A DNA stretch of 64,000 nucleotides. It comes from an uncultured Collinsella sp. GTDB taxonomy: Bacteria; Actinomycetota; Coriobacteriia; Coriobacteriales; Coriobacteriaceae. The notes beneath the pieces were generated by a model, which was not told the origin of the DNA, ran no database searches, and saw only the letters and a program-made list of their open reading frames with translations. Below, piece after piece: positions 1-64,000 of this stretch. Each line of letters begins with the position of its first letter. The first letter of the stretch is position 1. The position numbers were made by a program, and so were the translations under genes. The DNA lies in NCBI GenBank assembly GCA_902492755.1, contig CABUNB010000002.1, forward strand, positions 13,774 through 77,773, given 5' to 3'.

Positions 1-744
1 CGCATCTACATGACCACCGACGCGCTCGATGCGGCCGAGCTCTCCCCCGCCGATGCATTTGAGCAGGGCATCGTACCCGTGCTCGACGAGGTCTGCCGCG
101 CCGTTGACCACGTACGCGTCGACCCGTGGGTTGTTGCCGGCGCCACGGTCGCTATTGGCAACATCTCTGAGCTTGCCCTGGCCGCCCAGGTTGGCGCCAC
201 GGCCGAGATTCGCTCTTGCCTGCCGGTGCACAACACGCCCTGCATGGAGGCGCTTGCCGGGCGCGGAGCCGGTGCGTTTTGGCTCTCGCCCGAGATCACG
301 CTCGACGAGATTGTCTCGCTCGGCGCCGCCGCGCCCGCGGCTCTGGGCATCACCGTCTTTGGCCGCCCGCGCGTCATGACAAGCGAGCATTGCATTCTGC
401 AGGTTGCCAACGGCTGCATCCACGATTGCGCCAACTGCCGCCTGCGTGCCCGCAAGCTCTCGCTCAAGAATATCGACGGAAAGGTCATGCCGGTGCGTAC
501 CGACATCCACGGCCGCTCACGCCTGTACGACGCCTACCCCATCGACCTCACGCCTCAGGTTCCTCAGCTGCTCGATGCCGGCGTGCGTCGTCTCATGGTG
601 GACGGAACGCTACTCGAGACGGATGAGATCGCCCGTGCCGTCGCTCGCGTCCGTCGCGCCGTCGAGGCAGCTCAAGCCGGCCGCAAGCCCGCCGCCCGCC
701 TGCGCGGGGCGACTTCGGGCTGCATGTTTGTGGGAATTAGCTAA
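1..744 (+). CDS. U32-family peptidase, C-terminal fragment (5' end outside window)
   Basis: Frame is open from base 1 to the stop at 742-744. Sequence patterns SEHCILQVANGCIHDCANC and DGKVMPVRTDIHGRSRLYDAYP are recalled as U32 collagenase-like. Family call is from memory only. Confidence 0.5.
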   Translation, partial: RIYMTTDALDAAELSPADAFEQGIVPVLDEVCRAVDHVRVDPWVVAGATVAIGNISELALAAQVGATAEIRSCLPVHNTPCMEALAGRGAGAFWLSPEITLDEIVSLGAAAPAALGITVFGRPRVMTSEHCILQVANGCIHDCANCRLRARKLSLKNIDGKVMPVRTDIHGRSRLYDAYPIDLTPQVPQLLDAGVRRLMVDGTLLETDEIARAVARVRRAVEAAQAGRKPAARLRGATSGCMFVGIS

Positions 745-759
745 CCGAAAGGCTTACAC

Positions 760-1419
760 GTGAACGAAGAACCTCAAGTCCTCTACTGCGACGCCTGGCT
801 TATGGCCATCGACAAGCCCGCCGGCATGATCGTCCACGGCGACGGCACCGGCGAGCGCACGCTCACCGACTACGCCAGCGACCTGCTGCTGGCGATGGGC
901 GACGGCTTTGCCGCGACCGACATGCAGCCGCTCAATCGCCTGGACCGTGACACCACCGGCGTGGTGCTGTTCTCGCTCGACAAGCAGACGCAGCCCGCCT
1001 TTGACCAGATGATTATCGACCACGCTTTCGAAAAGCACTACCTAGCGCTCGCCGAGGGCAAGATCGACTGGAACGAAAAGCTCATCGACAAGCCCATCGC
1101 CCGCGACCGTCACGACAGCCGCAAGATGCGCGTCGGCGCCAGCGGCAAGCCCTCTCAAACGCGCGTGAAGGTGCTCAAACGCCTTAAGAGCCGTCGTGGC
1201 CTGCCCACGCGCTCGTATATCGATGTCGAGTTGCTCACCGGCCGCAAGCACCAAATCCGTGTGCACCTGGCAAGCGAGCATCATCCCCTGGTTGGCGACG
1301 ACCTGTACGGAACGCCGCGCCCCTGCGGCCTGATGCTCCACGCCCACAGCGTGTCCTTCACGCATCCCGTAACCGGCGAGCACATCCACATCGAAGCCCC
1401 CTGCCCCTGGGAGCCCTAA
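760..1419 (+). CDS. RluA-family pseudouridine synthase
   Basis: 219 aa with GTG start. Motifs LNRLDRDTTGVVLF (catalytic Asp) and GRKHQIRVH are typical of the RluA family. The stop is followed directly by a hairpin and T-run. Confidence 0.85.
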   Translation: MNEEPQVLYCDAWLMAIDKPAGMIVHGDGTGERTLTDYASDLLLAMGDGFAATDMQPLNRLDRDTTGVVLFSLDKQTQPAFDQMIIDHAFEKHYLALAEGKIDWNEKLIDKPIARDRHDSRKMRVGASGKPSQTRVKVLKRLKSRRGLPTRSYIDVELLTGRKHQIRVHLASEHHPLVGDDLYGTPRPCGLMLHAHSVSFTHPVTGEHIHIEAPCPWEP

Positions 1420-1457
1420 ACCACCACAATCGGGACAGGCACCTTTGTGGTGGTTTT
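1418..1457 (+). terminator. Hairpin H1: 12-bp stem AAACCACCACAA/TTGTGGTGGTTT with loop containing GGGACAGGC, followed by TTTT
   Basis: Stem 1418-1429 pairs with 1445-1456 and overlaps the rluA-like stop codon. It is a near-identical direct repeat of H2 at 1788-1827. Confidence 0.6.
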
Positions 1458-1487
1458 GCCGCAATGGCTCAGCCGCGGTCCCAAAAC

Positions 1488-1705
1488 GTCTCGATCTGTA
1501 ACAGTTAGAGCCCATTTTCCGGTCGGTCTGTTACAGATCGAGACATTCGAATCCCCCTCAAGGGAAAATCTCAATCTGTAACAATAACTCGGCAAAATCG
1601 GTCCCAGATGTTACAGATTGAGACAAAGGGACGGTGCGGTTCGGAAGTATCTCACTCTGTAACATCTAACCCACTTTTAACGGTCCAGTTGTTACAGACG
1701 TAGAC
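1488..1705. repeat. Three tandem units of about 80 bp, each an inverted repeat of TCTCGATCTGTAACA around a 23-25 nt spacer
   Basis: Unit 1 arms 1488-1504/1528-1544 are a perfect 17 bp. Unit 2 arms 1569-1583/1609-1623 are a perfect 15 bp. Unit 3 arms 1650-1664/1690-1704 are degenerate (12/15). Period is 80-81 bp and the spacers are related to each other (..CCATTTTCCGGTCGG.. / ..GGCAAAATCGGTCCC.. / ..CCACTTTTAACGGTCC..). Confidence 0.8.
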
Positions 1706-1722
1706 AAACCGGTAGACAACGA

Positions 1723-1760
1723 AAGCGGCAACGCCCGTGATGGACGTTGCCGCTTTTCTA
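1723..1760 (+). terminator. Rho-independent terminator-like hairpin (11-bp stem AAGCGGCAACG/CGTTGCCGCTT, then TTTTCT)
   Basis: Stem 1723-1733 pairs with 1745-1755, and the T-run covers 1754-1757. It lies downstream of the triple hairpin array on the plus strand. Confidence 0.55.
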
Positions 1761-1787
1761 TTGAGAAAACTACTCGGTTTCCGTTGC

Positions 1788-1827
1788 TAACCACCACAAT
1801 GGGGACAGGCCCCTTTGTGGTGGTTTT
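1788..1827 (+). repeat. Hairpin H2, near-identical direct copy of H1 (GGGACAGGC loop)
   Basis: AACCACCACAATGGGGACAGGCCCCTTTGTGGTGGTTTTGG here versus AACCACCACAATCGGGACAGGCACCTTTGTGGTGGTTTTGC at 1419-1459. It abuts the 3' end of the DeoR gene. Confidence 0.75.
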
Positions 1828-1849
1828 GGCCTTAGCCCGTCCCCTGCTG

Positions 1850-2596
1850 TTAGACCGTGATGACGTTGTCCATTGCCCGGTACTTGGCGGGGACCTCGCC
1901 TGCGGTAATAATCGTTGCGTCACGGAAGTCCGCGAACTTGACGGGCGCCACCATGCCAAATTTGCTGGCGTCCGAGATTACGAAGCGTTTGGCCGTATGG
2001 CGCATCGAGATGCGCTTTACTTGCGCTTCCTCGATATCGGGCGCCGTGAAGCCCTGCTCGGCGGCAATGCCGTTGGACCCCCAAAAGCCGCAGTTGAAGT
2101 TGTAACGGTCTAGGGTTGCCAGGGCATCGGGGCCAACGAGTGCCTCGGTCTCGGGCTTGAGCTCGCCGCCCAGCACCACGGTGCGCATGCCGCGCAAAGC
2201 CAAGTGCTGAGCATGGAGCACAGAATCGGTCACATAGGTGACATCTTCAAGGTGTGGAAGATGCTCGATGAGCCTGAGCGTCGTCGAGCCCGAGTCGATG
2301 TATACAAAGCTCTCGGGCTCCACAAGCGCCGCCGCACGGGCGCAGATACGCTCCTTGTCGTCGTTATGGAGGTCGCTGCGCTCATTGAGCGTTAGGTCGC
2401 GCGTCACGTGCGCGCGCTCAAGACTCGTCGCTCCACCGTGGACCTTGGCGATGCGATGCGCTCGGTCGAGCGTTTGCAAGTCACGGCGAATGGTGGACGC
2501 CGTCACGCCCAGAGCCTCAGCAAGCTCCGGTACAGTAACCGATCCGGCCTGCTGCACCATCGACACGATCGCGTTGAGCCTATCTTCCGCAAGCAT
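1850..2596 (-). CDS. DeoR/GlpR-family transcriptional repressor
   Basis: 248 aa. N-terminal HTH (VTVPELAEALGVTASTIRRDLQTL) plus a DeoR-type C-terminal effector domain. It lies 3 nt downstream of the oxidoreductase gene on the same strand. Confidence 0.85.
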   Translation of the reverse strand: MLAEDRLNAIVSMVQQAGSVTVPELAEALGVTASTIRRDLQTLDRAHRIAKVHGGATSLERAHVTRDLTLNERSDLHNDDKERICARAAALVEPESFVYIDSGSTTLRLIEHLPHLEDVTYVTDSVLHAQHLALRGMRTVVLGGELKPETEALVGPDALATLDRYNFNCGFWGSNGIAAEQGFTAPDIEEAQVKRISMRHTAKRFVISDASKFGMVAPVKFADFRDATIITAGEVPAKYRAMDNVITV

Positions 2597-2599
2597 CGC

Positions 2600-3679
2600 T
2601 TACTCCTCCTCGGGGTACACGACTCCCCAATCGGCGCGGAGCTTGGTCATAAGTTCCATAACATCAGAAGCATAATCCAGCAGCTCGCGCTTGGAGTCGT
2701 CACCGGCAACGGCCTTCTCAAGATCGGCCATCTCATAGCAAAGGGCGTAAGCCTCGGTTCCGGCGTGGACCTCCTCGCGGTGGCCGTCCGCAGTCCACAC
2801 GATGGTCGCGTGATCGGCACGCGGATACTCGTTGACCTCGATATAGCACTTGTCAAAGCTGATGACCGAGCGCTTGGGCTGCTTGGAGTGGAGCGTAAGG
2901 CTCACGACGCCCAGCTGCTGCTCGGCATTTCGGCAGACGATGCCACCCGCGACGTCAACGCCAGTCTCGCAGGTGTTGCCCAGCGAAACGACCTCAGCGG
3001 GCTGGCTCGCCATAAAGAGGCGCATGACGGACAGGGCATAGACGCCAATGTCGAGCATGGCACCGCCAGCAAGGTTGCGATTGTAAAAGCGGTTGGTCAG
3101 GTCGCCGTACTCCTTATAGCTGCCAAAGTTGAGTTGGGCGAGGTTCATGCGGCCAAACTCACCGGCATCCATGCGGCGGCGCAGCTCCTGATACAAGGGC
3201 ATGTGGAGCACCGTAGTCGCGTCCATGAGGACCACATTATGCTCGTCGGCAATGGCACGCGCCTCGTCGAGCTCGGCGGAGTTGAGGGTAATGGCCTTCT
3301 CACAGAGAACGTGCTTGCTAGCTGCCAGGGCCGTACGCAGATAGGTGATATGCGTGTTGTGCGGCGTGGTGATATAGACTGCGTCAATGTTCGGATCGGC
3401 GTAGAGATCCTCGGCCGTTTCATAGACCTTCTCGATACCGTACTGCTCGGCAAAGGCCTGAGCCTTGGACAGCGTGCGGTTGGCGACGCCCGAAAGCTTG
3501 CGGCCGGCAAGGGCGAGAGACTGGGCCATCTGGTTGGCGATAACGCCGCACCCGATCACAGCCCAACGAAGCTCGGGAGCCGTAAAGATGTCATCGGGGA
3601 ACGGCTTGTCCTGGACCGAAGCGAACGCTGCCTTTGCGGCTGCCGCAGCATCGAGCGGAGCCTGTTTGGAATCTGCCAT
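2600..3679 (-). CDS. Gfo/Idh/MocA-family NAD(P)-dependent oxidoreductase
   Basis: ORF 2600..3736 trimmed to the ATG at 3679, which is preceded by AGGAGG. Rossmann-type N-terminus (RWAVIGCGVIANQ) and an EKA-type motif (LCEKAITL). Confidence 0.8.
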   Translation of the reverse strand: MADSKQAPLDAAAAAKAAFASVQDKPFPDDIFTAPELRWAVIGCGVIANQMAQSLALAGRKLSGVANRTLSKAQAFAEQYGIEKVYETAEDLYADPNIDAVYITTPHNTHITYLRTALAASKHVLCEKAITLNSAELDEARAIADEHNVVLMDATTVLHMPLYQELRRRMDAGEFGRMNLAQLNFGSYKEYGDLTNRFYNRNLAGGAMLDIGVYALSVMRLFMASQPAEVVSLGNTCETGVDVAGGIVCRNAEQQLGVVSLTLHSKQPKRSVISFDKCYIEVNEYPRADHATIVWTADGHREEVHAGTEAYALCYEMADLEKAVAGDDSKRELLDYASDVMELMTKLRADWGVVYPEEE

Positions 3680-3873
3680 GAGCGCCTCCTGCGTCGTGAA
3701 AAGACTTTCATTTCTGACAGCTCTATATTCGCACAAATACGCGTGTATGTGCGTGCTTCTGCGTGTATTACCGCTAAATGGTCAAAATTCAGCAGCAGAC
3801 GGAGCATATACAAGCATAGTCACGCAATCCTACGCACGCAACTACGCACAAGCACGCACCACCTGATCCCTTG

Positions 3874-3948
3874 GAGACGGAGGAAAACGGATCATCTCTT
3901 ACGCGGAAAGCTGTGATGATCCGTTAGGGACGGAGGAAAACGGATCAG
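3874..3948 (+). repeat. Two copies of the 22-mer GGGACGGAGGAAAACGGATCAG (dispersed motif family)
   Basis: Copies at 3874-3895 (GAGACGGAGGAAAACGGATCAT) and 3927-3948. The second is the loop and 3' arm of a 9-bp hairpin TGATCCGTT/AACGGATCA. Reverse-complement copies lie at 57479-57500 and, degenerate, at 53913-53931. Confidence 0.75.
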
Positions 3949-4057
3949 TTGAGGCGTCGCACCAGCCAGCAGTTGCCCTTTTAACCGTTGCCTCACCGAG
4001 TCCGCAACAACGCACAAGCTGACCGCCTGTCACGCCAGCCTTTCGTGCGCGCAACCA

Positions 4058-4082
4058 CTCATTTAAGCCTGTCCCCAATGAG
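4058..4082 (-). repeat. Small hairpin with GGGGACAGGC loop (same loop motif as H1/H2, different stem)
   Basis: On the minus strand it reads CTCATTGGGGACAGGCTTAAATGAG, with a 6-bp stem CTCATT/AATGAG. It lies immediately downstream of the rplX terminator. Confidence 0.55.
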
Positions 4083-4088
4083 TAGGGA

Positions 4089-4123
4089 TAAAAAAGGCCC
4101 GGGTGCCGTGGGGCATCCGGGCC
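4089..4123 (-). terminator. Rho-independent terminator ending the rplC..rplX operon
   Basis: A 12-bp GC-rich stem (4096-4107 pairs with 4112-4123) is followed on the minus strand by TTTTTTAT. Confidence 0.85.
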
Positions 4124-4152
4124 TTTGCTAGCAACTTGATGTTGCGGGCAGC

Positions 4153-4458
4153 TTAGAACTTGTGGCCGCACTTCTTGCAGACGCGCAGCTTGTTCTTGCC
4201 GTCCTTCTCGTGACCGACGCGGGTAACCTTACCGCACTCGGGGCAGACGAGATTGACGTTGGAGGCGTCGATGGGAGCCTCCTGCGAAACGATGCCGCCC
4301 TGCTGGTTGGCAGCGTTGGGCTTGACGGCCTTCTTGACGACCGAAACGCCCTCGACAACGACCTTGTTCTCGGCGGGGAGAGCACGCAGGATAACGCCCT
4401 GCTTGCCGCGATCCTTACCAGAGAGAACCTGGACCTTATCGCCCTTCTTGATATACAT
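4153..4458 (-). CDS. rplX: 50S ribosomal protein L24 (uL24), Cys4 zinc-ribbon form
   Basis: 101 aa starting [21 protein letters not shown], with a KOW motif. The C-terminus carries CPEC..(18 aa)..CKKC. Confidence 0.95.
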
Positions 4459-4471
4459 ATATCTCCCCTAA

Positions 4472-4840
4472 CTACAGGGTCTCGGGAGCGAGCGAGACGA
4501 TCTTCATGTACTTCTTGTCACGAAGCTCGCGAGCGACGGGCCCGAAGATACGGGTACCGACGGGCGAACCATCGTTGTTGATGACAACGCAGGCGTTCTC
4601 ATCAAAGCGAATGTAGGAGCCATCCTTGCGGCGGATCTCCTTAACGGTGCGAACGACGACGCAACGGACAACGTCCTTCTTCTTGACGTTGGCGCCAGGG
4701 GTAGCCTCCTGGACAGCACCGATGAACACATCGCCGATGCCTGCATAACGACGCTTGGAACCGCCAAGCACCTTGATGCAGCGAATCTTGCGAGCGCCGG
4801 AGTTGTCGGCGACGTTCAGCATGGTTTGCATCTGAATCAT
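4472..4840 (-). CDS. rplN: 50S ribosomal protein L14 (uL14)
   Basis: 122 aa with the canonical [19 protein letters not shown]-terminus. Confidence 0.97.
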
Positions 4841-4958
4841 GGTAGATGTTCCTCCGAACTAAGAACCGAAGAGAGGTGCGCAGCCTTTATACGGCCCGTG
4901 GTATGCAAGCCAGGCATACGCACATCTTCGGAAACGTACAAGTCGTAAGAGCGACTGC

Positions 4959-5219
4959 TTATTTAGCGCGCTCGACGACCTCGATGAGGCGCCAACGCTT
5001 CATCTTGGACATAGGACGGGTCTCCATAACGCGGACGGTATCGCCCACGCCAGCCGTGCACTCCTCGTCGTGAGCGTGCAGCTTCTTGGAGCTGGTCATC
5101 ATCTTGCCGTACTTGGGGTGACGCTTGCGCTCGGTGATGGTGACAACAATGGTCTTGGCACCGGAGACGGAGGTAACGACACCCGTACGGACCTTACGCG
5201 AGTTACGCGAATCAGTCAT
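4959..5219 (-). CDS. rpsQ: 30S ribosomal protein S17 (uS17)
   Basis: 86 aa. Sequence RKVRTGVVTS...HPKYGK...HAHDE is typical of S17. It sits between rpmC and rplN. Confidence 0.93.
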   Translation of the reverse strand: MTDSRNSRKVRTGVVTSVSGAKTIVVTITERKRHPKYGKMMTSSKKLHAHDEECTAGVGDTVRVMETRPMSKMKRWRLIEVVERAK

Positions 5220-5235
5220 GTTCTCTCCTTAGGTC

Positions 5236-5451
5236 CTACTCGGCGACAGCGGACTTCTCCGCTGCGATCTCGCGGGCGCGCTGCTCCGTGAGGACGCGAG
5301 CAATGTCCTTCTTCACGGTGTTGACGCGAGCGGTGTTGTCCAGCTGGCTGGTGGCCATCTGGAAACGAAGGTTAAAGAGCTCGGCGCGCATTTCCTTCAG
5401 CTTCTCAACGAGCTGAGCGTCCGAGAGCTCACGAATCTCTGCGGGCTTCAT
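5236..5451 (-). CDS. rpmC: 50S ribosomal protein L29 (uL29)
   Basis: 71 aa containing LKEMRAELFNLRFQMATSQL. The start overlaps the rplP stop by 1 nt (TAATG). Confidence 0.93.
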   Translation of the reverse strand: MKPAEIRELSDAQLVEKLKEMRAELFNLRFQMATSQLDNTARVNTVKKDIARVLTEQRAREIAAEKSAVAE

Positions 5452-5954
5452 TAGTTCTCCTCCTTGGCGGCGGCGGCGTCCTCAGCAGCCCACTTGGCCT
5501 CGAGAGCGGCCTCCTCAGCCATCTCCTTCTCGATGCGCTGCTCAGCGTTCTTGGCAGCAACAATCTTGGTCTTGATGGGAAGCTTGTGCTGTGCAAGACG
5601 CAGAGCCTCGCGAGCGACCTCCTCGGGCACGCCCTTGACCTCGAACATGATGCGGCCGGGCTTGACGACAGCCACCCACTCCTCGGGGTTACCCTTACCA
5701 GAACCCATGCGAGTCTCGGCAGGCTTCTTGGTGATGGGCTTATCGGGGAAGATCGTGATGTAGACACGACCGCCACGCTTCATGTAGCGGGTCATGGCAA
5801 TACGAGCAGCCTCGATCTGACGGTTGGTGATCCAATGGGCCTCGAGAGCCTGGATACCAAACTCGCCGAAATGCAGCTCGGTATTACCCTTGGCCTGGCC
5901 CTTCATGGAGCCACGCTGCACCTTGCGGTGAAGAATACGCTTAGGGGCAAGCAC
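5451..5954 (-). CDS. rplP: 50S ribosomal protein L16 (uL16) with Ala/Glu-rich C-terminal tail
   Basis: 167 aa starting [15 protein letters not shown], with about 30 extra C-terminal residues ([33 protein letters not shown]). Confidence 0.95.
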
Positions 5955-6664
5955 TACTGACCCCTCCTCTCGGAGTTACGACGACGAGGACGGGAAGAGC
6001 CCTCGAGTGCAGGGTTGGGAACAGGCTGGCCCGGGAGCTTCTCGCCCAGGTAGATCCAGACCTTCACGCCGCAAGCGCCCATGGTGGTGCTGGCGACAGC
6101 CGTACCGTAGTCGATCTTGGCACGGAGGGTGTGCAGAGGCACGCGACCCTCGCGGTACCACTCACGACGGCCCATCTCGGCACCGCCGAGACGACCGGAG
6201 CACTGGATACGGATGCCCTTAGCGCCGGCCTTGCGGGCGGACTGGACAGCCTTGCGCATAGCGCGACGGAAGGCAACGCGGCCCTCAAGCTGCTCGGCGA
6301 TAGACTGAGCAACGAGGTTGGCGTCGAGCTCGGGGCGCTTGATCTCGACAACGTCGACGGAGAGCTGGCCCTTGGAGACGCCAGCGACCTTCTCGAGCTC
6401 GGTGCGGAGGGTATCGATCTCGGCACCCTTCTTACCGATGACAACGCCGGGGCGAGCGGTGAGGATGATGACCTTCACCTTGTCGCCAGCGCGCTCGATC
6501 TCGACGCGGGAGACAGCTGCGCGGGAAAGACGCTTCTCGAGGTACTTGCGGATCTCGAGATCGTTACCGAGGGTCTTAGCGTAATCCTTCTCTGCGAACC
6601 AGCGGGAGCGCCAGTTCTCGGTGATGCCAAGACGGAAGCCGGTGGGGTAGACTTTCTGACCCAT
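5954..6664 (-). CDS. rpsC: 30S ribosomal protein S3 (uS3)
   Basis: 236 aa starting [14 protein letters not shown], with a KH domain and a basic C-terminal tail. Confidence 0.96.
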
Positions 6665-6670
6665 ACAGCT

Positions 6671-7042
6671 TTACGCCTCCTTTCGAGGAGCAACGACGAC
6701 GGTGATGTGGGAAGTACGCTTCAGAATGCGAGAAGCGGAACCCTTGGCGCGGGGACGGATGCGCTTAAGCGTCGGACCCTCGTCAACATAGGCAGCGGCG
6801 ACAACCAGGTTGTCGGCACGCAGACCGTTGTTGTTCTCGGCGTTCGCAACGGCGGAACGGAGAACCTTCTCGACATCCACGGCGACGGCGCGGTCGCAGA
6901 AGTGGAGGATGTCGAAGGCCTGAGCGACAGGCTTGCGGCGGATCAGATCGACCACCAGGCGGGCCTTGCTGGGGGAAACACGCACGTACTTAGCGACGGC
7001 GCGAACCTCGGTGGCCTCAGTTTCAATAGACTTAGTTGCCAT
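6671..7042 (-). CDS. rplV: 50S ribosomal protein L22 (uL22)
   Basis: 123 aa containing [23 protein letters not shown]. Confidence 0.95.
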
Positions 7043-7056
7043 TTACGGTTAACCCC

Positions 7057-7317
7057 CTATTTGGCCTTGTGGCCACGGAACGTACGAGTCGGCGCGAACT
7101 CGCCGAGCTTGTGACCAACCATGGACTCGGTAACATACACGGGCACATGCTTGCGGCCGTCGTGGACGGCGATGGTGTGACCAACCATCTCGGGGAAGAT
7201 GGTGGACGCGCGGGACCAGGTCTTCACGACGTCCTTCTTGCCAGCCTCGTTCATCGCGGTGATACGCGAGAGAAGGCGAGTCTCCACGAACGGGCCCTTT
7301 TTGAGACTTCTGCTCAT
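7057..7317 (-). CDS. rpsS: 30S ribosomal protein S19 (uS19)
   Basis: 86 aa containing [11 protein letters not shown]...[16 protein letters not shown]. Confidence 0.96.
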
Positions 7318-7349
7318 AAGTGCTTTCTCCTAAAACTCGGTATCCGAAA

Positions 7350-8180
7350 TTACTTCTTACGGCGACGAATGATGTGCTGGTTCGAGACCTTCTTCTTCTT
7401 GCGCGTACGAAGGCCCTTCGTCGGCTTACCCCAGGGGGTAACAGAGGGACGACCAGAGGTGTGGTTCTTGCCCTCGCCACCGCCGTGCGGGTGGTCGACA
7501 GGGTTCATGACGGTACCGCGGACGGTCGGGCGCACGTTCATGTGACGCTTACGGCCGGCCTTGCCGATGACGATGTTGGCGTGATCGGCGTTGCCGACCT
7601 CACCGACGGTGGCGCGGCAGGTAACGAGGATGCGGCGCATCTCGGAGGAAGGCATACGGACGATAGCGTACTTACCCTCCTTACCCATCAGCTGGCAGGA
7701 GTTACCGGCGGAACGGGCGATAGCGGCGCCCTTACCCGGCTGGAACTCGACAGCGTGGATGAGCGTACCGACGGGGATGTCGGCGAGGGGCAGAGCGTTG
7801 CCCGGCTTGATGTCGGCGTCAGAACCGGACATGATGGTCTGACCGACCTCGAGGCCCTTGGGGGCCAGGATGTAGCGCTTCTCACCGTCAGCGTAGTGCA
7901 GCAGAGCGATGCGAGCGGAACGGTTCGGATCGTACTCGATCGTGGCAACCTTGGCGGGCACGCCGTCCTTGTTGCGCTTGAAGTCGATCACGCGGTAACG
8001 ACGCTTCACGCCGCCGCCCTGGTGGCGGGTGGTGATGCGGCCGTTGTTGTTACGACCGGCCTTCTTGGGCAGGGGCTCGAGAAGAGACTTCTCGGGCTTG
8101 GTGCAGGTGATCTCGGAGAAATCGGAGATCGTCTGCCAACGCCTACCAGCGGAGGTCGGCTTAAGGTGCTTTACAGCCAT
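7350..8180 (-). CDS. rplB: 50S ribosomal protein L2 (uL2)
   Basis: ORF 7350..8255 trimmed to the ATG at 8180 ([14 protein letters not shown]). The conserved [13 protein letters not shown] motif is present. Confidence 0.95.
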
Positions 8181-8268
8181 TACAATCCCTTTCAATAGGA
8201 ATCCGTTAGCCATCGCAGACAGGGATTCGAGGTTCTGCCTCGGGTGCGATGACACCGGACGTATACAC

Positions 8269-8333
8269 GGTTCCGGGCGTGTCCATTTTATACGCCCGGA
8301 ACCTTGAGCTCTCGCCTCCCCTATTTGGGAGGC
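8269..8333 (-). other. Two strong hairpins inside the 179-nt rplW-rplB spacer
   Basis: One is a perfect 12-bp stem GGTTCCGGGCGT/ACGCCCGGAACC (8269-8280 pairs with 8292-8303). The other is a 7-bp stem GCCTCCC/GGGAGGC (8314-8333). Neither has a clear T-run. Confidence 0.5.
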
Positions 8334-8359
8334 ATGAGCTCACTCAACAGCAGCGAGTC

Positions 8360-8647
8360 TTAGGCCTGGTTGCCAAAGACCTCGATGGTGTCGCCCTCGG
8401 CCAGCGTGACGATGGCCTTCTTCCAAGAACGGGTCTTGCCGGCGACATAGCGCACGCGCTTGGTCTTGGGCTTGACCGTCAGGGTGTTCACGCGAACGAC
8501 CTTGACGCCGAAGATCTCCTCGACAGCGTCCTTGATCTGATACTTGTTAGCATCCTTGGCGACCTCGAACGTGTACTTGTTCAGCTCCATGCCGGAGAAG
8601 GAACGCTCGGACACGATCGGACGGATGATGATCTCGTGGGCGGTCAT
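8360..8647 (-). CDS. rplW: 50S ribosomal protein L23 (uL23)
   Basis: 95 aa. Position and sequence (IIRPIVSERS...YTFEVAKDANK) fit L23. Confidence 0.93.
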   Translation of the reverse strand: MTAHEIIIRPIVSERSFSGMELNKYTFEVAKDANKYQIKDAVEEIFGVKVVRVNTLTVKPKTKRVRYVAGKTRSWKKAIVTLAEGDTIEVFGNQA

Positions 8648-9274
8648 TTATGCAAGCACCTCCCCAAAGTGAGCGGCGATGTCGGCGGGCATCAGCACAG
8701 CGTTGTTGTTGACGAGATCGTAGGTGTTGGCCTCGTCAGCGGTGATGATGAACGTCTTGGGAATGTTGCGGAACGACAGGTAGGCGTTGACGTCCTCATC
8801 GCGAACGATGATGGTCAGACGCTTGCCCTCAAGGCCGAGAGCCTTGAGCATGGCGACGGCAGCCTTGGTGGAAGGCTTCTCGAAGCCGTAGTCGTCGACG
8901 AGCACGAGCTCGCCATCGGCCAGCTTGGCGGACAGCGCGGAGCGCATAGCCAGCTTGACCTCCTTGTTGTTCATACGCTTAGCGTAGGAACGGGGCTTGG
9001 GGGCGAAGACGACGCCACCGTGACGCCACTGGGCAGCACGGATGGAACCCTGGCGGGCACGGCCGGTGCCCTTCTGACGCCAAGGCTTCTTGCCGCCACC
9101 GGAAACCTCAGAGCGGCCCTTAGCAGACTGGGTGCCCTGACGCCAAGAGGCCATCTGGCACTTGACGATGTGGTGCATAACGTGGATGTTCGGCTCGATG
9201 CCGTACACCTCAGCGGCGAGCTCGGCCTCGGCGACCTTCTTGCCCTCGCTGTTCTTTACTTCAAACTTTGCCAT
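8648..9274 (-). CDS. rplD: 50S ribosomal protein L4 (uL4)
   Basis: 208 aa with the KPWRQKGTGRARQGS motif. Confidence 0.95.
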   Translation of the reverse strand: MAKFEVKNSEGKKVAEAELAAEVYGIEPNIHVMHHIVKCQMASWRQGTQSAKGRSEVSGGGKKPWRQKGTGRARQGSIRAAQWRHGGVVFAPKPRSYAKRMNNKEVKLAMRSALSAKLADGELVLVDDYGFEKPSTKAAVAMLKALGLEGKRLTIIVRDEDVNAYLSFRNIPKTFIITADEANTYDLVNNNAVLMPADIAAHFGEVLA

Positions 9275-9320
9275 TTAAGTGTTCTCCTTGGTATGACGCT
9301 GGGCTAAATGGGCTGGGCCC

Positions 9321-9941
9321 TTAGGCCATACGGATGGCGACGAGACCATTCTTGGCACCCGGGACAGCGCCCTTGACCAAGATGAGGTTCTGCTCGGCAT
9401 CGATGCGGACAACGGAAAGGTTCTTGACGGTAACGCGCTCGTTACCCATGTGACCGGCCATCTTGACGCCCTTGAGGACGCGCGCAGGATAGGCGCACTG
9501 ACCGATAGAACCGGGGTGACGCTGGAAGTGAGAACCATGCGTCATAGGACCGCGGCGCTGACCCCAGCGCTTGATGCGACCCTGGAAGCCCTTACCCTTG
9601 GAGGTACCGATGACGTCGACCTTCTCGACATCAGCGAAATCAGCGACGGTGACGACCTCGCCGACCTTGTGCTCCTCGCCGTTCTCGACGCGAACCTCAC
9701 GAAGGAAGCGGACAGGCTCGACGCCAGCCTTGGCGAAGTGACCAGCCATGGGCTTGTTCACGTTCTTGGCCTTGATGTCGCCGAAACCGATCTGGACGGC
9801 GTCATAGCCGTCGGTTGCCTGAGTTTTAACCTGCGAGACAGCGCAGGGGCCAGCCTGGATGACCGTGACGGGAACGACGTTGTCGTCCTCGTCCCAAACC
9901 TGGGTCATGCCAATCTTGCGGCCGAGAATCATGCTGATCAA
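9321..9941 (-). CDS. rplC: 50S ribosomal protein L3 (uL3)
   Basis: 206 aa from the TTG at 9941; an alternative ATG lies at 9932. [13 protein letters not shown] and FQGRIKRWG motifs are present. Confidence 0.93.
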
Positions 9942-10124
9942 GATATGATCCCAACTCTCGCGTGGTCTTGGGACAATGCGTACACCACCGAGCGTACGCC
10001 CCTAGAGGACCACTACTTACACGACGTGCTCCCCAGCCTTGTATTTCGCCCGGACTACCTGACAACCCTATTAAGCAGGCATTTTGTCCAGCCAGAATAC
10101 TCCCCTGGTTTCACACAGCTGTTT

Positions 10125-10153
10125 AGTATACACGGCTGCGGGCGTATCCATCG
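10125..10153 (-). promoter_or_regulatory. Candidate promoter of the rplC operon (-10 TATACT, weak -35)
   Basis: The minus strand reads ..CGATGG-N17-TATACT. The region shares a GGATACGCCCG block with the rpsL upstream region. It would give a leader of about 175 nt. Confidence 0.3.
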
Positions 10154-10202
10154 AGATTCATATTTCACTCACATTGTTTACGCAGGTAAAGTGCGTGGAT
10201 GG

Positions 10203-10353
10203 CTCCTGGGCACGGCGGAGGGCCGGAGAAATATATTAAGGTCCCTGCTCTACAGTCCTGCGCAAGACGGAGAGCACATTAAGTGCTCTCCTTTGCGTGC
10301 GGAACTCGCGATGACCTTAATATATTTCTCCGGCCCTCCGCCGTGCTCGGGAG
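10203..10353. repeat. Long quasi-palindrome A: 41-bp arms around a conserved asymmetric core (family A/B/C)
   Basis: Arms 10203-10243/10313-10353 pair at 39/41 Watson-Crick positions plus two G-T pairs. Core 10244-10312 reads CTGCTCTACAGTCCTG..GGAGAGCAC-ATTAA-GTGCTCTCC..CGTGCGGAACTCGCGA. Confidence 0.85.
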
Positions 10354-10390
10354 ACGACACGTTGATGTCTGCTTAACTCTGCTCGCTCAG

Positions 10391-11017
10391 CTAATTACTT
10401 TGTTGAGGATCGATGATTTGCTGCAAGATGAACTTGGATTGGGGCGCGTCGCCTTCTTCTCCCGACTTTGCCTCATCAAAATCGAAGATCATGATGGCGC
10501 AGTTGGGGAGTTTTGTTGGGAGCTCGAAGCCCTCTGGGGCTGCAGCCTTGATGAATTGGCGGCTGGCGCTTCCATGGCTTACTGCTAGGAGGGTTTCGAT
10601 GCCCCCGGCGCCCATGAGATTGGTGAGGGTGCCTACCATGCGCTCCTGCAGGGCATGGCTTCCTTCTCCGCCAAATGGGATCAGGTCCTCGCCGGGGTCC
10701 CAGACGTCGGTGGGTAGGGCGTCGTGGGGGCCCTCTTCGAAGGTGCCGTAGCAGCGCTCGATAATGCCTTCGCAGGGCTCAACGTCAGCGTCCGGGCCAA
10801 AGAGTTCGGTTGCGACGAGCTGAGCTGTGTCCATGGCTCGGCCTAAGGGCGAAGAGACCACTTTGTCGGGAACGACGTTGTGGGCTTTGAGCCACGCGGC
10901 TGCCATCCCGGCTTGCTGACGGCCCAGGTCGGTCAGCGGTGAATCGCAGCGGCCCTGGACCAGCTTTTTGACGTTGAACTCCGTCTGACCGTGGCGGAGT
11001 AGATACAGCTTCTTCAT
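10391..11017 (-). CDS. Histidine phosphatase (phosphoglycerate mutase-like) family protein
   Basis: 208 aa with the N-terminal catalytic motif LLRHGQTEFN and a later SHG motif. Confidence 0.85.
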   Translation of the reverse strand: MKKLYLLRHGQTEFNVKKLVQGRCDSPLTDLGRQQAGMAAAWLKAHNVVPDKVVSSPLGRAMDTAQLVATELFGPDADVEPCEGIIERCYGTFEEGPHDALPTDVWDPGEDLIPFGGEGSHALQERMVGTLTNLMGAGGIETLLAVSHGSASRQFIKAAAPEGFELPTKLPNCAIMIFDFDEAKSGEEGDAPQSKFILQQIIDPQQSN

Positions 11018-11056
11018 GCTCTCCCCTTCTACACCAGTTGCTTTATCGGCGCGGCC

Positions 11057-12211
11057 CTACTCGTGGGTATGGCCGACATAGTCCTCGTCGATCGTAATCT
11101 TGGCAATCGACTTGGGATATTCCGATTCGACCCGTTGTGCCAGCGTGTGCTTTAGATCCTCGGCGCTCATCGCCAAATCCGAGGGTCGCACGCAGTCAAA
11201 AATCACATTGGTGTGCGTGGGGCCCGGTACGCAACGCAAGTCGTGGATCGAGAGGCGGCTATCAATCTCTTGAGCCATAGCGTTGATGCGCAGACGCATG
11301 CTCGCCACCTTTGGATCGTCGGTCACGATGGGATCGTAATGGAGCGTGACGATCATGCCGTCTTCGACCCTAAACGACTGCTCGATGTTATCGAGCGTGT
11401 CGTGACTTTCCAGCGGGCTGGCCTCAGCCGCCATCTCGGCGTGGGCACTTGCGAACTTTCTGCCTGGGCCGTAGTCGTGAACCATAAGGTCGTGGACGCC
11501 CAAAACGCCGGGGTAGCTCATGATCTTGTCTCGGATATGTTTGACCAGCTTGGGATCGGGCGCCTGGCCCAAAAGCGGGCTCACCGTATCCTGGATGAGC
11601 TCAAAACCGCTCCAGCCGATATAGGCGCCAACGGCAAGGCCGACCCATGCGTCAAGATTGATATGCGTCACCTGGGAAACAATCGCGCACGCCAGCACGG
11701 CGCCCGTGGCTAGGACATCGTTTTTGGAATCCTGAGCGGTCGCATGCAACGTCTCGGACTCAATGCGGTCACCGAGCTTTTGGTTGAGGGCCGCCATCCA
11801 CAGCTTTACAACCATCGAAAGTGCCAGGACTGCCACCAGGGCAAGCGAGAACTCGACAGGCTCCGGGTTGACGATACGCTCCACCGAGGACTTCACCAGT
11901 TCGATGCCAATAAGCAGCACGAGCGCCGCCACAACCAGACCCGAGAGATACTCGTAGCGGCCATGGCCGTAAGGATGCTCGGGATCCGCCGGCTTGCTCG
12001 CCAGCTTAAAGCCCAGCACGCTCACGATATTCGAGCTGGCATCGGACAGGTTGTTCATGGCATCCGCCACAATCGAAACCGATCCCGACAGCACACCAAT
12101 TGCGCCCTTCGCAGCACAAAGCGCAACATTAGCGAGAATACACACCATGCCCGTCAACGTGCCCACGCGCGCACGGTCGCCCTGCGCGCGCTTAACAATC
12201 CACTCGACCAT
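11057..12211 (-). CDS. Cation diffusion facilitator (CDF) family metal efflux transporter
   Basis: 384 aa. Six predicted TM segments are followed by a cytoplasmic domain. Sequence patterns (ADAMNNLSDA, HPYGHGRYE) are typical of CDF proteins. Confidence 0.8.
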   Translation of the reverse strand: MVEWIVKRAQGDRARVGTLTGMVCILANVALCAAKGAIGVLSGSVSIVADAMNNLSDASSNIVSVLGFKLASKPADPEHPYGHGRYEYLSGLVVAALVLLIGIELVKSSVERIVNPEPVEFSLALVAVLALSMVVKLWMAALNQKLGDRIESETLHATAQDSKNDVLATGAVLACAIVSQVTHINLDAWVGLAVGAYIGWSGFELIQDTVSPLLGQAPDPKLVKHIRDKIMSYPGVLGVHDLMVHDYGPGRKFASAHAEMAAEASPLESHDTLDNIEQSFRVEDGMIVTLHYDPIVTDDPKVASMRLRINAMAQEIDSRLSIHDLRCVPGPTHTNVIFDCVRPSDLAMSAEDLKHTLAQRVESEYPKSIAKITIDEDYVGHTHE

Positions 12212-12287
12212 CTACATCCGCCCCCACGGTACTGCCTATATATCTATTGCTCAAACGGATTGTAGTGTAGCCACTTTGTCCTTCAGA

Positions 12288-12323
12288 TACAAAAAGGCCG
12301 CAACCCACACGGGCCACGGCCTT
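12288..12323 (-). terminator. Rho-independent terminator after the PTS EIIC gene
   Basis: Stem AAGGCCG/CGGCCTT with an inner CCC/GGG pairing, followed on the minus strand by TTTTTGT. Confidence 0.6.
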
Positions 12324-12361
12324 GGAATATGACAAAGGAATCGTCCTTTTGTCACACAGGT

Positions 12362-13600
12362 TTATGCGCTTGCTTCAGCAGCGCTCGCCACTGTTTCGGG
12401 CGAATCGGCTTCGTCTTCTGCCACCTGCCCCTTCGTCGGTACCACGCCAAAGCAGTAGCTCAGCGCCGCAGACACCGCAAATGCCACACCGCCGGCAGCG
12501 CAGCACCACAGCAGGTTCGAGATGCCGCCCGTGGCAAAGCCAATGACCATGAGGACATTCGTCATGCCGATGGTATAGGCCGTAACGTGGCCCACGGCCG
12601 CAACAAGGCCTCCAACGGCGCCGCCAATGGCCATGCACGTCAGGCACCTGCCATATTTAAAGCCGCAACCGTACAGCGCCGGCTCGCTTACGCCGCCAAG
12701 AACACCCGAGATTGAATAGCCCAGCATGAGCGCCTTCTCGTCCTTATCCGCAACGCGGAGCGACGCGCCAAAAGGCATGCCCCAAACGGCGAACGTTGCC
12801 ATCGTCGCGGCGATCAGGATGCACGAATCCGTTCCCACACTCATAAACTGCGCATAGGCGAGCGATAGGACAACGTTGCTGACGCCGGCGATCTTAAGGA
12901 ACTCCCAGCCCGCAGCAAGCCCCATGAGCGTGAGCAGCGACACGATGCCACCGGAATTGCCAAGCATAAACATAAGCTGGCCCAACAGCATGCCCAGATA
13001 GCTACCCGCCGGCGCCGTAATGCACAGCGAAACCGGAACCATGACAAGCATGGTTGCAAACGGAACGAACGAAAACGCCACGGCCTTAGGGATAACGCGC
13101 TGAAAGAAACACTCCACTCGCCATAGCACGGGCACCGAGATGAGAACCGGAATAACAGTCGTCGTGTAATCGTTGACCGGCGCGGGAAGCAGACCATACA
13201 CGGAAGTCATCGCTGCCCCCGTCGTCGATGCGGCATCGACGAGCTTAAGCAGGTCGGGCGCAATCAATACGCCGCCCAACATCATGCCCAACTGCTCCGA
13301 GCAACCGAGCTGGCGGGCGGCCGCCCAACCAAGATAAATGGGCAAAAAGTAGTAGCCGGCGTTGTAGAGCCAACTGTAGAACAGGCGATAGATTTCGGAA
13401 TCGGCAGACCACAGCCCCAGCATGCCTTCGCCCATAATGACGGCGACGGTGCGGAACAACGCCGCGCAAACAATAAAGAGCAGCGCCGACATCATGCTTT
13501 TGGACAGATAGTCCACCACGGCCATGGCGTTTGATGAAACCGTCGTTGTAAACGAGGTGTTAGAACCTTGTGACATGGAACGCCTTTCCCAATGTGACAT
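12362..13600 (-). CDS. PTS sugar transporter, EIIC-only component (glucose/beta-glucoside superfamily-like)
   Basis: 412 aa polytopic membrane protein whose composition and motifs resemble PTS EIIC. No EIIB or EIIA domain is present. An alternative start lies at 13576. Confidence 0.6.
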   Translation of the reverse strand: MSHWERRSMSQGSNTSFTTTVSSNAMAVVDYLSKSMMSALLFIVCAALFRTVAVIMGEGMLGLWSADSEIYRLFYSWLYNAGYYFLPIYLGWAAARQLGCSEQLGMMLGGVLIAPDLLKLVDAASTTGAAMTSVYGLLPAPVNDYTTTVIPVLISVPVLWRVECFFQRVIPKAVAFSFVPFATMLVMVPVSLCITAPAGSYLGMLLGQLMFMLGNSGGIVSLLTLMGLAAGWEFLKIAGVSNVVLSLAYAQFMSVGTDSCILIAATMATFAVWGMPFGASLRVADKDEKALMLGYSISGVLGGVSEPALYGCGFKYGRCLTCMAIGGAVGGLVAAVGHVTAYTIGMTNVLMVIGFATGGISNLLWCCAAGGVAFAVSAALSYCFGVVPTKGQVAEDEADSPETVASAAEASA

Positions 13601-13616
13601 GCGGGCTGACCCTTTG

Positions 13617-15341
13617 TCACATCGTGCGGTAATGACCGATTGCGCGGTACTTTTCGTAGCGGAGGTTTGTGAGGGTCACGTCGTCGAGCTGCCCAAGCGT
13701 ATCGAAGGCGCCGAATGCCGAGGACATGACCGCACCGGCGATCTCCTCATGCGACAGGCCCTTATCGTCAACAATGCCGTCGATGATGCCGAGCGCCAGT
13801 AGATCGGGGGCCGTGAGCTTCAGCGCCTCGGCGGCCTCATTCGCGCGCTCGGTATCCTTCCACAGGATCGACGCACAGGCCTCGGGACTTACGGCCGAAT
13901 AGGCCGAACTCGAGAGCATCAGGATGCGGTCGGCCACGGACAACGCCAGCGCGCCACCAGAGCCGCCCTCGCCTGTCACCACCGAGACAATCGGCGTCTT
14001 AAGGCCGCTCATCTCCATGAGATTCTGGGCAATCGCCTCGCCCTGGCCGCGCTCCTCGGCACCGATGCCGCAAAACGCACCCGAAGTATCGACCAGGCAC
14101 AGAACCGGTCGGCCAAACTTTTCGGCCTGGCGCATAAGGCGACGCGCTTTGCGGTAACCCTCGGGATGCGCCATGCCAAAGTTGCGGCGCATGCGCTCTT
14201 TGGTCGTGGTGCCGCGCTCGATGGCGATAACCGTCACGGGACGTCCGTCTTTCCAGCCAATGCCAGCCACCACAGCGGCGTCGTCGCCAAAGTAACGGTC
14301 GCCGTGCAGCTGCACAAATCCATCCAAGCCCAGCAAGATCATCTCGCCCGCCGTGGCACGATCTGCCGAGCGGGTCTGCTTGACAATCTCGATCGCGGTT
14401 TTTGGTACCGCCGAGCGCTTAAACAAGTGTCCCAGCTTTTTGCCGCGGCGACCCGCATGCACGATCTCATGCGGTGCCCCCAGGCCGGGCGCGTGCCCTT
14501 CGTGCAGCGCCAGCAGCTCGCCTACCGTGAGCGCAATCTCGCCACGCGGAACAACGGCATCGCAAAAGCCGTGCTCCAGCAAAAACTCGGAGCGCTGGAA
14601 TCCCTTGGGCAGGCGCTTGTGCATGTTCTGCTCGATCACGCGCGGGCCGGCAAATGCCGTCAGGGCATCGGGTTCGGCCAGGATAATGTCGCCCTCCATG
14701 GCAAAGCTCGCGGTTACGCCTCCGGTCGTGGGGTCGGTGAGCACCGTGATATACAGGCCGCCCGCCTCGCTGTGGCGCCTAACCGCCGCAGAAATCTTGG
14801 CCATCTGCATGAGCGATGTCACGCCCTCTTGCATGCGCGCACCGCCCGAAACGGTAAAGCCGACAACTGGCAATCCCAGTTCGGTCGCACGCTCAAATGT
14901 GCGACAGATCTTCTCACCCACCACGGAGCCCATCGAGCCCATCATAAAGTTGGCGTCCATAAAGAAGAGCGCCGTATCGCATCCGCAGATTTTGCCCCTG
15001 CCGCACACAACGGCATCGCGTTCGCCCGAACGCTCGCCCGCGCTCTTAAGCTTGTCGGCATAGCCGGGAAACGAGAGGAAGTCCTCCGACGCCAGACTGG
15101 CATCCCATTCCTCAAACGTGCCCTCGTCAACCGTCATGCGCATGCGCGCGCGACCGCTCACGCGAAAGTGTTTGCCGCAACGAGGGCAGACCTCGAGGTT
15201 GTCGTGCAGGCGTGCCTCATCGATCACACGGCGGCACTCCGGGCACTTGATAAACACGTGGCGCGCGGGAAACTCGGCGCACGACTCGGTCATCGGCCCC
15301 TCGAGGACGTTGACCGTCTTCGCTTTTCTATTCATCAGCAT
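13617..15341 (-). CDS. accD/accA: Acetyl-CoA carboxylase carboxyltransferase, fused beta-alpha subunits (AccD-AccA)
   Basis: 574 aa. The N-terminal half has the AccD zinc ribbon (CPECRRV...CPRCGKHFRV). The C-terminal half is AccA-like (LCLVDTSGAFCGIGAEERGQGEAIA). Confidence 0.9.
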   Translation of the reverse strand: MLMNRKAKTVNVLEGPMTESCAEFPARHVFIKCPECRRVIDEARLHDNLEVCPRCGKHFRVSGRARMRMTVDEGTFEEWDASLASEDFLSFPGYADKLKSAGERSGERDAVVCGRGKICGCDTALFFMDANFMMGSMGSVVGEKICRTFERATELGLPVVGFTVSGGARMQEGVTSLMQMAKISAAVRRHSEAGGLYITVLTDPTTGGVTASFAMEGDIILAEPDALTAFAGPRVIEQNMHKRLPKGFQRSEFLLEHGFCDAVVPRGEIALTVGELLALHEGHAPGLGAPHEIVHAGRRGKKLGHLFKRSAVPKTAIEIVKQTRSADRATAGEMILLGLDGFVQLHGDRYFGDDAAVVAGIGWKDGRPVTVIAIERGTTTKERMRRNFGMAHPEGYRKARRLMRQAEKFGRPVLCLVDTSGAFCGIGAEERGQGEAIAQNLMEMSGLKTPIVSVVTGEGGSGGALALSVADRILMLSSSAYSAVSPEACASILWKDTERANEAAEALKLTAPDLLALGIIDGIVDDKGLSHEEIAGAVMSSAFGAFDTLGQLDDVTLTNLRYEKYRAIGHYRTM

Positions 15342-16671
15342 AGAGATGCCCCATCAGATCGGTGTGGTACATACCCGACAAGAACTCGTCGTTTGCCAGC
15401 ACGTCGAGCTGAAGCTCGCTGTTTTCGCTCACGCCCTCAATCACGAGCTCGCCCAGGGCCGAGCGCATCTTGCGAATGGCGCCGTCACGCGTGGGCGCAC
15501 ACACGATGAGCTTGCCGAGCATGGAGTCGTAGTACGGCGGAACTTTCGCACCGGTAAACATGGCGGAATCCCAGCGCACGCGCGGGCCACCCGGCACACG
15601 CAACGCGGTGACCGTTCCGCACGACGGCAGAAAGTCCGGCGTTTCGGCATTGATGCGGCACTCCATGGCGTGGTTGCGCACCGGCATGTCCTCCTGCTCA
15701 AAGGGCAGAGGCTGGCCGGCTGCCACGCGCAGCTGCCACTTGACCAAGTCGGTATCGGTTACAAACTCTGTAACCGGATGCTCCACCTGCAAGCGCGTGT
15801 TCATTTCCATAAAGTAGAAATTGCCGTCGTCCGAATACAGGAACTCAATGGTGCCAGCGCCCTCATAGCCAACGGCACGAGCCAGGTCGCGCGCGGCCTT
15901 GTGCATGCGCGCGCGAATATCATCGCGTCCGTCGAGGCACGGCGCGGGACTCTCCTCAATCAGCTTTTGGTTGCGGCGCTGCACCGAGCACTCGCGCTCG
16001 CCGAGCGAAAACACATGGCCCTGCTTATCGGCCATAATCTGCACCTCAACGTGATGCGCCGGCGCGACGAACTTCTCCATGTAGCACTCGCCGTCGCCAA
16101 AAACGACCTCGCCCTCGGCACGCGCCTCGATGAACGCCTTTGCCGCATCTTCCACGCGCTCGACCTTGCGAATGCCGCGGCCGCCACCGCCTGCGCGCGC
16201 CTTGATGAGCACGGGGCAGCCGATGCGCTCAGCCTCGGCCGTCGCCTCCTTGGGGCTTTTGAGCAAATCGCAGCCCGGAACGATGGGCACGCCCGCCGCG
16301 GCAGCCGTTCGGCGTGCGGCGTCCTTGTCGCCCATGCTGTCGATGACCTCGGCCGAGGGACCAACAAACGCCAGACCGTACTTGTCGCAGTCGCGCACGA
16401 AGCTCGCCTTCTCGGAGAAAAAGCCATAGCCGGGATGAATTGCCTTAGCTCCCGACTTCACGGCACAGGTGAGCACGGCATCGTCGTTGAGGTAGCTCTC
16501 GGCAAGACGCGGGCCGCCGATGCAATACGCCTCGTCGGCAAGCTGCACGTGCAGCGCGTCCGCATCGGCCGTGGAATAAACGGCGACGGTCTTGATGCCC
16601 ATATCGCGGCACGCGCGGATAACACGGACCGCGACTTCGCCGCGGTTGGCGATGAGCACTTTGTCGAACAT
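15328..16671 (-). CDS. accC: Acetyl-CoA carboxylase biotin carboxylase subunit
   Basis: ORF 15328..16890 trimmed to the ATG at 16671 (MFDKVLIANRGEVAVRVIRAC), with AAGGAAGG upstream. The ATP-grasp region is conserved. Confidence 0.93.
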   Translation of the reverse strand: MFDKVLIANRGEVAVRVIRACRDMGIKTVAVYSTADADALHVQLADEAYCIGGPRLAESYLNDDAVLTCAVKSGAKAIHPGYGFFSEKASFVRDCDKYGLAFVGPSAEVIDSMGDKDAARRTAAAAGVPIVPGCDLLKSPKEATAEAERIGCPVLIKARAGGGGRGIRKVERVEDAAKAFIEARAEGEVVFGDGECYMEKFVAPAHHVEVQIMADKQGHVFSLGERECSVQRRNQKLIEESPAPCLDGRDDIRARMHKAARDLARAVGYEGAGTIEFLYSDDGNFYFMEMNTRLQVEHPVTEFVTDTDLVKWQLRVAAGQPLPFEQEDMPVRNHAMECRINAETPDFLPSCGTVTALRVPGGPRVRWDSAMFTGAKVPPYYDSMLGKLIVCAPTRDGAIRKMRSALGELVIEGVSENSELQLDVLANDEFLSGMYHTDLMGHLYADE

Positions 16672-16681
16672 GAAGCCTTCC

Positions 16682-17113
16682 TTACCTTTCGTGCATGAGT
16701 GCAAAAGACATATCGGCGCGGCAGCAAACCTCACCGTTGACGCTCGCGGTACCCGTCGCAAAGCGGAACGGCCCGCGCGCACGCGTGATGGAGCACACCA
16801 GATCCACCGTGTCGCCCGGGCGCACCGGACGCTTAAAGCGCACCTTGTCCAGACTCGTGTAGAACGGCGTCGCGCCGCGCGCCTCCTCATCGCCCATCAG
16901 CAGCACGCAGCAGTTCTGGGCGAGCATCTCGCACTGAATCACGCCGGGGACGACCGGGTTTCCCGGAAAATGCCCCTGCAAAAAGTACTCGTCGCCCGTA
17001 ATCGTGATCTTGCCGTGGGCCTCGTCGCCCACCAGCTCGGCTTCGCCGAGCAAAAGCATCGGCTCGCGATGCGGCAACAGCTTCTTGAGCTCTTCTTTGT
17101 TCATGGATATCAC
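16682..17113 (-). CDS. fabZ: 3-hydroxyacyl-ACP dehydratase FabZ
   Basis: 143 aa with LPHREPMLLL and GHFPGNPVVPGV motifs. GTG start at 17113, or an ATG at 17104 with AGGTGA upstream. Confidence 0.92.
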   Translation of the reverse strand: MISMNKEELKKLLPHREPMLLLGEAELVGDEAHGKITITGDEYFLQGHFPGNPVVPGVIQCEMLAQNCCVLLMGDEEARGATPFYTSLDKVRFKRPVRPGDTVDLVCSITRARGPFRFATGTASVNGEVCCRADMSFALMHER

Positions 17114-17587
17114 CTATCCGATCCTCATGAGGCAGCTGCCAAACTCCACGAGGTCGCCGTCGGCCACGCAGATCTCGAGCACCTCGCCGTCTGCCTCGGC
17201 CGTCACCTCGTTGAGAACCTTCATGGCCTCGATGATGCAGAGGGTCTCGCCGGCCTTGACCTTGGAGCCCACGTGCACAAACGGCTCGTCGCCCGGCGCC
17301 GGGGCAGCATAGAAAACGCCGACCATGGGGGCGGTCACCTCGGTGCCCTTGGGCTCCGACGCGGCGGCAGGTGCCTGCGCGGCGGGCTCCGGTGCGGCAG
17401 GCGCGACTGCGGGAGCTGCTACTGGAGCGGCCATGGCGCTCGGCATAGGCATGGGCACAGCAACCGGCTGCGCGGCGCTCGCGCGCTCAAGTTCGACCGC
17501 GGTGCCATCGGGCTCCTCAACGCGTACGCGCGTGAGTCCGCGGTCCTCCATAACATCGGCTATCTCGGCAAGTCTTTTGGAATCCAT
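17114..17587 (-). CDS. accB: Biotin carboxyl carrier protein of acetyl-CoA carboxylase
   Basis: 157 aa with an Ala/Pro-rich linker and the biotinylation motif IIEAMKVLNEV. Confidence 0.93.
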   Translation of the reverse strand: MDSKRLAEIADVMEDRGLTRVRVEEPDGTAVELERASAAQPVAVPMPMPSAMAAPVAAPAVAPAAPEPAAQAPAAASEPKGTEVTAPMVGVFYAAPAPGDEPFVHVGSKVKAGETLCIIEAMKVLNEVTAEADGEVLEICVADGDLVEFGSCLMRIG

Positions 17588-17590
17588 GCT

Positions 17591-18856
17591 CTAGCTCCTC
17601 GTATATCTACGCAGCGCGATGGCGGCGTTGTGCCCGCCAAAGCCCAGGTTGGTCGAAAGCGCCCAGGTAAGGTCGGCGCGAACCGCGCGATTGGGCGTGT
17701 AGTCAAGATCGCAGGCGGGATCGGGCGTATGGTAGTTAATGGTCGGCGGCACCACACCCTGCTCGAGCGCCATGGCGCAGACCATGACCTCAATGGCCCC
17801 CGTGGCACCGATCATGTGCCCCGTCATCGACTTGGTCGACGAGACATGTGCGGCGCGTGCCGCATCCTCGCCGAGCGCACGTTTAATGCCCGCCGTCTCG
17901 GACGAATCGTTGAGCTTGGTCGAGGTGCCGTGGGCATTGATGTAGAGGCCCTCGGAAGGCTTGACGTCGCCCTCGGCCACCGCCAGCGATATCGCACGGG
18001 CAATGCCGGCAGCCTCGGGATCGGGGCTCGTAATGTGATAGGCATCATCGGTGTTGCCGTAGCCCACGACCTCGGCATAAATGTGCGCACCGCGCGCCTG
18101 CGCATGTTCCATGCTCTCGAGTACCAGCACGCAGGCGCCCTCGCCCATCACAAAGCCGTCGCGATCTGCATCGAACGGGCGGCAAGCCGTCGCAGGATCG
18201 GGGTTGGTGGTCAATGCGCGGCAGGACGTAAAGCCCGCAACGGCATCGGGGATAATGGCCGCCTCGGCGCCGCCCGCGAGGATCGCGTCGGCATAGCCGT
18301 GCTTGATGGCGCGGAACGCCTCGCCCACCGCATGGGCCGAGGTTGCGCACGCGGTCACCACGGGCAGGGTCGGGCCCTTCGCCTTGTGGCGGATTGCGAT
18401 ATTGCCCGAAGCCATATTGGGGATCATCATCGCGATCATATAGGGCGATGCGCGGCGAGGCCCTCGATCGGCGATCGTGTGGACGTTGTCGACGAGCGTC
18501 TGCATGCCGCCCACGCCCGACCCCACGTAGACGCCCAGGCGCTCGCGATCGATGGAGCCTTCGACATCAAAGCCCGCATCGTGCATTGCCTCGTCCGAAG
18601 CCGCCATCGCAAACTGAACGCAGGGGTCGAGATGCTTGGCGTCACGCTTGCCAAAGTACTCGTTGCCGTCAAAGCCCTTGACCTCGGCCGCCACCTTAAC
18701 GGCGAACGCATCGGTATCGAAGTGCGTGATCGGGCCGATGCCGCATGTACCGGCGCACATGGCCGCCCAGGTGGCAAGCGCGGTGTTGCCGAGCGGCGAT
18801 ACGGCACCGATGCCGGTGATTGCAACTCTCTGTTCCATCATGGTCTCCTCATCCAA
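17591..18856 (-). CDS. fabF: Beta-ketoacyl-ACP synthase II
   Basis: 421 aa with the active-site region VVTACATSAHA and a C-terminal NLGFGGHNA motif. The likelier start is the ATG at 18838, 6 nt after GAGGAG. Confidence 0.93.
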   Translation of the reverse strand: MDEETMMEQRVAITGIGAVSPLGNTALATWAAMCAGTCGIGPITHFDTDAFAVKVAAEVKGFDGNEYFGKRDAKHLDPCVQFAMAASDEAMHDAGFDVEGSIDRERLGVYVGSGVGGMQTLVDNVHTIADRGPRRASPYMIAMMIPNMASGNIAIRHKAKGPTLPVVTACATSAHAVGEAFRAIKHGYADAILAGGAEAAIIPDAVAGFTSCRALTTNPDPATACRPFDADRDGFVMGEGACVLVLESMEHAQARGAHIYAEVVGYGNTDDAYHITSPDPEAAGIARAISLAVAEGDVKPSEGLYINAHGTSTKLNDSSETAGIKRALGEDAARAAHVSSTKSMTGHMIGATGAIEVMVCAMALEQGVVPPTINYHTPDPACDLDYTPNRAVRADLTWALSTNLGFGGHNAAIALRRYTRS

Positions 18857-18877
18857 GCCGTTCTTCGGCCCTAGTTT

Positions 18878-19651
18878 CTACATCGCCATTCCGCCGTCAA
18901 CGCGTACGACCTCGCCCGCAATGTAGGCAGCCGCATCGCTCGCCAAAAAGCGCACCACGCCGGCCACTTCCTCGGGGCGCGCCATGCGCTTTAGGGGAAT
19001 CTGCTCCTCGGTTGCCGCGCGAACCTTCTCCGAGAGCTTTGCCGTCATATCCGTCTCGACAAACCCGGGGGCGACCGCGTTCACTCGTACGCCGCGGGGC
19101 GCAAGCTCGCGCGCCACCGCCTTGGTCAGGCCAATTACGCCCGCCTTGGAGGCAGCGTAGTTGGCTTGCCCGGCATTGCCCATCAGGCCCACGACCGAGC
19201 TCATGTTGACGACGCAACCGCCGCGCTGGCGCATAAAGGTCTTGGTGAGCGCGCGCGTCATATTGAATGTTCCCTTGAGATTGACATCGAGCACGCGGTC
19301 GAAGGCATCGTCGCCCATACGCATGAGCAGGCCATCGCGCGTGATGCCGGCGTTGTTGACGAGCGCCCAAATGGAGCCAAAGTCGTTGAGGACCGCCTCC
19401 ACGCACGTGTTGACGGCGGCGGGGTCGGCCACGTCGCATTGATATGCGCGTGCCGCGGCGCCAGCCGCCTCGCAGGCCTCGCACGTCTCGCGAGCCGCAT
19501 CGACGCTACCGGCATAGACGACGGCGATATCAAAGCCGTCCTCCGCCAGACCGACTGCGCAGGCGCGGCCGATACCGCGTGAGCCGCCCGTGACCAGCGC
19601 CACGCGACGTGAGTCGTTGCGCTCGAGCGTGCCGTTATTCAAGTTGCCCAT
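18878..19651 (-). CDS. fabG: 3-oxoacyl-ACP reductase
   Basis: 257 aa SDR with VTGGSRGIG, NNAGI and YAASKAG motifs, located in the FAS cluster. Confidence 0.92.
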   Translation of the reverse strand: MGNLNNGTLERNDSRRVALVTGGSRGIGRACAVGLAEDGFDIAVVYAGSVDAARETCEACEAAGAAARAYQCDVADPAAVNTCVEAVLNDFGSIWALVNNAGITRDGLLMRMGDDAFDRVLDVNLKGTFNMTRALTKTFMRQRGGCVVNMSSVVGLMGNAGQANYAASKAGVIGLTKAVARELAPRGVRVNAVAPGFVETDMTAKLSEKVRAATEEQIPLKRMARPEEVAGVVRFLASDAAAYIAGEVVRVDGGMAM

Positions 19652-19681
19652 GTCATTCCTTTCGGGTTACAGCCCTGTGGA

Positions 19682-20608
19682 CTATGCGAGCTCGTTGGCA
19701 ATAGCTGCGACCTGCTCGGCCGTTTCGCACGAATACACGCGAACGTCGCTCAGCGTACGCTTGACCAGGCCCGACAGCGTTTTGCCAGGGCCGACCTCAA
19801 TAAACGTGTCGATGCCCTGATCCTGCAGAGTATGCAGCGTGTCGACCCAGCGAACGGCATGGCTCACCTGGTTGCCCAGGATATCCGATGCCGCTCGCGG
19901 GTCCGCCGGATAGGGTGCCGCCGTCATGTTTGCCATGACCGGAATCAGCAGCGGAGACGGCGCGTGGCCGTCTTGGATATACGTCGCCAGCCCCTCAGTC
20001 GCCTCGGCCATATAGGGGCTATGAAATGCACCCGACACCGCGACTTTCATAGCGCGGCCGCCAGCCTCTTTTACTAGGACGTCGAGCTCCTGCAACGCCT
20101 CGGGCGCTCCGGCCACAACCGTCTGCTGGGGACTGTTGTAGTTGACCGGCCAGCAGTCCTCGCCGGCCTGTTTTGCCAAACCCTCGACCTGCGCCGCATC
20201 GAGTTTGATGACGGCTCGCATGCCACCGGGGTGACGCTCGGCCGCCGTGGCCATCAATGCCGCGCGCTCACACACGAGCTCAAAACCCGCTCGCGTATCG
20301 AATGCCCCCGCAAAGGTGAGTGCTGCGACCTCGCCCAGCGAGAATCCCGCACAGGCGGCAGGCGCCACGCCGCGCTCGCGCAGGGCGGCAGCCGCTGCCA
20401 GGTCGTGAACGAACACGCAAGGCTGCGTGTTCTCGGTCTGCGAGAGCTCCTCTTTCGAGGCGCTCCGGCACTGCTTGCTCGTCCCCGGGCGCACCTCGTC
20501 GGCAATGGCGAACACCTCGGCAGCCGCCGGCGATGCCTCGATCAGGTCGACGCCCATCGCGGGGTGCTGGGCACCCTGACCGGCAAATAGAAACGCTACG
20601 CTACCCAT
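19682..20608 (-). CDS. fabD: Malonyl-CoA:ACP transacylase
   Basis: ORF 19682..20710 trimmed to the ATG at 20608 (MGSVAFLFAGQGAQ). The GFSLGE active-site motif is present. It overlaps the fabK stop by 13 nt. Confidence 0.92.
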   Translation of the reverse strand: MGSVAFLFAGQGAQHPAMGVDLIEASPAAAEVFAIADEVRPGTSKQCRSASKEELSQTENTQPCVFVHDLAAAAALRERGVAPAACAGFSLGEVAALTFAGAFDTRAGFELVCERAALMATAAERHPGGMRAVIKLDAAQVEGLAKQAGEDCWPVNYNSPQQTVVAGAPEALQELDVLVKEAGGRAMKVAVSGAFHSPYMAEATEGLATYIQDGHAPSPLLIPVMANMTAAPYPADPRAASDILGNQVSHAVRWVDTLHTLQDQGIDTFIEVGPGKTLSGLVKRTLSDVRVYSCETAEQVAAIANELA

Positions 20609-21540
20609 GCGGACGCACCCTTCAGGACATGCTCGGCGCCATCGACCAGATCGTCGACGATTTCGCGTGCGCTCTGGCGTTCGTTGACCATGCCGGCAAT
20701 CTGTCCGCACAAATACGAACCCTCTTCGTAATTTCCGTCCTTTGCGGCTTTACGAAGCGCGCCCGTGCCCATGGCCCCGAGCTCCTCGGGGCTTGCGCCC
20801 GCCGCCTCGTTCTTGGCATACGCGTTGGTGAAGGGGCTCTTGAGGGCGCGAACCGGATGTCCCGTCGAGCGACCGGTCGCACGCGTTGACGTATCGCCTG
20901 CCTTGAGCACCAGCTCTTTGTACTGTTCGGATACGGTGCACTCGTTTGCGACCAGAAAGCGTGTTCCCACCTGGACGCCGGTGGCACCGAGCATAAAGGC
21001 CGCTGCCACGCCGCGACCATCGGCGATACCGCCGGCTGCCACAACGGGGATATCGACCGCGTCGACAACCTGCGGGACGAGCGCCATCGTCGATGTCTCG
21101 CCAATATGTCCACCCGATTCGGTGCCTTCGGCAACCACAGCGGTGGCCCCGCGACGCGCCACGAGACGCGCCAGCGCCACAGAGGCAACAACCGGGATGA
21201 CCTTGATGCCCGCTTCGTTCCAAGCCTTCATGTACTTGGTGGGATTGCCGGCACCCGTCACGACGACCGGCACCTGCTCGTCGATCACAACCTGTGCGAC
21301 CTCGTCGGCAAACGGGCTCATAAGCATGACGTTCACGCCAAAGGGCTTATCCGTCTTGGCGCGCAACTCGTGAATCTGATCGCGCAACCAGTTGGCGTCG
21401 GCATTCATGGCCGCGATGATTCCCAACCCGCCGGCCTCGGACACGGCCGATGCCAGCGAGGCATCGGCAATCCAGGCCATGCCGCCCTGGAACACGGGCT
21501 TTTCGATGCCAAGCAGCCCACAGAGAGGAGTCTTGAGCAT
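20596..21540 (-). CDS. fabK: Enoyl-ACP reductase II, FMN-dependent (FabK, nitronate monooxygenase fold)
   Basis: 314 aa starting MLKTPLCGLLGIEKPVFQGGMAWIA. It sits between acpP and fabD, as in streptococcal FAS clusters. Confidence 0.88.
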   Translation of the reverse strand: MLKTPLCGLLGIEKPVFQGGMAWIADASLASAVSEAGGLGIIAAMNADANWLRDQIHELRAKTDKPFGVNVMLMSPFADEVAQVVIDEQVPVVVTGAGNPTKYMKAWNEAGIKVIPVVASVALARLVARRGATAVVAEGTESGGHIGETSTMALVPQVVDAVDIPVVAAGGIADGRGVAAAFMLGATGVQVGTRFLVANECTVSEQYKELVLKAGDTSTRATGRSTGHPVRALKSPFTNAYAKNEAAGASPEELGAMGTGALRKAAKDGNYEEGSYLCGQIAGMVNERQSAREIVDDLVDGAEHVLKGASAWVA

Positions 21541-21542
21541 CT

Positions 21543-21779
21543 CTACTTCTCCAATGCCGCCTCGACCGTATCGGCGAACTCGCCGACCGTCTTGGGGTTC
21601 TCCTCGGTATCGAGCTGGATGCCAAACTCGTCCTCGACGGCGACGAGGATCTCGACGGTGCCTAGGCTGTCGAGGCCAATCTCCTCGAGTGTGGACTCGG
21701 GCTTCATCTCGACGTCGTCAAGGCCAGCGGTCTCGCGGATAACGTCGCAAACGCGCTCGAAGGTCTTCTGATCTGCCAT
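21543..21779 (-). CDS. acpP: Acyl carrier protein
   Basis: 78 aa, acidic, with the phosphopantetheine attachment motif GLDSLGTVE. Confidence 0.93.
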   Translation of the reverse strand: MADQKTFERVCDVIRETAGLDDVEMKPESTLEEIGLDSLGTVEILVAVEDEFGIQLDTEENPKTVGEFADTVEAALEK

Positions 21780-21831
21780 GGTAGTTCTCCTTTGTTTGTG
21801 CCCTAGGGGCGTTTTTATTTCCTATGTGCGG

Positions 21832-22791
21832 CTACTTCCAGCGAAGTAGATAGCCACCTATATCCAGACCGGCGCCAAATCCAACGAGGGCGATGGTGTC
21901 GCCCGCGTGCAGCGCGCCGGTATTTGCCAGTCGATCGAGAGCAAGCGGAATGCAGGCGCTCGAGATGTTGCCGGTTTCACGCAACGTTCGGACCACGCGC
22001 TCGTCTGGCACGCCGAGACGCTTGACCGCCTGACTCAGGATTCGCTCGTTAGCCTGATGGAATACAAAATGATCGATGTCTTCGACCGAAATGCCCGCAT
22101 CGCTCGCAAGCGTATGGACCGTGTCGCAGATGGCGTTGACGCCGAACTTGAACACGCGGCGGCCATTCATGGACAGCACGCTCTCCCGATCGTCCACCGT
22201 CTTAAATGGCGAGGTACCCGCTAAGCCAGGAACACGCAGTGTCTCAACATCGGGATTGGTTGCAAGCTCGACGGCAAGGGGATTCACCCCGCCGGCCCCA
22301 ATAACTGCAGCACCCGCGCCATCGCCAAAGAGCACGCACGTGGCACGGTCGGTCCAGTCAAGCGCACGCGTCATCTGCTCGGCGGCAACGACAAGCACAT
22401 GCTTGGCTCGTCCTCGGGCGATATAGCCCTCGGCGACATCGAGCGCAAAAACAAAGCCAGCACAGGCGGCCGAGACATCGAAGGCGGGACACGTCGCGCC
22501 CAGATGCTCGGCAACGGCACATGCCTCGGCGGGAACAAGGTGGTCACCCGTTGTCGTCGAGCAGACGATCAAATCCAGCTGGCTCGAGTCGATTCCGGAT
22601 ACCTGGAGCGCCCGCTCGCTCGCTGCTACGGCAAGGTCGTCGAGTGACTCGATGGTGCAGACGTGGCGGCTCTTGATGCCTGTGCGGGTAAAAATCCACT
22701 CATCCGAGGTATCGAGGAACTCGGACAGCTCGTCATTGGAAACACTGCGCTTAGGAAGCGCCGAGCCTGTTCCAAGAATCGTGAAACCCAT
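21832..22791 (-). CDS. fabH: Beta-ketoacyl-ACP synthase III
   Basis: ORF 21832..22848 trimmed to the ATG at 22791, preceded by AAGGAGG. The active-site Cys context is SAACAGFVFAL, and a FHQAN motif is present. Confidence 0.92.
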   Translation of the reverse strand: MGFTILGTGSALPKRSVSNDELSEFLDTSDEWIFTRTGIKSRHVCTIESLDDLAVAASERALQVSGIDSSQLDLIVCSTTTGDHLVPAEACAVAEHLGATCPAFDVSAACAGFVFALDVAEGYIARGRAKHVLVVAAEQMTRALDWTDRATCVLFGDGAGAAVIGAGGVNPLAVELATNPDVETLRVPGLAGTSPFKTVDDRESVLSMNGRRVFKFGVNAICDTVHTLASDAGISVEDIDHFVFHQANERILSQAVKRLGVPDERVVRTLRETGNISSACIPLALDRLANTGALHAGDTIALVGFGAGLDIGGYLLRWK

Positions 22792-22807
22792 CACTAACCT
22801 CCTTTGA

Positions 22808-22874
22808 GTTGTTGACGTGTTTACATCGACCAAGAGAGGATAACGCATTTCAGTCGTTGTTGACGTGTTAACAT
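22808..22874. promoter_or_regulatory. Two copies of a 19-mer containing a 16-bp quasi-palindrome (candidate FAS operator) in the fabH-birA divergent region
   Basis: GTTGTTGACGTGTTTACAT at 22808-22826 and GTTGTTGACGTGTTAACAT at 22856-22874, 48 bp apart. Half-sites read TGTTGAC-GT-GTTAACA. Confidence 0.5.
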
Positions 22875-22967
22875 TAAATTGTTCAAATGCGACAAAGGCT
22901 TCACATTGTGTCTATCTCTCGACACCATTACGCGATTGCCTTATTACCTTAGGAGGTAGCAGCTGTT

Positions 22968-23744
22968 ATGGATTCTCGTTTAACGGTGGTCGACGTAACC
23001 GGATCGACCAACGATGACCTGCTCGAAGCAGGAAAACAGGGAGCGCCGCACGGCACAGGACTTGCCGCCCGGGCTCAGACAGCAGGACGCGGCCGGCGCG
23101 GCCACAAGTGGGATTCAACCGCCGGCAACCTATTGCTTTCGATTGTCCTGCGTCCATGCGTTAATCCTGCAAAGTACTCTGGTCTTGCCGCCGTCAGCGG
23201 CCTAGCAGTGCTCGAAGCGCTCGAAAAGCAGGGCCTTGCAAGCGAAATAGCCCTCAAGTGGCCCAACGATCTTGTCGCGCGAGGATGCAAGCTCGGCGGC
23301 ATTCTGGTCGAGGCCGCACGCGATAACGAAGGCAAACCTTTTGCCGTCTGCGGTATTGGCGTCAATGTGAACTATGTGCCTTCGGAGGTTCCCGATGGCG
23401 GCCTGCCGGCAATCGGTCTCTCGGACCTCAACGAGAATGTTCCCGCCGTCGATGTGCTACTCAAGGAGGTCTATCACACCGTCGTAAACGCTGTGGACGC
23501 GTGGGCAGAGCGTCTCAACGCCATGGAAGAAGACGCCGGACCGCTCGCGCCCGTCCACGGCGAATATATCGGTCATCTCAATTGGATTGGGGATCACGTT
23601 ATCGCCCGTTCCCCCGCTGGGGACGAGCTGGCACGTGGAATCTTTCAAACGGTCGATGACTTTGGTCGCGCGTGCATCGAGACAGAAGACGACTTGCGAT
23701 CCTTCCATTTTGAGGAGGCATCGCTGCGCCCCATGGGTAAATAA
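22968..23744 (+). CDS. birA: Biotin-[acetyl-CoA-carboxylase] ligase, class I (no N-terminal HTH)
   Basis: 258 aa with the GRGRRGHKW motif. AGGAGG lies 9 nt upstream of the ATG. Confidence 0.9.
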   Translation: MDSRLTVVDVTGSTNDDLLEAGKQGAPHGTGLAARAQTAGRGRRGHKWDSTAGNLLLSIVLRPCVNPAKYSGLAAVSGLAVLEALEKQGLASEIALKWPNDLVARGCKLGGILVEAARDNEGKPFAVCGIGVNVNYVPSEVPDGGLPAIGLSDLNENVPAVDVLLKEVYHTVVNAVDAWAERLNAMEEDAGPLAPVHGEYIGHLNWIGDHVIARSPAGDELARGIFQTVDDFGRACIETEDDLRSFHFEEASLRPMGK

Positions 23745-23800
23745 GACGCCATAGCCACCCATTCGGCCGCATTATCCGGGCCCCCAAGGCCACCGTTCAA

Positions 23801-23842
23801 AACAAAAGGGCCCCGCTACCGTAACGGCAGCGGGGCCCTTTA
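23801..23842. terminator. Bidirectional terminator between birA and rpsJ
   Basis: GC-rich stem GGGCCCCGCT.CCG/CGG.AGCGGGGCCC (23808-23838), flanked by AACAAAA on the left and TTTAA on the right. Confidence 0.75.
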
Positions 23843-23860
23843 AGCTATGAGCGATATCGC

Positions 23861-24169
23861 TTAGAGCTTGATGTCGATGTCGACGCCAGCGGGGAGGTCG
23901 AGACGCATGAGCGAATCAACGGTGCCCGAGGTGGGGTCGAGGATGTCGATGAGACGCTTGTGGGTGCGCATCTCGAACTGCTCACGGGAGTCCTTGTTCA
24001 CGTGCGGCGAGCGGATAACCGTGTACAGGTTGCGCTCGGTGGGCAGGGGGACAGGACCGGAAACGCGAGCGCCGGTCTTCTGAGCGGTCTCGACGATGAG
24101 CTTCGCGGACTGATCGACGACCTCGTGATCATAGCCCTTGAGGCGAATGCGGATCTTCTGGGTAGCCAA
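23861..24169 (-). CDS. rpsJ: 30S ribosomal protein S10 (uS10)
   Basis: 102 aa starting [15 protein letters not shown]. It lies 61 nt downstream of fusA and is detached from rplC. Confidence 0.96.
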
Positions 24170-24230
24170 CTTAAACCTCCAAAGAGTGCGAGAGATGTTC
24201 TCGCAGGATTACGTAACAGGGAGCTCGAAC

Positions 24231-26330
24231 TTAGGCGTTCTTGCTCATGACCTCGTCCACGATGGACTTGGGCGCGGGCTCATAAGAGTCGAACTGCATC
24301 GTGTAGGATGCACGGCCCTGGGTCTGGGAGCGAAGGTCGGTAGCGTAACCGAACATCTCGCCCAGCGGCACCTTGGCACGGATGAGCTTGCTGTTCTTGC
24401 GATCCTCCATGCCCTCGATCTTGCCGCGGCGACCAGAGAGGTTGCCCATGACGTCGCCCATGTACTGCTCGGGGGTCTCGACCTCGACAGCCATGATCGG
24501 CTCGAGCAGCTGCGGATCGGACTTCTTGAGGGCGTCCTTGATAGCCATGGAACCGGCGATCTTGAAGGCGGCCTCGGAGGAGTCGACCTCGTGGTAGGAA
24601 CCGTCGAACAGGGTGACCTTAACGTCGAGGACCGGGAAGCCGGCGATAACACCGGTGTTCAGGGCCTCCTGGATGCCCTTGTCGATGGACGGGATGTACT
24701 CCTTGGGCACGACGCCGCCGACGATAGCGTTGACGAACTCGTAGCCGAAGCCCTCCTCCATCTTCTCGAGCTTGATGACGGCGTGGCCGTACTGACCGCG
24801 ACCGCCGGACTGACGGACGAACTTGCCCTCAGCCTTCTCGACGTCGTGACCAGCGGTCTCGCGGTAGGCAACCTGGGGCTTACCAACGTTAGCGTCAACC
24901 TTGAACTCGCGGAGCAGACGGTCGACGATGATCTCCAGGTGCAGCTCGCCCATGCCGGCGATGATGGTCTGGCCGGTCTCGTGGTTGGTGGACACCTGGA
25001 AGGTCGGGTCCTCCTCGGCGAGCTTGGTCAGAGCCAGGGACATCTTGTCCTGCTCGGCCTTGGTCTTGGGCTCGATGGCAACGTCGATAACGGGCTTAGC
25101 GAACTCGATCTTCTCAAGGACGATTTCCTTGCCCTCGGCGCACAGGGTGTCACCGGTGGTGGAGTTCTTGAAGCCGACGCAAGCGACGATATCGCCGGCG
25201 GCAGCGTCGTCACGGTCGATACGCTCGGCGGCGTTCATCTCGAGGATGCGGCCGAGGCGCTCGCGCTGACCGTTGGAAGCGTTGACCACGTAGGAGCCGG
25301 ACTCGGCACGGCCGGAGTAAACGCGGACGTAGGTGAGCTTACCGACGAACGGGTCGGTCATGATCTTGAAGACCAGGCCGGAGAAAGGCTCGTCGAAGGA
25401 AGGATGACGCTGGATCTCCTCGCCGGTGTCCGGATCGGTACCGGTGACGGCCTCGACGTCGAGCGGGCTGGGCAGGTAGTCGACGACAGCGTCGAGCAGC
25501 TCCTGAACGCCCTTGTTCTTGTAGGCGGAGCCCACGAAGACGAGGTTGAGCTCGTTGGCAAGAACGCCCTTGCGCAGAGCAGCCTTGAGCTCCTCGACGG
25601 TGAAGTCCTCCTCCATGAGGATCTTCTCCATGAGCTCGTCGTCAAAGCTGGCAGCAGCGTCGAGGAGCTCCTCGCGCTTGGTGGCAGCGATGTCGGCGAA
25701 CTCAGCCGGGATCTCGTCCATCGGCTCGGGGTAGGTCATGCCCTTCTCGTCGGCCTTGAAGTCCCATGCAGTCATGGTGACCAGGTCGATGACGCCCCAG
25801 AAGTTGTCCTCGGCGCCCATCGGGACCTGAGCGGCCACGGCGTTAGCGTCGAGACGATCCTTCATGGTCTCGATAGCGTTGAAGAAGTCAGCGCCCACGC
25901 GGTCATACTTGTTGATGAAGGCGATGCGGGGGACGTTGAAGGTAGAAGCCTGACGCCAAACAGTCTCAGACTGGGGCTGAACGCCAGCGACGGCGTCGAA
26001 GACGGCGACAGCGCCATCGAGGACGCGCAGGCAGCGCTCGACCTCGGCGGTGAAGTCAACGTGGCCCGGGGTGTCGATGATCTGGATGCGGTAATCGGTA
26101 CCGTCCTTCTTCCAGAAGCAGGTGGTAGCAGCGGAGGTAATGGTTACGCCGCGCTCCTGCTCCTGAACCATCCAGTCCATGGTGGCAGCGCCCTCATGGA
26201 CCTCACCGATCTTGTGGGTCTTACCGGTGTAGTAAAGAATACGCTCGGTCGTGGTGGTCTTACCGGCATCGATGTGAGCCATGATGCCGATGTTACGGGT
26301 ATCGGAAAGCTTGTACTTAGGCTTAGCCAT
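24231..26330 (-). CDS. fusA: Translation elongation factor G
   Basis: 699 aa. G1 motif AHIDAGKTT, followed by DTPGHVDF and NKYD. Confidence 0.97.
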
Positions 26331-26349
26331 GTTAGTTCCTTACCTTAAC

Positions 26350-26823
26350 TTACCAACGATAGTGAGAGAACGCGCGGTTGGCCTCGGCCATCTTGAAGAC
26401 GTCCTCACGCTTCTTGACGGAAGCGCCCAGGCCGTTGGAAGCGTCGAGGATCTCGTTGGCGAGACGCTCGGCCATGGTCTTCTCCTTGCGAGCGCGGGAG
26501 AAGTTGACGATCCAGCGGATACCCAGAGCGGTGGAACGACGGGAGTTAACCTCCATCGGGACCTGATAGGTAGCGCCACCGACACGCTTGGGCTTAACCT
26601 CGAGCGTGGGCTTGACGTTGTCCATAGCCTTCTTGAAGGTAGCGAGAGCGTCGCCACCCTCGGACTTCTCGGCAACGATCTCGAAAGCGGTGTAAACGAT
26701 GCGCTCAGCGGTGGCCTTCTTGCCGTCAAGAAGGACCTTGTTGATGAGCTGAGTCACCAGGCGGTTGTTGTAAACGGCGTCAGGCTGAACCTCACGACGA
26801 TTAGCTGCTGCACGACGCGGCAT
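26350..26823 (-). CDS. rpsG: 30S ribosomal protein S7 (uS7)
   Basis: 157 aa starting [12 protein letters not shown] and ending [10 protein letters not shown]. Confidence 0.96.
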
Positions 26824-26896
26824 GTGAAATCTCCTTAAGTGTCTACCGTGCGGCGCTTAGGCGGCACACGGCGAAAGTATCAAAACGTTATCTGGC

Positions 26897-27274
26897 TTAT
26901 TTAGCCTTGGGGCGCTTAGCACCGTACTTGGAACGGGCCTGCATACGGTTCTGGACCGGAGCAGCGTCGTAGGCGCCACGGATGACGTGATAACGGACAC
27001 CAGGGAGGTCACGGACACGACCGCCGCGAACGAGCACGATGGAGTGCTCCTGCAGGTTGTGGCCCTCACCCGGGATGTAAGCAGTAACTTCGATGCCGTT
27101 GACGAGGCGAACACGGGCAACCTTACGAAGAGCCGAGTTCGGCTTCTTGGGGCTCGTGGTGAAGACGCGGGTGCACACGCCGCGCTTCTGGGAGTTGTGC
27201 TGCAGAGCAGCGTTCTTGGACTTCTTGGGCACGGAACGACGGCCCTGGCGAACCAGCTGGTTAATAGTAGGCAA
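26897..27274 (-). CDS. rpsL: 30S ribosomal protein S12 (uS12)
   Basis: 125 aa containing [12 protein letters not shown] and the [10 protein letters not shown] motif. Confidence 0.97.
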
Positions 27275-27367
27275 AGCGTACTCCTTCTCGAATGATTCCA
27301 GCTTTCTGTAAAGTGCAACGGCTTGAATCGAGGGGTCAGCATCCCCCTACGAAACACGCAGTTCGAT

Positions 27368-27396
27368 AGGATACGTGGCGTTAGCTGTGTCGTCAA
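27368..27396 (-). promoter_or_regulatory. Predicted sigma-70-type promoter of the rpsL-rpsG-fusA-rpsJ operon
   Basis: The minus strand reads TTGACG (27391-27396), a 17-nt spacer, then TATCCT (27368-27373). This is about 90 nt upstream of the rpsL ATG. Confidence 0.55.
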
Positions 27397-27479
27397 CAGA
27401 CCACGCCGCCGGGCGTATCCCAAAATTGGCACATTTCCGCAAAGCCTACACAAAAGGAATCCCCTCCTGTGCGCGGGGG

Positions 27480-27620
27480 CGGATTCCCGGGCCGGGCGGC
27501 ACAGGGGTTAAGTTTGCTGCTCTACAGTCCTGGCTCGCACGGAGGCCACATTAAGTGGCCTCCGGCTCGTGCGGAACTCGCGACAAACTTAACCCCTGTG
27601 CCGCCCGGCCCGGGAATCCG
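27480..27620. repeat. Long quasi-palindrome B: perfect 37-bp arms around the conserved core (family A/B/C)
   Basis: Arms 27480-27516/27584-27620 are perfectly complementary. Core 27517-27583 reads CTGCTCTACAGTCCTG..GGAGGCCAC-ATTAA-GTGGCCTCC..CGTGCGGAACTCGCGA. Confidence 0.9.
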
Positions 27621-27642
27621 ACGTGCTCGTCGGGGCAACGTT

Positions 27643-27680
27643 ACCTGCCAAAAAGGAACAGGTTTATTTTGGTCGGTTTT
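27643..27680 (+). repeat. Left 38-bp inverted repeat (IR-L) bounding the sigma/anti-sigma cassette; GGAACAGG-loop hairpin type
   Basis: ACCTGCCAAAAAGGAACAGGTTTATTTTGGTCGGTTTT matches the reverse complement of 29463-29500 at 36/38 positions. Confidence 0.85.
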
Positions 27681-27784
27681 ATCTGCGGAAACGTCGAGCT
27701 CCAGCGGTGATCTGCTCTCATCTGTCGCATGGAAATCGGCGGCGTCTTCGGAAGTATATCGCTCGGTCTAACCGTCCATTTAAT

Positions 27785-27820
27785 GCAAAATGGGCCGCCT
27801 CCCCTAGTAGGAAGCGGCCC
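27785..27820 (-). terminator. Terminator after the anti-sigma-like gene
   Basis: Stem GGGCCGC.TCC/GGA.GCGGCCC, followed on the minus strand by ATTTTGC. Confidence 0.6.
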
Positions 27821-27826
27821 CAAATC

Positions 27827-28903
27827 TTACGAATAGACGATGGTAAAGGGTTCCGACGTTTCGGCGCCCCCTGTTGAAGTGCAGCGTGTGCCTTCGAGCG
27901 TTACTGAAACCACTTGGTCGACATCAATCAACTTCGTTGGCACCCAAATGTTCTCTCCGCTATTGCGTCCCATCGAAACATAGAAATTGTACGCCCCTGC
28001 GTCGTCATCTTCGATAATCTGCTCTGACCCATCCTTGTAGGTGACGGTCAGTTTATGATCAACTGCTTCATAGCCCAGATCATCGATGTGCGTCTGGATG
28101 GAAAACGGACTGATCTCGAGAGGCGAGTCATCGGAGCGGAGTTCTTTTGTATCGACGTGCGCTCCGACGTTAAACTCTGGCGTCGATACCTCGATCACCT
28201 TCGCATCCTCACCTTTGCCCTCCGTCCAACTGATATTCCAGGTGACCGCATGTCGTAAATCTCGATCGCGATTCCAAGATGCAAAGTACATCGTGCCGTT
28301 AATGACCGTGTCGCTTGATGTGTCTTTATCAATGGTGCAGCGTGTATCAGCCCATTCCTCGCCGAAGTTCATGCTGGGTGTACTGACGCCCCCTTCTTCT
28401 TCACCATAGAGAACAAGTTCGCCAAGCTCTGCCGCCGGCTTGTAGTAGTTAACGCCATTCGGATTGGACAATGTAAACGTCACAGCACCGCAACCGTTCT
28501 CGTCGATTGCCATCTCATGAATGTCGAGCGTATAGCCGTTGCCCTCGACGGACAGATTGACCTTCTGGACTGCACCCTCCAGGCTTTGGGGCGCGATACC
28601 ATCACCAAACTCTCTGGTGTAGGTATATTTCGTCCCCGACGAGCCGCCATTTGTCCAGGTAACGGACTCTCCGTTGCCATGGTTTCCCCAGGCAGAGGCA
28701 AAATAACTGGAATTGACAACAGCGTAGGCGACCCCTCCGGTCGCCAGCACTCCGGCAAGACATCCGATTACGGCAACATACAGAGGCTTCGCGTGACCCT
28801 TTCGGCGAAGCGGCTCGCCAGCAGCGGCATAAAGAACACGGTCAGCAAGATCGCTATCGGCTTGGACGGACTCGAAGGCCTGCTTGATCTGGTTGGATTT
28901 CAC
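27827..28903 (-). CDS. Putative anti-sigma factor: short cytoplasmic N-terminus, one TM helix, large extracytoplasmic domain (DUF4179-like)
   Basis: 358 aa with GTG start 5 nt after GGAGGG. The TM segment is PLYVAVIGCLAGVLATGGVAYAV. It overlaps the sigma gene by 50 nt and is lower in GC than its neighbours. Confidence 0.65.
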   Translation of the reverse strand: MKSNQIKQAFESVQADSDLADRVLYAAAGEPLRRKGHAKPLYVAVIGCLAGVLATGGVAYAVVNSSYFASAWGNHGNGESVTWTNGGSSGTKYTYTREFGDGIAPQSLEGAVQKVNLSVEGNGYTLDIHEMAIDENGCGAVTFTLSNPNGVNYYKPAAELGELVLYGEEEGGVSTPSMNFGEEWADTRCTIDKDTSSDTVINGTMYFASWNRDRDLRHAVTWNISWTEGKGEDAKVIEVSTPEFNVGAHVDTKELRSDDSPLEISPFSIQTHIDDLGYEAVDHKLTVTYKDGSEQIIEDDDAGAYNFYVSMGRNSGENIWVPTKLIDVDQVVSVTLEGTRCTSTGGAETSEPFTIVYS

Positions 28904-29378
28904 GGTCGCCCTCCTCTAGGATGAACTTGAGCTTCGATCTGCCGCGAGCTAAACGCGTTCGAACGGTCGCGGCTGGCACATGCAGTAACTCGGCAATTTC
29001 TGAAGTCGAGAAGCCCAGATAGTAATAGAGCACGATAGGAATACGGAATCGCTCCGGAAGTCGCATAACGTCTGACAGGACCGCCTTGGTCTCCTCCTGC
29101 GCCGTCGAAAGCGAATCGGCCAGATTCTCAATATCCTCCACGCGCCTCCACGGCTTTCGAAAGAGAGATTTACATTCATTGATCGTGACCCGGATAAGCC
29201 ATCGACGAAGATGCTCCCAGTTTTCAAATTGCGCGTCGCTTTTGAGCAACTTAAGAAAGACGTCTTGAGCGACATCGTCGGCGTCAGCGCGATCACGCAG
29301 ATACGTCAATGCGATCCGAAACACGACATCCCGGTGGTCTTCGACCGCCTGTCTAAAAGCTTGTTCTTCCATAATCAC
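28854..29378 (-). CDS. ECF-type (group 4) sigma-70 family RNA polymerase sigma factor
   Basis: 174 aa. Region 2 (DADDVAQDVFLKL...WLIRVTINECKS) and region 4 HTH (EIAELLHVPAATVRTRLARGRSKL) are recognisable. Confidence 0.85.
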   Translation of the reverse strand: MIMEEQAFRQAVEDHRDVVFRIALTYLRDRADADDVAQDVFLKLLKSDAQFENWEHLRRWLIRVTINECKSLFRKPWRRVEDIENLADSLSTAQEETKAVLSDVMRLPERFRIPIVLYYYLGFSTSEIAELLHVPAATVRTRLARGRSKLKFILEEGDREIQPDQAGLRVRPSR

Positions 29379-29421
29379 CTCCCGGTGACATTAATGGTTC
29401 TCGATGAGGCCCTCACCATAG

Positions 29422-29449
29422 ATACGCTCTTGTCGGGCGAAATGTTTCA
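29422..29449 (-). promoter_or_regulatory. ECF-type promoter upstream of the sigma gene (TGAAAC-N17-CGTAT)
   Basis: On the minus strand, TGAAAC lies at 29444-29449 and CGTAT at 29422-29426. This fits the GAAC/CGT-type autoregulated ECF promoter pattern. Confidence 0.5.
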
Positions 29450-29462
29450 AATTCAAGCATGA

Positions 29463-29500
29463 AAAACCGACCAAAATAAACCTGTCCCTTATTGGCAGGT
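29463..29500 (-). repeat. Right 38-bp inverted repeat (IR-R) bounding the sigma/anti-sigma cassette
   Basis: Its reverse complement, ACCTGCCAATAAGGGACAGGTTTATTTTGGTCGGTTTT, matches IR-L at 36/38. It lies between the rpoC terminator and the ECF promoter. Confidence 0.85.
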
Positions 29501-29509
29501 TTTCTTCAA

Positions 29510-29547
29510 CGAAAAAGACCCGCTCCCCTGTTGGGAAGCGGGTCTTT
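29510..29547 (-). terminator. Rho-independent terminator of rpoBC
   Basis: Stem AGACCCGCT.CC/GG.AGCGGGTCT, followed on the minus strand by TTTTTC. Confidence 0.8.
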
Positions 29548-29573
29548 GGAAGGGCGGTTAACGTACTAGGAAA

Positions 29574-37547
<7,974 letters not shown>

Positions 37548-37780
37548 CAGGTTTTTCCTCCTTCACGGAAATGCTCGGTGGGTTGGCGAGGCATAGCTTC
37601 GCCAGTTATCGCAACCTAATAGTTTATCAGGTACCGACCGTTGGGCAAGAAAAGCCTTGACGCGATTGAGTTTTTGGAGTAGCAAAGTTTTTCGATAGAA
37701 AACACGCAGGTAGATGTATGCGTATCGAACATCTGTTCATATATTTTCTGTGAACAGAGAGCCGGCAATCGCAGCTCTTA

Positions 37781-37814
37781 TAAAAAACGGGCGCGAACCG
37801 AGGTCCGCGCCCGT
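37781..37814 (-). terminator. Terminator after galU
   Basis: 9-bp stem ACGGGCGCG/CGCGCCCGT, followed on the minus strand by TTTTTTA. Confidence 0.75.
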
Positions 37815-37834
37815 AAATGTCGATGCCCGAAGGC

Positions 37835-38743
37835 TTATTTGCGCATCAAACCGCCGCGCTCGTCGATGGCGTCCCAGAAGGCGCTTGCAAAGCGAGGGTC
37901 GCTTGCAGCCATGAGGGCGTTGGTGGCCATCCAGCCAGAGGGAGTGCCGGTGTCGTAGCCCGACAGCGGGTCGATGACGACCGCATACATGGCCTCGCGA
38001 TCGAGCGAACGGGCCATTGCGTCGGTGAGCTGGATCTCGCCGCCCTTACCAGCCTGCTGATCGGCCAGCAGGTCCATGACCAGCGGGCTCAGCAGATAGC
38101 GGCCGACGATGTACAGGTTGGACGGAGCAGCCTCGGGAGCGGGCTTCTCGACCAGACCGCCGATACGCCAGACAGCGCCCGGCTCTGCATCGGCAACGTC
38201 CTCGGCGCCCTCGAGCGAACCGACGCGCTCGCCGGCGATAACGCCGTAGCGGCTGACTTCCTCGGGCGAGCAAGCAGCGACGGCGATAACCGAAGCGCCA
38301 CCGTGCTCCTTGGAAACGGCGAGCATCTTGTCGCAGATGTCGCGGTTAGGCACAACGTAGTCGCCCAGAAGAACCAGGAAGTTCTCCCCTGCCACGGCGT
38401 CGGCAGCAGAGCGGATAGCATGGCCGAGGCCCTTGGGCTCGTACTGATAACGGAAGTCGACCGGCATACCGCCAGCGTGGGCGACGGCATCGGCATAGGC
38501 GTTCTTGCCGCGCTCGCGCAGCAGGTTCTCGAGCGAGCGATCGGGCTGGAAGTAGTTCAGCAGCTCGGGCTTGCCGGGAGAAGTAACGATGATGGCATCG
38601 TCGACCTCCTCGGGGTCGAGCGCCTCCTCAACGACATACTGAATGACGGGCTTGTCGAGCACCGGCAGCATCTCTTTGGGCGTGCACTTAGTGCCAGGCA
38701 GAAAACGCGTGCCAAGACCGGCGGCGGGGATGATTGCCTTCAT
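37835..38743 (-). CDS. galU: UTP-glucose-1-phosphate uridylyltransferase
   Basis: ORF 37835..38827 trimmed to the ATG at 38743 (MKAIIPAAGLGTRFLPGTKCTPKEMLPV). Confidence 0.9.
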   Translation of the reverse strand: MKAIIPAAGLGTRFLPGTKCTPKEMLPVLDKPVIQYVVEEALDPEEVDDAIIVTSPGKPELLNYFQPDRSLENLLRERGKNAYADAVAHAGGMPVDFRYQYEPKGLGHAIRSAADAVAGENFLVLLGDYVVPNRDICDKMLAVSKEHGGASVIAVAACSPEEVSRYGVIAGERVGSLEGAEDVADAEPGAVWRIGGLVEKPAPEAAPSNLYIVGRYLLSPLVMDLLADQQAGKGGEIQLTDAMARSLDREAMYAVVIDPLSGYDTGTPSGWMATNALMAASDPRFASAFWDAIDERGGLMRK

Positions 38744-38989
38744 GTTATTCAAAGATCCTTTCGCAGGCGCAAAAGCGCCCCATGCGTGCGGCACACAGCC
38801 GCAGACCAAATTGCGATACCTAAGCATCTTACCGCTGGAACTATATGTCGCTACAAGGCAGAGACAATTCTTCAGCAGGTCAACGCAAATTATTGCTCGA
38901 ATGGTGCAATTTTATTGCCCAACGGCAGGGTGCCCGATACGACGCAAATCACAGAACATGGCAGTTTGAGCTACCGATGTCGAGGGACC

Positions 38990-39030
38990 GAAAAACAAAA
39001 AAGACGGGGCTCGCAATGCGAACCCCGTCT
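38990..39030 (-). terminator. Terminator after rplL
   Basis: Stem AGACGGGG.TCGC/GCGA.CCCCGTCT, followed on the minus strand by TTTTTTGTTTTT. Confidence 0.8.
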
Positions 39031-39057
39031 GCAAAGAAATCTGGCGAGAAAGCCTGA

Positions 39058-39435
39058 TTACTTGAGGGTGACAGCAGCGCCAGCAGCCTCGAGCTTCTCC
39101 TTGGCAGCCTCGGCGTCCTCCTTCTTGGCACCCTCGAGAACAGCCTTGGGAGCGCCCTCGACGACCTCCTTGGCCTCCTTCAGGCCAAGGTTGGTGAGCT
39201 CACGGACGGCCTTGATGACCTGGATCTTGTTGTCGCCGAAGCCCTCGAGCACGACGTCAAACTCGGTCTTCTCCTCGGCCTCAGCAGCGCCAGCAGCGGG
39301 AGCGGCGACAACAGCGGCAGGAGCAGCGGCGGAAACGCCGAAGGTGTCCTCGATAGCCTTGACGAGCTCGGAAGCCTCGAGAAGGGTCATTTCCTTAAGA
39401 GCATCGATGATCTCATCGGTGGTAAGCTTAGCCAT
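39058..39435 (-). CDS. rplL: 50S ribosomal protein L7/L12 (bL12)
   Basis: ORF trimmed to the ATG at 39435 ([34 protein letters not shown]), giving 125 aa. Confidence 0.96.
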
Positions 39436-39537
39436 TTCTAAGTCCTTTCGGTTTCCGTGTCTGTGCACGGAGATCAGTTAAAACACAGCGCGAATGCGCC
39501 AGGGGTGCGGCGTTGCCGCCGCGGGTGAAAACAGCAA

Positions 39538-40059
39538 CTAGGCTGCCTTCTGCTCGGAGACCTGCTGGATCGAACGAGCGAGACCAGAGGAAACGCCGTT
39601 GACGCAGACAGCGATGTCGCGAGCGAAACCGGAGATGAGACCGGCGATCTGGCCGAGAAGCTGATCCTTGGTGGGCAGCTCGGCGATAGCCTTAACATCA
39701 TCAGCGGAAACGGCCTTGCCGTCGGAGATACCGCCCTTGATCTCAAGGACGCCCTTGGACTTAGCGGAGAAGTCCTTAAGGGCCTTAGCGGCCTCGACCG
39801 GCTCGGACTCGTAGAACACATAAGCGACGGGGCCGGCGAGAATCTCGTCGAGCTCGGGCTGCTCCTGGTTCTTGAGGGCGATCTTGACCAGGTTGTTCTT
39901 GTAGACCTTCATCTCGGCGCCGCACTCGCGAAGCTGATGACGCAGCTCCTGAGCCTGCTTAACCGTCAGACCGTTGTAGTTGACGACGAACAGACCGGCG
40001 TTCTCGGCGATACGGGACTCGATCTCTGCAACCTTGTCGATTTTGTACTGCTGGGGCAT
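39538..40059 (-). CDS. rplJ: 50S ribosomal protein L10 (uL10)
   Basis: 173 aa. It sits upstream of rplL, and the sequence (VVNYNGLTVKQAQELRHQLR) fits L10. Confidence 0.95.
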   Translation of the reverse strand: MPQQYKIDKVAEIESRIAENAGLFVVNYNGLTVKQAQELRHQLRECGAEMKVYKNNLVKIALKNQEQPELDEILAGPVAYVFYESEPVEAAKALKDFSAKSKGVLEIKGGISDGKAVSADDVKAIAELPTKDQLLGQIAGLISGFARDIAVCVNGVSSGLARSIQQVSEQKAA

Positions 40060-40122
40060 GAATTACACCTCCTCGAATTCTTTCCGGGCACGGTCCGCCA
40101 CAAGGACGTGACGGGGGCATGT

Positions 40123-40161
40123 CCAAAAAGAAAGCCCCCGCGCTGCATGAGCGACGGGGGC
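40123..40161 (-). promoter_or_regulatory. Terminator-like attenuator hairpin inside the rplJ 5' leader (L10-leader-type candidate)
   Basis: The minus strand reads GCCCCCG.CGC-loop-GCG.GGGGGC followed by TTTCTTTTTGG. This is about 65-100 nt upstream of the rplJ start. Confidence 0.5.
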
Positions 40162-40275
40162 GAGAAGACATATCTACTCGACCACCTCGGCTGGCGGGAT
40201 ATCCCATTAAGCTCGCGGGTAAGACCCGTTTGCGCCGGCTGTCTCTGGCAGCGGATTCGTGCGTGAACCGAAAGT

Positions 40276-40304
40276 ATTATGGCGGGGACCCCGGCGTCGG
40301 TCAA
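40276..40304 (-). promoter_or_regulatory. Predicted promoter of rplJL (TTGACC-N17-CATAAT)
   Basis: On the minus strand, TTGACC lies at 40299-40304 and CATAAT at 40276-40281. The -35 lies inside the outermost left arm of element C. Confidence 0.55.
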
Positions 40305-40493
40305 CGGGCGCGAGGATTCGTACACAAACCCTGCATACGCTCCGACCGGGAGGGGCAGGGCGAGTTTTCCGCTCGAAGGCCACATTAAGTGGCCTTCGGC
40401 TCGTGCGGAATCTACGGAAAACTCGCCCTGCCCCTCCCGGCCGGAGCTACGTTGCCTTTGCTGCGAATCCTCGTGTCCGTTGAGCGACGCGCC
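40291..40493. repeat. Long quasi-palindrome C: perfect 26-bp inner arms plus outer paired segments around a shortened version of the A/B core
   Basis: Inner arms 40346-40371/40415-40440 are perfect. Outer pairs are 40311-40320/40464-40473 and 40293-40310/40474-40491. The core reads GCTCGAAGGCCAC-ATTAA-GTGGCCTTCGGCTCGTGCGGAA. Confidence 0.85.
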
Positions 40494-40542
40494 CCACTCA
40501 TAATGCTTGGGTCGGTGGGCTGATGTGTTGCATCCCTGAGGG

Positions 40543-41679
40543 CTACAAGGTTGAAATGAAGGTGGACAGGCGGCGGAGACCTTCGTCCAGGTCTTTGTCG
40601 GAAACGCAGTAGCTGAGGCGGATGTGGCCTTCGGTTCCGAAGCAGTCTCCCGGGACTAGGGCTACGTTTGCCTCTTTGATGGCTTTGATGCAGAAGTCTT
40701 CGCTGGTTAGGCCGAACTTTTTGATGCTTGGGAAAGTGTAGAAGGCTCCTGCGGGCTCTACTACGTCGAGGCCCATGGCGTCTAAGGCTGCGAGTACGCG
40801 TTCGCGGCGGGCTTGGTAGGCTTTGAGCATGGGGGCTGGGTCGACGGTCAGGGCTCGGGCCGCGGCGCCCATCTCGAAGGAGACGGCACTCGATACTAGG
40901 TATTGGTGAGCTTTTGCGATCTCGGCGATGACGGGCCCTGCCGCTGCGAGCCAGCCCAGGCGCCAGCCGGTCATAGCCCAGGGCTTGGAGAAGCTCTCGA
41001 TGACGACCGTCTGCTCACGCAGCTCCGGGTGACGCTGGGCAAAGCGCTCGTAGCCATCCACATAAACCAGGCGGTTGTATACGTCGTCGCAGACCACGTA
41101 GATGCCCGCCTGCTCCGCCACGCGCGCCACGGCGTCGAGCGATGCCGCGTTGAGGATGCAACCCGTAGGATTGTTGGGCGAGCAGATGACGATGGCCTTG
41201 GTCGCCGGCGTCACGCAAGCACGAAGTGCGTCCTCGTCAACCTGGAATTGCGCAGGCTCCGTATCCAAAAAGACCGCCTTGGCGTGATTGGCCACGACGA
41301 TGCTCTCGTACAGGCCAAAGGCCGGCGTGGGGATAATGACCTCATCGCCGGGGTTGAGCATAGCCATGAATGTTGCTGACAGGGCCTCGGTCGCGCCGTC
41401 GGTCAGGATGACCTCGTCGGCCGAAAACGTAAGGCCCGCGCCCCCCATGTAGGCAGACAACGCCTCACGCAGGGCGGGACGACCGTTGTTGGGCGGATAG
41501 TGCGTGTCACCGCGGTCCAGTGCGGCGGTCACCTCGGCGCTAATCACATCGGGCGTGGGAAAATCGGGCTCGCCGAGCGCGAGTGCGATGCACCCCGGAT
41601 GCTGGGCGGCGAGCGCGTTGATCCGGCGGATACCGGAGGGCTTGAGCATGGCAAGCGAGGTATTCATGGGCAGACGCAT
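40543..41679 (-). CDS. Pyridoxal-phosphate-dependent aminotransferase, class I/II
   Basis: 378 aa. The pattern SFSKPWAMTGWRLGW places the PLP lysine in the SxSK context. Confidence 0.85.
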   Translation of the reverse strand: MRLPMNTSLAMLKPSGIRRINALAAQHPGCIALALGEPDFPTPDVISAEVTAALDRGDTHYPPNNGRPALREALSAYMGGAGLTFSADEVILTDGATEALSATFMAMLNPGDEVIIPTPAFGLYESIVVANHAKAVFLDTEPAQFQVDEDALRACVTPATKAIVICSPNNPTGCILNAASLDAVARVAEQAGIYVVCDDVYNRLVYVDGYERFAQRHPELREQTVVIESFSKPWAMTGWRLGWLAAAGPVIAEIAKAHQYLVSSAVSFEMGAAARALTVDPAPMLKAYQARRERVLAALDAMGLDVVEPAGAFYTFPSIKKFGLTSEDFCIKAIKEANVALVPGDCFGTEGHIRLSYCVSDKDLDEGLRRLSTFISTL

Positions 41680-41772
41680 GGCGTTCCTTTCGTAAGGGTT
41701 GCACTAGGATAGCGCGGCGGGGCGCCACCAGACGGTGTAACCTAAACGGAAACGAGCCGGAAAGGAGATGGC

Positions 41773-42435
41773 ATGGAGACGACCGCGCGCGGCGACGTAC
41801 CAAAAACACTGCACACCGTTGCGTATATCAGTATTCCCAATAGCGCCGATCTTGATTTTTTGCTCTGGGACCTGCAGGATGCCATCGCCGCCTATGCTCA
41901 ACTTTCCGGCACCGCACTCCCCCGCCCGGTCGACTTGAAGGCAAATGACGCCGGCAGCGTTGCCGATGGCATCGTGCTAGCCATTGAAGATGTGGCTGAC
42001 GATGAGACGTTGACAGCCATCGAGCAGGCGCTTGAGCGCTTTGGCGGTACGGGAACGCGCGTCTATGTCGCGATTCGAGCCGCACAAGAGGGCACTGAGC
42101 AGGCGCGTGGGACCGCCGTTCGCCTGCACAAGGCATGTGAGCGCCATGGCCAATTGTGGTGTGGCGGCGTTGCCATCTGCGCCGGCAGCGGCATTGCGGC
42201 GCTTCGTCGCTCTCCGCGCATGGGCCTCTTGCGCCGACCATTTTCGGAAGCGATGGATAAGCTTGTGGGCGCTGTGCGCATGGGCTGCTCCGTCGAGCAT
42301 GCACAGCGACTTGGCGGCGGCAATGCCGCCAACGTCGACGCCGACGGCATGGTTTGCGCCGAGCCAGCCGTGCCCGCGCCGATCTGGCGAGGCGTTCTGA
42401 AACGTCTGGGCGCCCACGCTCAAACAAAAATCTAA
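41773..42435 (+). CDS. Hypothetical protein
   Basis: 220-aa ORF with GGAG 7 nt upstream of the ATG. No family was recognised. Its composition is more protein-like than the Arg-rich antisense ORFs. Confidence 0.45.
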   Translation: METTARGDVPKTLHTVAYISIPNSADLDFLLWDLQDAIAAYAQLSGTALPRPVDLKANDAGSVADGIVLAIEDVADDETLTAIEQALERFGGTGTRVYVAIRAAQEGTEQARGTAVRLHKACERHGQLWCGGVAICAGSGIAALRRSPRMGLLRRPFSEAMDKLVGAVRMGCSVEHAQRLGGGNAANVDADGMVCAEPAVPAPIWRGVLKRLGAHAQTKI

Positions 42436-42436
42436 A

Positions 42437-43000
42437 TTAAATTACAGCCCAGTCAACGGCCTCGCGCCAGCGCTCGACAAGGCGTTCCAGGCGCCATGCC
42501 GCATTGGCGGGACTTGTCGAGGGCAGGACGATGGCCGGCAGCCCGGTGCGCTCTTGTAGATAGCGCTTGTAGAGCCGCCCTGCCGTGCCGCCGTTACAGA
42601 CAACGACCTCAATCGGCGCGGCATCGGTAATGCGCTCGATATGTGCCGGCACAACGTTGCGAATGCTCGCGTCGCTCGAGCCCTTAATGTCACAACTCTC
42701 GATCACATCCCACAGGGCTACGCCGCCGTTAAGCAGCATGGCCCGCTTGGCGGCAATGGAGGCATCGAGCGTCGCGGGCTCACCGCTTGCCAAAGGATCG
42801 CCCTCGTTGGGCGGCACAGGCATACCGAGGCACGTGGCCATCACACGCCAAAAGCGATTCTGAGGGTTGCCGTAATAATAGGCATTGGCGCGCGAAAGCA
42901 CCGAGGGAAACGACCCGAGCACCAAAACGCGCGAGTGCTGGTCGAACACAGGCTCAAACCCATGCTCAATATGTTGATAGCCCTCGTCCGGCGCTGTCAT
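42437..43000 (-). CDS. DNA-deoxyinosine (hypoxanthine) glycosylase, UDG superfamily
   Basis: 187 aa. The pattern VLVLGSFPSVLSRANAYYYGNPQNRFW matches what I recall for this family. Confidence 0.7.
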   Translation of the reverse strand: MTAPDEGYQHIEHGFEPVFDQHSRVLVLGSFPSVLSRANAYYYGNPQNRFWRVMATCLGMPVPPNEGDPLASGEPATLDASIAAKRAMLLNGGVALWDVIESCDIKGSSDASIRNVVPAHIERITDAAPIEVVVCNGGTAGRLYKRYLQERTGLPAIVLPSTSPANAAWRLERLVERWREAVDWAVI

Positions 43001-43003
43001 GAT

Positions 43004-44380
43004 CTAGGCCCTCAACAGATAGCGCACCTCGTAGGGCGCAAGCTCAAGGGTACCCGTCAGCTCGACCGTGGGCGCATCGTCGGCAAGCAGGTCGACGAAG
43101 GAGCCGTTGAGTTCGCCAGCGCCAAAGGCGTAAGGCTCACCCACGGCATTCACCGCCACGAGTACCGTCGCGCCGTCACAGGCGCGCTCGAACAGCAGCT
43201 GCTTGTTCTGGATCACCACGTTGCGATAGGCACCGTAGTTGAGAGCACGGGCAGCCGCGTCGTCGGCCGAGCGAAGGTGTGCGAGTTGCGTGATGAACGC
43301 CGTCAGCTCGTTGGGCGCAGGCTCATCGAGCGCAGGGCGCAGCGCCCAGTCGCCATCGGGGCCGCCCTTTTCGCCAGCAATTCCCCACTCGCTGCCATAG
43401 TAGACGCACGGGATGCCCGGCATGCCAAAGAGCATGCCGTAGGCGGGACGCAGACAGGACTTGTCGGTGAGGATGCTCGCCAGGCGCGGCACATCGTGGT
43501 TGTCGACAAACGACAGCAGATGTTTGCCGCGGTAGATGCACCAGGGGTCGCCGCCAAACTGACGGTGCAGCGAATGGGCGATCTCGAACATGTTGACCGA
43601 GTTAAAGCTGGAGTACAGGCCCTTGTAGCACTCGTAGTTGGTGCAGGAGTCGAGCATCTCGTCGTTGACGATTTGGCTGTAGTCGCCGTGGAGCGTCTCG
43701 CCGATCAGCACAAAGTCGGGCTTGAGCTCACGGGTAAAAGCGTGCAGGCGGCGCATAAAGTCGCGGTCGAGCATATAGGCAACGTCCAGGCGCAGGCCGT
43801 CGACGCCAAAGACCTCGGCCCAGCGGCGCACGGACTCGAGTAGGTAATCGACCACGGCGGGGTTTTGCAGGTTGAGCTTCACGAGCTCAAAATGGCCTTC
43901 CCAGCCCTCGTACCAAAAGCCGTCGCCGTAGCACGAGTCGCCATCAAAGCTGATGCGGAACCAGTCCTTGTAGGGCGAGTCCCACTTGCGCTCCTGCACA
44001 TCGCGGAAGGCCCAAAAGCCACGGCCCACATGGTTGAAGACGGCGTCGAGCACCACGCGGATGCCGTGGGCATGCAGTGTCTCGCACACGGCGGCAAAGT
44101 CGGCATCCCCACCCAAGCGACGGTCGATGTGGCGCAGGCTGCGCGTGTCGTAGCCATGACTATCGGACTCGAGCGGCGGATTGATGAGCACAGCGCCAAT
44201 ACCGAGTTTTTGCAGGTAGTCGGCCCATTGGGCGATTTTCATGATAGGAGCATCGGGGTTAGGCACGGCGTTAGCAGCCTGGGCGAGCTCATCCTCGGCA
44301 ACGGGCGCGGCGTTTTCGCGCGGAGCTCCACAGAAGCCCAGCGGATAGATCTGGTAGAACGTCGTCTCGTATGCCCACAT
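43004..44380 (-). CDS. Glycoside hydrolase family 13 (alpha-amylase catalytic domain) protein
   Basis: 458 aa with GH13 conserved regions VLDAVFNHVG, GVDGLRLDVAYM, IGETLHG and FVDNHDVPR. Confidence 0.85.
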   Translation of the reverse strand: MWAYETTFYQIYPLGFCGAPRENAAPVAEDELAQAANAVPNPDAPIMKIAQWADYLQKLGIGAVLINPPLESDSHGYDTRSLRHIDRRLGGDADFAAVCETLHAHGIRVVLDAVFNHVGRGFWAFRDVQERKWDSPYKDWFRISFDGDSCYGDGFWYEGWEGHFELVKLNLQNPAVVDYLLESVRRWAEVFGVDGLRLDVAYMLDRDFMRRLHAFTRELKPDFVLIGETLHGDYSQIVNDEMLDSCTNYECYKGLYSSFNSVNMFEIAHSLHRQFGGDPWCIYRGKHLLSFVDNHDVPRLASILTDKSCLRPAYGMLFGMPGIPCVYYGSEWGIAGEKGGPDGDWALRPALDEPAPNELTAFITQLAHLRSADDAAARALNYGAYRNVVIQNKQLLFERACDGATVLVAVNAVGEPYAFGAGELNGSFVDLLADDAPTVELTGTLELAPYEVRYLLRA

Positions 44381-44451
44381 AGCAACCTCCCGGTAAGCTC
44401 AACACAACGACATCCATTGTATGCCCGGCTTGTATCCTCTTCCCCAAAATA

Positions 44452-44518
44452 AGTTGCGGTGGAATAGTTCCTGCTTGGGCCTTCAGAGGCCTTAAACAGG
44501 AACTATTCCACCGCAACT
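44452..44518 (-). terminator. Perfect 22-bp hairpin downstream of the MFS gene
   Basis: AGTTGCGGTGGAATAGTTCCTG (44452-44473) pairs perfectly with 44497-44518. The 23-nt loop itself contains GGCCTTCAGAGGCC. Confidence 0.5.
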
Positions 44519-44533
44519 GATGAGGGGACGTGG

Positions 44534-45730
44534 TTAGGCGACGGGCTTGGCGCGGCGGATGGCTGGGAACATCACCGTGATGGCGAGGATAACGCCCACG
44601 ACGGCAATCGCCCCGCCCACAAAGCCGATCCAAGCGATACCGGGACCCGAAACCACGGCGCCGCCGATTGCGGTGCCCGTGCCGATACCGAGGTTAAACA
44701 GGCCCGAGAAGATCGACATGGCGACGGCCGACGAATCTGCCGACGTGCACTTGATGAGCTCGGCCTGAAACGCCACGTTAAAGGCCGTGGCGCAGCAACC
44801 CCACAGTGCGCAGACGGCAAGCACTGTCACGAGCGAAGATGCGGCCGGCCCCATGAGCAGCAGGGCCACCGGCACGCCGGAGAGCGTGATAGCCAAGAAC
44901 GGGAAGCGATGCCCATCGAACAGGCGGCCAAACAGCCAGCTTCCGAGCAAACCAGAGCAGCCAAACGCCGTCAGCGTCATGGTAATGGCGCCCGCATCGA
45001 CGTGCGCGACCTGCGCCAGGAAGGGCTCGATATAGCTGTAGCTTGCGTAATAGCCGGTCGCCATGAAGACCGTGACTGCGTAGAGCGCGATGAGGAGCGG
45101 GTTCTTGAGCAGCTCGGGCAGCTGTTTGAGCGTAAAACGCTCGCCCGCTGGCATGGCAGGGAACACCGTGGCCTGGTAGACGACCGCGACAGCAGACAGC
45201 GCTCCGACCACGGCAAACGTCATGCGCCAGCCCACGGCCAAGCCAATGGCGCGACCGAGCGGCAGGCCAAAGATCTGCGCGATGGAAGAGCCCGTGGCGA
45301 TCATGCTGATGGCGAGCGCGCCGTGGCGAGTGTCGACCAGGCGCGAGGCCATAATCGAGGCGACTGACCAGAACACGGCATGTGCGCAAGCGACCACCAG
45401 GCGCGCGCAGACCAGGATGGGATAGGTCGGCGCCACAGCGGACAGGAACTGACCGAGCGAGAACACGGCCAGCACGCCCAGCAGCATCCGCTTGAACTCA
45501 AAGCGCGAGGCGAACACCATGAGCGGCAGCGACAGCAGCATGACGCCCCAGGCATAGACCGAGATCATGATGCCCGCCTGGGCCTCGGTGAGCGAGAACG
45601 ACGCGGCGATATCAGTCAAAAGGCCGATGGGCATAAACTCCGACGTGTTGAACACGAACGCACAGCAGGTGAGCCCGATGAGCGGGAGCCACTGCCTGAG
45701 CGTGATGCCGTCTTGCTTTGTTTGAGCCAT
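44534..45730 (-). CDS. MFS transporter (sugar-efflux SotB/YdeA-like)
   Basis: 398 aa with 12 predicted TM segments. The N-terminal pattern FNTSEFMPIGLL is recalled from sugar efflux MFS proteins. Confidence 0.75.
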   Translation of the reverse strand: MAQTKQDGITLRQWLPLIGLTCCAFVFNTSEFMPIGLLTDIAASFSLTEAQAGIMISVYAWGVMLLSLPLMVFASRFEFKRMLLGVLAVFSLGQFLSAVAPTYPILVCARLVVACAHAVFWSVASIMASRLVDTRHGALAISMIATGSSIAQIFGLPLGRAIGLAVGWRMTFAVVGALSAVAVVYQATVFPAMPAGERFTLKQLPELLKNPLLIALYAVTVFMATGYYASYSYIEPFLAQVAHVDAGAITMTLTAFGCSGLLGSWLFGRLFDGHRFPFLAITLSGVPVALLLMGPAASSLVTVLAVCALWGCCATAFNVAFQAELIKCTSADSSAVAMSIFSGLFNLGIGTGTAIGGAVVSGPGIAWIGFVGGAIAVVGVILAITVMFPAIRRAKPVA

Positions 45731-45905
45731 ATAGGAAAACCTCTCCGATTATCTTGAGCGGTGGGCGATTATAGCAATGAGAAGTCTATAAAATGAGCAA
45801 CAAAAGAATTCTTGGAAAACGATTGTTAACAGACGGCGCGCCAATTCTGCTTAGAAAGCAAGGTACGCAGGAACTCAATGTCGAAAACGCGGCTTCATCT
45901 TCGGG

Positions 45906-46733
45906 CTATCGCGCCTGCTCGGATACGCACAAGGACACCCCCATGAGCACGTCAATTTCGAGCCAACTCGCAACCGCACAATGAACTAGCAAAAGCAGCA
46001 TATAAGCAAACGCCCCATAATAAAGTCCCTCATGCACAAGCGCCGTCACTGAAAGTGCCGACGGCAGCGCCGCACTCGAAACTACCCATCCAACAAGAAC
46101 CTGGATAGCGCAACTTGCAACCAGGTTCCATGCCACCAGCAGCGTTGCGGGACGCGCGATTTCTCTCCAGGAGGAACGAAGCACCGTGACCGAACGCATG
46201 ATGTAGCGTGGTGCAAACCGAATGCCTCGTAGTCCCCTCTGCTCCACGTCCGCATCTTCAATTAACACGAATACGAACGACGCGGAAAGAAGCGTCACGA
46301 TTACTGCCACCACAAGCGAGCACAACACCCCGAGCTGACTGCTCGCAAGCGAGGCAAAGACTACAATTGCCGATAAAATCAAGTGAACCAAATAAATTAG
46401 CAGCGCCCCAGAAATCTGGAGGGGAACCGTCGAGGCCAAGAGATAAACCGGAGGGGTTCGAGCAGGTTGCACCGTCTCTTTGGACCGGTCGACGGCAAAT
46501 AATGAAAAAGCCACATTCGATAGAAGCAGGTTTAAAAAGGCCGCGACCACAGTGCAAATAAGCGTAATGGACGGATTGATATAGGCGAGCTCAGTTGCAA
46601 CGTTTGATACACCAATTTGAAGCGCGCTCATAACAAACAAGGGGATATATAACGCCATCGTGCAGCCACTCCGGCATTCCTTCGCCCGATCGCCCGATTC
46701 CAGAAAGACATTGAAGTTCTCTCGCAAGTTCAC
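45906..46733 (-). CDS. Hypothetical polytopic membrane protein
   Basis: 275-aa ORF with several hydrophobic segments, in a lower-GC region downstream of the GH4 gene. No family was recognised and the start is uncertain. Confidence 0.5.
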   Translation of the reverse strand: MNLRENFNVFLESGDRAKECRSGCTMALYIPLFVMSALQIGVSNVATELAYINPSITLICTVVAAFLNLLLSNVAFSLFAVDRSKETVQPARTPPVYLLASTVPLQISGALLIYLVHLILSAIVVFASLASSQLGVLCSLVVAVIVTLLSASFVFVLIEDADVEQRGLRGIRFAPRYIMRSVTVLRSSWREIARPATLLVAWNLVASCAIQVLVGWVVSSAALPSALSVTALVHEGLYYGAFAYMLLLLVHCAVASWLEIDVLMGVSLCVSEQAR

Positions 46734-46823
46734 TCTATACCCGTTTTCTTACTAAGCAGGGCGAACGGGCGCCAATATAAACGCCGGTCCGCCCATCCAT
46801 AATTTCTAGTTTTAACGTCCAGG

Positions 46824-48197
46824 CTAGTCTGTCCAGCCGTCGATGTAGTCGCGGTTAAGCTCAAAGTACTGCGCGGCGATATCTTTCGCCAAGGAGTACG
46901 AATTAACGAGCGGGTGCATCGCGAGGCTCTCGACAATGTCGCGCTTCGATCGGTTAACGATGCCACGCGCCACGGTGCGCTCGTAGTACTTGACGCGACG
47001 AATCAATTCGAGGTTTCCCGCGGGCACAGAATCGGCTTCGACGCGATGCGGCACGCAGCCATCGGTGGAGATATCGCACGTTGACTCAATGACATCTGTA
47101 TCGAGAAGGCCGGGGATGGCGCCATTGTTGGGGGTGCACAGGATCATCTGCTGCGTCTTGCCAGAGCGAGCAATATCCATGAAGCGGAGCGCGACACCTG
47201 CATATCCGCCAGCATCTTTGCCGTACACGTCAAACGTCCACGGCTTGTCGCGATGAATACCCGTCTCGGCCGCCATGTAGTTGTTTTCGCGCATTCCGTA
47301 CCACTTCTCAAAGCACGCGAGGCCTTTTTCGAAGTCGTTCTCAATATCGATAGATGCAAGCTCGCTCGTCATTTCTCGATTAATTTCTTCGATTAGTTCG
47401 CCGCGCGTCTGGGGCGAAGAGAGAACGTTGGCAACGGCGCGCTCGCGATAGTAGAAATAGTATAGGTACTCATTTGGCACGCATCCGCGATTTAGGACGA
47501 GGTCCTTCTCGAAGAACCTAAGATCTGTATGAGCATATGCCCCGTCGTCGTGGATCAAGTCGGACATGATGTCCTCGCCGTCAACCGTCACATTGCGGAA
47601 GAACGAGAGGTGGTTGAGTCCATAGCACTCGCCCTGAACCGATGCGGGATCAACGCCTTTATACTCGGCAAACTGATGCAACATGCCCGAGGGGGCATCG
47701 CAAATGCCATAAGTAAAATCATAGCCCATATCGCGTAGGGCCTGAGATACGACGCCAGCGGGATTAGTAAAGTTAAACACCTTGACGTCCGGCTTTGCGT
47801 ACTTCTTGATTAACTCGCAATACGAAGCAAGCGCAGGGACGGAGCGCATGGCAAAAGACACGCCGGCTGCGCCAGTCGTCTCTTGGCCAAGAACCCCATG
47901 CGAAAGAGCAATGCGCTCATCGCGAACGCGCATATGGTCCCCACCGACGCGAATCGTCGTGATCACGTAATCGGCGTCCTTAACGGCCTCGACTGCATCG
48001 CCCGTCAGTGAAAAATTAAGCGTGGGGCAAAGCATGCCCGAGACATGGGCGGCAAGGCCACCGTAGATGCGCAGCTTCTCGGGATCATTGTCCATAAACA
48101 CAAGTTCGTCAATCCCAAGCGATGACGCCTGCTGGGCTATGCTCTTTGCCAAAAACATGGAGCGGACGCCACCGCCACCTATGACCGTAAGTTTCAT
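46824..48197 (-). CDS. Glycoside hydrolase family 4 (6-phospho-alpha-glucosidase-like, NAD/Mn-dependent)
   Basis: ORF trimmed to the ATG at 48197 (MKLTVIGGGGVRS). The GICDAP active-site context is close to the CDMP pattern of GlvA/MalH-type enzymes. Confidence 0.85.
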   Translation of the reverse strand: MKLTVIGGGGVRSMFLAKSIAQQASSLGIDELVFMDNDPEKLRIYGGLAAHVSGMLCPTLNFSLTGDAVEAVKDADYVITTIRVGGDHMRVRDERIALSHGVLGQETTGAAGVSFAMRSVPALASYCELIKKYAKPDVKVFNFTNPAGVVSQALRDMGYDFTYGICDAPSGMLHQFAEYKGVDPASVQGECYGLNHLSFFRNVTVDGEDIMSDLIHDDGAYAHTDLRFFEKDLVLNRGCVPNEYLYYFYYRERAVANVLSSPQTRGELIEEINREMTSELASIDIENDFEKGLACFEKWYGMRENNYMAAETGIHRDKPWTFDVYGKDAGGYAGVALRFMDIARSGKTQQMILCTPNNGAIPGLLDTDVIESTCDISTDGCVPHRVEADSVPAGNLELIRRVKYYERTVARGIVNRSKRDIVESLAMHPLVNSYSLAKDIAAQYFELNRDYIDGWTD

Positions 48198-48372
48198 ATC
48201 GAAACCCCCAATTAGCACATTCAATATTGCATGGTTCGCCTGTGTTTGGATATTGTATCCAGCATGGAGGGCCGCTTCCCGCCCCGGTTGCAAGGCGGGA
48301 AAGGAATTCCCCAAGGAGTTATTATTTACGCAACGGAAGCGGCCACACACGTCCGGCGGGAAGGAAGCACCG

Positions 48373-49126
48373 ATGGTTGATAAAAAGCAGATTTCCAAGC
48401 TCTACTCAGCCGCAAAGCTATCCGAAACCGAGCAAAGCGTACTCGAATACCTACTCAACAATATCGACACCCTCGATGATATTGGCATAAAAACCCGTCG
48501 CCATGGCATGCTTTACCAGCATGACGACAGTCATCAGGCTTTCGAAAAAGCTCGGCTACCGTGGCTACCGCGAAATGATGTACGATCTCAAGCACCTTCA
48601 GCATGTCTCCCGCGAAATGAATCAATCACTCAAAGACAGTAGCGTCCACTTCGTATGTCACACCGGAGATGTAGACGTATTCATCGCCGCACTGCATCGC
48701 AACAGAATGATCGGAGTAAACGGAGAGGGCTTCTCACGCATCGTTGCGCAGTACATGGCGACTAAGCTCGTTGGACTTGGCTTTTTGGCCGTCATACAGG
48801 ACTTCCTAGAAACCGATCAGTTTGTCGAATCCAACCGAAATACGCTCAGCTGCATGATGCTCATATCCAAATCGGGCCAGACAGAAGCCATCCTGGAAAC
48901 CGCAAGGGCATGCCACGACGCGGGCATTACGACCCTCGCGTTTACCGGCAACGAAGACAGCGAGCTCGCCAAGACGGCAGACGCGATCTTTACGATACAT
49001 GACGATCACCCAATGGATCTTAAGAACGTTAAGCCTAACTGCTTTACCGGAAGTTGTATTCTCGCATTCGAAGAACTATTGAGTATCTGCCTTGACAATC
49101 TAAAACAAGAAGGCCTGGCCCCCTAA
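48373..49126 (+). pseudogene. MurR/RpiR-family regulator (HTH_6 + SIS) interrupted by a +1 frameshift in an A5 run
   Basis: The N-terminal HTH part is in frame 1 (48373 onward, LSETEQSVLEYLLNNIDTLDDIGIK). The remainder is in frame 2 (VAMACFTSMTTVIRLSKKLGYRGY... plus the SIS domain). The frames join if A5 at 48489-48493 were A4. Confidence 0.7.
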
Positions 49127-49188
49127 ATCATGCGATAGGAAGCCAAGCCCTGGAATTGCGCTATGCAATTGAAAGCCACTTGCGCGTT

Positions 49189-50853
49189 TTACTCGTCACC
49201 GAGAACTTCGTGCACCTCAGAAGCGACTTCGCCGACACGAGGACCGTAAATGACCTGGATTGCCTTGTCGCTCAGGCGGATAACGCCCATAGCTTCAAGA
49301 TTCTTGGTGAACACCTCGTCGTCTGCAACCTTAGAACCATCCTTGACAATCACGCGAAGACGTGAGATGCAGTTGTCAAGATCATCAATGTTTTCAGCTC
49401 CACCAAGCGCTTCGACAATGCCAACAGCAAGCGCGCTGTCCTTGGTCGCACGGCCCTGGACTGCCTTCTCGGGAGTGTTACCAGACTCGCCCTTTGCCTC
49501 AGCGGCCTTTGCCTCGAACTCGGCTCTGCTGTTGATCAACTCAATATCGTCACCATCATCTCGACCGGGCGTCTTGATATCGAACTTAGTAATAAAGAAC
49601 CGGAAGAGGAAGAAAGCTGCCAGGAAAAAGGCGGGGAGCAGAATAAGGTACGGAAGCAGATTAAGCTTCTCGGGGCGGAATAAGAATGGGATCAGGTCCT
49701 TGATATTTCCCTGGTACACCGAAACGCCCATTGCCTCCGAGAGAACTTCACCCAGTCCGGAAAGCGGAGCGTAAACGCCAAAGTAGAGCCAGGGAGCGGC
49801 AAACAGGAACGTAAAGAGAATAGGCTCCGTAACGCCAAAGAAAACAGTCGAAATCACTGTGGGGATTAAAAGGCCAGCAACCTTCTTGCGGTTCTGGGGC
49901 TTGGCACAAGACCACATAGCAAGGGCGATGCCCGGGAACAACGCGTAATCGTTAATGCCATAGCCAGCCATGAAGGCCCTAACCAAGAGCTTGTCGCTGC
50001 TGGGAGAAGCGAGCTGTGCAAGCTGAATAGCGCTATTGCCCACCACGCGCGTTCCATCGACGACCATGGAGCCACCAAGCTCAGTCCAATACATGGGCGT
50101 CTCGAGCAGCGGATGCAAGCCAAACGGCACAAGGCTCTCGAGCACCCAGCGATAGACAAACGTACCGACCAGACCGGAGCCTTTCACGAACGTCGCAATA
50201 CCCGAAAAGCATCCACCGATGACGGGCCAGACGAAGTACATGATGCCGCCCAGGACGCCACCGGCGACCAACGATACAATGGGGACCGTTCGACTGCCCG
50301 CAAAAAACGCCAGCGCCGTTGGAAGCTTGGTCTTGTAAAAACGGCCGGTGATCCAAGCGACCAGGCAGCCCACGATAATGCCGCCAAAGACACCAGAGCT
50401 GTAGCCAAAAAAGCCGAGCGAGGTAGTGTAGAGTGCGGACTGCTCACTCGCCTGAATGGACGTAAGGCCGACCTTCTGAAGAGCTTCCACCGTTGTATTG
50501 TCGGCAGCCAAGCCAGCTGCTCCAAGCAGAATCTCAACCGTCTTGAGCATGGTGAGATAGCAGACAAGGGCAGAGAAAGCAGCCCAGCCCTTCTCTTTGC
50601 GAGACAAGGAGAAGGCGCAGCCGACGGCAAACAAAACACCGAGGTTTCCAATGATTACCTCGCCGAGACCCTTAAATACCGAGAAGAACGTAAAGAGCGG
50701 CGAAGCGGCATACCAGTCCCAATTAACGCCAAGGGACACAAGGGTCAGTTCGGTCGTAAAAACGCTACCGATACCCAAAAAGAGACCGGAAATGGCAATG
50801 AGCGTAATCGGAACGAGCATTGCCTTTCCGAACGATTGGAATTTTTCTTTCAT
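49189..50853 (-). CDS. PTS alpha-glucoside/maltose-type transporter, EIICB
   Basis: ORF trimmed to the ATG at 50853, preceded by GGAGGG. It has an EIIC membrane domain plus a C-terminal EIIB with the DNCISRLRV Cys motif. Confidence 0.85.
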   Translation of the reverse strand: MKEKFQSFGKAMLVPITLIAISGLFLGIGSVFTTELTLVSLGVNWDWYAASPLFTFFSVFKGLGEVIIGNLGVLFAVGCAFSLSRKEKGWAAFSALVCYLTMLKTVEILLGAAGLAADNTTVEALQKVGLTSIQASEQSALYTTSLGFFGYSSGVFGGIIVGCLVAWITGRFYKTKLPTALAFFAGSRTVPIVSLVAGGVLGGIMYFVWPVIGGCFSGIATFVKGSGLVGTFVYRWVLESLVPFGLHPLLETPMYWTELGGSMVVDGTRVVGNSAIQLAQLASPSSDKLLVRAFMAGYGINDYALFPGIALAMWSCAKPQNRKKVAGLLIPTVISTVFFGVTEPILFTFLFAAPWLYFGVYAPLSGLGEVLSEAMGVSVYQGNIKDLIPFLFRPEKLNLLPYLILLPAFFLAAFFLFRFFITKFDIKTPGRDDGDDIELINSRAEFEAKAAEAKGESGNTPEKAVQGRATKDSALAVGIVEALGGAENIDDLDNCISRLRVIVKDGSKVADDEVFTKNLEAMGVIRLSDKAIQVIYGPRVGEVASEVHEVLGDE

Positions 50854-51167
50854 CAATTCCCTCCTCAATGAGCCTCTATAAACGACTATTGCAGCCCACG
50901 TCCCCACACAGGCGAAACGGAAGACATGTTCGGCAATAGACACAAAGTGATTGTAGAAAGGGACACACAAAATGCGCATCGGCATCGCGTAATGCGGTTA
51001 AATCGACCGACGATTGCAAGTATTTACGAATCCGTAAACGGCAGCAAATAGGCAGCGAACGGCAATCTGCAGCGTAGGACAGTCCCCGCAGTTCAACAAT
51101 TGTCGGTATTTTGACTCATATTTATTGAATTGTTGCTCGCCCAAAAGTGCGGAGCATCAACGCGCCC

Positions 51168-53528
51168 CTAAGCCAACCCCAGCAATATGCCCGCCGAATG
51201 CACGACAAACGCCACGATCCAGGCGACCGTCACTTGAAATGCGAACACGGCAACGGCGTAGCGCGCGCCCAGCTCGCTCTTGACGGCGCCGATGGCCGCC
51301 ACGCAGGGCGGGTACAGCAGCGTAAAGACCAGGAACACGTAAGCGGTAAACGGCGAAAACATGGTCGACAGTACCGCAGGCGACGTTACGCCCAAAAGCA
51401 CCGTGAGGGTCGAGATGACGCTCTCCTTGGCGATAAGTCCGGTGACGAGCGCCGTCGAGGCGCGCCAGTCGCCGAAGCCGAGCGGGGCCAACACCGGCGC
51501 GATGATGCTACCCAGACCGGCAAGCAGACTCTGCGACTGATCGGCGACCACATTAAAGCGGATGTCGAACGTCTGCAGGAACCAGATGACCACCGTAGCG
51601 GCAAAGATAATGGTAAAGGCCTTGGTAATAAAGTCCTTGGCCTTATCCCATGCCAGCATCACCGTCGTCTTGACGCTTGGCAGGCGATAGTTGGGAAGCT
51701 CCATGATAAACGGTACCGGGTCGCCCTTAAATGCCGTGCGGTTGAGCACCAAAGCCGCGATGCAACCGACTGCAATGCCAATCAAATAGAGCGAGACCAT
51801 GGCGGGAACTGTCGCCTGCGGGAAAAACGCCCCGCACAGCAGACCGTAGACCGGCAACTTGGCCGAGCAGCTCATGAACGGCGTGAGCATGACCGTCATC
51901 TTGCGGTCGTGCTCGGATGGGAGCGTACGGGTCGACATGATAGCCGGCACGGTGCAGCCAAAACCGACGAGCATGGGGACGAAGCTGCGGCCCGAAAGGC
52001 CAAAGCGACGCAGTACCTTATCCATGACAAAGGCTACGCGTGCCATGTAGCCGGAGTCTTCCAGAATGGAAAGGAACAAAAAGAGCACGACGATAATCGG
52101 CAGGAAGGTCAGCACGCTGCCCACACCCGTAAGCACGCCGTCGACAGCCAGCGAGCGCACCACATCGTTGGTTCCGAACGCCTTGAGGCCCGCATCGGCC
52201 GAGGCGATGATGACCGCGATGCCGTCCTCCATGAGTCCCTGCAACGCCGCGCCGATCACGCCAAACGTCAGCCAAAAGACGAGGCCCATGATCACCAGAA
52301 ACGCCGGAATGGCTGTGTAACGACCTGTCAGGATGCGGTCAATCTTGACGGAGCGCACGTGTTCGCGGCTCTCGTGCGGCTTGACGACGCAACGCCCACA
52401 CACGTCGCCGATAAAGCTAAAACGCATATCGGCCAGCGCAGATAGGCGGTCGGTGCCGGCCTCGCCCTCCATCTGGGTAATGATGTGCTCGATAGCGTCG
52501 AGCTCATTGCGATCCAGGTGAAGCGCCTCGGTTACCAGCTCATCGCCCTCGACCAGCTTGGTCGCCGCAAAGCGCACCGGGATGTGCGCCGTCACGGCAT
52601 GGTCCTCGATCAGGTTAGCAATGCCGTGAATGCAGCGATGCAGTGCACCGCCGTCCGGACCGTCGGGCGCGCAAAAGTCCAGGCGACCGGGGCGCTCGCG
52701 GAACCGTGCCACGTGCAGGGCGTGGTCCACCAGCTCGCCGATGCCCTCGTTGCGGGCAGCGCTAATGGGGACAACAGGCACGCCCATCAGGCTCTCGAGC
52801 AAGTTGACGTCTACGGCGCCGCCGTTGGCGGTCACCTCGTCCATCATGTTGAGCGCGATAACCATGGGGCGATCGAGCTCCATAAGCTGCAGTGTCAGGT
52901 ACAGGTTACGCTCGATGTTGGTGGCGTCAATGATGTCGATGATGGCGTCCGGGCGCTCGTCGAGGATGAACTGACGGCTCACGACCTCTTCGCCTGTGTA
53001 CGGCGACAGGGAGTAAATGCCAGGCAGGTCGGTAACGCTCGCCTCGGGATGGTTACGGATGGTGCCATCTTTGCGGTCGACAGTCACGCCGGGAAAGTTA
53101 CCGACGTGCTGGTTGGAGCCCGTCAGCTGGTTGAATAACGTGGTCTTGCCGCAGTTTTGGTTGCCGGCGAGGGCAAAGTGCAGCGGCGCGCCCTCGGGCA
53201 CGGCCGTCTTTGCCGCACGGGGCGAATACGTTCCCTCGCCCAGGGCCGGATGCTCCGTCGTGCCGATTGCGGCGTTAGCGCGCGGACCCGTATCGGTGTC
53301 GTGAATACCCACAAGCTCGATGCGAGCGGCATCGTCCTTGCGCAGTGTCAACTCGTAGCCACGCAGGCGGATCTCGAGCGGGTCGCCCATGGGGGCGTAC
53401 TTCATCATGGTGACCTCGGTGCCCGGCGTTAGACCCATGTCCAAAATATGCTGTCGGAGTGCCTGATCGTCCGATGCCACCGATGCGACAACGGCGTCCT
53501 TTCCAATCTCGAGTGTATCGAGCTTCAC
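51168..53528 (-). CDS. feoB: Ferrous iron transporter, fused FeoA-FeoB
   Basis: GTG at 53528 lies 9 nt after GGAGG; an alternative ATG lies at 53579. It has an N-terminal FeoA SH3-like domain, a G-domain (GNQNCGKTTLFNQLTG) and a polytopic membrane domain. Confidence 0.88.
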   Translation of the reverse strand: MKLDTLEIGKDAVVASVASDDQALRQHILDMGLTPGTEVTMMKYAPMGDPLEIRLRGYELTLRKDDAARIELVGIHDTDTGPRANAAIGTTEHPALGEGTYSPRAAKTAVPEGAPLHFALAGNQNCGKTTLFNQLTGSNQHVGNFPGVTVDRKDGTIRNHPEASVTDLPGIYSLSPYTGEEVVSRQFILDERPDAIIDIIDATNIERNLYLTLQLMELDRPMVIALNMMDEVTANGGAVDVNLLESLMGVPVVPISAARNEGIGELVDHALHVARFRERPGRLDFCAPDGPDGGALHRCIHGIANLIEDHAVTAHIPVRFAATKLVEGDELVTEALHLDRNELDAIEHIITQMEGEAGTDRLSALADMRFSFIGDVCGRCVVKPHESREHVRSVKIDRILTGRYTAIPAFLVIMGLVFWLTFGVIGAALQGLMEDGIAVIIASADAGLKAFGTNDVVRSLAVDGVLTGVGSVLTFLPIIVVLFLFLSILEDSGYMARVAFVMDKVLRRFGLSGRSFVPMLVGFGCTVPAIMSTRTLPSEHDRKMTVMLTPFMSCSAKLPVYGLLCGAFFPQATVPAMVSLYLIGIAVGCIAALVLNRTAFKGDPVPFIMELPNYRLPSVKTTVMLAWDKAKDFITKAFTIIFAATVVIWFLQTFDIRFNVVADQSQSLLAGLGSIIAPVLAPLGFGDWRASTALVTGLIAKESVISTLTVLLGVTSPAVLSTMFSPFTAYVFLVFTLLYPPCVAAIGAVKSELGARYAVAVFAFQVTVAWIVAFVVHSAGILLGLA

Positions 53529-53575
53529 GTCCGTGTTCCTCCCCCGGCGCCCACAGGGCGTTGTATTTATGTTCA

Positions 53576-53648
53576 CCATGGCTAACCGTTTGCCATGGCT
53601 AACCAAGTTTAACCATGCATGATAGCGCGAACACGCAACGATGTTCAA
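53576..53648 (-). promoter_or_regulatory. Predicted feoAB promoter (TTGAAC-N18-TATCAT) followed by two direct GGTTAGCCATGG repeats
   Basis: On the minus strand, TTGAAC lies at 53643-53648 and TATCAT at 53619-53624. CCATGGCTAACC occurs at 53576-53587 and 53594-53605 on the plus strand, and GGTTAA lies in between. Confidence 0.45.
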
Positions 53649-53706
53649 TCGACAGATCGGTGCGAGGGGGGAGATTCTGGGCCATTGCTTCCCAGACGGA
53701 CCTGCT

Positions 53707-53893
53707 GCGGAAACTGAATCCCACTCCGGAGCACCTAAACGGGATGGGCTTTCCGGTTGAGGCATCTAGCGGAAACTGCAGCCCGGAATCGGCACTCAGA
53801 CTGGGATGCAATTTCCCAATGGGGCCCTCGGGGAAACTGCGGCCCGGAATCTGCTCTCGAAACGGGACGCGGTTTCCCCGAGGACCGAAACAG
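53707..53893. repeat. Three tandem hairpin units of about 62 nt (GCGGAAACTG..CCCGGAATC..AAACGGGA..TTTCC)
   Basis: Units start at 53707, 53769 and 53830. Each can pair GGAAA with TTTCC and an inner xCCC with GGGx, and the stems show compensatory differences between units. Confidence 0.75.
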
Positions 53894-54010
53894 CCGCCCG
53901 CCCCTCGACAAAATGATCCGTTCCCTCCGTCGCATGCGGAACATCCAAGGAGTGTCCCAGGGTGCTGGCACAATAGAAACGTCCCCAGCTGCCGGCAGCA
54001 TTTCGCCGCA

Positions 54011-54055
54011 ACAGCAAAAGCCCGCGCTGGCAACAAATGTCACCTGCGCGGGCTT
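54011..54055 (-). terminator. Terminator after the amino-acid antiporter gene
   Basis: 10-bp stem AAGCCCGCGC/GCGCGGGCTT, followed on the minus strand by TTTTGCTGT. Confidence 0.7.
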
Positions 54056-54168
54056 GGTGGGCGCTCACAAAGGCACGTTACAGAGGCCCACGTCAGTTAT
54101 GGATTACCGGACGGCACCGGCACGCGATGCCTCCGTCGGCTTACCAAGCGATGAAGCTTGCCGCAGTC

Positions 54169-55632
54169 TTAGACTATCGGCGCAATGCCGGCAAAGTGCA
54201 GATACAGCGAAATGATTGCCACGACAATGACCACCGCCGCGATCAGCTTGTCGTGCAGATGCGGAAGCACCGGTTTACCGCGGCCTCGCTCGCCCAGCAT
54301 ATAAACGGGAATGGCCGGAGCAAAAAGAATCGTCGTGATCATAACGCCCTGAAGACCCGTCGACCACACCAGGAACAATGTGTAGATGAAGCCGAGCGTA
54401 CCGAAGAAGCGGGCTTTGCCGACGCTGGGCGCATGCGGCCCGTCCAGATGCTCGTTCTTCCAGCCAATCACCATGTAATAGGCAGCCGAGCAGACATACG
54501 GAACCAGAATCGTGTTGACTGCGCAGCTATAGAAGAACTGGTAGGTGCTCGCCGCCACATACGACACGATCAAGAAGAGCTGCGTGATGCCGGAGCTCAC
54601 GAGAACCGTTACCACCGGGGCGTCGTGCTTGTTCGTCTTGGCAAACGCCAGAGGGAAGGATCCCTGGCGCGCCGCCTCGAACGGCGTCTCGGACGCAATG
54701 ATGACATAGCCCAGCAGCGCGCCGACCAACGAAAGGATAACGCCAAGGTTTACGATGGCAGCGCCAACCGGACCGATTGCGCACTCGAGAATTCCCGCCA
54801 TGGAGGGCGTTGCAAGCTGTGCCATCTCCTCGCGCGGCATAATGCCGAGCGACAGCATCGAGATGATCAGATACAGCGTGAATACAGCCGCAAATCCGAG
54901 CGCCGTCGAGCGACCGACGTCACGCACGTACTTTGCACGGCCCGAGATAACGACTGCGCCCTCGATGCCCGTGAAGACCCAGACAAGGGCGATCATGGTC
55001 GAGACAACCTGCTCGCCAAAGCCAGGACCAGCCGGCTCTCCCCAGAAGTTGTCCATAAAGATATCGACGTTGAACTTACCCAGGAGCACGATACTCAGCA
55101 CAAAGAGCCCCAGCGGCACCAGCTTCGCCAACGTGACGATCGTGTTAATGCCCGCAGCCTCCTTAACGCCACGAAGCACAAGGGCGGTAAGGAACCACAA
55201 AAACACGCTGGCGCAGACGATGGAAAGCAGGTTGTTACCCGCGCCAAACGCAGGGAAGAAATAGCCCAGCGCGCTAAACAGCAAGAGCGCAAAGCTCACG
55301 TTGGAAAGACATGCGCTGATCCAGTAGCCCCAAGCGGAGTTGAATCCAATGTAATCGCCAAAACCGGCTGCAGCGTATGCATAGATGCCGCCGGTCAGGT
55401 CGGGACGGGCCTGAGACAAACCGTTGAACACCATCATCAGCGCAAAGACGCCAATAAAGCAAATTCCCCACGAGACGATAACCGCACCGGTATTTGCCCC
55501 GCCTGCTGCCATATCGCCGGCAAGCGAAAAGATGCCGCCACAAATACTGGCGGTAATGACCATCATGGTCAGACGAAAGAGATCGAGGCCATTAGGGTCG
55601 ATAATCTCTTCATTTTGAGCTTTAGAGGCCAT
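54169..55632 (-). CDS. APC-superfamily basic amino acid/polyamine antiporter (ArcD-like)
   Basis: 487 aa with about 12-13 TM segments. The N-terminal pattern LTMMVITASICGGIFSLAGDMA resembles the arginine/ornithine antiporter family. Confidence 0.8.
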   Translation of the reverse strand: MASKAQNEEIIDPNGLDLFRLTMMVITASICGGIFSLAGDMAAGGANTGAVIVSWGICFIGVFALMMVFNGLSQARPDLTGGIYAYAAAGFGDYIGFNSAWGYWISACLSNVSFALLLFSALGYFFPAFGAGNNLLSIVCASVFLWFLTALVLRGVKEAAGINTIVTLAKLVPLGLFVLSIVLLGKFNVDIFMDNFWGEPAGPGFGEQVVSTMIALVWVFTGIEGAVVISGRAKYVRDVGRSTALGFAAVFTLYLIISMLSLGIMPREEMAQLATPSMAGILECAIGPVGAAIVNLGVILSLVGALLGYVIIASETPFEAARQGSFPLAFAKTNKHDAPVVTVLVSSGITQLFLIVSYVAASTYQFFYSCAVNTILVPYVCSAAYYMVIGWKNEHLDGPHAPSVGKARFFGTLGFIYTLFLVWSTGLQGVMITTILFAPAIPVYMLGERGRGKPVLPHLHDKLIAAVVIVVAIISLYLHFAGIAPIV

Positions 55633-55741
55633 TGTATGTGCACCCCCTTCATCATGTGATCGAACGAAAGATGGCCCGGACGTCCCGAATCGGGTGCCGG
55701 GCCATCGGTCAAGCGATCATCAGACTGTTACAGCTATCGCG

Positions 55742-56518
55742 TTAGAAGCGCAGCGACAGGCAAGAAAGGCCGCCGTCGACCTTGCGATACTCGGAGGTGT
55801 CAACGACGAGTGTCTTGTAGCCCAGATCCTGCACGGCCTTGAGCACAGTCGGATAGCCCTCGGCAACGATGACCGTACCGTTGACCCAGATGCAGTTTGC
55901 GCCGTACGCCTCGTCCTCGGGCACGACGATCTTGTTGTACTGGGCAAAGTCGGGCTTATCGATGAACTCACCAGAGACGAGCATGTTGTTGTCCTCGATG
56001 TAGTTGACGCCCGTCTTGAGGTGCAGGACCTCCTCCAGCGGAACCTCAGAACCCTCGAGGCCCCAGCCCTCGAGAATCTCACAGAACTGGCGGATGCCCT
56101 CTTCGTTGGTACGAGCGGAGCGACCGACGTAGGAATGGTCACCGACCATCATGACGTCGCCGCCGTCGAGCGTGCCCGGAGAAACGATGTGCTTGACATG
56201 CTCGTCGTCAAAGAAGCGACGGACGGCCGGCTCGATCTCGTCCTTCTCGCCGTTGCGGCTATCGGCGCCGGGGTTGGTAATGATGGCGCCGCAGCGAGTG
56301 ATAACGGCCGGATCTTCGACGAAGCAGCTGTCAGGATACTGCTCGAGGGCGGGCAGCACCGAGACATCCACGCCGCACTGCTCGAGCGCATGCTCGTAAT
56401 CGTAGTGCTCCTCGATGGCACGCTCGTAGATGGGCTGGCCAAGCTCGGGGGCACTCGTGATGCCATTGCTCAGGGACTTGCCAGGACGGCGGATGATGAC
56501 GTGGCTGAACTTGGTCAT
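55742..56518 (-). CDS. Dimethylarginine dimethylaminohydrolase (DDAH)-like amidinotransferase-fold enzyme
   Basis: 258 aa. The C-terminal catalytic Cys context is DGGLSCLSLRF, as in bacterial DDAH. An internal HLKTG motif is present. Confidence 0.75.
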   Translation of the reverse strand: MTKFSHVIIRRPGKSLSNGITSAPELGQPIYERAIEEHYDYEHALEQCGVDVSVLPALEQYPDSCFVEDPAVITRCGAIITNPGADSRNGEKDEIEPAVRRFFDDEHVKHIVSPGTLDGGDVMMVGDHSYVGRSARTNEEGIRQFCEILEGWGLEGSEVPLEEVLHLKTGVNYIEDNNMLVSGEFIDKPDFAQYNKIVVPEDEAYGANCIWVNGTVIVAEGYPTVLKAVQDLGYKTLVVDTSEYRKVDGGLSCLSLRF

Positions 56519-56615
56519 GATGATCCTCCTTGGATCTCTTAGCAGAGAGCGGGACTTCTTCGCGCCCGCCTTCCTTTCGATGTCTTTATCTTAGGGCGGT
56601 TTTCTTGTTTTGTAT

Positions 56616-56627
56616 ATTGTATACAAT
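56616..56627. promoter_or_regulatory. Perfect 12-bp palindrome ATTGTATACAAT, candidate GntR/FadR-type operator
   Basis: It lies in the divergent region between the DDAH-like operon and the GntR gene. It fits the GT-N-AC core typical of GntR operators. Confidence 0.5.
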
Positions 56628-56773
56628 CATGAACGGTAGGTATTCTTCGGTAAGCGTATTCTTACGTATCGGCGCAAAGTAGCACGATTTAACTGGTCGT
56701 TCTATAATTCAACTGAGCTATTCAAGCGAAACGTATTTAATTTTAGAAATATACCATTAAGGAACATAAGCTC

Positions 56774-57424
56774 ATGGAAACGCTCAGAAGGCCCCTGAAG
56801 GACCACGTATACGACTATATTTCGAGCCGTATTGACGCCGGCGAGCTTTCGGCCGGCGACCGGCTGAGCGAGCAGGCGATCTGCGATGCCATGGGCGTGT
56901 CGCGCACACCGGTCCGCGAAGCGCTCATCCAGCTGGCAAGCGACGGCTACCTGGACAATCTCCCCCGCCGCGGATTCCGCGTCCGTGGGTTCGATCAGCA
57001 AAACGCCGTTGAAGTCTTTGAGATTATGGGGCCGCTCGACGGGCAGGCCGCATATCTCGCCTGTCCGAATCTAACTGACGACGATATTACGCAGCTGAAA
57101 TTTCTCGTCGGCTCCATGGACCTCGCGATCCAAGGCGGTCTCATCCGTAAGTATGACGACATTCAGCGAGACTTTCACCTTACGTACTTCAACCGCTGTG
57201 GCAACGATCGTCTGCGCGACATGATTTCACAGCTCGAGCGTTGCTTTATCAAGCGCGATTACGAGACTGTTGACCAGGAGACGGCGTGTAAGCTGCTCAA
57301 TAAAGCCAACAACGAACATGCTCATATTCTTGAGTTGTTCGAAGCACGAGATGCGACGGGCGTGCGCGACTACGTTCGCGATGTCCATTGGAACACAGAA
57401 AACGCCCAGTTCACCGTCTGGTAG
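56774..57424 (+). CDS. GntR-family transcriptional regulator (FadR/FCD subfamily)
   Basis: 216 aa. N-terminal wHTH (LSEQAICDAMGVSRTPVREALIQLASDGYL) plus an all-helical C-terminal domain. Confidence 0.85.
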   Translation: METLRRPLKDHVYDYISSRIDAGELSAGDRLSEQAICDAMGVSRTPVREALIQLASDGYLDNLPRRGFRVRGFDQQNAVEVFEIMGPLDGQAAYLACPNLTDDDITQLKFLVGSMDLAIQGGLIRKYDDIQRDFHLTYFNRCGNDRLRDMISQLERCFIKRDYETVDQETACKLLNKANNEHAHILELFEARDATGVRDYVRDVHWNTENAQFTVW

Positions 57425-57478
57425 GAAAGCAACAAGGGACGACGTCGGTCTTAAACCTTGGCGCCAGCACCGCCCAAA

Positions 57479-57500
57479 CTGATCCGTTTTCCTCCGTCCC
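57479..57500 (-). repeat. Copy of the 22-mer GGGACGGAGGAAAACGGATCAG (reverse orientation)
   Basis: The plus strand reads CTGATCCGTTTTCCTCCGTCCC, which matches 3927-3948 in reverse complement at 22/22. Confidence 0.8.
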
Positions 57501-57696
57501 CGAGGGGTCATTCTTTTGGCAGCCAAGACAACGCCGATATTTTGACGCCGACAGCAAAAGCCCGCCAGAGCGAGCAAGGTGCCTTGAAACGAGGCGGCGT
57601 TGACCTTTTGGTCATGCCGCCGAAGCTGAAAGGCAGATTGCCGTCCTGGCGGGTTTGCAGCGTCATGCGGTTACGGCGTTTGGTAAAACGCCGTAA

Positions 57697-58599
57697 CTAA
57701 AACCCGTGGCGCTCCAGGAAGCGGAAGGCTAGGCGAATCCAGGGACGGACTGCCACCTGCTTGTCCTCGTTGTCGACCGCGGTGTTGGCGTTGCCGAGCG
57801 AAAGGCCGTGGCCACCTTGGTCAAAGACGTGCATCTCGCATGCAACGCCCTCCTCGGCCATGCGCTGCGCAAACGGGTAGACCTGCGCGATCGGCGCCGT
57901 CTTGTCGTCGGACACGCCCCACACAAAAGTCGGCGGCATCTGGCGCGAAACATGCGTGGTGGGGCAGATGTCGGCCAGATGCTCGTCAGTTGCCTCGCCG
58001 CCCGTCACCATCGACAGGTAGTCGTTGAGCAAATCGCGCCCCGTCTTGCCGCCCGTCTTGGGCACGCGCAAGTCAATGCGCGGATCGCGCGTCTGCATGT
58101 CGCGCACATAGGCAAAGTCGAGCAATGGATAGCCCAGCACCACGGCATCGGGACGAATGTCGTCCGGACGCGCCCCGGCAAGTGCCGCGAAGGGGCCGGT
58201 CTTCCACTGTGTTGCCAGCGAGGCGCAAATCATGCCGCCAGCAGAAAAGCCCACGACGCACACGCACTTGGGGTCGACATGCCACTCGTCGGCATTCGCG
58301 CGCACCGTGGCGACCATCTTGGCAAGATCTGCCTGGGGGTGCGGAAAGCTCACGTCACCCGTAGAACTCGTGACATAGTTGAGCACAAAGGCCTGGTAGC
58401 CGCGGTCCAAAAATGCAAACGCCACCGGGTCCTGCTCGTGCGGAGCGACATGCGTAAACCCGCCTCCGCCGCAGATGATCGCCGCGGGGCGGCGGCCATT
58501 CGGTTTATCGGGCAGCGGCTCGGCACCCAAATACGTAAACGTCGCCGGATAATCCTCGGTCGGCTCCTCGCCCCACAGCGCATGGTTCTCGACAATCAT
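57697..58599 (-). CDS. Alpha/beta hydrolase (esterase/lipase-like)
   Basis: ORF 57697..58938 trimmed to the ATG at 58599. It has the nucleophile elbow GFSAGG and an oxyanion-type GGGGF motif. Confidence 0.8.
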   Translation of the reverse strand: MIVENHALWGEEPTEDYPATFTYLGAEPLPDKPNGRRPAAIICGGGGFTHVAPHEQDPVAFAFLDRGYQAFVLNYVTSSTGDVSFPHPQADLAKMVATVRANADEWHVDPKCVCVVGFSAGGMICASLATQWKTGPFAALAGARPDDIRPDAVVLGYPLLDFAYVRDMQTRDPRIDLRVPKTGGKTGRDLLNDYLSMVTGGEATDEHLADICPTTHVSRQMPPTFVWGVSDDKTAPIAQVYPFAQRMAEEGVACEMHVFDQGGHGLSLGNANTAVDNEDKQVAVRPWIRLAFRFLERHGF

Positions 58600-58785
58600 A
58601 TGTGCTCCCTTCGCGCAAATTATGCGCACTCTTTTTTCGCATCTAAGCGTACCCCACTTGAACCCGTGGCGCAGAAACACACCAGCAATAAGTTTCCCTC
58701 CAACTGATATATCACATAATCCCAGCTCAGAGGTATCGCTGAGCAGCGTAGAATAGGGGGCGTTGACCAAGCCGCGAAACACATA

Positions 58786-58797
58786 TGAAACGTTTCC
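58786..58797. promoter_or_regulatory. LacI/CcpA-type palindrome TGAAACGTTTCC upstream of the PTS EIIA gene
   Basis: It contains the 10-bp perfect palindrome GAAACGTTTC, 47 nt upstream of the ATG at 58844. TTGACC lies at 58763-58768. Confidence 0.4.
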
Positions 58798-58843
58798 GGC
58801 AAACCAAACGCGCGATATGCGCCTATTTAAGTTGGAGGCAACT

Positions 58844-59407
58844 ATGGGTCTGCTCGATTCGCTTAAGTCCACCTTCACCTCGACCGGCGAGGCGTCCGTT
58901 CCGCCCTCAGCAAGCTTCGCCACCCGCGAAGGCGTCATCTATGCCCCCGTCAACGGCGTGCTCGTCAACCTGGACGAGGTTCCCGACGAGACGATCGCCT
59001 CGGGCATGCTTGGCCAGGGCTATGGCATCGAGCCCATTACCGGCACCATCTATGCGCCCGCCAACGGCCGCATCGGCGCCACCACTGTCACCAACCACTC
59101 CATCGGCATGATCACCGAGGACGGTCTTCGCGTGTTCATCCATGTCGGCCTGGGCACCGTGGAAATGAACGGCAAGGGTTTTGCCCGCTTTGTCGAGATG
59201 GGCGATGTGGTCAAGGCAGGCCAGCCGCTCATCAGCTTCGACCGCGAGGCCATTAAGGCCGCTGGTCACGAGGACATCGTGACCGTCATCGTCTCCGAGC
59301 TCGATCGTCTTAAGAGCATCGACCATGTCGGCGAGTCTGGAACGCTTATCGGCGGCAACCCGCTCGTCAAGCTTGGCGACCCGCTGCTGGTAGCCAAGAC
59401 CAAGTAG
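58844..59407 (+). CDS. PTS glucose-family EIIA component (stand-alone)
   Basis: ORF trimmed to the ATG at 58844, preceded by GGAGG. The two-His region is [26 protein letters not shown]. Confidence 0.88.
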
Positions 59408-59445
59408 CCAGGCCCCGCGCCACACAGCCAAAAGGCACCTCGTCA

Positions 59446-59483
59446 AGTGCCCGCGACCATTTGGCCGCGGGCACTTTTCGTTT
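59446..59483 (+). terminator. Rho-independent terminator after the EIIA gene
   Basis: Stem AGTGCCCGCG.CC/GG.CGCGGGCACT followed by TTTCGTTT. Confidence 0.75.
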
Positions 59484-59588
59484 GAAAAACCATCCCGCCA
59501 ATGCCTTATCTGTATAGCCCAAATGAGCCGAGCTGCTAGAATATCGAACTGTATGGATAACTATCATTCAACCGTTATGGGAGGATAC

Positions 59589-60992
59589 GTGAACCGCACC
59601 AAAATCGCGCAGCTCTATGCCGATGCCGAGTCGCTCGGCGGCCAGACCGTCACCGTCGCCGGCTGGGTCAAGTCCGTCCGCGACATGAAGAACTTTGGCT
59701 TTGTTACGCTCAACGACGGCAGCTGCTTCCGCGACCTGCAGGTCGTCATGAACCGCGAGGCGCTCGACAACTACGACGAGATCGCCCATCAAAACGTCTC
59801 GGCCGCACTCATTTGCACCGGCACCGTCAAGCTGACCCCCGATGCGCCCCAGCCTTTCGAGCTTTCTGCCACCTCCATCGAGGTCGAGGGCACGAGCGCC
59901 CCGGATTACCCGCTGCAGAAGAAGCGCGCAACCGTCGAGTTCCTGCGCACCCAGCAGCACCTGCGCCCGCGCACCAACCTGTTCCGCGCCGTCTTCCGCA
60001 TCCGCTCTGTCGCGGCTGCCGCCATCCACCGCTTCTTCCAGGAGCAGGGCTTTGTCTACGTCAACACCCCCATCATCACCACGAGTGACTGCGAGGGCGC
60101 CGGCGAGATGTTCCGCGTGACCACGCTCGACCCCAAAAATCCGCCCCTCACTGAGTCCGGCGAGGTCGACTGGAGCCAGGACTTCTTTGGCAAGCATGCA
60201 AGCCTCACCGTGTCCGGCCAGCTCAATGCCGAGAACTTTGCCATGGCCTTTGGCGACGTGTACACCTTTGGCCCCACCTTCCGCGCCGAAAACTCCAACA
60301 CCACGCGCCACGCCGCCGAGTTTTGGATGATCGAGCCCGAGATGGCCTTTGCCGATCTGAACGACTACATGGATAACGCCGAGGCCATGCTCAAGTACGT
60401 CCTTAAGGACGTTATGGCCACCTGCCCCGACGAGCTCAACATGCTCAACAAGTTTGTGGACAAGGGCCTGGTCGAGCGCCTGGACCACGTGGCAAACTCC
60501 GACTTTGCCCGCGTTACCTACACCGAGGCCGTCGAGATCCTGGAGCAGGCAGTCGCTGCTGGCCACAAGTTTGATTACCCCGTCAGCTGGGGCATCGACC
60601 TGCAGACCGAGCACGAGCGCTTCCTGACCGAGGAGCACTTTAAGCGCCCGACCTTCGTAACCGACTACCCGGCAGAGATCAAGGCCTTCTACATGCGTAT
60701 GAACGACGACGGCAAGACCGTCGCCGCCGCCGACTGCCTAGTGCCGGGCATCGGCGAGATCATCGGTGGCTCCCAGCGCGAGGAGCGCCTGGACCTGCTC
60801 GAGGGTCGCATTAAGGATCTTGGCATGGCCCCCGAGCAGTACAAGTACTACCTTGACCTGCGCCGCTACGGTTCCTGCAAGCACGCCGGCTACGGTCTGG
60901 GCTTCGAGCGCTTGGTGATGTACCTCACCGGCGTGGGCAACATCCGCGACGTCCTGCCGCACCCGCGCACCGTGGGCAACGCCGACTTCTAA
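59589..60992 (+). CDS. asnS: Asparagine-tRNA ligase
   Basis: GTG at 59589 lies 5 nt after GGAGG. It has an OB-fold N-terminus and class IIb motifs ([30 protein letters not shown]). Confidence 0.9.
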
Positions 60993-61038
60993 TCGTCGGA
61001 CGCTAGCTCGCGTCGCCACACGCCAACGCTCATCGTAC

Positions 61039-61075
61039 AAGCGTCTCTCGGCATCGGTCGAGAGACGCTTTTTTC
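61039..61075 (+). terminator. Rho-independent terminator after asnS
   Basis: 12-bp stem AAGCGTCTCTCG/CGAGAGACGCTT followed by TTTTTT. Confidence 0.85.
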
Positions 61076-61250
61076 AACAGCATCCGTCAAGCTTTTGGCA
61101 AGCTTTTGGTCAGTTGAGCATGGCTGTTGAAAACTCGACCCGCCGTTTGCCGACGACTACCGACCGCCCAGAGCGCTCTGCGCCCCTGGGAAAGCCCCAC
61201 GTCCTAGGCTCCATACCGTCGCCACCCAAAACGGAAAGGACGTGGGCACG

Positions 61251-62036
61251 ATGACCGAAGCCGCTGTTGAAACCTACGACACCACGACGAGAGGCGCCGC
61301 CTCGATGGCAGCCTATCGCGCCGTTCGCATCCTGCAACTATTAAGCGAAAACACTGGCGAGGACAAGGCCATGCTTTCCGATGAGTTGATCCGGCGCCTC
61401 GCCCATCCCGACGACCCCGCCCGCATGCCCATCTCGGCGGCGCGGCGCAGCATCTACACCGCCATCTCCGCGCTTCGCCATGCCGGATACGAAATTGAGT
61501 ACAAACGCGGCGTGGGCTACAAACTTCTTACCCGTCCGCTCACCGATGAAGAGATCATCCGGCTCCACGGTATGGTCATGCGCAACCGCTCCACGCCTAT
61601 CGCTATCCGCAAGAGCATGGCGCAGCACTTAGTTGCCATGGCGAGTGCCGACGTTCGCGGCTACCTCGATACGCCCGAACCCGTTCCGAGCGCAGGCAGC
61701 AAGGCTACCAAGGCAACACGCACGCCCATCAAGCGTATCGACACGTGCGAGCTCGTCGAGCAGGCCATCGACCACGGAACCACGGTGAGTTTTGATATTT
61801 CGAGCGTCACGGCACGTGGCGAAACCGAAGTAGCACGGATGACACTCCGCCCCTTTGCCATCAGGCAGCGCGATGGCATCTCGTATCTGCTGGGAACGGT
61901 CTACGACGCCCGAGGCACCGACGATACGCTGCGCACCGTCGAGATCGCCCGTATGAGAAACGTCAGCACGCGCCTGCTCGACGGCAAGAAGCTCTTCGCC
62001 GCCCTGGACGAGGACGACGCCTCCTCCGCCGCATAA
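61251..62036 (+). CDS. HTH plus WYL-like domain transcriptional regulator
   Basis: The ATG at 61251 is preferred over the GTG at 61242 because AAAGGA lies 10 nt upstream. It has an N-terminal wHTH (RILQLLSENTG...IYTAISALRHAGYEIEY) and a C-terminal RPFAIRQRDGISYLLG pattern. Confidence 0.6.
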   Translation: MTEAAVETYDTTTRGAASMAAYRAVRILQLLSENTGEDKAMLSDELIRRLAHPDDPARMPISAARRSIYTAISALRHAGYEIEYKRGVGYKLLTRPLTDEEIIRLHGMVMRNRSTPIAIRKSMAQHLVAMASADVRGYLDTPEPVPSAGSKATKATRTPIKRIDTCELVEQAIDHGTTVSFDISSVTARGETEVARMTLRPFAIRQRDGISYLLGTVYDARGTDDTLRTVEIARMRNVSTRLLDGKKLFAALDEDDASSAA

Positions 62037-62196
62037 GACCCTCCGCCGCCCATTCGACTACCCGTACCGCCCATCCGATTCTGTATTAAAAAACCCGCCA
62101 GGCTGTTGTAAAAATGGACATCAGCGCTACTATAGTTCCACTTGCACTTTGTCCCAGTGCAGTGTTTCCAGCCATTTTTATACTGGGGGTAATGAT

Positions 62197-63177
62197 ATGA
62201 AGGACATCACCATCAGCCGCAGGAGCCTTCTGGTCTCCGCCGGCCTGCTCGCGCTCGCCCCGCTCGCCGGATGCGGCGGCAACTCTGGTTTCGGCCCCGC
62301 AGCCGCCGGTTCCGACTACACCATCGGCGTTCTGCAGCTCACCGAGCACTCCGCGCTCGATGCCGCCAACGACGGCTTTGTCAAGGCCATCAAGAAGAGC
62401 GGCCTTAAGGTCAAGATCGACCAGAAGAACGCCCAGAACGACCAGTCCACGTGTAAGTCCATTGCCGACAAGTTTGTGGGCGACAACGTCAACCTGATTT
62501 ATGCCATCGCCACGCCCGCCGCGCAGGCTGCCGCCGGCGCCACGGCCGATATCCCCATCGTGGGCTGTGCCATCACCGACTACGCCGCCTCCGGCCTGGT
62601 CCAGGACAACGACAAGCCGGGCACCAACGTCACGGGCGCTTCCGACCTCACCCCGGTCGCCGAGCAGCTCGAGATGATGCAGAAGGTCCTGCCCGACGTT
62701 AAAAAGGTCGGCCTGCTCTACTGCACCGCCGAGTCCAACTCCGACGTCCAGATCAAGGCCGCCAAGAAGGAACTCGACAAGCTGGGCCTGGAGTACACCG
62801 ATTTCACCGTCTCGAGCTCCAACGAGATTCAGTCCGTCGTCGAGTCTGCCGTGGGCAAGGTCGACGCGCTGTACTCCCCCACCGACAACACCATCGCCGC
62901 GGGTGCCTCGCAGGTCGGCCAGATCTGCAAGGAAAACAAGCTTCCCTTCGTGACTGGCGAGGAGGGTATGTGCATGGCCGGCGGCCTGTTCACCCTCTCC
63001 ATCAATTACGAGGACCTGGGCTACGCCGCGGGCGAGATGGCCGTTAAGATCCTGAAGGGCGAGGCCAAGCCCGAAGACATGCCGATCAAGCACCTCTCGA
63101 GCAAGGACCTGGTCGTCGTCAAGAACGACGAAATGGCCGAGGCCCTGGGCATCGACCTTTCCGCTCTGGACGCGTAA
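62197..63177 (+). CDS. ABC transporter substrate-binding lipoprotein (ABC_sub_bind/PF04392-like)
   Basis: ORF trimmed to the ATG at 62197. The signal peptide carries the lipobox LAGC, and YTIGVLQLTEHSALD is typical of this family. Confidence 0.8.
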   Translation: MKDITISRRSLLVSAGLLALAPLAGCGGNSGFGPAAAGSDYTIGVLQLTEHSALDAANDGFVKAIKKSGLKVKIDQKNAQNDQSTCKSIADKFVGDNVNLIYAIATPAAQAAAGATADIPIVGCAITDYAASGLVQDNDKPGTNVTGASDLTPVAEQLEMMQKVLPDVKKVGLLYCTAESNSDVQIKAAKKELDKLGLEYTDFTVSSSNEIQSVVESAVGKVDALYSPTDNTIAAGASQVGQICKENKLPFVTGEEGMCMAGGLFTLSINYEDLGYAAGEMAVKILKGEAKPEDMPIKHLSSKDLVVVKNDEMAEALGIDLSALDA

Positions 63178-63380
63178 TGCCATACGCGGCATGCGTTTAG
63201 AGCCCGTGCTCGCGCTTTAGCCGCGTTATTCAATATCTGAGCCACAGGGGCGGGCGCTGTAGACCGGCGTCCGCCCTGCTTGTTTCGGATGAGACAAAAC
63301 ATCCGTCCGCAGCTCTTTTATACATTGTTACCGCTATCATGGTGACTCACGTGTCCACCCTATCCTAGGAGGTATGAAGC

Positions 63381-64000
63381 ATGCTCATTGCATTGCAGGG
63401 CGCCGTTTCGCAGGGCGTCCTCTGGGGCATTATGGTGCTTGGCGTGTTTATCACGTTCCGCCTGCTCGACATTCCCGATATGACCTGCGACGGCAGCTTT
63501 GCCCTCGGCGGCTGCGTCTGCGCCGTGCTCATCGTCAATAACAACGTCGACCCGCTGCTCGCCGTGCTGGCCGGCATGTGCGCCGGCGCCATCGCGGGCG
63601 CCGTCACGGGCATTTTGACCACCGTCTTTGAGATTCCCGCGATCCTCGCCGGAATCCTCACCCAGATCAGTCTGTGGTCCATCAACCTGCGCATCATGGG
63701 CAAATCCAATACGCCCATTCTTGCCAAGGGCACCGTGTTCTCGGCCGTCAGCAACATGACGGGCCTGCCGCAGTCCACCGTCGCCATCATCCTGGGTATT
63801 TTGCTCGCCGTGGCTATCGTTACCATCCTGTATTGGTTCTTTGGCACCGAGATCGGCTCGGCACTGCGCGCCACCGGCAACAACGAGTACATGATCCGCG
63901 CCCTGGGCGTCAACACCAACTCCACCAAGATGATCGCCCTCGTGCTCTCCAACGCCCTCATCGGCCTTTCGGGCGCGCTCATCTGCCAGAGCCAGAAGTA
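63381..64000 (+). CDS. ABC transporter permease (BPD_transp_2-like), 3' end outside window
   Basis: The plus-strand frame is open from the ATG at 63381 (8 nt after GGAGG) to the window end. It translates to MLIALQGAVSQGVLWGIMVLGVFITFRLLDIPDMTCDGSFALGG. It is absent from the ORF track because no stop is reached. Confidence 0.8.
   Translation, partial: MLIALQGAVSQGVLWGIMVLGVFITFRLLDIPDMTCDGSFALGGCVCAVLIVNNNVDPLLAVLAGMCAGAIAGAVTGILTTVFEIPAILAGILTQISLWSINLRIMGKSNTPILAKGTVFSAVSNMTGLPQSTVAIILGILLAVAIVTILYWFFGTEIGSALRATGNNEYMIRALGVNTNSTKMIALVLSNALIGLSGALICQSQK

Follow-up and report, generated by a model that had tools for sequence, protein, structure and literature searches.

The three long quasi-palindromes of the window (the whole stretch of 64,000 nt analysed here, from an uncultured Collinsella sp.) are, with high confidence, members of a dispersed, structured intergenic repeat that has so far been encountered almost only in Collinsella. 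The genus is common in the human gut, and the repeat, which is absent from Rfam, stands beside many core housekeeping genes. The original prediction had tied the three copies to the r-protein operons that they precede. This tie does not hold, as the element is found next to many housekeeping genes, at 23 or more loci, and at about half of these loci it lies just past a stop codon; the scope was misjudged because only 64 kb was visible. No description of the element was found in the literature searched, and its core was not found in the text part of the supplement to a human-microbiome structured-RNA survey (PMC8040213).

The three hairpins of the window

Three hairpins with a common oriented, asymmetric core and locus-specific complementary arms had been predicted, and all of them were confirmed where they had been placed. 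Element A (10203-10353, plus strand, 111.6 bits) is a complete hairpin, with arms at 10203-10243 and 10313-10353 that an inverted-repeat search of the window gave as 41 nt long and 95% complementary, and a core at 10244-10312 composed of a 5' module (CTGCTCTACAGTCCTG), an apical hairpin (GGAGAGCAC-ATTAA-GTGCTCTCC), and a 3' module (CGTGCGGAACTCGCGA). It is located 37 nt past the stop of a His-phosphatase gene (10391-11017, minus strand), with rplC about 270 nt downstream.

Element B (27480-27620, plus strand, 115.4 bits) is likewise complete; its arms (27480-27516 and 27584-27620, around a core at 27517-27583) are perfect, with 37 of 37 nt complementary in the same search. Its left end lies 84 nt from the predicted rpsL -35 box, which agrees with the placement upstream of -35 that had been proposed, and 206 nt from the rpsL start codon. 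A terminator-like repeat (27643-27680, plus strand) begins 22 nt beyond B and consists of a hairpin (ACCTGCC..ACAGGT) followed by TTTATTTTGG. The same motif also trails elements at the pnp/rnj locus of other genomes, and an inverted copy is found at 29463-29500, after rpoC; it is uncertain whether the motif is part of the element.

Element C (about 40294-40493, plus strand, 66.6 bits) is a single hairpin of about 200 nt with a truncated core (40372-40414). Its inner arms (40339-40371 and 40415-40447) are 33 nt long and 97% complementary, and an internal loop separates them from an outer helix in which about 40294-40322 is paired with 40465-40493. As had been proposed, the element overlaps the predicted rplJ -35 box (40304-40299); an aminotransferase stop (40543) is about 50 nt away. 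The core retains the apical hairpin (CGAAGGCCAC-ATTAA-GTGGCCTTCG) and GGCTCGTGCGGAATCTACGG. The original prediction that C lacks the 5' module is correct for the window copy and incorrect for locus C in general: all ten other strains with the same L10 protein have CGCTCGGTCA(A/G)GTCCTGG there, in an intergenic region of 505 nt versus 484 nt in the window, and the module is missing from the window copy because of a 20-nt deletion that is absent from every other locus C copy examined.

The motif CACATTAAGTG-N10-CGTGCGGAA occurs three times in the window, always on the plus strand, where 0.01 occurrences would be expected by chance, and CTGCTCTACAGTCCTG occurs in A and B only. Single-strand folds compared with shuffled controls gave z = -13 for the A region and z = -17 for the whole C region. 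A covariance model of the family, built from 84 distinct copies, scored B at 115, A at 112, and C at 67 bits on the plus strand, versus 43-48 bits on the minus strand, and detected no fourth copy in the window, the remaining matches being generic hairpins with about equal scores on both strands. The elements are not classical r-protein leaders, in line with the original prediction: B and C lie upstream of or at the predicted -35 boxes, and the same core recurs at the 23 or more loci of the family.

Spread, anatomy and genomic setting of the family

The family was sampled by scanning representative bacterial genomes with an exact 20-base core motif, an anchor that overstates the conservation of the region it covers. 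At least 120 genome stretches contain the motif, nearly all of them from Collinsella or from Coriobacteriaceae/gut MAGs, and the stretches listed, together with the window, hold 138 copies that group by flank similarity into at least 23 locus clusters, the biggest of which merges several loci. One 900-kb C. aerofaciens replicon carries the element in 13 places and is the sole match in the plasmid collection; the phage collection contained no match, and the three matches in IMG/VR are all host loci (c10 and c3). Many copies are located at contig ends. The repeat splits short-read assemblies at the same places and can create hybrid or chimeric contigs, and it can also be mistaken for a regulatory RNA of the adjacent gene. 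The neighbouring genes encode PNPase, RNase J, ValRS, Pol I, GatB, MetK, SdaA, PtsI, GroEL, and LeuRS. Two copies face each other between the PNPase and RNase J genes, valS has one copy at either end, and in other genomes a tRNA operon is adjoined by a copy (cluster 8) that abuts its UP-element-like promoter region.

Copies typically form an imperfect palindrome that measures about 105-165 bp, or 200 bp in the case of C, with arms of 18-53 bp. The 5' arm is rich in G/T, the 3' arm in C/A, and the inner arm in A/T (TTAAGTTTG / CAAACTTAA, with variants); the centre is an oriented, conserved stretch of about 65 nt in which a 9-bp apical hairpin is accompanied by the conserved unpaired motifs ..CAGKTCCTG and GTGCGGAAY. 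From 84 distinct copies, RNAalifold predicted one hairpin, which comprises, from the outside in, the arms, a short TGC/GCG helix, an internal loop holding both unpaired motifs, an invariant TCC/GGA pairing, a variable 5-bp helix, and the apical hairpin. This predicted pairing is strongly supported by covariation among the copies. Changes on both sides are found in 28 of the 35 pairs; standard pairs make up 97.3% of cells, compared with 68% in shuffled alignments and 37-48% when partners are slid; and the covariation score (0.753 versus 0.193) was matched by none of 500 shuffles, which bears out the large-scale compensation proposed from the three window copies. Pair types are fewer than in shuffles (77 versus 83.5). 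The CAC/GTG closure and the ATTAA loop, which had been called invariant, are so in A, B, and C and not in relatives, where the apical variants GAC-ATTAA-GTC (L147/L148), ...TCC-ACTG-GAC... (L142/L143), and GCC-ACT-GGC (L048) occur; in the 5' module, other copies have CGGG, CGGA, or CGGT in place of CTAC. A small-peptide gene was considered and rejected, since a 9-codon ORF opens at the ATG of the minus-strand loop in just one core variant, and the others do not preserve the frame. The 10 nt that GGTCAGGTCC (the 5' module of type C) shares with SRP RNA domain IV are confined to one subtype and were judged coincidental.

At about 14 locus types, representing about half of the loci, the left arm starts 6-52 nt (median about 15) past a same-strand stop codon. 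The opposite neighbour is often convergent at these loci, with no promoter in between, and most of them have a canonical hairpin plus T-tract terminator 40-140 nt to the right of the element; in L158, the order of stop codon, element, and plus-strand terminator was confirmed by a terminator scan. A canonical terminator beyond the element indicates that the element forms part of the 3' UTR at such same-strand loci, distinct from the terminator. Minus-strand genes lie on both sides of the element at about 11 locus types, to which A, B, and C belong; the copy there lies 37-260 nt from the stop of the upstream gene, often past that gene's terminator. Among these, A, B, C, and the copy at the tRNA operon are upstream of the next promoter, and four copies (valS, leuS, sdaA, and one more) are 15-30 nt from the RBS/ATG of the next gene. 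Cluster 1 is the single locus between divergent genes. The proposed association with promoters thus fails, many loci having none; the copies are not randomly placed.

No T tract and no terminator-like call was found on A, B, or C, and a sigma-70 promoter scan at both element ends, outward or inward, gave nothing above chance. A loose GGTTGACTT-like motif to the right of the right arm is weakly enriched. Long stems are usual in this genome, as illustrated by a terminator with a 28-bp stem at 44449-44521. Transcription of any copy, on either strand, is predicted from its position. Lying upstream of promoters, A, B, and C would enter RNA only via read-through from the upstream gene, which speaks against a role at the transcript level, as do the lack of a T tract, so that the elements are not canonical terminators, and the position of cluster 1.

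Arm turnover, strand signals and competing explanations

The arms differ even between copies in the same setting: L022 and L052 match at every one of 60 flank positions, and their arms show no similarity. Different loci have no arms in common beyond a loose G-rich CCCGG..GGGCGG pattern, which gives no sign of recent transposition of entire units. At locus B, three inner-arm alleles (ACAGGGG, CCGCTGT, and CTGCGGT) occur among strains whose S12 proteins are identical; each is mirrored on the opposite arm, and they go with different core subtypes. At locus C, strains that share one L10 protein fall into discrete arm classes, where classes I and I' are about 25% different, with indels mirrored in the opposite arm, and class II is unalignable in every helix and retains the internal loops; class membership does not track the 90-94% identity of the adjacent gene. 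Overall, about eight core variants exist (three linker types combined with a few apical stems), of which two to four are found per locus, always compensated. The recurrence of compensated variants at all loci, which is hard to reach via independent double mutations, points to exchange between copies. Hybrid alleles with left and right halves from different alleles are present in L007, L034, L045, L093, L094, L126, and L139; the switch point is inside the core, the contigs of L126 and L139 measure 1.3 and 2.3 Mb, and some hybrid copies may be metagenome-assembly chimeras. From these patterns we infer that the arms probably drift about neutrally while being copied onto each other, and that old arm alleles appear to be reshuffled by homologous recombination, presumably through the conserved flanks and the conserved core.

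The explanation we favour, to which we would give about an even chance, is a structured intergenic repeat of the REP/ERIC/Correia kind that acts as a transcript-level hairpin, with arm symmetry kept at the DNA level and cores exchanged between copies. That its main role is to insulate or stabilise neighbouring mRNAs as such a hairpin is held more loosely, at a level between rather doubtful and evenly balanced. At the DNA level, arm-to-arm copying, through template switching or gene conversion, would keep each arm an exact inverted copy of the other; the arms would otherwise drift at an approximately neutral rate, and cores would be exchanged among copies or homogenised. In transcripts, the element would be read through within the 3' UTR of its neighbour at about half of the loci and would elsewhere lie in a 5' UTR or between operons, and the RNA would fold into a very stable hairpin that might block 3' exonucleases, serve as an RNase III target, or impede read-through. 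Any such effect could insulate the adjacent transcription units of strongly expressed genes, and the conserved asymmetric centre might be the recognition site of a putative factor that uses or propagates the element. If the hairpin does insulate transcription units, the repeat would be part of the expression layout of the most active genes of this lineage. A purely structural role leaves the conserved asymmetric centre of about 40 nt, together with its retained T.G pair, unexplained. On the side of propagation, a tblastn search with the IS200 TnpA over 1.08 Mb found no propagating enzyme.

The element could instead give rise to independently transcribed hairpin RNAs from its plus strand (sRNAs or 3'UTR-derived RNAs, possibly RNase III substrates), which would function or bind protein through the conserved centre and would have a terminator 40-200 nt downstream; we consider this unlikely, though worth weighing. 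The strand-specific signals, which are confined to the centre, fit such RNAs. The core is oriented, with A and B scoring 112-115 bits on the plus strand versus 43-45 on the minus strand; a T.G pair (columns 25/92) that alternates with C-G and T-A, as expected for a wobble on the plus strand only, is retained in 54 of 83 copies; and a second G.T pair occurs in 34 copies of one core subtype. The plus strand also gives the more stable fold in 87 of 112 copies, although the shared core means that these copies are not independent. A plus-strand terminator follows B at a distance of 22 nt in the absence of any plus-strand gene there, and plus-strand terminators are found within 250 nt to the right in 28 of 51 locus types, compared with four to the left; however, those on the right often belong to the neighbouring gene. 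No promoter was found to the left of the element, its left flank being the end of a coding region or the RBS/start codon of an opposite-strand gene, and the sigma-70 scan again stands against independent transcription. The arms, moreover, show no excess of G-U over A-C, which is unusual under selection on a single-stranded RNA. They are almost purely Watson-Crick: the arm columns, of about 1,600 cells, include 17 of G-T type and 17 of A-C type (about 1% each), and unique events by gene-context group number 24 versus 20 and 14 versus 12. The four G-T positions from which a plus-strand RNA had been argued are indeed present (two G-T and no A-C in each of A and C), those of A being point substitutions in the left arm when set against L035, whose 46-nt arm is perfect; the argument drawn from them fails, because G-T-type and A-C-type cells are equally rare family-wide.

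The same balance of mismatches suits an element that works as DNA, namely a hairpin, cruciform, recombination, or binding site whose centre would be bound by a recombinase, nuclease, or nucleoid protein, its RNA being incidental. Such a role, which we likewise regard as improbable, is consistent with the Watson-Crick arms and their reduced number of pair types, the mirrored indels, the hybrid alleles that switch inside the core, and the shuffling of identical core variants across all loci, as well as with a 5' arm that is G/T-rich on both strands (G 0.39 versus C 0.27; 53 of 61 arm types). Yet ordinary allelic recombination or metagenome assembly can also yield hybrids, sites right after stops and within UTRs suit a transcript-level role better, and no recombinase or nuclease gene was associated with copies in about 1.08 Mb of flanking sequence. 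The orientation is also constant, since none of 18 other contigs, most of them long, showed an inversion at loci B and C. The only copy inverted relative to its flank among the 138 listed is that of L025, at a contig start, which may be an assembly artefact; an inverton was rejected on these grounds.

A non-autonomous mobile element (MITE- or REPIN-like) without host function, which would depend on a transposase gene at another site for its spread and would be tolerated only between genes, is somewhat less probable again. The family is multi-copy, strictly intergenic, and mostly confined to one genus; L129 lacks B, the related species L145 (neighbouring protein 83% identical) lacks C, decayed or truncated copies occur in L109, L114, and L124, and these genomes encode Y1 transposases of the IS200/IS605 type, whose substrates are DNA hairpins. 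Against mobility, the "empty" sites appear to be larger indels and not precise excisions: the gaps in L129, in L145, and in L124, where only the left arm of B remains, all exceed the element. Terminal repeats that differ at each locus cannot be a transposase recognition site, arms are never common to two loci, and no target-site duplication or conserved termini were seen on inspection (not a formal test) of the arm ends at about 50 locus types. The IS200 ends in C. aerofaciens TSDC17.2-1.1 are unlike the core, so that an IS200/IS605-derived palindromic element (PATE) was rejected, and tblastn with the local IS200 TnpA over the 1.08 Mb of element-bearing loci retrieved only two IS200 copies, neither flanked by the element. 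In Collinsella sp. CAG:289 (L142/L143), whose neighbouring protein is 76% identical, locus C is occupied by an element with other arms and the apical hairpin GAAACGTCC-ACTG-GACGTTTC, which argues that the element is old at this locus and that the ATTAA loop and CAC/GTG closure do not define it.

Slightly further down the scale of likelihood is a new kind of hairpin-based genetic element, in which a dedicated putative factor would recognise the centre of about 65 nt and copy it between loci, with arms that are self-copied and turn over freely. This may take two forms, either a novel non-transposase propagation and homogenisation of a repeat, or a new class of RNase III-type hairpin RNAs that combine a common protein-binding apex with double-stranded stems specific to each locus. 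Finally, a promoter-upstream control element of r-protein operons, such as a binding site for a regulator of ribosome synthesis, as had been suggested, is very improbable: all three window copies precede r-protein operons and the cluster 8 copy abuts a tRNA operon promoter, but r-protein loci are only three of at least 23, most others follow unrelated housekeeping stops, lie convergently, or stand 15-30 nt from a start, and the rpsL and rplJ operons are intact where B (L129) or C (L145) is missing.

Comparison with known systems

Collinsella-1 (RF01700) is, like the present element, a candidate non-coding element from Collinsella aerofaciens and gut metagenomes, and an identity of the two had been raised. 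Its published seed alignment is unrelated in sequence and structure, which rules out the identity, and its model found nothing at the gathering threshold, whether in the window or across 18 loci, and nothing at E <= 10 around A and B. The Rfam 15 families, including ribozymes, 6S, SRP, Y RNA, and r-protein leaders, gave no match at the gathering threshold either, in line with the original prediction, which recognised no known ribozyme core; weak sub-threshold matches (Metazoa_SRP with 23 bits versus 70, YrlA with 15 versus 69, and miRNA precursors) represent generic long-hairpin noise. The intrinsic bidirectional terminators of this genome share with the element G+C-rich long stems and the same intergenic positions, whereas they have a T tract and no common centre, and the element has a common centre, no T tract, and separate terminators adjacent to it.

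Among the families of bacterial repeats, REP/BIME sequences of enterobacteria and pseudomonads (with their RAYTs and REPINs) resemble the element as dispersed extragenic palindromes in both orientations, which are often placed just past stops or between convergent, well-expressed genes and form hairpins in read-through transcripts. Unlike REPs, which are 20-40 nt long with a conserved stem, a 5' tetranucleotide, and a RAYT gene, the element has stems of 18-53 bp that differ at each locus; conservation resides in its asymmetric centre, and 1.08 Mb of element loci yielded no RAYT. ERIC (IRU) and Correia/NEMIS are similar in being imperfect palindromes of 100-160 bp in intergenic regions or UTRs. 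De Gregorio et al. reportedly described both as co-transcribed with their neighbours, the long hairpins being RNase III substrates or determinants of mRNA stability. In these families, however, the whole sequence including the arms is conserved, as opposed to the centre only, and Correia elements have TA target duplications and IHF sites, whereas no duplication was seen here. MITEs are likewise small, non-coding, and multi-copy, with inverted-repeat arms and presence/absence differences, although they carry conserved terminal repeats as transposase sites and target-site duplications, neither of which the element has. The combination of a fixed centre, free yet exactly matched arms, and shuffled cores is unlike the REP, ERIC, Correia, and MITE families, and offers a natural system for studying how palindromes stay symmetric and how dispersed repeats exchange sequence.

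Core orientation and arm composition of the hairpin element

In a single contig of the comparison set, L025, where the copy lies at the contig start, the core of the hairpin element (a dispersed intergenic Collinsella repeat) is reversed relative to the rplJ-side flank. The reversal is due either to a rare flip between the two arms or to the route that the assembly took across the palindrome. Arm composition is skewed alike on the two strands: the 5′ arm is rich in G and T (G at 0.39 versus C at 0.27) and the 3′ arm in C and A, a strand-symmetric bias present in 53 of 61 arm types.

Terminators and other repeats

The hairpin at 44449-44521, which comprises a 28-bp stem with an apical mini-hairpin and is followed on the minus strand by TTATTTTGG, is a canonical terminator of an MFS transporter gene and shows that a stem of such length is nothing unusual for terminators here. 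A 38-nt terminator-like repeat (ACCTGCCAAAAAGGxACAGGTTTATTTTGGTCGGTTTT) occurs as an inverted pair at 27643-27680 and 29463-29500, one copy on each side of the ECF sigma/DUF4179 anti-sigma gene pair in the rpoC-rpsL interval. This gene pair is wholly absent from strain L127. In other genomes, the 38-nt motif also comes after the copy of the hairpin element located at pnp/rnj.

Further repeats are present in the window. Copies of a hairpin repeat, AACCACCACAA..TTGTGGTGGTT, at 1412-1455 and 1789-1832 border three tandem hairpins (about 1485-1700) with arms GTCTCGATCTGTAACAG and CTGTTACAGATCGAGAC. A repeat containing TGATCCGTTTTCCTCCGTCCCC lies in both orientations at 3864-3956 and 57471-57511, its copies 53 kb apart; strain L127 also carries this repeat in the spacer between rpoC and rpsL. 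Another family, GGAAACTGCRGCCCGGAAT...GGGATGCARTTTCC, is represented at 53770-53890 and in two compared stretches, L109 (7700-7800) and L119; the L109 copy has taken the place of the 3′ portion of a hairpin element directly past GCGGAA, apparently via this sequence, which is common to both repeats.

Insertions in r-protein spacers and the split S10 operon

In some strains, the spacers adjoining rpsJ and rplL carry IS200/IS605 tnpA and IS30 insertions (L131, 15716-16174 and 31615-32907; L140, 2714-3172), indicating that these intergenic regions accept several kinds of insertion.

The S10 operon is in two parts (9321-27274), rpsL-rpsG-fusA-rpsJ and rplC-rplD-rplW, separated by approximately 13.5 kb containing birA, a fab/acc fatty-acid synthesis cluster, and genes for a PTS EIIC component, a CDF transporter, and a histidine phosphatase. 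In the window, tuf does not follow fusA in rpsL-rpsG-fusA-rpsJ. The annotation of C. aerofaciens TSDC17.2-1.1 shows an identical gene order.
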